Position numbers and translations under genes: made by a program. A DNA stretch of 64,000 bases from Phaeosaccion multiseriatum (Eukaryota; Protista; Ochrophyta, other classes): contig OZ218962.1 in NCBI GenBank assembly GCA_965112735.1, positions 1,922,001 to 1,986,000 on the forward strand, in the 5' to 3' direction. The notes under the pieces were generated by a model. That model made no database searches and was not told the DNA's origin. It worked only from the letters and a program-made list of their open reading frames with translations. Every line of letters begins with the position of its first letter. Position 1 is the stretch's first letter. This document shows positions 1 to 64,000 of the stretch, one piece after another.

Positions 1-269
1 GGTGAATGGGGAGTGGGGAGTGGGGAGAGGGAAGTGCGAGGGGCGAGGTCCAAGGAGGGAGGGAGGGAGGGAGGGAGGAGGGGGGGGGAGGGAGGGAGGG
101 AGGGTCCAACGGAAGTGAAGTTAGAAAGATGCGTAGAGGTATATGTGCAGGGGTGTGGATTGAGTGCATCGACCATTGCTTTTCGTTTGCCTTTGCCTTT
201 GCTTTGCTTTGCTTTGCTTTGCTTTGCTTCCGTTCTCCTTCCTCTGTGGGTGGAAGAGAGGGCACACAC

Positions 270-1201
270 CGGGGAAGAAGGAGGAGGTCCAGAGGGAGAA
301 AAGGCGCGGAGGACGACAAGTGTCTGGGTAGGCCGGGGTTTATAACGAAGCACCGCACTGCAATGCGCTGTCTTCCATGCCCTTTGTGTTTTCCTTACCC
401 CGCAGGCAGACAGGACAGCAGGCTGGAGACCAGACACACCGTCAGGCCTGCGAGGTACAGTGAGTGAGTGTGTGGGGATCTTCGCATTGCGTCGGAATCC
501 CTTGGGATCCGTGCATGTTGGGATCCCTGCATGCCATTTGTAAGGCCCGCCGAGAGGAAGAGGAGAGCAGCAGCAGTAGCAGTAGCGGCAGCGAGAGGGA
601 GAGAGGCGTGGGCACTTGGGTTGAAAGCAGATAGGGGATGCTTTTTGTATTTTTGTCTTGCCTGCCAGCAGCCACGGTTGTCTCCTTCCGAGTCCCCCAC
701 GCCACAGCAGCAGATGATCTTGTCTTGGGCCGCGTGGGCATTGGCTTTGCTGCCCAACTCGCTTAGAAGGAGGGGAGGGGAGGGGAGGGGAGGAGAGGGG
801 AGGGGAGGCCCCTCGATGGAGAAGACACAGCCACAAGCAGCAGAGATAGGAGGAAGGGAAGGCTTGGAAGCAAAAGGCCCAGCGGTGCGAGAACGTTCCA
901 AGCGCTGGTTGTCGCGACACCCCCCCCCACCCTGACCGGCTTGTCGATCCGTGTCGATGTGAAGGACCAGCGACGAGAAGGTGCCCAGTGCTCTCTCTCT
1001 CTATCTGCCTTCCGGTGCCATCCATGGACTCTTTCCTGAGGGACGTGGGCGTGTGGAGTGGAGCGCAGTGGAATGGTGTGGTGTGGTATGGAGCGGAGTA
1101 GTGGTTGTACTGCTGCCCTGCTGCACGATACGCCACCCCCTCACCAACCCCCACCAATCGAAGCCAGACCCATGGAGAAGCAGGGAGACGACGGGCATCA
1201 C
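270..1201 (-). other. Possible 5' exons of a minus-strand gene running off the left edge (product unknown)
   Basis: Short exon-like blocks bounded by AG/GT on the minus strand: ~270-323, ~399-447 (GLTVCLVSSLLSCLPAG, gtaagg donor) and ~662-763. They are flanked by G-rich plus-strand tracts typical of intron 3' ends in this genome. No recognisable domain; phases not resolved. Confidence 0.3.
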
Positions 1202-2632
1202 ACATCTCGCTCTCTGTCTGTCTTAGAGGGTGTTCGGTTCGCCGCAGTACCCTCAAAGACAAGAAGAGGCTGGGCAGACAGAGAGGGAGATCGACAAGAC
1301 TGACAGACTCGCCTGGTGCTGGTGCTGGATTGGTTTGGTCAGTCGTTTGACACCTTGTCTGCAGGCGTGCGTCTGTCTGTGCTTGATTAGTTTGATCGGT
1401 CATTGACACTTGTCCGCACGAGGCAGGAGGGAACCTGTGCTGCTGTTCGCTCCTTGGGCTCTGCGATGAGGCGGGGGTGAGAGGCGTGTGAGAGAAGGTA
1501 CCGTAACGAAGCTGGACCGCGTGCCGGGCATCACTGGATGCACTCCTATGGGTGGGAGTGAGACAGAGCACATATCCCCTTGAAAGTGGTGGTGTGTGTG
1601 CATGATTCCCCCCCCGACCAAAGGCCGACGTGAGGCAAGTGTTTTACAAATATGCAACGAAATTATTAATTGAGTGAAATCATTTCAACCCCCAGTGTAC
1701 GACACCGACACGACACCAGGCACGACACCGCGTGGTCTGTTTTTTTTTGTTTTTTTTGCCCGCGCGTGCCGAACCTTCCTCCTTCCTCCCCACGTTCGTT
1801 GGTACTCCCTACCCTTGGGTAAACCAAAGGCGCATGTTGGTGCTACAATCAGCCGTCCATGCCGCCTACGCGCATACGGAAGCGTACGTCTGGTGTGGTG
1901 TCGTGTCACGAACCGAGACGGCGGACGTCGGCCCACCCTCCTCCTCCTCCTCCTCCTCCTCCTCCTCCTGGCTCAGAACATCGGCGCGGAGACGGGCTCA
2001 CAGCTGGGCATTTTCCGCTAAAAACTCCTCCTCGGGTAGATCTGTACACTACGTACGGATGTAACCGTAGAGGGCATCTTCTTGTCTCTGCCGGTAGCAG
2101 CTGCTGCAGCTGCGGGCTTCTGGTTGGTGGCGGGCGCTGGGGGGTGGGGGGGTCGTCCTCCTCGAAGGCGTCAAGCAACATGTCAAGCAACATGTCAAGC
2201 AAAACATCTCTCCTTTGGAAAACACCGTCCTCTCCTCCAGCGGAAAGTGCCCAGCTGTGAGCACATCCCCCTCGGGTCTGGCAACCTCATCTCTCTATCT
2301 CACACCGTACCTCCTTGTCTGCCACCTTACCCTTTCTTCTTCTCCGTCCGTAACATTTTTTATTTATTAGGTTGTCTGCGATTTGAGGAAAAAGCACTTT
2401 CGCGGTCCCAAATCGTAAATTATAACATTATAATATCCCTTTTCTCTCCCCCTCTCCCCTACCCTCTCTTCATCTTGCATTCTCTCTCCTTCACAAAGCA
2501 ACAGTACACAAAAGAGCAATCGGTGAAAGCCCCCATCAGGAGGCGGAATCTCCCCCCCTCCCCCCCCTTCCTTCTGCGGCGCCTCTTTCTCCTGCTGCTG
2601 TATCACCACCTGCTACGGCTGCCGCCAGTTCG

Positions 2633-4042
2633 TCATCTTCCCCCCGCACCTGTCCCACCAACTGCTGCTGCTCCTGTATCACCAACTGCTGCTGCTGCTG
2701 CTGCTGCTGCTCCGGCTGAATTGTAAAACTGCGAGATCTGCACTTCGGTGCCCACGTCAGCAAAGTCTCCTTCGAACCTCCGCCGTCGGAAAGCTCCGAA
2801 GTTGATGGGGTCGTATCTTCTGACTGCGTGGGGGGAAGTGGCCTCCTGTAGGAAGGGAGGGAGGGAGGATGGAGGGGACGGAGGGGACGGAGGGGACGGA
2901 GGGGAGGGAGGGACTGAGGGAGAGAGGGGTTGGCTGGTTGGGTGTGGGGGGGTATACGCTTGTATACAGCGCAGTAGTGGCACGTATTGTACCATTGCCA
3001 AATCGCCAAGTCGTCCATCGAACCAACCCACGTTTATTGAAAAAAAAACAATCACTAAACACGCACGGAAATCATAGAATCACAGACTCGCCAATCAATC
3101 ACCGAATCACCAATCGCCTGACCGACCTGCACGGACGAGAGGGGCTGACGCGTACTCGTGAGGGGCTCCACGGTGGCGTGGTAGGAAGGGTTGTAAAAGA
3201 AGGGCATGGAGAGGCGCGTGTGGATGGCACTGGACAGCACGCGGTGCTCCGGAGCTGCGTACAGGTCGTTGGACCACACCTGTCAAAGTAAGGGGGGGGG
3301 TGCATATCTGTTAGGGGTGTTGCTCTACGTCAGGGGGGGTTTCAGTATGTAAGGGGCGTTGCTGTAAGTACGTATACGTAAGCCCCCACCCCTCTCGCAC
3401 CTGAAGCATGTCCCCCACATTGATGGTGAAGGCCCCCTTTACGGGGGAGATGCTGACCCACTCCTCCTCCTCCTCCTCCTCCTCCTCCTCCTCCTTGCCG
3501 CTGGCTTCGCTCTTCGTCCTCTGCCGTCGCACCTTAAAGAGAGGGGAAGGGGAGGGAGGGATACACGAGGGGGCCAGGGAGGGAGGGAGAGGGGGTGGCA
3601 GGAATCAGATGCCGACAGAGGGGGGTGCAAAGAGGGGGTGGGGGAAAGGAAGGGAGGGAGGCGGGGAGGCGTGGCGAGGGAGGGAGGGAGAAGGAGAGAG
3701 AGAGAGGGGGAGGAGCTGGGGCTCTGGAGCTCGAGATCGGAGAAGAACAGTCGCGTAGAGTAGAGGCATATGGGTACATGGCACTACCTGAAGGGCGGTT
3801 ACGCCATCGTCCTGCAACAGCACGGTCAGGGCTCCGGCGTCCGTGTGGCGGTTGACCGACAAATGTGAGTCAGGGTCGGGGCACAGCGGGTAGTAGTTGA
3901 GTCGGAGGTAGCTCGTGTGCGGAGAGAAGAAGGGCTCGAAAAAGCCTGATATCATGGGGTGGACATGGGGGAGGGTGGAGGGGGAGGTGGGGAGTAAGCA
4001 CAGAAGCTTCAGATGTAATAACATCGAGCCCGTTTATGGTGT

Positions 4043-4095
<53 letters not shown>

Positions 4096-4207
4096 GTGTA
4101 TCTCGATAGGGTCACATACACTGAAAACGGAGGTGGGGTGGGGATGGAGAAGGATAGGATAACATGCCATGAGATGAGAATGAGTCGGAGCTGCGGTATA
4201 TGTATAA

Positions 4208-4258
<51 letters not shown>

Positions 4259-5657
4259 CAACCCCGTATATGCACGCTCGCATACACGCACGCACGCACC
4301 TGCATCGGCCCCCAGACTAAGGGCGACGGCTTCCATGAGGAGGGCCGAGAGGCCTCCCATAGCGTCGTAGTAGCTGTTAGGTTAGCACACACACACCAGT
4401 GGCAGGGGGGGATGGGGTGGGGTTGGGTTGCGTTGGTTGGTTCTTCCTTCATTATTGGCCATTCTTTAGTGCAAAGGAAAGGCAAAAAAAAACACCCTCA
4501 TCCTCACATCACCCACCACCACCACCACCTGCCTACCTCAGGGCTGCATCCCGGAAGCTTGGGCTATGTGTTGGCCACTGATTGAACCCGTCCATGACCA
4601 CATTAACGGGGTCGTCAGGTGGCAGAGAGCGGTCGATTACGTGACCGAAATCGAAGCCCTGCTTCCAGTCTCGCGTCTTAGGGGATGGGGGGGGGGGGGT
4701 GATGGTAATGGCATTGGCATATGCGGCAATAGTGAGTGAGTGAGTCAGTTAGTTAGTAAGTTGGTTAGTCAGTGGATGTCCACCACAGGGATAAATAGAA
4801 GGATGGATGGAGAGAGTAGCAGCAGGAGCAGTAGGAGCAGAAGGGGGGGATAGAGAGTTTGCAGGCCCAGCAAAAGTGGCAGGTGAGTACGCAAACACGC
4901 AAGCAAACACGCTAAGAACCACACCCAACAACCAACCGACCAACCCATCAGACCGATCAACCAACCGACCATCCAACCAGACAGATCAACCAACCCTTCG
5001 AATAGGCCCGACCACGACCAGACGCCCGGAGCCAGACCGACGGGACCCTGCCCAGACCGACCTGTTTGGTGAGCTCGTCGTCATAGAAGCCCCTGCTATT
5101 GTTAGCCGTCCTCCTGCAGCAGGAGAGCTTGTCCTCCAAGGGCAGTGCGAAGAACTTTGCCGACTCTTCTCGCATGGCATCGACTAGAGCGGTGTCCACG
5201 CCGTGATTAATAGCCTGACGTGACGGAGGATTGGGTTGGGTTGATAGGTGAGTTTAGGGTACACGTTTTCAACAGTATTGAGGTAGATGGCGTTTTCTCG
5301 CTTCGATTCGATTCAAAGGGGAGGGAGGAGGGGAGGAGGTGGGAGAGAATTCTTTGAAGAGGGAGGGGGGTTGTGGGTCGGCAAGTGTTTCGATTCGATT
5401 CAAAGGGGAGGGAGGAGAGGAGGAGGTGGGAGAGAATTTTTTTAAGAGGGAGGGGGGTTGGGGGTCGGCAAATGTCAAGTGTGTCAGTGTCAAGTGTCAA
5501 GTTTGTGGCCCACCCTCCCTCTCTCTCCCCCTCGGACTCTCTCTCTCATTGACTGTCGTACCTGGAAGAACCCCCATTCTCTACACGCCTTGCCGATCGC
5601 CTGGCGGGAAGGCGTGGGTTTGAAGGACAGATGGGAGACACGCGCGCATAGACAACA

Positions 5658-5700
<43 letters not shown>

Positions 5701-6139
5701 GGAGGGAGAGAGACAGAGCGAGAGAGAGGGAGAGGGAGAGAGCGGGAGAGATACAAGAGAGGGAGAGAGAGAGAGTAAGAAAGGGAGGGAGACAGATAGA
5801 GAAAAATGAGACAACGAGTCAGCCTGCCTGCCGTTTCGCTGTGCATAACTGCATTCTTGGGTAGCAAGGTCTGTGCAGGCAAAACGCAAGAGAAAGAGTT
5901 CACCAGAGCAAACACACCTCCACTGCTTCCGCGAAGGCCTCCGCTGAGTGCCCGCCAGGCCGGACCACTGCCCCGATGTCGATCACCGGGACACCCTTCG
6001 CCGTTGCCCCTTCTGGTGACGGTGAGCTCCCTTCCGACTCTGCGAATCGGCAGTGCTTGTCTCCTCGGCCTCCGCAGGTCTGCGCCTCGCCACAACCCTC
6101 CTCTGCTGCGCCCCCGTGGGATTCTACACACACTTCCAT
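2633..6139 (-). CDS. 2-oxoglutarate/Fe(II)-dependent dioxygenase (IPNS/DIOX_N + 2OG-FeII_Oxy family), ~427 aa, 9 exons
   Basis: Phase-consistent GT-AG exons: 6139-5918, 5600-5562, 5214-5062, 4676-4537, 4373-4300, 3945-3788, 3532-3401, 3279-3127, 2845-2633. Motifs: VPVIDI, ACREWGFFQAINHGV, RGFYDDELTKQTRDWKQGFDF, GFNQWP, LRLNYYP, HTD (HxD iron ligands), INVGDMLQVWSND, EHRV (distal His), RLS (RxS 2OG binding), PFFYNP. Confidence 0.93.
5302..5475. repeat. Tandem duplication of an ~87-bp unit inside a dioxygenase intron
   Basis: TTCGATTCGATTCAAAGGGGAGGGAGGAG...GTCGGCAA occurs twice in tandem with a few substitutions. Confidence 0.85.
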
Positions 6140-6801
6140 TTCTGTAGAAGCCGCCGCCGCCGCCGCAGCAGCAGTAGCGGTGTTATATTGGAGAAGGCAA
6201 CGCAGTATCCAAAAGAAAGGGATTACGAGCCGCGCTTTGCGGAGGGCTGTCATGCTCTCTCCTCTTGCAGTCCTGCCCCTCTTCCTGCTGACCCTGCGAC
6301 TGGGTCCTGCCCGCCGGTCAACGAACTTGTCGCCGTTCTCTCCATCCATGGCCTTCCTTTTAGGGGGGAAAAGGCGGATCAAAGGCGGAAGCAAAATCAA
6401 GAAAGCATCCAGTGCCATCCTTAAAAAAGCATCTCCCTCATCACTCTTGGTTCTTTCCCCCCAAATTAAAACAACGAGTGGAGGAGAGGCAGGACAGGTT
6501 TCACAACACACCTGTATCTTCTATCTAGGATACCCTGTCAAGGGTCTGTCCTCAGGGGTGGGGTCGGAGCAGAGGAGAGGAGTTATTCCCCCCGGATGGT
6601 ATGGTGAGCGCGTTTCGTCTATGGTTCCGCGCCCCCTCTGGCGCGAGGGCTGAAGCAGGTTCCCCTCCCTCGGGAGAGATTCCCCATAGTGGCGCGGACT
6701 GTGGCGAGAGAGCCAAGAAGAAGGAGACGAAGAGGCTTTTGGACGGCGTTGCTGTTGCCTCTGGTGCGGCTCCAAGTCCTGCTACTAGTACCTGCTGCAT
6801 C
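6140..6801. promoter_or_regulatory. Putative bidirectional promoter region between divergent dioxygenase and ankyrin-BTB genes
   Basis: Head-to-head start codons ~660 bp apart; inferred from gene layout only. Confidence 0.45.
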
Positions 6802-15398
<8,597 letters not shown>

Positions 15399-15826
15399 GC
15401 AGTCTGTGTGTCTATAAGGAGAGCAGGAGCGTACGATAGCGGTGTATCGGCGCCCTCTCTCTTTCTCTTGTCAAACCGGCCTGACCTCTGAATGACCGAC
15501 GTGGTATCATGAGGAGGGAGGGGGAGAAGGAGGGCTCACAGGAGGAAGGGAGGGAGGGAGGATGGGGGGGAGGGGGGGAGGGAGGGAGGGAGGGAGGGAG
15601 GGAGGGAGGGAGGGAGGGAGGGAGGGAGGGAGGGAGGGAGGGAGGGAGGGCTAGGTGCGCTCAAGCTGAGACGGACGGTGCGCTGGAGACTCTTCCAGCC
15701 GTACCACCTCGCGTGTTGGTGCTTCAGATGGGCCATTTGATGTGTGTCACACCCGAGGACACATGTGTTAGTAGTAGTGTTTGGAGGGGGCAGGGGTGGG
15801 GAGGGTTTGGTACAAGTTAGTGGCAT

Positions 15827-15887
<61 letters not shown>

Positions 15888-16671
15888 GTGTGTGTGTCGG
15901 GGGGGGGCAAGGCATCGCTCTTTGGTGCAGCACGCTACCATACGTCTGCATACGTATGCAGGCACTGCAGTTGTACCATACGTATGCAGGTAAAGGGAAA
16001 GGGGGCTCGTTTAGAAGATAAGATAATTCCAGGATAATTCTCTTCCACTACTTTCGTTGTAGTAGATGAGGGATTGTATACAAAGAAAAAAAGGAAGAAG
16101 CCATCCCTCACTATTGAACTTGACTCCTTCGAATCCATCATTCATCGGCTCGTTTTTATCACCTACATACACCCCACACGTGGCCACACGTGGAGGCTCT
16201 CCACACGGCCGCCCCGGCTGCTCTACTGTCACTCCCTTCACAGGGAACTACGTAGTAATACGTAAATACTCACAAACTCAAATCACTTACAAAGTGCTTC
16301 TTCCTGATCACTTTGACTCGTGTGGAAGCTTACAAGCAGCTGAGCTGGTCGATCACTGCTGTGCTCTGTTCTCTTGCTCATCTTCTTCTCGCTGCAAGAG
16401 AAGACCACAGAACATTGGCGCTGCAACTTTCCTTCCCCTCCCCCAGGCACAGGGTCCACAAGTCAGTGAAAACGTCAAGTCTTACCAAGTCCGGGAGCAG
16501 GAGGAGGAGCAAGTGCAGGGGGTAGGGGGGGGCGAGTCATCTTCCTTCCCCTCCCCTCCTTCACTGATTTAAGACTCGCGGAGGCTTTGGACCTTCACAA
16601 GAGTACAAGTAGAGACGAGCGTCAACTCCCGTTCCAAAATCGTCCACTGCGGCAGGCTGCTGCTGTCGTAA

Positions 16672-19600
16672 CTATACCACCGCTACAACTGCTGCTGCTG
16701 TATCACCAACTGCTGATGATGATGCTGCTGCCCCAGGAGGATGCGTGACATGAGCCGGTTCCGGAGGAGGACGAGTGTCATCAGGCCCCATCTCTCCCTC
16801 CACGGAGGACCTCAGTGTGGACTCCAAATCACTCACACCCCCCACCTCCTCTTCCTCCTCCTCCTGCTCCTCCTCCTCCTCCTCCTCCTCCTCCTCCTCC
16901 GCCTCCTTCTCCTCCACCTGCTGCTGCTGCTGCTGCTGCTGTTGCTCACCATCTCCGTTCCTAGCAGCCTCTCCTCCCGCATCAGCAGCAAAGGGAGGAG
17001 AAGTAGAAGTAGACAGCGCATCCCCTCCTTCTACCCCCTCAGTCGCATGAGGAGTACGAAGAGGCAATGCCCCAGGGGTGGAAGAGGTGGAAGAGCTGCC
17101 TCGGCGTCTGCGGGTGGCTCTCCGCGTCCGCCGCCTCTCCTGAGAGTTGGCATACACTCCGTACAACCAATTGTTGAAGGGCTCCAAAGGGTTGTGGAGG
17201 CTGGAGGGAGGCAGGCAGCATGCCTCGGGCTCAACGTTGAGCTCCGTCTTGCAAAAAGGGCACGAGCTGTGGGTGGAGATCCAGGGGTCCAAGCACTATG
17301 TGCATTGGTGCAATTGGTGCATTGGTGTATTGGTGCATTGGTGCATTGGTGTATTGGTGTGTGGGCGTGGGGTCCGTTATGGAGGGAAGGGGAGGGATGG
17401 GGGTGTTCGAGGGAGGGTAGAGGGTTGGGTTTGGTAGCCAGGGGAGGGGTGGGGCAGGGACGGAGCGGGGGGAGAGGAGGACAAAGGAGAGGACATGTGT
17501 TGGGTTATGGGGCGGGCGGAGAGAGGCGATAAGAAGAAGAAAATCAAGGCAGACAGACAGAACAACAAACAAAGTCAAGACATCCACAGCCATACATGCG
17601 TAAGCGTTGGTTGCACACGCACGAAAAAAAAAGACATGATTCCCCCCATGCCGCTCTGCGTCCCTCCTTCTCTTATTTCCCCCAACCTCTCTCCCTCTCT
17701 GTGTGCCTCCTTTGGGACCCTCTCTCTCTTATCTCTCTCCCTTTGTCCCTCCTTTGTTGTGTCCTCTCCTCTCTCCCTCTCTGTGCCCTATCTCCCTCCT
17801 TTTCTTATCTCCTTCTCTCTTATCTCTGTCCCTCTCCATCCCCCTCCCTCCCTCTCTCCCTCCCTCCCCCTCTCCTTCCTCACCTCCTTATGGAAGATGT
17901 GCAGACAATTAAGCAAGTACACCTCTTCATCGTCCTGCAGCTCCCCCAGACAAATAGAGCACGTCCCGTCCAGCTGATCCACCGACGACAGACCCCTCCT
18001 CCTGTCTGTGCTCGTGCCTAGCTCAGACGGGTCTGCACCCGCCCCTATACCCGAGCCAGCGAGCCCTTCATTGCCTCCCTTTCCGGACCGCCGGAAGAAG
18101 TCTGCGAGACTGCCGCTCATGCCCTTCGTGTCAGGAAGCGGGGCGATGATGCTTCCCATACTTCCTCCTCCTCCTTCTCCTCCTCCACTCTCATTCTCCT
18201 CCTCCACTTTCACCTCTCCCTCCGAAACCGCTGCGAAGGAGACCCCACTGCTGCTGCGACGATGATGCCAACTTCGCTTCCTCCCCTCCTTCTCCTGCTG
18301 CTGTACAAGCTGCTCCTGCTGCTGTACAAGCTGGAGTTGCAAATGCTGCGCTCGATGCTGGGCGGCTTTGCTTCCTCCACTGAGCCAGAGGCCTGTGAAG
18401 TTGGGTGCTCCCTGAATCGGCCCAGTCCCACGCGAGACGCCCCCCAACCCCAGCCCGCCGCTACCACCACCCCCTGACTTATTCTTTCGGGCAGCCCCAT
18501 TCGCATTGCCTTCCCCTACCCCTGCCCCTCCGAGGGGCGGGCTCGGAGTGACACCCATGCTCTTACTCCGCACGTGACCAGCACCACCAGCACCAGCACC
18601 ACCACCACCGCCACCACCACGCTCCTTCTCCGACGGCGGCCACCCTGGCCCCTGCCCTTGTTCGACAAGGTCGTCATCGACTGAATCGCCGCATTGCCAC
18701 ACCTTGTCACTGCTGCTGACAGCCTGTTGCCCCTTCGACACGATTCCCACCATGAGCTCTGCCGAGCCCGTCATCAGCCCCTCCCCCCCTCGTCCCTCTT
18801 CTCCTGCTTCTCCTCCTCCTCGCTCATACTCAACTCCCCCCACACCAGTGCTGTGCTGCACAGCCACGATTACGGGTGGTCCAGCCTTGGTGTCCCGTCG
18901 AGAGAAGGTGGCGTTCGACTTGTACGGAAAGACGGCGATTTGGTCGAGATTCTTTCGCGTCACCCCCAGATGACGGTTCTTTTGCCAGGACGCAAGGTGG
19001 TTGGGGTTGAACATGTTCCGGAGGCGGCTCTGTTGTGTTGTTGTGGCAGAAGGGGCAAGGCAGAAAGGAAGGAAGGAAGAAAAGGAAGATGGGGTGGAGT
19101 GGGGTAGGTGGGAGAAGAGGAGAAGCAGAAAGGAAGTAGGGGGAAGAGGGAGGAAGAAAGGGTGGCGTAGGTAGAGTGGAGAAGGAGAAGAAAAATGCGA
19201 GGAGAGCAGTGCAGGTACGTCATACCCAGAAGGGGGGGGGGTGAGACAAAGGAACGAATGTGTCCTGGGAGGAAACAAGAGATCTAACAACAACAATAAT
19301 AATAATAATAATATGGCCAACACACACAAACACATACACACACACACACACATACACACATACATGCACACACACACATGCACAGACATACAACCAACCA
19401 AACCGAGGCTTTGCTTGAGAGTTTAGTCGCTCGGCCACGAGTACTACGCTGTTTTAAGTGTTTGTGACTAAGAGGGTATCCATCCTCGCGTCCTCGCCGA
19501 CACGTGCTGGAGCAGCCGAGAAAGGCAAAGCAGAGAGAGGGGAGGAAAACACCAAGATAGAGCCCCATGTGTCGCACTCACGTTGTTCCGATTGGTGAAG

Positions 19601-20027
19601 ATGAGGTAGACGCAATATATGTGGCTGGTGGTGGGAGGGGGAAGCAGGGGAGCACGGGGGGAACAGTAGGAGGGACCGGAGGGGGGCGGGCATCACATGG
19701 TTAGACGCGCTGCAGACACGACAGTCAGTGCACACCACGCAGCAGATACATCCCCAGGCCCTGTCTTTCGCGAGAGGACCATCTGTTAAGCTTCCCCGCC
19801 CCCATGATTCCAATTGATCGAAGGCTTCCGTAACTATTCCCTTCTCCTCCATCTCTCTCCGTGTCTCACCTAACCGTGATGATGGTGGTACACACCCCCA
19901 GCAAGGCCGTGAGCCAGGCATTCTGCGTGCGAATGGCGTAGATCCACGACACCACGAGGAACCACACGAGTAGTGCGGTTAACGAGAAAAGCACCAAGAC
20001 GCACAGTGCCCCCCCGCAACGGCCCAT
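16672..20027 (-). CDS. Transmembrane RING-H2 E3 ubiquitin ligase (ATL/RNF-like), ~656 aa, 4 exons
   Basis: Exons 20027-19870, 19624-19582, 19029-17884, 17295-16672. N-terminal hydrophobic helices (ALCVLVLFSLTALLVWFLVVSWIYAI; AWLTALLGVCTTIITVSHIYCVYLIF). GLD-like motif GVTRKNLDQIAVFPY. RING-H2 CSICLGELQDDEEVYLLNCLHIFHKE|CLDPWISTHSSCPFCK is split by an intron. An in-frame stop lies just upstream of the ATG; an extra 5' exon is not excluded. Confidence 0.88.
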
Positions 20028-21308
20028 GCTGCTGGGTCACAGCACGAAGCCCTCTCTCTCTCTGTCTCCGCAGAAATTGTTCGCTCCACACGCAAATGAA
20101 GTTTCTCTTGCCCCCGCCGGGGCCTGTCCCTCCTCCCCGAGAGAGAGACAGATCCTCCACCTCACAGCTAGGTTTTCCCTGCCCTCGTCGGGCCGGTCCC
20201 TCCGCCTCCTGCGCCTTGTGAGATTTCGTGTCGTGTCCTGTTTGTGGCCCGTCGGGCCCTGCACATCCAAGGAAGCCAGAGGAGATGCTCCACCACACAC
20301 ACACACACCGATCTGACCCCTCCCGACCCACTCTCCCCCCCAGCAGCTCTGATTAGCGTAATATGATCAGAGCTGTTCTACGCTCTGACTTATCACGACC
20401 CCCGAGAGAATCGGTCCATCAAGAGGTCAGACGGAAATTTTCGCAAGCCCGTGTGCCGCAATCAGGGTCAGCTAAAGCCACACGAGCAACAACGAGGGCT
20501 GTACATGCAGCAACAATAGGTTTATTTGCTACAACCCTTCTCGATTGCGACCTATGTACCTATTGGCCTGGCCGGTAAGGGCATCCAGAAAGTAAGGGAA
20601 AGTGACAAAACCAGGGGGGGACGTTTGTTGACAGACGTTTTTTGTTGCGCCGGCGGCTGCCCATTATTCTCTTTCGCAGACCCCCCAACCTTCTTCCCTC
20701 CTACTACAATAAGTATCGCGTGAAGGAACTATAGGGTCCCTTCGTCCCTTCTCGAAAAGATCGGACGACAAGCGACAGACGACAGACATGCCGATATGCC
20801 GATATGCCCTGCCCTCGCCCTCTCGGCCCCCTTACTTCCCTTTCCTTGTGGGTGGGTGTGCCCACCAAATCCAAGACACCTCGAAGCTCCGTCCACACCA
20901 CTCCAGCCCTCCAGCCAGCCTCGTCCATCAGGCTGGGGACGGTAGCACATGGATGGACCACGACACCACAAAACCACATGCCTGCCTCCTTTCGGTTGGT
21001 TGGCTGACTCTACCGCGCGACTAACCACTTAAGAGGAGCGTGCCCTTGCTTTCCTTTCCTTTACACCATCGTCCGACGAGACACCCTCCTCCTCCCCTCT
21101 TTCTCCTCCGCCTACAAACCTCTCTCCTCTACTCTCTACCGCACCGGCCTCACCACCACTCGCTGCTATATCACCAACTGCTGCAGCTGCTTCCCTTCCT
21201 CGCCGCATCACCAACGCATGAAGAGGCCTAGGATAGAAGACAAGACAGGGGCTGCTGCAAACGCACTCAATCCCTCTGGTCCATCCACGCCTGCATCAAT
21301 CAATGACA

Positions 21309-22249
21309 TCACGCCAGCTCCGCAGCCCTCTCCTCCGCCTTCATCTCCTTCCTCGTTTGATAGCTGTTCCGAGGCAGGAGCAACACGAGGAGACAAGGAA
21401 CCGACATTGAGACAGGGGGAGAGGAATACAAACAAAAGAGTAGGCAGGGAGAAGGAAGTGAGGTGTGTCTGTGGCGTGTATATAATATTTTGTATATCGT
21501 ATAAATATATTGTGGACATGTGCAATATGTGTGTGATTGAAAGAGGGGAGGAAGGGGCACAGAGAGAGAGAGAGAGAGACGGAGAGAGAGAGAGAGACAG
21601 AGAGCATACACACCAGCAGCAAGAGAGGGTACTAAAGTGACGTCTCAGTGTATGGACTGCCCGGCGTTCATGTGACCTCGGCTCTCAGACAGAGTCAACA
21701 ACCCCCCCCGCCACACACAGCCATGCCCATCTGTTTCCGCGACGAGACTTACTCGTAGTACTGGCACGCCTCGTACGCGTGCCTCTCGTGTTCACACTTC
21801 CATGGTAAGAAGAACGTTTCGTGGCGGCACTGGGTATTGTATTTTGAGGGTGTGAGGGAGAGGCACACAGGAGAGAGGGAGAGAGGGATGGAGAGAGAGG
21901 GAGACCTTAGTCCAGGAGGAGGCAGAGAGCGAGGGGGGGAGGAGATGAGGGACAGAGACAGAGACCACAAACAGAGAGAAAATGCAGAACAGAGAGAAAG
22001 GGAGGGAGAGAGAAACAAGAGGACAGAGAGCGAGAGAAACTCTCTGACACTGTGGTGGTCGTCAACACCTAGCCTCATCGACCTGCACACCTCGCCGTAA
22101 GCTACATCACCCCTGCTCGCTCGCACCTTATTTAAGGGAATGAGGATGCTTGCACAGGAGTCTCTGTTGTGAAGGGGCAGCTTTGCCGCCTTCATCTCCG
22201 CCTCCGTCGCAGGCGGGGGAGGCGGGGGGGCGTGGCCGTGTCCGCCCAT
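21309..22249 (-). CDS. NDUFB7: NADH:ubiquinone oxidoreductase subunit B18 (NDUFB7), ~84 aa, 3 exons
   Basis: Exons 22249-22127, 21829-21753, 21363-21309 give MGGHGH...ATEAEMKAAKLPLHNRDSCASILIPLNKCRHETFFLPWKCEHERHAYEACQYYDYQTRKEMKAEERAAELA. It has twin CX9C and the LPLxxRDxC...PWKCxHERHxYExC signature. Confidence 0.95.
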
Positions 22250-23058
22250 CTTGCTACTGACTCGCTACTCCCTCTCCCAGTGCTTCTCCCTCTGCTGTAC
22301 GCCGTGGAACGGGAGACTCTGCTAGGGCGCGCCAAAAAGAGCAACGACAGGGGGGGTGGAGGTGGGGGAGTGGGGGGGGGGCGGGGTAGCATGGAGAAAA
22401 GGGTGAAATTCGCAGAGAGAAGGACAGAGGAGGAGGACGAAGAGGAGGAGGAGGGTTGGTCAGAAAGACCCGTCCCCGAGTGAGAGCATGCGAGACTCCG
22501 GGAATGCAAGAACAAAGAGCGCAGAGAGCGGCAAACAGAGAGAGGAAGGAAAAGGGTGAAAGAGAGAGGGGAAGAAGATGAGGGGAATGCAACGCAAGCC
22601 GGCAGTAGGCACGGTCGTTACTACACAAAGAAGACCCAGAATCATACCTTTGCGTCCTCCTTCTCTCGTTTGTTTGCCTTTTTTGCTCCTTGCACAACTT
22701 GTTGCGTACCTACGCCAAGCCTCCAGAGGCCTCCAATCCACAGGTTGGATCCTAGAGAACCAACGGGGTAATGAGCTGTTTCCGTTGCGATCTGACCCCG
22801 CTAATCTCTTTTTCTCTTCACACAGAGAAGGTCTGCTTAAGAGAGGAAGGAATTAATGGAAGAAATGGTGTGATGAGAAGCTGACGCGAGAGCATCAGCA
22901 CTTGTCCCACCAGCACAACGAAGCGATAAGGTTGATAGAGGAGGAGGAGTGCTCTTCGAAAAGCTCTCTGATGGGTGTCTAGCAAGGCGTGCGGTAGAGG
23001 GAAAGAGTAGAGGGAAGCAAGGAGGAGAAGAGAAAGGGAGAGCAGGTGGCTCAGGAAG
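22250..23058. promoter_or_regulatory. Putative bidirectional promoter between NDUFB7 and the dynein-like gene
   Basis: Divergent start codons ~810 bp apart; inferred from layout only. Confidence 0.4.
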
Positions 23059-23078
23059 ATGATAGTGAACGGCGCACC

Positions 23079-23135
<57 letters not shown>

Positions 23136-24054
23136 CGCAGAAGAAAAGCCCACGGGCAGGACAAGCCGGGATAAGAGCCGCCCCAACAGTTCCAGATCCC
23201 CCAACCTGGCTGCTCCCGATGTCAAGATAGAAGGCCAACGTCGCTGGCGTCCGAGGAAGCCGAAGGGCGAGGACGAGGACACTGATGACGACATTGGTGA
23301 TGGTGATGATGATGATGATGATGAGAACCTTTTGGAGCTTGACCCCACAGAGAATGATCGGGCTCATACGACCGGTGGGGTGGGCTTCGGAGAGAGGAGG
23401 CGTGGTGGTGGTGGCGGTGATAGAGGAAGATCGCCATCTGAGGAAGACATACTGTATGAAGGCTCGACTGAAGCTCATCAAGGGATTGCTTCGCCGGGCC
23501 GTGACCAGAGCCAGAAACAGAATCAGCAGCAGAAACCGCAGCAGCAGCAGCAGCAGTCACAGCAGCAACCGCAGCCGCAGAGGAGGGAGTATCCCCGCCG
23601 CAGCGTGGAGCAAGCGGTGGGCCCTGCGAGGGCAGCTTCTCCCTGGGTGCAGCCCAACACCTTGGACGCCGTGGAGCAGTGGGCTGACCTGCTCAGGCAG
23701 GAGGAGAGGAAGGCCATGCAAGATCAGGTAGAGTAGGGAGCCGTGGGCTATTGTAAGAAGGAAGGGACGGGTACAATGCATTCATTGCAAGGCATGGCAA
23801 GGGGTGTATCCCTCCTCTCCCTACCCATCCTTGCTGGTGGCCTTGCATCCGCTATAGCAGACCCCCCCTTCCTCTTCCCTTCCCTTGTGAAACTTCACAT
23901 GCCTCTTGAAGCCCACTTTTTGTTCAGCAGACTGATGTACATCGATTTCAGTTGGCTCACAACAGTGCTCACTCCCTTCTCACCCTTCTCTTCTCTTCGC
24001 CCCACTGCCCCCATTGCAGCGTCTGCGCCAGATGGAGCACCAGCAGTTGGTGAT

Positions 24055-24097
<43 letters not shown>

Positions 24098-25754
24098 GAG
24101 GAGGAGGAGCAGCAGCAGTGGCGGCAAGGGCAGTCGCCCTTGAGTCCTGTGGGCTTCGCTTTCGCCTTTGACACTAGCCCTGGCCCCTGCTCCCCCACTC
24201 TAAGAAGCAACAATGGCAGGGCAGTTACCGTCACAACCCCTGCTGTTGGTGATACATCCCCGGGGGGGAGGTTATCGTCCTTCAGCTGGGAGGCAGCTGA
24301 TGGCGACCAGCGTCGAGGCAGCATAGGCAGCTCCAATAGAAGCCCGGGGGGGGGGGTACTGCCCGCGGTGGTGCTACAACAGCTGGCGACGCAACAACAC
24401 AACCACCAGCAGCAGAACTTGGTGATACAGCAACCGCAGCAGCAGAGCACCTCCCCGGAAACCATCGCTCGCGCACGACAGTTACGTCAACGTATATCGG
24501 ACATTCATCCGCGCCGCAACAGATCCGCCATCCCAGGCCCTCATTCCGCCAAGCCAGCCCCATGTGAGAGGAGTGTGGTGGTGGTGGTGTGTGTGTGTGT
24601 GCGTATGTGTGTTTGTGTGTGTGTGCGTATGTGTGCGTATGTGTGTGTGTGTGTGTGCGTATGTGTGTGTGTGTTGTGTGTGTGCTTTGTGTGTATGGGG
24701 CAGGGTAGGGTCACGTCCACTGCCATCCATCACCCTCACTGCGTAGCTAGCCCCTTCACACTCGCCCCTCACGTTATATTGTCTCCCCTCCTCTCCCCTC
24801 TCCTCGCCTCTCCTTCTTTCACTCCCAGCCTACTACGGGCGCGAGCTGGCGTCTTACACCAAGTCACCCAACCCTAGAAGCACCAGCGGTGGGCTCCGTC
24901 CCTCTTCCACAGCCAGGGGTGACTCCCACTCTCTCTCTCCGCCCCGAGGAGGAGGAGGAAGCGCTGGAGTCGGTGTCCGAGTCGGTGTCCACCCCCAGCC
25001 GCCCTACGTGGGGGAGGCAGGGCCTGACTCACCCCTGCGACGGAGGACCAACATGCCAAGGGGGGGCATGATGGAGCATGCTGCGGGGCAAGGAAGGCCA
25101 CAGCAGCAGCAGAAGAAGCAGTCTGAGGGGGGGAGTAGTGGTGGCTCTGCTGGTGGTGATGATGAAGTGCCTCTGAAGAAGATGAATATGCCAATCGAAG
25201 GCCTCCAAGACGAGGACAAGAGCCAAGAGGTGGTGCTCCAAGTCCGAGCCCAAACGCAAATCCAAACTAAAGCACCTGGACACAACTCACCGGAAGCAAC
25301 TGCAGAAGCAACTGCAGAAGCAACTGCAGAAGCAACTGCAGAAGCAACTGCAGAAGCGGCTGCTCCTGTTGCTGTTGATGTTGCTGTTGCTGTTGCTGGT
25401 GCTGCTGCTGGTGCAGATGCTGCTGAACGTCGTCCTCCGCGGTCTTCGCTGCTTACACGCCGGTCCCCTGGGGACGGACCGCGAAAGAGCGTCACCTTCA
25501 AGGGTGGACAACAGCAACAGCAGCAAGAAAAACAAAAAGAACAACAACAACAACAAGAAGAAGAAGAAGGAGGAGGAGGGGGGGGGGAGGGGGCCTATCC
25601 AGATTGCTTCAGTGTCCATGCGGTGGGAGACGCTGCGGTTACGAGAGGAGGAGGGAGAGGGAGCCCAGAGAGAGGGAGTCTTGCTGCGCCCAGGCCTGCG
25701 AGCTCCCCTCTCCGAGGGAGCAGCGCCGGCTACTCCGGTCCATCGAGGTGTGTG

Positions 25755-25811
<57 letters not shown>

Positions 25812-27152
25812 TGGTGGTGCTTGACCTTGATGAATAAGCATCGAGAGTAGAACAGCGACAGGCTGATAATCGGACTCGTCTGAGGCTCACCATTACTCAC
25901 CACCCACTCCCCCCTCCCCCCGCCCCCCTTCCCACCACCCAACCCCACCCGCACCCGCTGCCCCTCTTCCTCTCCTCCACCTGCTGCCCCTCTTCCTCTC
26001 CTCCACCTGCTGCCCCTCTTCCTCTCCTCCACCTGCTGCCCCTCTTCCTCTCCTCCACCTGCTGCCCCTCTTCCTCTCCTCTCCCTCTCTCCCTCTCTCC
26101 CCTTCTCTGCCTCTCCTCGCTCTCTCCTCCCCTCCCCTCCTCCCCCCCTCCATAGCCCCTCCAGACCCTCCTCGTCCTCCTTCCCCTCCCCCCCCTCCAC
26201 AGCGGCTCTGTTGGCAGCCGCCATCTGTGAATTGCCCTCCCCTGCTCTCATCGCGTCCACAGGACCTCTATCCCCCAATGCGCGGCTTCGAAGCCCCGCC
26301 CTCGCCATGGAGATGTTCGCAGGTGCGTGCGTGCGTTATATATATATACAAAACTATATATATATATATTTGTTTATATATATTACTAAGCACTTACTTG
26401 GTACATATATTTTGTTTGTGATGTGTATGTGTAAGTGTACGTGTGTCTGTATGTATGTGTACGTTGACTGCTAAAAAACAGTGGGCACTGGTAGTGCGGA
26501 GTGGGAGAGAGGAGGAGAAGAGAGGAAGGAAGGAAGGAAGGGGGCAGGGCGTGTGCGTGTGTATGTGCATGAATACACCTCCTCCTCCCCTCTCTCCCTC
26601 TGCTTTCCCATGTGCCTCCATCTGACACGCCCACTCACCCCTCTCCATCCGAAGACGGCCGCGGTTCGGAGGCATGGGGGCTCGACATGGAGACGCAGCA
26701 GCACTTACTCGAGCAGTCCAGGTAAACGTGTTGTAGTTTCAGGTTCAGGTTGAAGTGGTCTCAGTGCCCACCACCCGTAACTTGCCGTTGCGGCGGACGT
26801 ATTCCCCAACCACCAAGGGCCACAAAACCCCTCCCTTCACATCTGACCCTCCCATCCCCCTCCCCCCCCCCCCCCCAAACCCCACCGCAGACGCTGGAAT
26901 GCATCGTTCTTGGACCTTTCTTCCCCGGACGCCGGTTTCTATCACTTCTACGGAACAGAAGAAGAGGAAGAAGTAGGAGGAGGAGGAGGAGGAGGAGGAG
27001 GAGGAGGAGGAGGTGGTAACGGAGGGGAGGATGGGGGGCTACCTAGACGAGGACGAGCAGCCCCAGGTGTGGGGGGTCAACACCGCGGACATCGCAGTAC
27101 CAGCAACGCCGCCATTGATGCCTTTGTGGAAGATGCTCTCAGCGAGGTGAGA

Positions 27153-27207
<55 letters not shown>

Positions 27208-30200
27208 GGAGAGAGAGTGAGTAAGTGAGGGAGAGGGAGGGAGAGAGAGAGGGAGAGGGAGAGAGTGAGAGAGGGAGAGAGGGAGAGAGAGAGAGAGAGA
27301 GAGGGAGAGAGGTCCCTCCTCAGTCTTGAAAGAAGTGCAACTCTTGGGAAGCAAACTCTAATCGAGTCCAACCCATCCCAACACATCCCCCCACCAGGAC
27401 ACGGAGCGGATACCTTCGGCTAACAGCTACGTGTACGCGGTTCCCCGCCACACTTTGCCTCCCAAGCCCAGGGGGGGCAAGGGCCGCCCCAGGGGGGGGC
27501 AGAGGGGAATCCACTGCCATCGTCAACTCAAGTGCAACCCATATGACCTTGTTATTGTGGGCAGCTCCGGCTTTGGACAAGAAGGCAGCCGTCGGCCCAC
27601 TCCAGCAGTTGGTGATACAACAGCAGCAGCAGCAGCGGCAGCGGCAGCAGGGGGAGAAGGAGGAGGGGGAGGAGGAGGATGGGGCAGCAAGGAAGGCAGA
27701 GGAGAGGAAAGGGCTGCCCAACGGATTGCAGTGGGGGGGCATGGCAAAGACGGGACTGCCAAGCACAAGGAAAAGAAGGGGATGGTGGCGGCGGCGGCTA
27801 TAGCAGTTGGTGATACGGCGAAGGAAGGCGAGGAAGGAGGGGGTGTGGGAGAGCTCCTCATGTTCACGAGCAAGGTAAGGAAGAGAAGATGGGATGGCAC
27901 CAAATAGATGGGTGGACGGATAGATGAATGGATGGATGGATGGATGGATGAATGAATGGATGGATGGATGGCACCAAATGGATGGATGATGGATGGCACT
28001 AAATGGATGGGTGTGCATTGCCCCCCAACCTCAAAACCCAAAACCAGACCGCTCAACGTTAGTTTACGTTATCTTTTGATAATAGCAAAAGAGTTTCACC
28101 CCGATTACCCAACCACACCCCCCCACACCCCCTCCCTCGCCAACAAATACCCAACAAACGAATAACCAACAGGTGGTGTTGCATCAGAACCGCAATGGAG
28201 AGGTGGATGCCGTCAGTCTCCGACAGTGGCGTCTCGACAAACAGCGATTCACCGCCGCCACAAGCCTCTCTGTGTTTCGCAAGTACCCTGTTTGGAAGTA
28301 CGTTACAGGCTGGCGACGCCTCATCAAGGCAAGGAAGCGCAAGGCCACAGTAGAGGCGGTTTCAAGAGGAGTGGTGATGCTGGAGCCGGCCCTTCGTGCT
28401 GCGTTGTGTAACGTCAATGATCGTCTGTTGAGGGTGTTGGAGGACCAACCGCTCATCACCTTTCGGAAACGGGACGAGCAGAGGAGGGCGAGAAGGGCGG
28501 CGGAGGATGCGGCGGAGAAGGAGGAAGGAATGTTCAGAGGGCTTGGTGGTGATATCAACGACAAGAAGGAGGAGAAGGAGGAGGAGGAGGAGGGGAAGCA
28601 GCTGGTGCAGCAGCAGCAGCAGCAGCAGCAGCAACACCAGAAGCAGGGCGAGGGACAGGAGGAGAAGAAGAAGGGTGGTGAGGGGCAGAAGGTGGGTGGT
28701 GAGGGGACGGAGGACGAGGAGGAGGACGAGGAGGAGGAGGAGGAGGAGGAGGAGGTGGGAATGGAAGACTATTCTTTGGATGAATTTTGCGCCGAGCAGC
28801 AACAGAACCTCGAATCCCTGTACCGCCGCCTGTGGGATGAGTACAACGCGTGTGCGAGGGAGCTTTCACAGATGGCGCAGCAGCACATGGAGGAGGAGGG
28901 TCTGGTGGTGGATGGGGAAAAGTGGAACAGGGAGCCTCTGGACCTTGACGCCTATGGGGAGGATGGCAGTGAATGGGACGATGACGACGACGACGAAGAC
29001 GACGAGGACGAGGAGGAGGGGGAGGGGGAGGAGGAAGGGGAGGGGCAAGGAGGGGAGGAGGGGAGGGGGCGCAAAGTCGTGCCGCGCGGCCAAGGGTCAG
29101 GGACAGAACGGGGCAGGAGCCATGCCATCAGTGTTCAGCAGGCCAAGCAGCAGCAGCAGCAGCAGCAGCGAGAGAGGCCTCATCATCGAGATCGGGAGGA
29201 AGAGACGCTTGAGCAGGTGATGCACTATACCTTGACGCTGTCCGACCCCGACCAACAGACGCCTGAGCAGCTCCAGGAGCAGCTCTGTCGTAGAAAGGAG
29301 TACCGGGAGAGGGTGGAGGAGAGACAGGCGGAGAAGCGGCGAAAGACACGGCGGCGGCAGCGGCAGAGGGACCTCCTGGAGTATCGACAGTGGGTGGAGC
29401 AGCAGCGGCAGGAACAGTTGGTGATACAGCAGCAGGAGCAGCAGCAGCAGCAGAAGGAGGAGGAGGAGGAGGAGGAGGAGGGGGGGGGGGAGAGGGAGAA
29501 GAAGGAGGGGGAGGAGAATGGGGGTGAGGAGGGAGGGGAAGGGGAGGAGGAGAAGAACAAGAGGAAACAACTCTCCGAGACAAGCTTGTTCGGTCCCAGC
29601 GGTTGCTCCGGGAGGGAGGGGGGAAAGGAAGGCAGCCGTAGCAATAGTAGGCATGCAAGCCGGAGCTCTTTTTTGTCCTCCTACCCCCCCACAGAAGAAG
29701 AGCTCTCTTGTGTGCGATCTTGGGCCTTCGCTGCCCAACAGCGCCAGGCATGCAGCCACGTCTGCCGTGCCTTCCGTCTCGCTGACATCTTCCTGCATGT
29801 GAGTAGTGGGTGGGTGGGTGAGTGGGTGAGTGTGTGGGTGAGTGTGTGGGTGAGTCGGTGGGTGGGTGAGTGTGTGGGTGAGTGTGTGGGTGAGTGTGTG
29901 GGTGAGTGTGTGGGTGAGTCGGTGTGTGGGTGAGTGTGTGGGTGAGTGTGTGGGTGAGTGGGTGGGTGAGTGTGTGGGTGAGTCGGTGGGTGGGTGAGTG
30001 GGTGGGTGAGTGGGTGGGTGAGTGTGTAAATTGGTGGGGGAGAGGTGAGCGAGTGAGTGAGCGAGGGAGTGAGTGAGTGAGTGAGTGAGTGGGCGCGCTT
30101 ACACATTGAAACGCGTTGAATGTTCTCAGTGCATGCGCCAGCTCGACTCCAATTTCCTCTGTATCACCAACTGTCCTGCTCTGCCACGGAAGCGTTCATC

Positions 30201-32818
30201 ATCTCATCTTGTTGTGCACCCCCCCCACCCCTTCTTCCTCCTCCTCCTCCTCCTCCTCCTCCTCCTCCTCCTCCTCCTCCTCCTCCTCCTCCTCCTCCTC
30301 CTCCTCCTCCTCCTCCTCCTCCTCCTCCTCCTCCTCCTCCTCCTCCTCCTCCTCCTCCTCCTCCTCCTCCTCCTCCTCCTGCTCCTCCTCCTCCTCCTCC
30401 TCCTCCTCCTCCTCCTCCTCCTCCTCCTCCTCCTCCTCCTCCTCCTCCTCCTCCTCCTCCTCCTCCTCCTCCTCCTCCTCCTCCTCCTCCTCCTCCTCCT
30501 CCTCCTCCTCCTCCTCCTCCTCCTCCTCCTCCTCCTCCTCCTCCTCCTCCTCCTCCTCCTCCCTCCCCCCTCCAGCGCTGTCTAAACGACCTCGCTTACG
30601 CCTTCACCGAGGCGCTACTCAGAGCCCTCCGGAAAGAGGACCGTCGAAGGGACATGCGTTTACTCCGGCACCTCTCCTGCCCCCCCTCCAATCCCCTCTC
30701 CGCCACCGTTGACGAGTTGGTGCTCCACGACCTCAGCCTGTTGGGATTAGAACACCTCTGCCCTAAGAAGGTCACACCTGCCCACATTCGTGCGTGGCGG
30801 AGATGCTTTCGTCAGCTTTGCCGGCGACATGACGCCGCCGCAAGGTATAGACTCCTCCTCCTCCTCCTCCTCCTCCTCCTCCTCCTCCTCCTCCTCCTCC
30901 TCCTCCTCCTCCTCCTCCTCCTCCTCCTCCTCCTCCTCCTCCTCCTCCTCCTCCTCCTCCTCCTCCTCCTCCTCCTCCTCCTCCTCCTCCTCCTCCTCCT
31001 CCTCCTCCTCCTCCTCCTCCTCCTCCTCCTCCTCCTCCTCCTCCTCCTCCTCCTCCTCCTCCTCCTCCTCCTCCTCCTCCTCCTCCTCCTCCTCCTCCTC
31101 CTCCTCCTCCTCCTCCTCCTCCTCCTCCTCCTCCTCCTCCTCCTCCTCCTCCTCCTCCTCCTCCTCCTCCTCCTCCTCCTCCTCCTCCTCCTCCTCCTCC
31201 TCCTCCTCCTCCTCCTCCTCCTCCTCCTCCTCCTCCTCCTCCTCCTCCTCCTCCTCCTCCTCCTCCTCCTCCTCCTCCTCCTCCTCCTCCTCCTCCTCCT
31301 CCTCCTCCTCCTCCTCCTCCTCCTCCTCCTCCTCCCCCTCCTCCTCCTCCTCCACTGAGGGGAGGCCCAACAACCAAACGAAAAATATTCTGCTACGCCC
31401 CGCACCCGCTTTCCCTTTGACATCTGCTGTCGTTCCTTTCTTCTTCTCCTCCCTCCCTCCCTCCCTCCCTCCCTCCCTCCCTCCCTCCCTCCCTCCCTTC
31501 CTCCCTCCCTCCCTCCCTCCCTCCCTCCCTCCCTCCCTCCCTCCCTCCCTCCCTCCCTCCCTCCCTCCCTCCCTCCCTCCCTCCCTCCCTCCCTCCCTCC
31601 CTCCCTCCCTCCCTCCCTCCCTCCCTCCCTCCCTCCCTCCCTCCCTCCCTCCCTCCCTCCCTCCCTCTCTCCCTCCCTCCCTCCATCCCTCCCTCCCTCC
31701 CCCCCTCCCTCCCTCCGCTCCTCTCCCCTCCCCTCCCCTCCCCTCCCCTCCCCTCCCCTCCTCGTTTTGCCTGCTACACCAGGGCGTCCCGCTACGTTCA
31801 GCTGAGTCGAAGAACGCTACACTCCGTCCTCACTCTGGCGGGTCATGGTCTGTCCCTCCACGTGGCGGCGGAAACCATTCTCAAGCTCTGTCCGAAGGCG
31901 GCGGATCTGTTGGATCGGATGTACACCGCTGGGCACTTTGATGTAATGCTTTCTCTTCTCGCAGAGCGACTGACGCCGTCTTTGCACCGGCCGGGAGGAG
32001 GAGGAGGAGGAGGAGAAGAGGGAGGAGGAGAGGGAGGAGGAGTAGCAGGAGGAGAAGGAGGAGGAGCAGGAGAAGAAAGAGGAGGAGAAGGAGGAGGAGG
32101 GGGGGGAGGAGGAGGGGGAGAAGGCTTTTTCCCGCGAGGCCATCCGCTGTTTGGGTCGAGTGAAGCAGTGACCGAGGATGTTTTTGTCGAGGTGCTCCTG
32201 CATTGCTACGGCCTTGTGGAACAAGACATGGCACCCAGATTAGGTGAAGGAGGAGGAGGAGAAGCAGTAGTGGGAGGAGGAGGAGGAGGAGGTGGTGGTG
32301 GAGGAGGAAAAGGAGGGGAAGAGCACGGCTGTGATGACATATTCGGGGGTGGTGATGATAACGAGGCCGCTGCGCTAACTGCAGCAGCGGAGCAGCAGCA
32401 CGAGGAGGGGTGGAGCAGCGGTGGAGAAGGGAGTGATACTTATCCTAGTGATGATGACAGCGAGAGAGGAGGAGGAGGAGGAGGAGGAGGAAGCAGGGGA
32501 GGAGACCTCTTCGGTGCGGCACTCTACCTCGGCGATCGAGGGCCCGGCTGGACAACGACGGAGGACCGCAGCAGCGAAGAGGTCGTGTTTCGGGTGTTTG
32601 TGGAAGGGGACTTTGATCTTTGGCAGTTGGAACTACGGCCGAGCCTTTGCGACGCTTTGTCGAGTGTACGGAGGCTCTTGACCACGGCGCTTGTCGCTCT
32701 CTCGCGCCTTCCCCCCTTTATAGAGCACGTGCAGCTCCAGCCCTTTAGTGACATGGCCAAAGGTGAGTAAGTCAGTGGGTGGGTGCACTTTTGGATGGGT
32801 GTGCGGGTTTAGGATTGT

Positions 32819-32860
<42 letters not shown>

Positions 32861-35800
32861 CGGTGGTGTAGGTGGGTGTGGTGGATGGGTGGATGGATGG
32901 CAGTGAATGGTTGTCAGGGGATGGATGGCAGTGGATGGGTTTGAGGGGCGAGGCATAGAGTAAGTGAGTGCTGATGTGGGTGGTTGGATGTTTGCATGTG
33001 TATGCATGTATGTATGTATGTACGGTGTGTGAGAGGCATACGCGCATTCGTATGGCATCGATAAAGTGAGCATCCCCAACTCCTCTCAAGCCCCGTTTGG
33101 GAAGCCTTACTTCATATGGAAGCATATGGGAGCATATGGGAGCATATGGAAGCATATGGAAGCGTATGGAAGCGTATGGAAGCATATGGAAGCATATGGA
33201 AGGGGGTGTGAGGATGCGAACCCCACTTACAACCCCAACCCCACTCTCTCCCATCCCATCCACTGCCATCCCATCCACCCATCCACTGCCATCCCGTCCC
33301 ATCTTATCCTGTCCGAACGATCCGTACGAAAACACACACACCCCTGCTCACCCCCCCCCCCCCCAAACCACACGCACACGCACACACACACACACGCACA
33401 CACAAACACATACCCACACGCACACACCCACCCACAAATACACACACCCACAAACACAAAAACACCCACACACACCCACACACACACCCACCCACACACC
33501 CACACACCCACACACATACACACACATACACACACACCCACACTCACACCCACCCACCCACCCACACACACGCACACACCCACACACACAAACACACACC
33601 CACACCCACCCACACACACACACACACGCCCACACACATACACACATACACCCACACGCACACAACACACGCACACACACACACACACAGGCTCCTGCAT
33701 CAATCTGAAGGTGGCCCCCTCGCTGCAAGAAACCCGGCCTGGCGACGGTGGACTCAGCATCCTCCATGGCCTTGACCTACGAGGAGGAGGGGGTGGTGGT
33801 GGAGGGGGCGGGGGAGGTGGAGGACTCACAGATGACAGAGACAGCAAAGAGCATACCATCAACACGCTGGGGGTGGTGGCGGTGCAGCGTGAGTGGGTGA
33901 GCGGGCTGGATGGCAGTCGATGGTTCAAGGAGCTTCAGGCGGCCCTGCTGCGCTCGCTTGTGTTCGCACACAACGCCGTGTATCGCTTAGGACTGGGCCA
34001 TAGGCCTCTCATGGTCAAGGCCAAACAACTCCGGGTAGGGGCATATGGGCGTACTGGCACGCGCACGCGCACGCACACGCACACACACACACACACACGC
34101 AGACTGACACAGACACACGCACACACACACACGCACACACACACACACGCACACACACACACAGACACACGCACACACAGACACACGCACACACCCACCC
34201 ACATACAACACACACACACACACACACACATACAACACACACGAACACACACTTGACTCCCTCACCTCTCCTCCCCTCCCCTCCCCTCCCCTCCCCACCC
34301 CAGGTGTTCGATGTGGAATACGCTGCCCGTGTTGATCTATGCTCCAGGCACGCCGTCCTTAACTTCGACGACGTCGCGGAAACCGAGGTCATCACAGATG
34401 GCGGTGGAGGAGGACAATTCACACTCAACCTCGCCTCTGTAACCGTCGCCAGTGAGATGAAGGCGTGGCTGCTGCGCTGGCATGATAGTCTCGTTCGATT
34501 CGCACAGGAGGTACGTTAACACCACCGTTGCGAAACGCTAACATTACGCTACGTTAGGTTAGATTATGACATAGTTATACTCTCACTATCCATTGATCTC
34601 AAGGTACGCACTGTATTCTTCCCTCTCTCGTCCTTCCTCTCCTTGCCTCTCTATCTCTCTCTCTTTGCCTATGCCCCTCCCTCACCCCCTCCCCTCCCTC
34701 TCTCTTTTCTCCGCCCCCCCCCTTCTCCCTCATCCTCCTCATCCTCTCCCTCCCTCCCTCCCTCCCTCCCTCCCTCCCTCCCTCCCTCCCTCCCTCCCTC
34801 CCTCCCTCCCTCCCTCCCTCCCTCCCTCCCTCCCTCCCTCCCTCCCTCCCTCCCTCCCTCCCTCCCTCCCTCCCTCCCTCCCTCCCTCCCTCCCTCCCTC
34901 CCTCCCTCCCTCCCTCCCTCCCTCCCTCCCTCCCTCCCTCCCTCCCTCCCTCCCTCCCTCCCTCCCTCCCTCCCTCCCTCCCTCCCTCCCTCCCTCCCTC
35001 CCTCCCTCCCTCCCTCCCTCCCTCCCTCCCTCCCTCCCTCCCTCCCTCCCTCCCTCCCTCCCTCCCTCCCTCCCTCCCTCCCTCCCTCCCTCCCTCCCTC
35101 CCTCCCTCCCTCCCTCCCTCCCTCCCTCCCTCCCTCCCTCCCTCCCTCCCTCCCTCCCTCCCTCCCTCCCTCCCTCCCTCCCTCCCTCCCTCCCTCCCTC
35201 CCTCCCTCCCTCCCTCCCTCCCTCCCTCCCTCCCTCCCTCCCTCCCTCCCTCCCTCCCTCCCTCCCTCCCTCCCTCCCTCCCTCCCTCCCTCCCTCCCTC
35301 CCTCCCTCCCTCCCTCCCTCCCTCCCTCCCTCCCTCCCTCCCTCCCTCCCTCCCTCCCTCCCTCCCTCCCTCCCTCCCTCCCTCCCTCCCTCCCTCCCTC
35401 CCTCCCTCCCTCCCTCCCTCCCTTCCTCCCTCCCTCCCTCCCTCCTACTCAGGTCACTGGCATGACCACGTACTCTCCCCAACGCCTCTTCTCTGTGCAC
35501 ACAAACGCCTTGGCCGCGTACCTCCTGCACTACCCGGCGGAGTCCCTCGTCAAGCTCAAGGTCTGTAACGGTATTGTAACGGCCACATATCTGCCCTTGT
35601 GTCGCTCACTCGCTCACTCACTCACTCACTCACTCACTCACTCACTCACTCACTCACTCACTCACTCACTCGCTCACTCACTCACTCACTCACTCACTCA
35701 CTCACTCACTCACTCACTCACTCACTCACTCACTCACTCACTCACTCACTCACTCACTCACTCACTCACTCACTCACTCACTTGCTCACTCACTCACTCA

Positions 35801-37286
35801 CTCACTCACTCACTCACTCACTCACTCACTCATTCACTCCCTCCTCACAAACTGTTCTGCTCTCCCTGCTCTGCCCATACACCCGCTCAGGCCATCGGTC
35901 CAATCATGTTTGTGAATGCATGTGACGCGTTTGCGGCCGTGCTCCGGAGAGCGGGGGTGGTGCTCACCACTGGCGACGACGTGGGCCTCGACAGATTCGG
36001 CGAGAAGGTGCAGTTTCTGGTCAAGCTAGAGAGAGACTTCCACTTGCTAGATGCCGAGGTGAGGCGCATTTCCTCCCTACAGAGGCTGCTTCAACACATG
36101 GGAGCCTTCAAAGAGCCTTCGCGACCTCCTCGACCGTCCCGACCGGGCACAACAGCAGCGGCAGGAGCATCAGGAGGAGCAGGTGCGCGGGGAGATGTTG
36201 GTGATATGGCACACGCAGGAAGAGAGAGCTCTGGGGCCTCTAGTGGGGGCGGAAGTGCTGCTGTATCACCAACTGCTGCAGGTGGAGACATTTTGCATAG
36301 TGCCTCCGCTTCGGTACTGGGCAGTGGGAGGATGAGTGCTCTAGACGCTGCCACCCACTTGTCTATGGGGGGAGCCTCGGCTGCACTGGTCAGGGGGGTG
36401 CTTTTGGGCCCTACTCATGCTTCCAACAAGAAGAAGAGGAAGAAGGAGGGGGTTGGTAAGAAGGCGAAGGAGGGTAGTAAGACTGCTACTGCTTCTGGAG
36501 GAGGAGGAGGTGGAGGAGGAGGAGGAGGAGGAGGAGGAGGAGGGGGAGGGGGAGAGGAGGAGAGGGGAGGGTCAGCAGCAGAGATGAAGGGGGGACACAG
36601 GATGGCGTGGGGGGGTGGTGTGCTGGCATCAGGAGGGGGTGCAGGGGGAAGTGGGATAGATGTAGACTTGCCTGGCTCTGAGGAAAAGGAGGGGGAGGAG
36701 GAGGAGGACGACGACGATCACGAGGAGGAGGAGGAAGAAGAAGAGGAGGAGGAGGAGGAGTTTGGGGAGGAGGAGGTGGGGGAGGGAGACGACGAGGCCT
36801 GCGTTCGAAACCTCTTGATCGAGCATAGGAAGTTGCGGCAGACGGTGACGGACGTCCACAAGAGTTGGTCCACCAAAGGTCGCCATTTGTATAACCTCAT
36901 CAAGACGGAGCTGGGGCGGCTCACAAATGACTTGGAGATTGTGGATGCCAACTTGACCAAGAAGGAAATGAAGGATCCGCACACGGACCCGGAGGAGATT
37001 TGCACTCTGTTGCGGCGCTATGAAGACCGGATGCATGACATGAAGGTGATGGATGGCAGTTGATGGGAGGGAAGCGAGGGAGAGGGCAGTGGACGGGGGA
37101 AGGGAGGGATGGAAGTGGATGGTCAAGGCACTGTAAGTATGACATGAAGGTGGAGATAGAGACATGTATCACACATGGCAAACCTTCGCCGCCTGACCAC
37201 TGCGACTGTATCACCAAGTGCTTCCCCTGCCTTAACGCAAGAAACAACCATACCTCCTACACACACACACACATGTACACACATGT

Positions 37287-37317
<31 letters not shown>

Positions 37318-40300
37318 CACACATGTACACACACACCAGCAAACATTCGGCCGCTGCCTGCGCATGAAGAGCCTTCTCGGGGCGGCAATCTTCCGAGAGG
37401 GCGGTCACGGGCACCCAGGAGGAGAGAGAGTCACGAGCGCAGCCGGCCTCAAGGACGACAAAGTGAGCTCCAACCTCGACCGTGTGAGGTGTACGCTGAG
37501 GCTGCAGCAGGTGCTGTGGGAGCCGCTGAGAGAGGCCCACGCGATGGAGAGAGATTGGCACGGCACTGCGCTTTTCAGGCTCAATACAGCGCGCATGGAG
37601 GTGAGAGAGGGAGGGAGGGAGGGAGGGAGGGAGGGAGGGAAGGAGGGAGGGAGGGAGGGAGGGAGGGAAGGAGTCTTGTGTCTTGTGTCGTTTGTCTCGT
37701 CTCTTGTCTTGATTTATATATATATTATATACTAAAACAACATTCCCTCTTCTCCTCCCTCTCCTCCCCCTCGAAGGACCTCTCCTTTCGTGTCCGTACG
37801 CCATCTGTGATGTATGTATGACTAACCTCCTAACTCACCCAACATTTCGCCATCTGTGACCTTGTGATTTCCTGACTGAACCACCAACAGGCTCGGCTCG
37901 GGGAGGGACTCAAAATGCTCAGAGAAGCTCTTCGTGCCAACAGTGCCAGTGACGTCGTGCAGTTCTGCCGTTACAAAATGTCGAGCTGCAGCATCGAGCT
38001 CGACTTGGTCAAGCACCTTCATAACAAGGATCTCACGCCATCGTACTGGGCTCGCATCGAAGCCGCCATGCCCGCCATCTGTGAAAAAGTCGTGCCCGTC
38101 TATGACAGGGTAAGTAAGTCAGTTGTGTTTCTCCTCCTCCTCCTCCTCCTCCTCCTCCTCCTCCTCCTCCTCCTCCTCCTCCTCCTCCTCCTCCTCCTCC
38201 TCCTCCTCCTCCTCCTCCTCCTCCTCCTCCTCCTCCTCCTCCTCCTCCTCCTCCTCCTCCTCCTCCTCCTCCTCCTCCTCCTCCTCCTCCTCCTCCTCCT
38301 CCTCCTCCTCCTCCTCCTCCTCCTCCTCCTCCTCCTCCTCCTCCTCCTCCTCCTCCTCCTCCTCCTCCTCCTCCGCCTCCCCTTCCTCTTTCTACTTACT
38401 CTTCTGTATCACCAACTGCTTGGCTGCCTGCTGCTCTTGATACCCACGAGCAGATACCCACGGCTGAGATGGCCTTGGCCTTGGGAAGTCGGGACGGCAA
38501 GGGAGGCAGAAGGTTTGACTTTGAGCGTCATAACCGTCCACCAGCAGTTGGTGATATAGCTGGTGATGCAGTTGGTGATACATCAGCAGCAGCAACAGCG
38601 GTGATGGCGGCTGCAGGAGGAGAAGGAGGAACAGCTGCAGAAGGTGAAGTAGGAAGCAAAGCAGAGGACGACGAGAGGGGCAGGGGAGCCCCAGATGCCT
38701 CCTCCAACCAACCAGAGCAGCTAGTCGTACAACAACAACAACAACAGCAGCAGCAGCAACAACAACAACAACAAGGGGAGGCGCCAGCAGCAGTATCGAG
38801 CAGCAGTGCACCCCCCACCCTCATCCCCCCTGAGACAGGTCCTGCGTCACCCGTGCCCGTTGCTACTACCGTGTCTGCCCCACTCGGAGCTGATACGCCC
38901 CCCGGGGTTGGTGTCGTCGGTGTGGGTGCAGCGGTGCCAAAGGGTCGAAGCTATCGTCTTGAGGAGGCGGAGAGGGAAGCCCTCTCTCTCGAGCTGCCCA
39001 TGGGGGTGGCGTGGGGAGGGGTGCCGCTTCGAGCGCTGCTGGAGAACGGCCTTACACGCAGCAAAGACGTTATTCGCAAGGTGAGAGGGTAATTTCGTAC
39101 GCCAGTTGTGAGTGGTGGGTCGTTGGATCCGTGCGTGGGTGCATTGGTGGGTATGTGGGTGTGGGTGGGTGGGTGTGGGTGTGTAAAGGGATGTGTGCCC
39201 GGGTGGATGTGGTTGAGTAGGTGCAGGAGGGTATCCCTCTCCTTCCTTGCCCCAACCATGCCTTTCTCCCTTCTCCCTCCCTCCCTCCTTCCCTCCCTCC
39301 CTCCCTCCTCCCTCCCTCCCTCCCTCCCTCCCTCCCTCCCTCCCTCCCTCCCTCCCTCCCTCCCTCCCTCCCTCCCTCCCTCCCTCCCTCCCTCCCTTCC
39401 TCCCTACTTGCCCCTATATATACACCTCCATTCAACCAATCCTCCCTACTCCTGTCCGGCTGTAACACCAACCGGTCAAGGTGTCCATCGAAGCAACAAG
39501 CAGCGCTGTCCTCGTGCGCACCCTCAAGAGTCTCGAGGACGCGTGGGGAGGGGTGACGACTGCCCAGGGTGCGGCGGGGGGGCTTCTGAAGATGGGGTGG
39601 CGTGTGGAGGAGAAGGATGCCATCGCTCTCTCGCTGGTGGCCGAGGCTACACCGAGCAAGTGAGTCAGTCGGAAGGAGAGAGGGAGGGAGGAAGGGGAGC
39701 GACAATGTCATACTAGCAACCCACACACCCACACAACCACGCACCCACACCCCCCCAACCACCCACCCGTCCAGTACCCCATCCCCCCTCCCCCCCCCCC
39801 AATAAAGACCACCACACTCCCAATCCACTGCCATATCCCCCCTCTCATCCGATCCATCCACTGCCATATCCCCCCTCTCATCCGATCCATCCACTGCCAC
39901 CCCCACCCCCTCCCCCCATCCACTGCCATCCCAGCTCGGCGGAGAAAGCTCTAGAGAAGGCTCTGGAGGCCCAGCGGTACATCAACTTTTCGAGCACTGT
40001 AACGCTCAACAACGGCACTGGCACTGGCACTGGCACTGGCACTGGCAACGGTAACGGCGGTGGTGGTGGTGGTGGTAGCTCCTCAAGCTCGAGCAGCAGC
40101 ACCACCACCATGACACTGAACGGTGCCTCTTCCTACGTTAGGCTCTTGTCCAATGGAGAGGCACTGCTGAGAAGGCTGGAGCATAGCCAGGTATATGGGC
40201 GTGTGCGTAGGGCAGGGCAGGGCATGTTAGAGGCATGTAGGCATAGAAAATTCGAGGCATGTAGGCATGAACATAGAGGCATGTAGGCATGAAAATAGAG

Positions 40301-43300
40301 GCATGTAGTAGGCATGAAAATAGAGGCATGTAGGCATGACAATAGAGGCATGTAGTAGGCATGAAAATAAAGGCATGTAGGCATGAACATAGAGGCATGT
40401 AGGCATGAAAATAGAGGCATGTAGTAGGCATGAAAATAGAGGCATGTAGGCATGAAAATAGAGGCATGAAGTAGGCATGAAAATAGAGGCATGAAGTAGG
40501 CATGAAAATAGAGGCATGTAGGCATGAAAATAGAGGCACGTAGGCATGAAAAAATAGAGGCATGTAATTTCCCATGTGAGGGCATATGGGCAGGCAGGAA
40601 GGGCAAATTCGAAGGTGGAGGTGATGGCAGTGGATGGGAGGGTGGGGAAGGGGCTGACTGACTAACTGACTGACTGACTGACTGACTCACTGACTCCTCA
40701 TATGCCTCCATTTTATAAAACTCAAACTGAAACTCTTCCCCCCTCTCTTGGTCTTATCCTCGTGGCAGGTGGCCATCACTGCCGTGGTCAACGCGCCGGA
40801 GAGACTGCTGAGGGCCGTCAACATTCACAGACAGGCCCAGGACTGGCAGGTCAGTCCACTTAATTAATAGTCCAGGGGTGGGAGGGGGTGGGTGGGAGAA
40901 GTATGTCAATGGGTCGGCGAGTATAGTATGGCAGTAAGCGGGCTGATGCGGATGTCGTAAGTCAATGGTTGGGTTGGTGCGGGTGGGTGCGTGGGTGGGT
41001 GAGTGGGTGGATGCGTAGGTGGATGGGTGAGTGGCTTGTGCCTTCCTTCTCTACGCCGCTATCCAACGCTCCTCCCCCTCCCCGGGTCTCCCCCTCCCCC
41101 ATCCACTGCCATCCCCCCTTCATCCACTACCATCCACTGCCATCTACTGCCACCCCGTCTACTGTCATCCACTGCCATCCACTGCCATCCCCTCCCTCCC
41201 CCCTCGGACGGGTCAGGCCCGGCTGGAGTGGCTAGAAGCACTGCTGATGCAATGGTTGGCGGTGCAGCAGCTGTGGATGAGGGTCATGCCGGTGTTTATG
41301 AGCACTGAGGTAGCGAGGCACATTACTTCAGACTACAGGCGGTTTCAGGTAGGTTTTGGAAGGGCAAGGGGAGGGAGCAGGAGGGAAGGGAAGAGGAGGG
41401 GGAGGGGACGGGAGGGTGAGGGATGGGAGGAGAGGGAGGGGAGGGGAAGGGAGGGGAAGGGAGGGGGGGATGGGAGGTGAGGTGAGGGGAGGAGAGGAGA
41501 GGGGAGGGGAGGGGAGGGGAGGGAGGGGAGATCATGATATACGCAGGGCAACCAACCTTCTAAACACGACAACGTCGCGCACGCAAACACACACACAAAC
41601 ACGCACACACACACACACACACACGCACACACACACGCACACCACACGGCCTCACTCAGTCTCTCACAACTGCCATATCACCTACCCACCCACCCCTGTA
41701 TCACCAACAGGAGGTGAGCCGCCGCTTCAAGGACATGCTCAATGACCTTGATGCAGGGGGTGCTTCCCTCGTGACCATGCATCGAGCTCAACTCGACGGG
41801 TCCCAAAGCCTGTTGCCCAAGGCTGTGAAGCTCCGTCGCGATTTGGAGAGCGTGATTCGGGCCGTGCAGCGGTGGCTGGGCAGCAAGCGATCCCTGTGTC
41901 CGAGGCTGTTCGCCTTGTCTTCCCATGACATGTTTCGCTTGTTTCGTGACTGGACGACCCTGCATGTGCAAACGGGGAGAGCAGTGGGGGGTACGAATGA
42001 GCGAGTGGCCAAGATGTTTAAAGGTATGTGGTGAGGAGAGGGGATGGGGAAGGGGAAGGGAGGGGCGGGGAGGGGAGGGGAGGGGAGGCGCAAACCTCTC
42101 TTAACTGCCATCCTCTGCCCTCGCTCGCGGCCATCCGTTGCCATCCCCCCCCCCATTGCCATGCTGTCCATACGCTGCCATCCACTGCCATCCCCTTATT
42201 GCCATCCACTGCCATCCTCCTCCTCCTCCTCCTTCTCCTCTCCTCTCCGCTGCAGGGGTGGGGGAGGTCCTTTGGTGCCCCATCTCCGACGACGAACAGC
42301 TCCCCGAGGGGGGCAGAGAGGCCGCAGCAGCCGCTCCAGCAGTTAGTGATACAGGGGCAGCGGGAGGAGGAGGAGGAGGAGGAGGAGGAGGGGGCCCTCC
42401 GCCGATGCAGTGGACTTATGGTGTCGTGAGCGGAGGTGGAGGGTGAGTTGGGAGGGTGAGGGGGAGGGGGGGGGTGAGGGAGTGAGTGAGTGGGTGAGTG
42501 AGTGAGTGAGGGAGTGAGGGAGTGAGGGAGTGAGGGAGTGAGGGAGTGAGTGAGGGAGTGAATGAGTGAGTGAGTGTGTGAGTGTGTGAGTGAGGGAGTG
42601 AGGGAGTGAGGGAGTGAGGGAGTGAGGGAGTGGGTGAGTGAGGGAGTGAGTGAGGGAGTGAGTGAGTGAATGAGTGAGTGAGGGAGGGTATAAGGGAGGA
42701 AGGGAGGGAGGGAGCAGACTTTTGTCTCCTTTCTCCTCATCTCTTGATCGTGAGTAGCCTTGCAGTGTCCTATGCACTGGCCTCAATACCTTTCTACCCA
42801 CCCACCTACCCACCCACCTACCCACCCACCCACCTACCCACCCACCCACTCACCCACCCACCCACCTACCCACCCACCTACCCACCCACCCACTCACCCA
42901 CCCACTCACCCACCCACCCATCCACCCACTCACCCACCCACCCACCCACCCCACCCACCCCACCCATGCCGCCCACGCAGCTACGAGCGGCTGCTCTTCC
43001 CGGAGGAGAGTCAAATGACCACCCCCCCAACCCTGGAGGCGTGGGTCAGTAACCTCGAGAGAGGCCTCGCGTGCCGACTCATGCTGGACCTCCACACGGC
43101 GGTGGAGGAGATCGAGGCCAAAGAAGGCGCTCTCGCCATTCTCGTGACTTCGCAAGGGGCGGCGATGCAGGGAGGCGGGGTGATGGGTACACTGCTGGCG
43201 GCAGAGATGCGTGCCAAGTAAGTGCGGCAGTTGGTGATACGTGTGTGAAGTGGAAGGAGGAGGAGAAGGGCGGGCCTAGGAGGGGTGGGACTTGAAGCGT

Positions 43301-44900
43301 TGCGTTGGTTACACTTTTGTGTGTCACATCCACACCCACGGCCATGTACCTTCATCCTCACCCACATCCACCCACAAACACACACACACACACAACCACC
43401 CACCACTCACAGAGCGGAGAAGCGAGCGGACGCAGCCGGAGCAGGAGCCGACAGTGACAACGCCTCTGTGTCCAGCAAGGCCAGCGCGGCATCGGGCAAG
43501 CAGGGAGTGTAAGTTCAACTTGAAACTGTGGAACTGTCGTACTTCAAAGTACTACGATAACTGTACCCTTTGTCACGATGTTCCTTCCTTCCTTCCTTCC
43601 TTACTGTCTTGTATTGTTTCCTAACACTTGCATTGAACATCTCTATATATATACATCTCTATGCTATATGTACATTAAACGTATGAAGTCCTTGAATGGT
43701 TTCCAATAAACTCAACAAACAGGATGATGGCGACTCTGATGGGGCCGGAAGGAGATAAGACCTTCGGCAAGACCAAGGCCTGTCTGCAGGCAGAGCTCCT
43801 CGGGCATCAGGTACGGCACTGGATGGCAGGGGATGGCAACGGATGGTAGTGGATCGTAGTGGATGGCAGTGGACGGTAGTTGATCGCACATGGGACAGCG
43901 GATGGCAACGGATGGAAGGGCTGTATGGCAGTGGATGGGAAGGAGGGGGGTGGGGTATGGCAGTGGATGGAAAGGCGGGGTGGAAGGAGGAGCAGGCTCC
44001 GGTTTTAGAGCCCGTGCCCACGCCCCGTATGCCAGTATGCCCATATGCCCGTGTACCCATATGCCTGCCCGTATGCCTGCCCATACGCCCGTATACTCAC
44101 ATGCCTGCCCATATGTCCGTATACCCATATGCCTGCCCATATGCCCGTATGCCCATATGCCTGCCCATATGCCCATATGCCCGTATGCCCGTATGCCCAC
44201 ATGCCTCTGCCCATATGCCTGCCCATACGTCCGTATGCCCATATGCCTGTATGCCTGCCCATATGCCTGTATGCCTGCCCATATGTCCGTATGCCCATAT
44301 GCCTGCCCATATACCGGCACACAGATCGCCTTCACGCGGCAGCTAGAAAACGCTTTGGATCTCGTGCGGGAGCTGGACAACAGAAACAGGGCAGCGGCAG
44401 CGGCAGCAGCGGCAGCAATGGGGGCCCACACACGCGCCCACGGAAGGATGAGATCTGTGAACAGCAACAATCGGGCCTCCTTGGGCAGGGGCGGGTCCCA
44501 GGGGGCGCAGAGGGTAGGGTTCCAGGGGAGCGAAGGAGGAGGAGGCGGCGGAGGAGGAGGAGGAGAAGAGGAAGAACCGCCTCTGTTGCCGCTGGACATT
44601 GCGGCTCGGAGCACAACAATGGTACAGATATGGGCGCTAGAGTCGTCGCTGGACTCGACAGATGCGCGCAAGGGGAGGCTGCTGAGGTATGGGGCGCTGT
44701 CGACATTGGCACTTCACTACAGGGATGTCGCGACCAGTCTGAGGTAGGCTGTGTGTGGGTTTTGTTCCTGTCGATCAGTCAGTCAGTCAGTCAGTCAGTC
44801 AGTCACTCAGTGCCTGGTGTCAGTCACTCAGTTACTCATTCACTCCCTCACTCAAACAAACACCCCCCCCCTCTCCCTTCACCTCTCTCTCTCTCCCTCC

Positions 44901-44943
<43 letters not shown>

Positions 44944-47900
44944 CCTCTCTTTCTCTCCCCCTCTCTCTCTCTGTCTCTCTCTCTCCCTCTCTCTCTCTCC
45001 CTCTCTCTCTCTCTCTCCCTCTCTCTCTCTCTCTCCCTTCCTTCCGTCCCTCACATGCGCAGTGAATGCCATGATGGGAGGGACGCGTTCGAATGGCAAC
45101 TTCATTTGCGTTACTATTACTCCCCTCCTCCCCACCGCCTGCTCCCCGGGGCGGAGAGACGAGCCAAAGCCAACGAAGCAACGCTCGACAGGCGTAACCG
45201 TGGGATCGCTGGCAGAGGGGGAGGAGCAGGAGGAGCAGGAGGAGCAGGGGGAAGAAGAAGAGGAGGAGGAGGAGGTGGAGGAGAAGGAGCCGAAGGAGGA
45301 GAAGGAGGAGGGGTGGATGCCTGCGGTGCTGGTCAGGCTTATCAGTCGTCTTCCGATCTGCAGTTCCTACAGCATGAGCGGATGGCAGTGGATGGACAGT
45401 GTGCGTCAGCCGTGCCCGTCTTGAGTGTCCACCTGGGTCCCTGGAGTGCGGCGTATGCGTTTGAGTATCAAGGCACAGTGGAGCGATTGTGGCTCACACC
45501 CCTCGCCGAGAGGTGTCTGGTGCATATGGTGAACTCAGCCAAGATGGTGAGAGGAGGGGGAGGGGAGGGGAGGGGAGGGGAGGGGAGGGGAGGAGAGGGG
45601 AGAGGAGGGGAGAGGAGGGGAGGGGAGGGGAGAGGAGGGGAGGGGAGGGGAGGGGAGTGGAGGGGAGGAGAGGGAGGGGAGGGGAGGGGAGGAGAGGGAG
45701 GGTGGAAGTATGTGGGTGGGTGGGTGAGTGAGTGCGTGAATGACTGCGTGAGTGACTTCCACTGCCACCCCTCACCTTGCCCTCCCCTTCTCTACCGCTC
45801 AGGCGAGTGGAGCGGGCCTCCTTCTCGCCCCTGAAGGCTCCGCCGGCGCCCCGGGAAGCTCCCAAGGTTTCTCCTCCGGCATGATGGCCTGCCATGACGT
45901 CGCAGTGGCATTCGGCCGGGGCTTGTATGCCCTCGCCGCTTCTTCTGTAACGTCACCTCAAGCCCTCAGTGCTCTCCTTGCCCACTCCCTTGCCTCTGGG
46001 GCGGTGACGGTGGTGACTAACGTAGACGCTTTGTCTCGCTTGACGCGCTCGGTGCTTGTGGAGTCGCTCAACGTGGTACGAAACGCCATTCGAGCGGAGC
46101 AACCAGAGGTAAGAGGGAGAGGAGGGGAGGGGAGGGAAGGTGGGGGGGGTGTACCCACCCATGTGTGTGTGAGTGTATGTGTCCCTATGTATGTATGTAT
46201 GTATGTATGTATGTATGTGTGCGTGCGTGTGTATCTGCGTGAGTGTGAATGTTTGGCGGTCTCTCGCTCCCTCACCACCCCCCCCCCCCCCCGCACCCTC
46301 TTTTCCCACCCACCCATTGACTTACTACCCATTCATTGCCTTACCACCACCCATTGACATACTCCGCAGGTGCTCGTGAACGGCTCAGCCCTTCAACTGG
46401 GAGGGTGCGGTACCCCCTGGAGAGAAAAGACCTTCGACTTCGTTCTGCATCAGTGGAGACTCCCTACACACGTCTCCAGGGGGGCGGCGCCGGAGGTACA
46501 TACGTAGTACTATATAGTACTTAAAATAATGTCGCGTCTACTTGAATGCATCTACTAGTGCTTAAGATACGCTTATCTAGTCTACTCTTTCTCATGCCCT
46601 CCCCCTCCCCCCTCCCCTCCCCTCCCCTCCCTCCCTTCCTCCCTCCCTCCCTCCCTCCCTCCCTCCCTCCCTCCCTCCCTCCCTCCCTCCCTCCCTCCCT
46701 CCCTCCCTCCCTCCCTCCCTCCCTCCCTCCCTCCCTCCCTCCCTCCCTCCCTCCCTCCCTCCCTCCCTCCCTCCCTCCCTCCCTCCCTCCCTCCCTCCCT
46801 CCCTCCCTCCCTCCCTCCCTCCCTCCCTCCCTCCCTCCCTCCCTCCCTCCCTCCCTCCCTCCCTCCCTCCCTCCCTCCCTCCCTCCCTCCCTCCCTCCCT
46901 CCCTCCCTCCCTCCCTCCCTCCCTCCCTCCCTCCCTCCCTCCCTCCCTCCCTCCCTCCCTCCCTCCCTCCCTCCCTCCCTCCCTCCCTCCCTCCCTCCCT
47001 CCCTCCCTCCTCCCTCCCTCCCTCCCTCCCTCCCTCCCTCCCTCCCTCCCTCCCTCCCTCCCTCCCTCCCTCCCTCCCTCCTTCCCTCCCTCCCTCCCTC
47101 CCTCTCACCCCCAGCGACACTACCCCCAGGCGCTGAACGGTCCCTTCGTGGGAGTGTATGGCATCCTGTCGCAGCCCCCCGCATTCCTCTTTCCGTCCGC
47201 TGCCATCTCCTCGTCGTGTGCCTCTTCCTCCTCCTCTCTCGCCGTGCCCCTCTCGCTCAGGCTCGTCTTCAGACCTGTACTGCTTGTGCCGCCGGACTCA
47301 CGCCTGGTACGTAACTTACGTAAGCTTCATTTCCGTACATATGCATCCTCACGTATCCTTCTTATTCTTGAGTATCACGAATGTATGGGCTTGTATGGGC
47401 TTGGTTTGGATGCCACTACATGATGAATCAATCACTTTGATTGTTGATGCTCAGATGCGATACATGTAGTATATATATACGGACTGGAAGTAAATATCCC
47501 CTCCCTTCCCCTCCCCTGCCCTCCCCCTCTCCTGCCCTCCCCTCCCGTCCCCTCCCCTCCCCTCCCCTCCCCTCCCCTCCCCTCCCCTCCCCTCCCCTCC
47601 CCTCCCCTCCCCTCCCCTCCCCTCCCCTCCCCTCCCCTCCCCTCCCCTCCCCTCCCCTCCCCTCCCCTCCCCTCCCCTCCCCTCCCCTCCCCTCCCCTCC
47701 CCTCCCCTCCCCTCCCCTCCCCTCCCCTCCCCTCCCCTCTCCTCTCCTCTCCTCCCCTCCCCTCCCCTCCCCTCCCCTCCCCTCCCCTCCCCTCCCCTCC
47801 CCTCCCCTCCCCTCCCCTCTCCTCTCCTCTCCTCCCCTCCCCTCCCCTCCCCTCCCCTCCCCTCCCCTCCCCTCCCCCATCCACTGCCACCCCAGCTCCT

Positions 47901-50066
47901 CCGTGCGATGCTCCTGACCTTCGGCTTCGCCACTGCCCTGGAGCTCGCTCCGTACGTCGAAGGGGCCATCAACGCGCTCCGAGGGGCGGAGCACTCCGAA
48001 GCCCTTCCTCTGCGCGTGCTCGGACCCCTTGATGACGTCACTGCGCTTTGGGTGCTGCTCCGAAGGGCGTGTCGCACGGCGAGTGAGAGCCTGTTTCTCG
48101 ACCGACACAGGTACGTACGTAAGGGATGACGTATGTAGTCATACTTTTTTTTTTTTTTTTGAAATGAATTAAAATGAATTAAAAATTGAAGCAGAGAAAC
48201 AGCATATGTGTATCGTATCTATTCTGTCCATAGGTGTTCGATTTGTTATTTCGATGTGTTCGATTTCTTGATCTTTTGTTGTTATGTTCGATTTTGTTGT
48301 GTGTCGATGGCATATATGCTGATGGGAAGTACTTTTGTATCGAGGTCCATCAGTCCATCTCACGAAAACTGAAACTGGAAACTTCGCCACCCAAACCACC
48401 CAAACTGAAACTCCGCTCCTTGTCAGGGGCCTTGCTGCGGCGGGTCGCAAGCTTGCCATGAACAACTTGCCTCGTGCTGAGAAGGCTGCCCTCGCCAACG
48501 TGAGTGAATGTGTATATATATATACATAATAATGTGTATAATAAGGAGGGGAGGGAAGAGCAGAAAAGCCTAATATGGCGTAACAGTTGTTTCCGTCGAG
48601 TGCCATCCAATTCACCTCGATTATTCATCAGATGATCGCTTACCCAACTGTTGTACCGCCAACTGCTGCTGTACCACACACATACACACACACACACGCA
48701 CACACACACACACACACACACCACACACACACACTCACACACACACACACACACATACACACACACACACACACACACTCACACACACACACACACACAC
48801 ACATACACACCCAACAGACGGTGTGCCTGGCCATCGAATCCCGAAACATGATGCGAGGACTCCTCCTTGCTCTTGAGGACAGAGGCGTCAAGGAAATGTC
48901 AGGTCTCGAAGGCATAAGGAGGGGACAGCAGAGCGAGGGGAGGGGCGGGGACGAATGGGCTACCCAGGAGGGACGGCAGCGAACCGCCACCCTCAACCTC
49001 CTCTTCGCGACCTTTGCAGAGCCCATGCAGACGCTTGAGAGACTCACCTCGGGCAAGAGTCTGTCGCAGCTGGAGGTGGGTGGCGTGTTGGTGATACAAG
49101 GGGTGGGGTGGGATGGTGGGGTGGTGTGGGGTGGTGTGGGGTGGTGTGGGGTAGGGTAGTCCTCTGTCCTGACACCCACACACCCCACCCTCTGCCCTGA
49201 CACCCACCCCCCCCCCCCTCCCTGTGTCCTGTCCTGACACCCTGCACCACCCACAGATGCTTGGGCTCGTGTCCTCGAAGAAATCGTCGTCCACTCGCGC
49301 CAAGCAAGAGGTGGGTGATATCACAGATGACAGCGCAGTGCAGCAGAGGTGATGCAGCACCATACACTGCAGCAGTTCGTCATCCCTTCCTCCCTCCCTC
49401 CCTCCCTCCATCCCTCCCTCCCTCCCTCCCTCCCTCCCTCCCTCCCTCCCTCCCTCCCTCCCTCCCTCCCTCCCTCCCTCCCTCCCTCCCTCCCTCCCTC
49501 CCTCCCTCCCTCCCTCCCTCCCTCCCTCCCTCCCTCCCTCCCTCCCTCCCTCCCTCCCTCCCTCCCTCCCTCCCTCCCTCCCTCCCCCTCCCCCCCCCTG
49601 TATCACCAACAGGTTACCGCCATGGTGCACAAAGCCATCGCCGCCGCCGGAGTAGCGCCCACAACGGCACAAGTCAAGGCCGGGGAGGCCGTGTGGGACT
49701 CCTTATGGGGGTGTCGTTCCTCTTGCGTCATCCTTGTGGGGCCATCGGGCAGTGGCAAGACAGCGGTCTTGCAGGGGATGCCACAGTTGGCCAACTACGT
49801 GGATTACAACTTTGCAAGAAGACTGGCCAAGACCGTGCAGAAGATTCGGGGTAAAGCACGGAGGAGAAAGATGCTCGACAGCAATGGCGGTGAGTGGGGG
49901 TGGGTGGGTGCGTGCGTGCATTGGGCGGGGTGGGGTGGGAGTGAGGGAGAGACCGACTGACTGACTGACTGACTGACTGATAGATTGACTGATTGACTGA
50001 CTGATTGACTGACTGACTGACTGACTGACTGACTGACTGACTGACTGACTGACTGACTGACTGACT

Positions 50067-50098
<32 letters not shown>

Positions 50099-53006
50099 GA
50101 CTGACTGACTGACTGACTGACTGACTGACTGACTGACTGACTGACTGACTGACTGACTGACTGACTGACTGACTGACTGACTGACTGACTGACTGACTGA
50201 CTGACTGACTGACTGACTGACTGACTGACTGACTGACTGACTGACTGACTGACTGACTGACTGACTGACTGACTGACTGACTGACTGACTGACTGACTGA
50301 CTGACTGACTGACTGACTGACTGACTGACTGACTGACTGACTGACTGACTGACTGACTGACTGACTGACTGACTGACTGACTGACTGACTGACTGACTGA
50401 CTGACTGACTGACTGACTGACTGACTGACTGACTGACTGACTGACTGACTGACTGACTGACTGACTGACTGACTGACTGACTGACTGACTGACTGACTGA
50501 CTGACTGACTGACTGACTGACTGACTGACTGACTGACTGACTGACTGACTGACTGACTGACTGACTGACTGACTGACTGACTGACTGACTGACTGACTGA
50601 CTGACTGACTGACTGACTGACTGACTGACTGACTGACTGACTGACTGACTGACTGACTGACTGACTGACTGACTGACTGACTGACTGACTGACTGACTGA
50701 CTGACTGACTGACTGACTGACTGACTGACTGACTGACTGACTGACTGACTGACTGACTGACTGACTGACTGACTGACTGACTGACTGACTGACTGACTGA
50801 CTGACTGACTGACTGACTGACTGACTGACTGACTGACTGACTGACTGACTGACTGACTGACTGACTGACTGACTGACTGACTGACTGACTGACTGACTGA
50901 CTGACTGACTGACTGACTGACTGACTGACTGACTGACTGACTGACTGACTGACTGACTGACTGACTGACTGACTGACTGACTGACTGACTGACTGACTGA
51001 CTGACTGACTGACTGACTGACTGACTGACTGACTGACTGACTGACTGACTGACTGACTGACTGACTGACTGACTGACTGACTGACTGACTGACTGACTGA
51101 CTGACTGACTGACTGACTGACTGACTGACTGACTGACTGACTGACTGACTGACTGACTGACTGACTGACTGACTGACTGACTGACTGACTGACTGACTGA
51201 CTGACTGACTGACTGACTGACTGACTGACTGACTGACTGACTGACTGACTGACTGACTGACTGATTGACTGACTGACTGATTGACTGACTGACCGACTGA
51301 CTGACTGACTGACTGACTGACTGACTGACTGACTGACTGGCTGGCTGGTTGACTGACTCACTGTCTCACTGACTGACTGACGGACTGATTGACTGACTGA
51401 CTGACTAGCTGACTGACTGTCTGACTGACGAGCGGACCGACTGACTGACTGACGAGCGGACCGACTGACCGATTGACTGACCGACAGATCGACCGACGGA
51501 CCAGCAAACCAACACACTCACTCACTCACTCACTCACTCACTCACTCACTCACTCACTCACTCACTCACTCACTCACTCACTCACTCACTCACTCACTCA
51601 CTCACTCACTCACTCACTCACTCACTCACTCACTCACTCACTCACTCACTCACTCACTTACTCACTCACTCACGCATTCATTCATTCACCCCAGCACGAC
51701 TGACTCACTCGCTAACAACGCCTCCTCCCCCCCCTTCCCTCCCCTCCTCCTCTCCTCACTCTCTAGAGCAAGCCAAGGCCGCCTCCAACGAGAGGGGCTC
51801 TGTGGGTCTGCGCTACCTCGCTAACCGCAGTGTTGGCTTTAGAGAGTTCGCCGCACATTGCGCCCGCTTCAAGGCACGTGGATATGGCTGACGGACTCAC
51901 TCACTGACCGACTCAGTCAGTCAGTCAGTCAGTCAGTCAGTCAGTCAGTCACTCACTCACTCACTCACTCACTCACTCACTCACTCACTCACTCACTCAC
52001 TCACCACTCACTCACTCACTCACTCACTCCCTCACTTCCTCAAACTCCCTCACCCACTCACTTAATCCCTCCCTTCCTTCCTCACTCACTCACTCTTCGC
52101 CTTCTCTCCTCCCCCCCCCCCCCCTCCATCCCTTTCCCCTCCCCTGCCCTTGAAAAGGTGGAGAAGAAGAGCATCTCCACAACTGGCACTGTATTCACAA
52201 CCGGCACATCAGGCTCCTTCGGTACCAAGGGCTCCGCAGCAGGGTCCAGGGGCTCACGGGGCTCAGGGTCGAGGGCAGGCAGTAGAGACGGGGGAGGGGG
52301 GGCGTCTGTGGCGGCGAGTCAAACGAGCAAGAGCAGTAAGGCGTCACGTAACAGTAGGAGCAGGTGAGAGAGAAGGAATGGGTGCGTAGTATGTCAATGG
52401 GTGCGTGAGGGGGTGCGTGAGTGGGTGCGTGGGTGTATATATATTATATATATTATATATATTATATATATGTGGTGGGGTGGGATGGCAGTGGGCGAGT
52501 TGTCACGCCTTCGCGTGCTTTAACTTTCCCCATCTCTTGTCTCTTTCTCCTTCCCTCTCTGTCCCTCCTCGCCCCCCCCCTCGCCTCACCTCTGTCAACC
52601 CCCCTCCTCCTCTTCAACTCCGCCCTTCCTCCTCTCTTCATCTCCCCTCCCCCTCCCCCTCCCCCTCCTCTGTCCACCCCCAACACATATAGTGTGGTGG
52701 CGCTGGCTGCCCGAGAGCTGCAAATGCCCCAAGCGATGGTCATGAATGACTTCGTTGTACCCGCAATGAGTATAGAGACCGTCTTGCCAGGTGTGTGAGG
52801 GCATGGCAGTGGATGGCAGTGGATGGGAGTGGGTGGGTAGAGTAGTGCGTGGGGGTGGGGTGGATCGGCCGTGTGCGTGGAAGAGAGTGGGTGGATGGCA
52901 GTGGATGGCAGGTAGGAGATGGCAGCCGATGGATGGACGGATAGATGGATGGGCAGGGGATGGCAGTGGATGGCGCCTCTGAGGGAAGGGTACACTAGCC
53001 ACTTGG

Positions 53007-53079
<73 letters not shown>

Positions 53080-53643
53080 TCTGCGTATGCGTGTGTGGTC
53101 GTGCGTGTGTGGTCGTGCGTGTGTGGTCGTGCGTGTGTGCGTGTGTGTGTGGGTGTGTGTGTGTGCGTGTGTGTGTATATGTGCGTGTGGGTGGTGTGTG
53201 TATGTGCGTGTGGGTGTGTGAGTGTGGGTGAGTGTATGTGTGTGCGTGTGTGTGTGGGTGGGTGTGAGTGTATGTGTGTGCGTGTGTGTGTGCGTGTGTG
53301 TGTACATGATCCTCAAGCTTAGCCCTTCCGCCATCCTCACTCCATCCTGAAATCAAGGCCAACAAACACAAACTGAAATCAAAGCCAACACGCGCAAACT
53401 CTACCTACACTCAAGCTGTCACTGTCTCTCCCGTGCTGATCACTCTGCCTTCTCCTATCCTCCTCCGCCCCTATTCCCCCTCCTATCCTCCTCCTCCTCC
53501 TTCTCCTCCTCCTCCTCCTCCTCCTCCTCCTCCTCCTCCTCCTCCTCCTCCTCCTCCTCCTCCTCCTCCTCCTCCTCCTCCTCCTCCTCCTCCTCCTCCT
53601 CCTCCTCCTCCTCCTCCTCCTCCTCCTCCTCCTCCTCCTCCTC

Positions 53644-53675
<32 letters not shown>

Positions 53676-56600
53676 ACCCAGGCGCTTGTGCCCCCTCCTT
53701 CCTACTGGGCTCGACTGACGAGCACGGGGATTGGTGTGATGGGCTGTTGCTGAGGAGGCTGAGGATGCTCGCCAGCGGGAGGGGCGATCGATACTCCGTT
53801 GGAGAGGTAAGTAATGGCAGGGGTTGGCAGTGGAGGGATGGCAGGGGATGGCAGTGGATGGCATAGGATGGGGCGAGCGGAAACGGGCGGGGGACGTAAG
53901 GAGGGAGGGAGGGAGGGAGGGAGGGAGTGAGGAGGGAGGGAGGAGGGAGTGAGGAGGGAGTGAGGAGGGAGGGAGGAGGGAGGGAGGAGGGAGGGGGTGG
54001 ATGAAGTGCATGGAGTGGATGGAGTGAGGGAGGAGGGAGGGAGTGGATGGAGTGGATGGAGTGGAGCGTAAAAGTTGTATGTATGTGTGTGTGTGTGTGT
54101 GTTTGTTTGTGTGTGTGTGTGTATGTATGTGTGTGTGTGTGTGTGTTTGTGTGTGTGTGTATGTGTGTGTTTGTGTGTGTTGTGTGTGTGTTGTGTGCGC
54201 GTGCGTGCGTATGTGTGTGTGTGTGTGTGTGTCTAACCCCTTCACCCCCACTCCCTAACCCCCTCCATCCCCTCCTACCTCAATACAGACGGGCAAGGGT
54301 GATGCTCTCCGACCCGTACTGTCCCCCGAGGAGGCAAGCCTGCACACAGAGGGGCTCATGGAGGGAGCACAGGCGGGCCTGTCGGTTTCCGGGTCGGCTG
54401 TGGCTGCCGGCAGTAAGGAGGGGGGCGGGGGGGGAGGGGGAGCAGGCGGGGATTGGGGGGCAGGGGGGATGGAGGGGATGCAGAGCTGCTCGGAGGGGGT
54501 GCTTGGCGACTATCGCTCTCGACTGCTCGTGTTGGACGGCTACCTTACCCGGGATATCGAGGCCATACTGGTAAGGCGGGGGGTGGTACAGAGACAGAAG
54601 GGGGGAATGAAAGGACAGTCACATTCACGCGGATGAGCCTGACGCACACACACACACTCACACCAAGCGATACATGGCGTAGTGTTACGTAATGCTACGT
54701 ACTGTTACCTACTGTTACGCAATGTTACGTAATGTTACGTAATATTACCTACTCTACCTCCTAGCGATCTTACCTTTTGGCATAAGAAGCCGTAACGAAT
54801 GTGATACTGACCCCCTCTCCCCCCCCCCCCCCCCCACTGCCATCCACTACCATCCCCTCAGGCAAGTGACGTTTCCTCCGTCCCCACCCTCACCGGCCCG
54901 GAGAAGGGGGCGTGGGATGCTCGCAAGCTTCTCCTCCCCGACGGAGACTGCCTTGCCCTTGATGGGAGGGCACATGTGGCGGTGGAAACCGTCGACATTA
55001 GCGACTTGTCCCCGGCCACGCTTACTCTTACTACGGTCGTGCATCTGGATGTGAGTGCGTGCGTGTGTGTGTTTGTGTGTGTGTGTGTGTGTGCGTGTGT
55101 GTGTGCGTGCGTGTGTGGGCTTGGGGGCGGGCGGAGGGAATGATTGTGGAAGGGACACATGTACTAGTGATGGGGGCTCAGCTCAGCTCAACTCCCCCCT
55201 AAAGCCTCACTCGCCTCCCCTTGTATCCTTCCCCCATCCATCCACTGCCATCCCTCCATCGACTGCCATCCACTGCCATCCCAAAGGTGTCCACTCGCGA
55301 GATGGTGGGTTGCATGGTGGATGCTTGGCTGCGAAAGCTAAGAAGGGGCAAGATGACGTCACTGCCCGGGGGGGTCAACTTTACCCCTACAGTGCAAGCC
55401 GCCATCAAGGAGGTAAGCAAAGAGGAGGAGGAGGAGGAGAAGGAGCAGGAGCAGAACAAAAAGGGGAGAAGGAGGAGGAGCAGAACAAAAAGGGGAAGAG
55501 GAAGCCTCTCCTTCACGAAGAGCTGAAGGTCCCCGAACACCCCTCTCCCCCACCCCACCCACATACCCACTCACACCCACCCACCCAATCACCCACCCAC
55601 CCACCCACCCACTCAAACGCACACACACATACTTCCATTTGCACACACAATCCCACTCACTCACCCATCCACCCACCACCCATCCGCTCACTCACACTCC
55701 CTCACTCCCTCACTCACACTCCCTCACTCACTCTCTCGCCTACTCACTCACGCACTTACTCACGCACTCACTCACGCACTCACTCACTCACTTACTCACT
55801 CACTCACTCACTCACTCACTCGCTCACTCACTCACTCACTCACCCACCCACCCACCCACCCACCCACTCACTCACTCACTCACTCACTCACTCACCCACT
55901 CCCTCACTCACTCACTCACTCACTCTCTCGCCTGCTCACTCACGCACTCACTCACGCACTCACTCACTCACTCACTCACTCACTCACTCACTCACTCACT
56001 CACTCACCCACTCACTCACTCACTCACTCACTCATTCACTCACTCACTCATTCACTCACTCACTCACTCACTCACTTACTCACTCACTCACTCACTCACT
56101 CACTCACTCCCTCACTCACCCACCCACCCATCCACCCACACACACCCACCACCCATGTACCCACTCACACCCACCCATCCATTAGGCGCTGACCGTGGAC
56201 GACTTGGTCCTCAACATCGTTGGCTTCGAGGTCGGCAGAAGCACCAGTGGTAGTAGGGGGAGTAGCAGCAGCAGCAGCAGCAGTGGCGGCAGCACTAGCG
56301 CGGGTGTTATCTCCGGCAGCGGCGGTGGGGACAACAGCAGCAGCACCAACAGTGGGGTGGGGGTGGAGGAAGGAGGAGGGGGGGTGAGTGGCAGCTCCTA
56401 CAGCATCAACGTTGATGTGGTGCCTGCTGTCGCCTCGTCTCGCGTCATGGCCATGCTGCGCTTACTGGAGTGTTTGCTTGGGTGGCTCGTGGAGGAGGAT
56501 GAGTACGCCACCGCCCCAGATGCCATCGTAGAGGTGAGTAGTAGTAGAAGTAGTAGTAGTAGTAGTAGGTAGTAGTAGCAGTAGTAGGAGGAGTAGGAGT

Positions 56601-58382
56601 AGGATTAGTAGTAGTAGTAGGAGTAGTAGTAGTAGTACTAGTAGTAGTAGTACTAGTAGTAGTAGTAGGAGTAGGAGTAGTAAGTCAATAGATGGCGGAG
56701 TAAGTCAATTGGTGGTGGTGCGTGAGTTCCGTGGGTGGGTGGATGGGTGGTACGCCAGTTGTGAGTGGGTAAGGGGGGTAGGTGGGTGGGTGGGTGGGTG
56801 GGTGGGTGGGTGAGAGTTGGGGTAGTAAAGAGATTGCAGCTACTCAACTCACCCACTCACAACTGGCGTACCACCCACCCGCCCCCACTCCTTCCACAGA
56901 ATCCTTTTAGGCAGAAAAGCAAACCGAGAACTTCGCAGGGGCAGAGGGAATATGGATGTATTTACTGACATAGAAACTGAAAGTGTGTGCGTGCGTGTGT
57001 GTGTGCATAGAGATTGACTTATGCGGCATCAATGACGTATGGCGCATCAATAACTTATGGGGCATCAACCTAAGAATTACGAAATTGTGTGTGTTTGTTT
57101 TGTGAAGCAAGTTCAACAGCCCGTTCCTCTTTCCTTCCATCCGAAGCAACAACTCCTCCACCCGTCCCTCCTCCCCACTTCTCCCCCCCCCCCCCCTCTC
57201 CCGATGCACAGCTGGCGCAAGCGGAGCTGAGCGAAGGAAGTGGCTTCACCGCGGACTTCTCCCTCGTTGACAGAGACAGAGACACCGGAGGAGGAGGAGG
57301 AGGAGGAGGAGGAGGAGGAGGAGGAGCAGCAGGAGCAGCAGGAGGAGGAGGCGGAGAAGGAGGAGGAGGAGGAGGAGGGGGGGGGGGGGGGGGGGGAGGG
57401 TCGTAATGGCACTCATACCACTGCGGCGGAAAGAGCTCTGTCCGAGGGGGTGGAGGCCCTCGCTGAGGATGCAGCACTGGTGGGGAGGATCAGGGAGAGA
57501 GCAAGGCGACTGAGGGTCAAGGTGAGAAGGAGGAGCGAAGTGGGAGGCAGGGAGGGAGGGAGCGAGGCAGGCAGGGAGGGAGGGAGGGAGGGAGGGAGGA
57601 AGGGAGGGAGGGAGGGCGGGAGGGAGGGAGGGAGGGAAGGAGGGAGGGAGGGAGGGAGGGATTCGCCGCTGGATAGCATCCATAAAAAGTCACTCATGTA
57701 ACCGTTACGTGCATGGGAACACGCGCACGCACTTCCCCCCCCCCCTCCTCTCCACTGCCCTCCTCCTCCTCCTTCTCCTCCTCCTCCTCCTCCTCCTCCT
57801 CCTCCTCCTCCTCCTCCTCCTCCTCCTCCTCCTCCTCCTCCTCCTCCTCCTCCTCCTCCTCCTCCTCCTCCTCCTCCTCCTCCTCCTCCTCCTCCTCCTC
57901 CTCCTCCTCCTCCTCCTCCTCCTCCTCCTCCTCCTCCTCCTCCTCCTCCTCCTCCTCCTCCTCCTCCTCCTCCTCCTCCTCCTCCTCCTCCTCCTCCTCC
58001 TCCTCCTCCTCCTCCTCCTCCTCCTCCTCCTCCTCCTCCTCCTCCTCCTCCTCCTCCTCTCCTCCTCCTCCTCCTCCTCCTCCTCCTCCTCAGGTTTGGC
58101 TGCTCCTCACCTACTCCATGGTATGGGGGCTCGCTGGTCACGTGGGGTCTGACAAAGGTGAGTGCGGGAGGGGCAGGTAGAAATGCCGAAGTATGGCACT
58201 GAGACAGGCACTACTCTTCAATGCCTTTTGGTGTAATTATATGTATGTATGCAATATATGCACATATAATTATATACTGCGTGTGTATGTGGAGTCTTCA
58301 CCCTCCAGAACATTTTACGAAGCAGGGGGAGGTAGCCAGCCGCTGGGTGGGTGGGTGGGTGGGAGTGTGCATGTTTGTGTGT

Positions 58383-58413
<31 letters not shown>

Positions 58414-61400
58414 GGTGAGTGGATGGATGGATGGCAGTGGATGGATGGATGGCAGTGGATGGGAGTGCCATAGATACATGGGAACAGGAAGGAAGAAGGA
58501 AGGAAGAAAGGAAAGAGGCAAAGAAGGAAGGAAGGACGGAGCGAAGGAATGAATTAAAGAATGAAGGAAGGAAGGAGGGAAAAAAGGAAGGAAGGAAGGA
58601 AGGAAGGACGGAGGAAAAGAATGAATGAAGGAAGGAGGAAAAGAATGAATGAAGGGAGGAGGGAAAGAAGGAAGGAGGGAAGGAAAGATAGAATTGATGG
58701 AAGGAAGGAAGGAAGGAAGGAAGGAAGGAAGAAAGGAGAAAGGAAGGAAATTGCTTATTTGTTGCCCGTTGCCTTGCTCCGAAACACGCACACACACACA
58801 CACACGTTGGTGATACACACAACAGGCCGCGTGACGCTGAGCACGTTTATGAAGCAGCGCATGCCCAAAGACGTACAGCATGACGTCATCTTCGAGGCGA
58901 ATCTCTACAACTTCATACCCGATTTAGTCTCGGTGAGTAAGAGGGGAAGTTATTGACATATAGGAATCAACATAAGAATTACGTATGTATTTACGTATGT
59001 ACGGGTATGAGTTGCGGGGTTTTGATGGTTCATGAGAGACCTAAGGCCACTGTTACTGCTCACCCTGCTTCCACCCCCCCTCCCTCCCCTCGCTCATCCG
59101 CTGCCATCCACCCTCCCATTCACTGCCATCCACTGCCATCCACCCTCCCATCCTGGTCAGGGCAAGCTGGTGCCCATCAGCGGCTACGATGGAGTGTTCG
59201 GTGTTCCCAAGGGGGCTTGGCAGAACGTCCCTTTCTGGCACGTGGGCGCCTCTGAATTGGGTCAGTCCATGCCTCCCTCACTCGTCGTGCCCACCGTCAG
59301 GACACGATCCATCTTGACGGCCGTGTATATAATGGTACGTAAGGTTGCGTGTGTGTGTGTGTGTGTGCGTGTACGTGTACGTGTATGTGTATGTGTATGT
59401 GTGTGTGTGTGTGTTGTGATGTGGTGTGCAAATCAGTCTGCCCTCGCAAACACACACACACACACACACTTCTCTCCCTTATACGTATTGCCTCGTTGCG
59501 TTTCCTTACTTACGTACCCGTCATGTTATGTTTTGACCCCTTAACCCCTCGCGTATACGTACTGGCTCAGCTCGGTCGTGCTCGCATGCACGTGGTGCTG
59601 GAGGGAGAAGAAGGGGTTGGTAAGACGGCCCTCGCAAGGAGGCTTCTCAAGGCCTTGGGGGACGGCGTGCCGGACCCTTTCGCAATCTCTCTGGAGGGCG
59701 AGAGTCAGCAGGTGGGAGGGGAAGGGCGGAAGGGCAGAGGGTGGGAGGGAGGGATAGAGTCAGGGTCAGGGGGAGGGTAAGGGTAAGGAGGAGGAGGAGG
59801 AGGAGGAGGAGGAGGAGGAGGAGGAGGAGGAGGAGGAGGAGGAGGAGGAGGAGGAGGAGGAGGAGGAGGAGGAGGAGGAGAGGAGGAGGAGGAGGAGGAG
59901 GAGGAGGAGGACGAGGAGGAGGAGGAGGAGGAGGAGGAGGAGGAGGAGGAGGAGGAGGAGGAGGAGGAGGAGGAGGAGGAGGAGGAGGAGGAGGAGGAGG
60001 AGGAGGAGGAGGAGGAGGAGGAGGAGGAGGAGGAGGAGGAGGAGGAGGAGGAGGAGGAGGAGGAGGAGGAGGAGGAGGAGGAGGAGGAGGAGGAACAGAA
60101 TCAGAGTGAGGAGCGGCGAGACTATCATGTTTATCGATATTAAATATCGAGATCGATAGCGGCATGGACGAATCCTCAGGGGGAGGGGGAGGACATCAGT
60201 GGCCTGACTGCTTCAATGACTCACTGACTGACTGACTGACTGACTCACTGACTGACTCACTGACCCGCGTACTTGCCTGCCTCTGCGCCTGCCTGACTGA
60301 CTAACGTATTCGAATGTATTTCGATACGAATATCGGCACCGACATTCTGACTGATTCTCACAGGTTGAGGCCACAAGTGGCCTCACGCAACGCATGGAGG
60401 CCGGCGGGGTGGACTCGGGAGGCGACGCAGTTGGAAGCATACAGGTAGGGGCGCGGAGAGAACTGAGTGTCAGGTGTCGAGTGTCAGGCTTTACGCCTTT
60501 ATCTGCCGCCCATCCACTACCATCCGCTGCCATGCCCTGACAAAATCCCTAGGTGAGCACTTCGATCGCCATGGTGGACGAGCTGCGCCAGGAGGTGGTT
60601 CACAGCGTCGCCAGAGCTGAGGATGGCAGTGGATGTGCCCAACCGCAACCAGCAACCGCAGGATTAGCAGGCCGAGACGCACCAGCAGGAGCAGCAGGGG
60701 CACCAGGGGCAGCAGGGGCAGCAGGGGGTGAAACCGTCAATGAGCACCACCAACAGCAGCAGTCGCAGGAGTCGCAGCAGTCGCAGCAGCGTATACCGCC
60801 CCTGAGCTCTGTATATGTGTCTCTGTCCCGATCGAGCCGGCCGGAGCACGTCATCGAAACGATAGAGGGGGCTCTTCTTGGAGAGAGGAGAGGCACCCTG
60901 AGGGCCCCTACGGGTGGGCGTGTCGTTGTATTTGTTGATGACTTACACCTCGCTGCAGGAGGAGGAGGAGGAGGAGGAGGAGGAGGAGGAGGAGGAGGAG
61001 GAGGAGGAGGAGGAGAAGGAGGAGGAGGAGGAGGAGGAGGAGGAGAAGGAGAAGAAGGAGGAGGAGGAGGAATGGGCGGCGCCGTGCGGGCCGAGATGCA
61101 GCTCGTGGAACTTCTACGTGGAGCAGTGGGGTACTCTGCGGCGGTGAGCATCGTACCTATCTCAGCCCATGCAGTAGCTGAAGGTGGAGGAGCAGGTGGT
61201 GGTGGCGGAGGAGGAGGAGGAGGAGGAGGAGGAGGAGGAGGAGGAGGAGGAGGAGGAGGAGGAGGAGGAGGAGGAAGTGGCGGGGTTGGTGGTTCGGGTG
61301 CACTGATGATGGAAACGCCTGGCGACTGCCGACTCATCGCTCCAAACAGAGACATGCGACTCGCCCGAGAGAGAGACGCACGGAGGTTGAAGCTTGCCAA

Positions 61401-64000
61401 ACTTGCGGAGAAGAAGACACACCACAAGGGGAACATCGGCGGTGGGGGGGGGGGGGGGGTGGAGGCCCGACAGGAAGGAGGAGGAGGAGGAGGGGGAGGA
61501 GGAGGAGGAGGAGGAGGAGGAGGAGGAGGAGGAGGAGGAGCTGGGTCCCGGCCTCAAACCGCAGAGGTCACTGATTGGACGGCTGGAATTGGAGGGGGAG
61601 GAGCAGGAGGATCAGGACGAGGAGGAGTAGCAGCAGCATCAGCCGCAGCAGCCGCAGGAGGAGGAGGAGGAGGAGGAGGAGGAGGAGGAGGAGCAGGAGC
61701 AACGCCTGTGCCTTTATCTCTACACGGAGAGCCGCTCTCTTGCTTGCCCGAGGCGAGTGCCATGGGTGCGCTTCCCAAGAGAATGCAAGTCTTGCCGGAC
61801 TTTGTTCGCAGCGAGGGCTTGGGCGCAACGGGTGATTGCTACCGGCCGCTGCCGGGTATGACATACCTCGCTGCTGGCCGCCCTCGGGTGGCAAGGTTAG
61901 GGGTGGGAGGAGGAGGAGGAGGAGGGGGGGGTGGAGGTGGTGGTGGCGGGCAGCAGTTGGTGATACGGCAGTCGATGCAGGATCGCCTCTATCGCCCCTT
62001 CGCGCTGCTCAACATGGCCTCACCTGAGGACAGCGAAATGAGGGGAATCTTCACGCCTCTTTTCCAGCACGCCTTCAGCGCCGATGGGGCCGCCTACGAG
62101 GTGAGAGGGGTATATATATATATATAATATGTATATATTACTTCGAAGTATATATTATATATACAGGGGGGGGTAATCAGAGAGGGTCACATATGCCTCC
62201 TTTACCCCATTCACATTGTTTCGCATTCCGCACTGTCTTCATCTACACCTTGCCGTCAGCAGATTGGGTTTTCTTCCCAAATCTACTGTCCTTGATCCCT
62301 TTTGTGACTCTTCTACTTCCCTTCCCCTCCCCCCTTTAGGTGCTACGTGGCAAGCATCTTGATGCCGTAGTCTTCTCTCACGAGGTTGTGCAGGCCTCAC
62401 GCTCTCTCGCACACCTCACAGTGGACCTCCTACGCAGATGCGTCGGACATGCAAAGCACGCCTTCTCACGCTACGCGGACCACCCTCACCCTCATCCTCG
62501 CGCTGCGGCTACAAGCAGTCGTCGTCTTCCTTCTCTCTTTGCTGTCGAGAATGGCAATTTCTGCTTCGGCTCTTCACAAATGGCGGCATCGCTGCTGCAG
62601 TTCAACATGCCAACCCTTATGCGCTTCCTGCAGGTGAGCGCATGGCGTATGCCTCCAACCTGTCTCCTCGTATGCCTCCAATCTGTCTCCTCGTGTTCCT
62701 CTAATCTGTCTCCTCGTGTGCCTCCAATCTCTCTCCTCGTATGCCTCCAATCTGTCTCCTCGTGTGCCTCTAATCTGTCTCCTCGTGTGCCTCCAATCTC
62801 TCTCCTCGTATGCCTCTAATCTCTCCTTTCCTGCCCATATGCCTGTCTGAAGGTGTTCACTGTTCTGCAGCCGGAGTTCGTGCCGACCCCTCTGTCACTC
62901 GCCAGACTTTGGTGCCATGAGGTGCGCTGGTTGGTGTATAGCGTGCTCACTCACTCACTCACTCACTCACTCACTCACTCAATCCCTCACTCACTCACTC
63001 ACTCACTCACTCACTCACTCACTCACTCACTCACTCACTCACTCACTCACTCACTCACTCACTCACTCACTCACTCACTCACTTACTCACTCACTCACTC
63101 ACTCACTCACTCACTCACTCACTCACTCACTCACTCACTCACTCACTCACGCACTCACTCGCTCACTCACTCACTCACTCACTCACTCACTCACTCACGC
63201 ACTCACTCACGCACTCACGCACGCACTCACTCACGCACTCACTCACTCACTCACTCACTCACTCACTCACTCACTCACTCACTCACTCACTCACTCACTC
63301 GCTCACTCACTCACTCACTCACTCACTCACTCACTCACTCACGCACTCACGCACTCACGCACTCACTCACTCACTCGCTCACTCACTCACTCACTCACTC
63401 ACTCACTCACTCACTCACTCACTCACTCACTCACTCACTCACTCACTCACTCACTCACTCACTCACTCACTCACTCACTCACTCACGCACTCACGCACTC
63501 ACTCACTCACTCACTCACTCACTCACTCACTCACTCACTCACTCACTCACTCACTCACTCACTCACTCACGCACTCACTCACTCACTCACTCACTCACTC
63601 ACTCACTCACTCGCTCACACTTCACTCACTCACTCACTCACTCACTCACTCACTCACTCACTCACTCACTCACTCACTCACTCACTCACTCACTCACTCA
63701 CTCACTCGCTCACTCACTGCCTTGACACCCACTCGCTAACCCACCCTCTCTCTCCCTTCCTTCCTCCCTCCCCCTCTCCCTCCCTCCTCCCCCACCCCCC
63801 CCTTCCCTCCCCTCCCTCCGTATCACCAAAAGGTCATGAAAGAGTTCGTGGATCCTCTCGGCCAAGTGTCGCGTGTGTACCAGAGCGCCGCCATGGCCGA
63901 TCTCATCGACACCATCGCAAAGAACAGCACCGCCCTACACCTCGGCGTCCATGAGGAAAAAAAGCTGATCCAATCTCTGCGATCGAGTAGCCGCACCGCA
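23059..64000 (+). CDS. Very large, highly divergent axonemal (single-headed, DNAH6/DNHD1-like) dynein heavy chain; 3'-partial, ~54 exons in window
   Basis: Manual exons: 23059-23727, 24020-24563, 24829-25747, 26156-26322, 26655-26721, 26891-27146, 27398-27874, 28173-29798, 30576-30844, 31783-32762, 33691-34034, 34304-34510, 35453-35560, 35891-37045, 37340-37600, 37891-38109, 38454-39080, 39481-39659, 39935-40190, 40769-40849, 41217-41348, 41711-42023, 42256-42442, 42981-43217, 43413-43508, 43723-43810, 44325-44743, 45063-45546, 45803-46108, 46370-46495, 47130-47306, 47896-48110, 48427-48499, 48818-49075, 49257-49310, 49613-49889, 51767-51873, 52158-52363, 52693-52790, 53682-53806, 54289-54570, 54862-55050, 55287-55412, 56186-56533, 57212-57521 (apparent 1-nt shift in poly-G), 58094-58157, 58826-58932, 59161-59334, 59571-59711, 60364-60444, 60553-62100, 62340-62633, 62853-62921, 63833->64000. 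Dynein landmarks appear in the correct order: NPYDLVIV and [21 protein letters not shown] (DNAH6-type N-terminus); [15 protein letters not shown] and [16 protein letters not shown] (DHC_N2 linker); [12 protein letters not shown]; [11 protein letters not shown]; [18 protein letters not shown] (AAA1); [12 protein letters not shown]; GPSGSGKT (AAA2); W.DGLL; LLVLDG; LVVPTVRT; GEEGVGKT (AAA3); VVFVDDL; LARLWCHE. Confidence 0.88.
25957..26080. repeat. 26-bp intronic minisatellite (CTGCTGCCCCTCTTCCTCTCCTCCAC) x~4-5
   Basis: Direct inspection. Confidence 0.85.
30237..30560. repeat. (CCT)n intronic microsatellite
   Basis: Near-pure triplet run ending just before the acceptor at 30575. Confidence 0.95.
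30853..31352. repeat. (CCT)n intronic microsatellite (~500 bp)
   Basis: Near-pure triplet run. Confidence 0.95.
34748..35443. repeat. (CCCT)n intronic microsatellite (~700 bp)
   Basis: Tetranucleotide run abutting the acceptor at 35452. Similar runs at ~31448-31715, 39275-39400, 46630-47101 and 49388-49590. Confidence 0.95.
40221..40565. repeat. ~22-25 bp intronic minisatellite (AATAGAGGCATGTAGGCATGAA variants)
   Basis: Tandem degenerate copies with no unique spacers. Confidence 0.9.
44025..44312. repeat. Degenerate GCCCATAT/GCCCGTAT/GCCT minisatellite in an intron
   Basis: Direct inspection. Confidence 0.85.
47500..47877. repeat. (CCCCT)n intronic microsatellite
   Basis: Pentanucleotide run before the acceptor at 47895. 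Confidence 0.95.
49955..51480. repeat. (GACT)n intronic microsatellite, ~1.5 kb
   Basis: Long near-pure tetranucleotide array in the largest dynein intron (49890-51766), followed by (CACT)n at 51516-51670. Confidence 0.97.
57759..58090. repeat. (CCT)n intronic microsatellite
   Basis: Triplet run up to the acceptor at 58093. Similar runs at 38131-38373 and 53486-53666; (GGA)n at 59787-60093. Confidence 0.95.
62647..62825. repeat. 23-bp intronic minisatellite (TGCCTCCAATCTGTCTCCTCGTG) x~7-8
   Basis: Fills nearly the whole 62634-62852 intron. Confidence 0.88.
62947..63717. repeat. (CACT)n intronic microsatellite
   Basis: Long tetranucleotide run. Similar runs at 12452-12586, 35605-35838 and 55690-56120. 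Confidence 0.95.

Follow-up and report, generated by a model that had tools for sequence, protein, structure and literature searches.

Dynein heavy chains that do not act as motors have been taken seriously only recently, and both DNHD1, which has been linked to male infertility, and DNAHX are animal proteins. DNHD1, which corresponds to class 11 of Kollmar and has been reported from metazoans only (PMC5100056), is an aberrant heavy chain whose AAA1 module lacks the catalytic Walker B residues (10.1101/2025.01.18.633724); it is functional, as sperm flagella need it (10.1101/2025.01.18.633724; PMC9916431). DNAHX (sea-urchin XP_041462850) is a non-motile dynein heavy chain described by cryo-EM in 2025; the proposal is that it accompanies active dyneins as a partner or regulator without being a motor itself (10.1101/2025.01.18.633724). 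Among stramenopiles, the 2016 classification of Kollmar recognised classes 14–16 as oomycete-specific dyneins, and it listed 75 orphan dyneins (PMC5100056). A stramenopile family with a more fully erased AAA1 would make the transition from dynein to non-motor protein a recurrent, selected outcome.

The gene analysed here lies in a 64,000-nucleotide window of the Phaeosaccion multiseriatum genome. It is dynein-like, runs on the + strand (as do all features given below) from position 28176 or earlier to past the window end at 64000, and is represented in the window by its N-terminal two thirds, comprising the tail, linker, AAA1, AAA2 and AAA3, with the C-terminal third, where the stalk with its microtubule-binding domain, AAA5 and AAA6 are expected, lying beyond. 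Comparisons with relatives by tblastn delineate at least 26 collinear conserved blocks between 28176 and 62924 with no stops or frameshifts, and low-complexity insertions are abundant in the gene. The N-terminal tail (28176–38073), recognised from collinear tblastn chains with the related proteins P0003, P0009 and P0010, contains conserved blocks at 28176–28322, 28770–28937, 32576–32764, 33885–34031, 35894–36109, 36803–37021 and 37927–38073. Linker exons of the DHC_N2 type follow at 40128–40235, 41214–41351 and 41711–42019 (tblastn, 38–45% identity to P0003 and P0001), and the end-of-linker motif, W.SQLRYYW in canonical dyneins, is placed by alignment at 45088–45120.

An earlier sequence-only reading of this DNA had taken the reading frame to stay open across its introns, and this holds over the eight-exon model that we constructed from 45400 to 49849 (1539 nt, zero stops, phases in agreement, seven of seven introns GT..AG). 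Exon A (45400–45546, 5' end approximate) starts AAA1, as indicated by Pfam AAA_6 and the family profile, and has 52–65% identity to the family; exon B (45803–46108) encodes the AAA1 core, with 42–58% identity to the family and an alignment to canonical dyneins. Four DNA runs from one sample gave an identical sequence for exon B, and the assembled contigs carry its intron flanks and show no spliced joints. Exon C (46370–46495) is a conserved block that the family alignment shows to be family-specific, and exon D (47130–47306) covers AAA1 strands beta4–beta5 according to the alignment and the match of the family profile to PDB dyneins (E 3e-11). The AAA1 small-domain region falls in exon E (47896–48110; alignment and exon model), which ends in phase 2, and its split codon is completed by exon F (48427–48499), which matches the family block RELRAARRKLGLASLTSSERKEK. 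Exon G (48818–49075) has the blocks AVEARVLIAGF... and RRAVMVSTFQ... as its collinear counterparts in the family, and the model closes with the AAA2 Walker A exon (49613–49850; 34–43% identity to the family, P-loop Pfam matches). Further AAA2 blocks were located by tblastn and frame translation at 53675–53824 (..DWCDGLL.., comparable by eye to canonical EW.DG) and 54484–54573 (RLLVLDG.., comparable by eye to the canonical AAA2 Walker B IVFDG), followed by the exon at the arginine-finger position (54862–55050, 54–56% identity to the family). Tblastn and the family alignment place AAA3 blocks at 59164–59334 and 59553–59711, and the block with the Walker B of AAA3 spans 60799–60954; a further conserved block (61759–62088, tblastn) lies after this Walker B and a Gly-rich in-frame insertion, and the corresponding part of P0003 is where Pfam AAA_7 matches.

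Homology to dyneins is detectable through the family only, since single-exon Pfam and PDB queries are weak or empty. The linker exon alone gives a weak PDB dynein match (E ~0.8), exon A matches positions 1–30 of Pfam AAA_6 at E 0.0017, under the curated cut-off, and exon B as a single query has no Pfam or PDB match. By way of the family, P0003 matches Pfam DHC_N2 (E 3.6e-25), AAA_6, AAA_7 (E 2e-10) and AAA_9, the part of P0001 that corresponds to the linker exons of the window matches DHC_N2 (8e-21), and the family AAA1 profile matches PDB dynein AAA1 on both flanks (E 3e-11). A linker domain is present upstream of the AAA ring, collinear with P0003 and P0001, and the AAA modules are in dynein order, with P-loops present in AAA2 and AAA3 and a Walker B motif in AAA3. 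The AAA_9 matches of the relatives are weak, and the tail of P0003 gave no class-specific match in the PDB. AlphaFold2 applied to a relative predicted two long helices on either side of a bundle of helices that carries insertions (mean pLDDT 44 overall, 73–90 in the long helices); the top 50 Foldseek matches of this predicted stalk-like hairpin were all dyneins, among them the 5ayh stalk, and the best E was a borderline 1.3e-3. The AAA1–AAA2 part of P0003 was modelled poorly (mean pLDDT 46 from a 13-row alignment), and Foldseek found no significant match to this model, the best being dynein-1 AAA1–3 at E 0.089.

The state of AAA1 was assessed by aligning it with MAFFT to six canonical dyneins (DNAH7, DNAH1, DNAH3, a Hondaea inner-arm dynein and two more). 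Exon A carries the peptides YAFEYQG (45454–45474) and TPLAERC (45496–45516). In exon B the Walker A motif GPAGTGKT is replaced by GSAG, a nine-residue insert and SGMM, with Lys and Thr both changed to Met, the whole degenerate region (APEGSAG, insert, SGMMACHD) occupying 45827–45898; the Walker B motif FDEFNR has become VTNVDA, the DE pair being TN (VVTNVDA at 46010–46030). A P-loop-like string at 43751 was considered as the AAA1 Walker A and rejected, as it sits upstream of exon A. In exon D the sensor I motif TMN reads ILS, with Asn replaced by Ser (GILSQP at 47160–47177); the exon D block, which also holds a conserved 10-residue peptide at 47268–47297, aligns with ...FITMNPGYAGR.ELPDNLKALFRPV.M.PD of the PDB dyneins (family profile, E 3e-11). 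No recognisable sensor II motif (GMRA) is found in exon E. The arginine finger contributed by AAA2 is lost as well: canonical ATVSRCG (ASPATVSRCG) aligns with ATLTLTT, within SPATLTLTT at 55009–55035, and the Arg position is the Leu codon CTT at 55027–55029. Walker A, the Walker B DE pair, the sensor I Asn and the AAA2 Arg finger, which mark a catalytic AAA1, are thus all missing. Judged by its sequence, AAA1 is a module that has kept its place in the chain and its conserved core and has lost every element of ATP binding and hydrolysis. An Asp three residues past the canonical Walker B position is conserved in the family (VDAL, VDEL or VDSL) and may be a leftover metal or nucleotide contact.

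The neighbouring sites are in a different state. The P-loops of AAA2 (GPSGSGKT, 49739–49762) and AAA3 (GEEGVGKT, 59604–59627) and the AAA3 Walker B (VVFVDDL, 60925–60945) are intact, and all three are conserved across the family. AAA2 looks like the canonical site that binds but does not hydrolyse ATP, and the VFVDDL of AAA3 is of the axonemal type, in the DD form. All peptides quoted in the sequence-only reading were found where it had placed them, on the + strand, and its central claim of a dead AAA1 beside intact AAA2 and AAA3 P-loops is borne out by the alignment as a trait of the whole family.

Collinear orthologues with the same dead AAA1 are present in the brown algae Discosporangium, Ectocarpus and Cladosiphon, where the arginine finger is likewise missing and the AAA2 and AAA3 P-loops are kept. 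Three metagenome contigs that are nearly devoid of introns (L001, L004 and L005) carry orthologues of the same kind, with AAA1 degenerate, the finger missing and the AAA2 and AAA3 P-loops kept; on the first of them a single ORF extends from the end of the linker through AAA1 to the P-loop of AAA2. A metagenome scan with the family alignment gave no confirmed relatives. Levels of conservation across the family are similar in AAA1, AAA2 and AAA3. Among the three metagenomic relatives, to which the selection figures refer rather than to the Phaeosaccion gene, dN/dS is 0.13–0.20 in the AAA1 large domain, 0.06–0.13 in the AAA1 core and 0.19–0.64 in the degenerate P-loop; the dead AAA1 is under purifying selection in these relatives. 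As far as the alignments extend, the dead-AAA1 heavy chain is a family trait spanning at least three deep lineages. The earlier description of the Phaeosaccion gene as selected is therefore supported indirectly, by orthologues in these lineages, by intact frames and by the dN/dS of 0.13–0.20 in relatives. Logan protein fragments were considered as proof of transcription in Ectocarpus and dropped; each maps to one long genomic exon, and they are for that reason uninformative on splicing.

The best canonical matches of the family are axonemal inner-arm dyneins and I1-alpha, not outer-arm alpha. In a tree built without cytoplasmic, outer-arm, DNHD1, DNAHX and class 10–17 sequences, which shows a clade and its divergence and not its origin, all family members group together (SH-aLRT 100), and the branch between them and the inner-arm dyneins is 5.4 changes per site long. 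The family falls outside the DNAH7/DNAH3/Hondaea clade (SH-aLRT 100 on each side), and it is not a member of the inner-arm class IAD3 (DNAH7-like), being placed outside that class and having an inactive AAA1. That the nearest canonical sequences are axonemal inner-arm dyneins is also the sole pointer to an axonemal role.

The destroyed AAA1 motifs, the many low-complexity insertions and the fact that the reads for the sample are of DNA type only would fit a decaying pseudogene, a "ghost" dynein without function. We consider this very improbable, as the conserved blocks, at least 26 of them, are free of stops and frameshifts, the seven tested introns are canonical and phase-consistent, the architecture is common to brown algae and an unrelated low-GC lineage, dN/dS in relatives is 0.06–0.2, and AAA1 conservation matches that of AAA2 and AAA3. 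It is harder still to credit that the dead site was produced by our choice of exons and that true transcripts use exons restoring the motifs. The exons were inferred from DNA alone, and the introns are long and repeat-rich; however, exons that would restore the AAA1 P-loop, which the sequence-only reading had named as fatal to its claim, were sought, and between exon A and the AAA2 exon no second P-loop-like motif or other P-loop-coding stretch occurs in any + frame. The chosen exons are collinear with the relatives at 42–58% identity, and the continuous ORF with the same degenerate motifs over the AAA1 region of the three intron-poor metagenome contigs argues against hidden exons.

A different possibility is that the protein is a re-wired motor, in which ATP turnover at AAA3 or another site drives the conformational cycle. 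The Walker A and B motifs of AAA3 are intact and family-conserved, and the linker and the stalk-like hairpin predicted in a relative are kept, but AAA3 has the DD form of axonemal dyneins and no new catalytic arrangement, and we know of no dynein that moves without AAA1 hydrolysis; the finger that AAA4 would supply to AAA3 falls beyond the window. We regard this reading as quite unlikely. Somewhat less unlikely, and still improbable, is that the gene is a stramenopile orthologue of DNHD1 or a member of classes 14–16, and hence belongs to an old classified class instead of recording an independent loss of AAA1. The divergence, disordered insertions and non-conserved AAA1 are shared with DNHD1 (10.1101/2025.01.18.633724), and classes 14–16 are stramenopile dyneins; against this stand the reported restriction of class 11 to metazoans and of classes 14–16 to oomycetes (PMC5100056), and an exhaustive HMMER search in which the linker exon, as query, retrieved six proteins: P0003, P0001 and P0004–P0006, which match the family, plus P0002. 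The comparison with DNHD1 in the sequence-only reading is apt as an analogy.

These results lead us to consider it probable that the gene, which is intact, intron-rich and very divergent, encodes a conserved non-motor dynein heavy chain. AAA1 has lost the P-loop Lys and Thr, the Walker B acidic pair and the Asn of sensor I, it shows no recognisable sensor II, and the finger from AAA2 is gone; because all elements of ATP binding and hydrolysis at AAA1 are missing, an AAA1-driven power-stroke cycle would be impossible for the protein. It would most likely be a static, dynein-shaped scaffold or regulator, presumably associated with a microtubule or the axoneme, in which nucleotide at AAA2 and AAA3 would have a structural or switch role; by analogy with the proposal for DNAHX, it could possibly pair with an active dynein. 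More tentatively, and with slightly more doubt than confidence, we propose that the family is an unclassified stramenopile-algal class, seen so far in brown algae, Phaeosaccion multiseriatum and a low-GC environmental lineage, that lost AAA1 nucleotide binding independently of DNHD1 and DNAHX and represents a third, older origin of a pseudo-motor. If so, this pseudo-motor class would have retained its linker, a stalk and the nucleotide sites of AAA2 and AAA3, and in heterokont flagella it might serve as a static tether or else be an inhibitory or transport partner of active dyneins. From such a family one could also learn, as from a natural experiment, what a dynein ring must retain once the power stroke is lost, the candidates being the AAA1 core fold, nucleotide binding at AAA2 and AAA3, the linker and the stalk. 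In brown algae such as Ectocarpus, where gametes are flagellated and genetic tools exist, the role of the orthologue is directly testable.

Compared with known systems, the family is closest in sequence to the single-headed inner-arm dyneins of IAD3 and IAD4, with DNAH7, DNAH1 and DNAH3 as best canonical matches in the linker and AAA1 flanks (DNAH7 6e-11). Its AAA3 Walker B is VFVDD, as in those dyneins, and AAA1 lies about as far from the N-terminus, but identity is ~27% over 192 aligned AAA1-module residues, and all AAA1 catalytic motifs are lost here. As judged from published descriptions, it resembles the orphans and classes 14–16 of Kollmar in being a divergent, taxon-restricted bona fide heavy chain, some of those being stramenopile (PMC5100056). 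Like DNHD1, it is very divergent, has disordered insertions and lacks the Walker B residues of AAA1; it is set apart from DNHD1 here by the published description of the latter as metazoan-specific (PMC5100056). Like DNAHX, it is an over-long, insertion-rich heavy chain in which AAA1 is not conserved although the ring is retained, as is the stalk according to the prediction for a relative. DNAHX, however, keeps the P-loop and Walker B and has ATP in AAA1, with Thr to Val in Walker A and Arg to Lys in sensor II, whereas here the P-loop is interrupted and without Lys, and no Arg finger remains. Reports of DNAHX are confined to animals, and it derives from outer-arm alpha; the present family occurs in stramenopile algae, and its nearest canonical sequences are those of inner-arm dyneins. 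The kind of protein is thus already known from DNHD1 and DNAHX, and what is new is a stramenopile variant with a more thoroughly erased AAA1.

The dynein heavy chain-like gene on the plus strand, which begins at 28176 or earlier and continues beyond 64000, has lost from its AAA1 site every residue class used for ATP binding and hydrolysis. In a MAFFT alignment with six canonical dyneins, the Walker A motif APEGPAG-TGKTETTKD corresponds in the window to APEGSAG, a nine-residue insert (APGSSQGFS) and SGMMACHD, with both Lys and Thr replaced by Met. Walker B reads VVTNVDA for CFDEFNR, sensor I reads GILS for ITMN, sensor II (GMRA) has no counterpart, and the Arg of the AAA2 finger (canonical ASPATVSRCG) is replaced by Leu (CTT at 55027–55029). 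The AAA2 site is kept (GPSGSGKT and a canonical-type LVLDG), as is the AAA3 site (GEEGVGKT, with the axonemal-type Walker B VVFVDDL). The loss is an old and conserved one. Every brown-algal member of the family is without the Walker A Lys and the Arg finger and has the P-loops of AAA2 and AAA3. About 270 Gly-rich low-complexity codons (60955–61758) separate two conserved AAA3 blocks without breaking the frame, inside a single stop-free stretch (60553–62124), and probably form coding sequence inserted into the AAA3 module; the insertions in the relatives are different ones and sit elsewhere.

The window DNA is eukaryotic and GC-rich (~58%), with short exons and GT..AG introns full of microsatellites, and all peptides quoted in the sequence-only reading were recovered on the plus strand where it had placed them. 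The AAA1 module and the beginning of AAA2 were modelled explicitly with eight exons (45400–45546, 45803–46108, 46370–46495, 47130–47306, 47896–48110, 48427–48499, 48818–49075 and 49613–49849; plus strand). The model's 1539 nt contain no stops, the one split codon is correctly completed across its intron, and each of the seven introns is of the GT..AG type. The AAA1 core exon (45803–46108) is reproduced without difference in Logan contigs from four runs of one sample; these include intron flanks and no exon joints, and therefore represent DNA rather than RNA.

The seven introns in 45547–49612 are polarised, G-rich in their first 120 nt (GC skew 0 to +1.0 except for one value of −0.41) and C-rich in their last 120 nt (−0.2 to −0.96 apart from one value of +0.22), and both ends consist of microsatellites (GGGGA, CCCT, CA). 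An identical 14-mer, TGTATCACCAACAG, terminates three introns (41697–41710, 49599–49612 and, on the minus strand, 24243), and a fourth (48810–48817) terminates in CCCAACAG. Because the sequences immediately 5' of this shared motif are unrelated among those introns, it suggests that a 3' splice or branch signal has been conserved, rather than that one element has been copied. Upstream of the gene, two long plus-strand ORFs (6993–9986, 998 codons; 13086–15395, 770 codons) look from their translations like ankyrin-repeat proteins, the latter with a C-terminal part that appears BTB-like.

Single window exons are too divergent to decide the identity of the AAA1 module. The exon at 45400–45546 matched positions 1–30 of Pfam AAA_6 (E 0.0017), and the core exon alone had no matches in Pfam or PDB. 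An exhaustive HMMER search with a linker exon found a 5005-residue protein (P0003) of the brown alga Discosporangium, with matches to DHC_N2 (3.6e-25), to the start of AAA_6 and to AAA_7 and AAA_9. A second search extended the family to Ectocarpus species and Cladosiphon; the orthologue of Ectocarpus fasciculatus is CAM9401133.1. The brown-algal proteins are collinear with the window in at least 26 blocks that span 28176–62924, and share 42–49% identity with the core exon. A family AAA1 profile matches dyneins of known structure at both AAA1 flanks (Y.FEY.G..RL..TPL..RC and ..F.T...........LP..L...FRPV....P) with E 3e-11. In a predicted EukProt protein of 7958 aa (P0011), the window is matched twice in order (~127–1515 and ~3917–5185), the repeated match comprising tail and AAA1–AAA2 blocks; the doubling reflects either tandem duplication or a fused gene model.

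A destroyed AAA1 could also arise from wrongly chosen exons, with the true motifs hidden in what we took for introns. No alternative P-loop-coding string was found in any plus-strand frame from the 45400–45546 exon to the AAA2 exon. The sequence-only reading had looked to RNA on this point, and relatives supplied the answer in its place. The first search had also returned a metagenome protein, P0001, through which we reached contig L001 and afterwards L004 and L005; all three are ~40% GC, nearly without introns, and carry the same gene. There, the linker end, the dead AAA1 and the AAA2 P-loop all lie in a single unbroken ORF, with motifs near those of the window (AFGRG, LTSPQAVS, VDSLSSLTRAVLAESL) and 57.6% identity to the core exon, which argues against hidden exons. 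The contigs come from JGI samples 3300081568 and 3300081709, and the orthologue adjoins a Frag1-domain gene in what is a low-GC eukaryote; prokaryotic-style gene calling cut it into 5–8 ORFs at what are apparently a few short introns.

Dead AAA1 is a family trait under selection. Nei–Gojobori dN/dS among the three contigs, which describes the relatives and not the window's gene, was 0.15–0.19 for the whole ORF, 0.13–0.20 for the AAA1 large domain, 0.06–0.125 for the core between the former Walker A and Walker B, and 0.19–0.64 for the former P-loop segment. In these relatives the AAA1 fold is therefore under purifying selection, and the loop that formerly held phosphate is relaxed. The window gene's own evidence consists of intact frames, splice sites and block-wise conservation. 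Together with the family-wide motif loss and the low dN/dS in relatives, its intact frames support the proposal of a selected and catalytically dead dynein.

The remainder of the protein lies beyond the window; AlphaFold2 modelling used the L004 relative. Two long predicted helices (241–363 and 609–720, pLDDT up to 90) enclose a bundle of helices that carries two disordered inserts, and the top 50 Foldseek matches are without exception dynein heavy chains, the isolated stalk 5ayh among them, at borderline E-values (1.3e-3 upward). On this model the stalk is therefore probably retained, and the microtubule-binding domain is perhaps altered. Without AAA1 turnover a dynein linker has no power stroke, and from these established mechanics we infer that the family protein is not a motor. 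The kept linker, canonical-looking AAA2, AAA3 site and probable stalk suggest a rigid dynein-shaped body that could bind microtubules or other dyneins.

The top-scoring canonical matches are axonemal (DNAH7, I1-alpha, DNAH1, DNAH3), with cytoplasmic dyneins not leading by score. In a maximum-likelihood tree from linker to AAA3 (17 rows, 1430 columns, further matches omitted as redundant), the window groups with L004 and the brown algae in a single clade (SH-aLRT 100), and a branch of 5.4 changes per site separates this clade from the inner-arm dyneins; the window falls outside the brown algae. The tree, built without cytoplasmic, outer-arm, DNHD1 or DNAHX sequences, gives no origin for the family. 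Kollmar distinguished 17 dynein classes and 75 orphans, with class 11 (DNHD1) given as metazoan-only and classes 14–16 as oomycete-only (PMC5100056); the 75 may include one from Ectocarpus. Our literature search turned up no report of a stramenopile dynein whose AAA1 is dead. The nearest models are two animal heavy chains with aberrant AAA1, DNHD1, which is required for sperm flagella, and DNAHX, which is locked in the pre-powerstroke state and pairs with an active heavy chain as a heterodimer; the role proposed for DNAHX is the inhibition and ferrying of dyneins (10.1101/2025.01.18.633724). DNAHX still holds ATP in AAA1, whereas the family described here has no P-loop left there.
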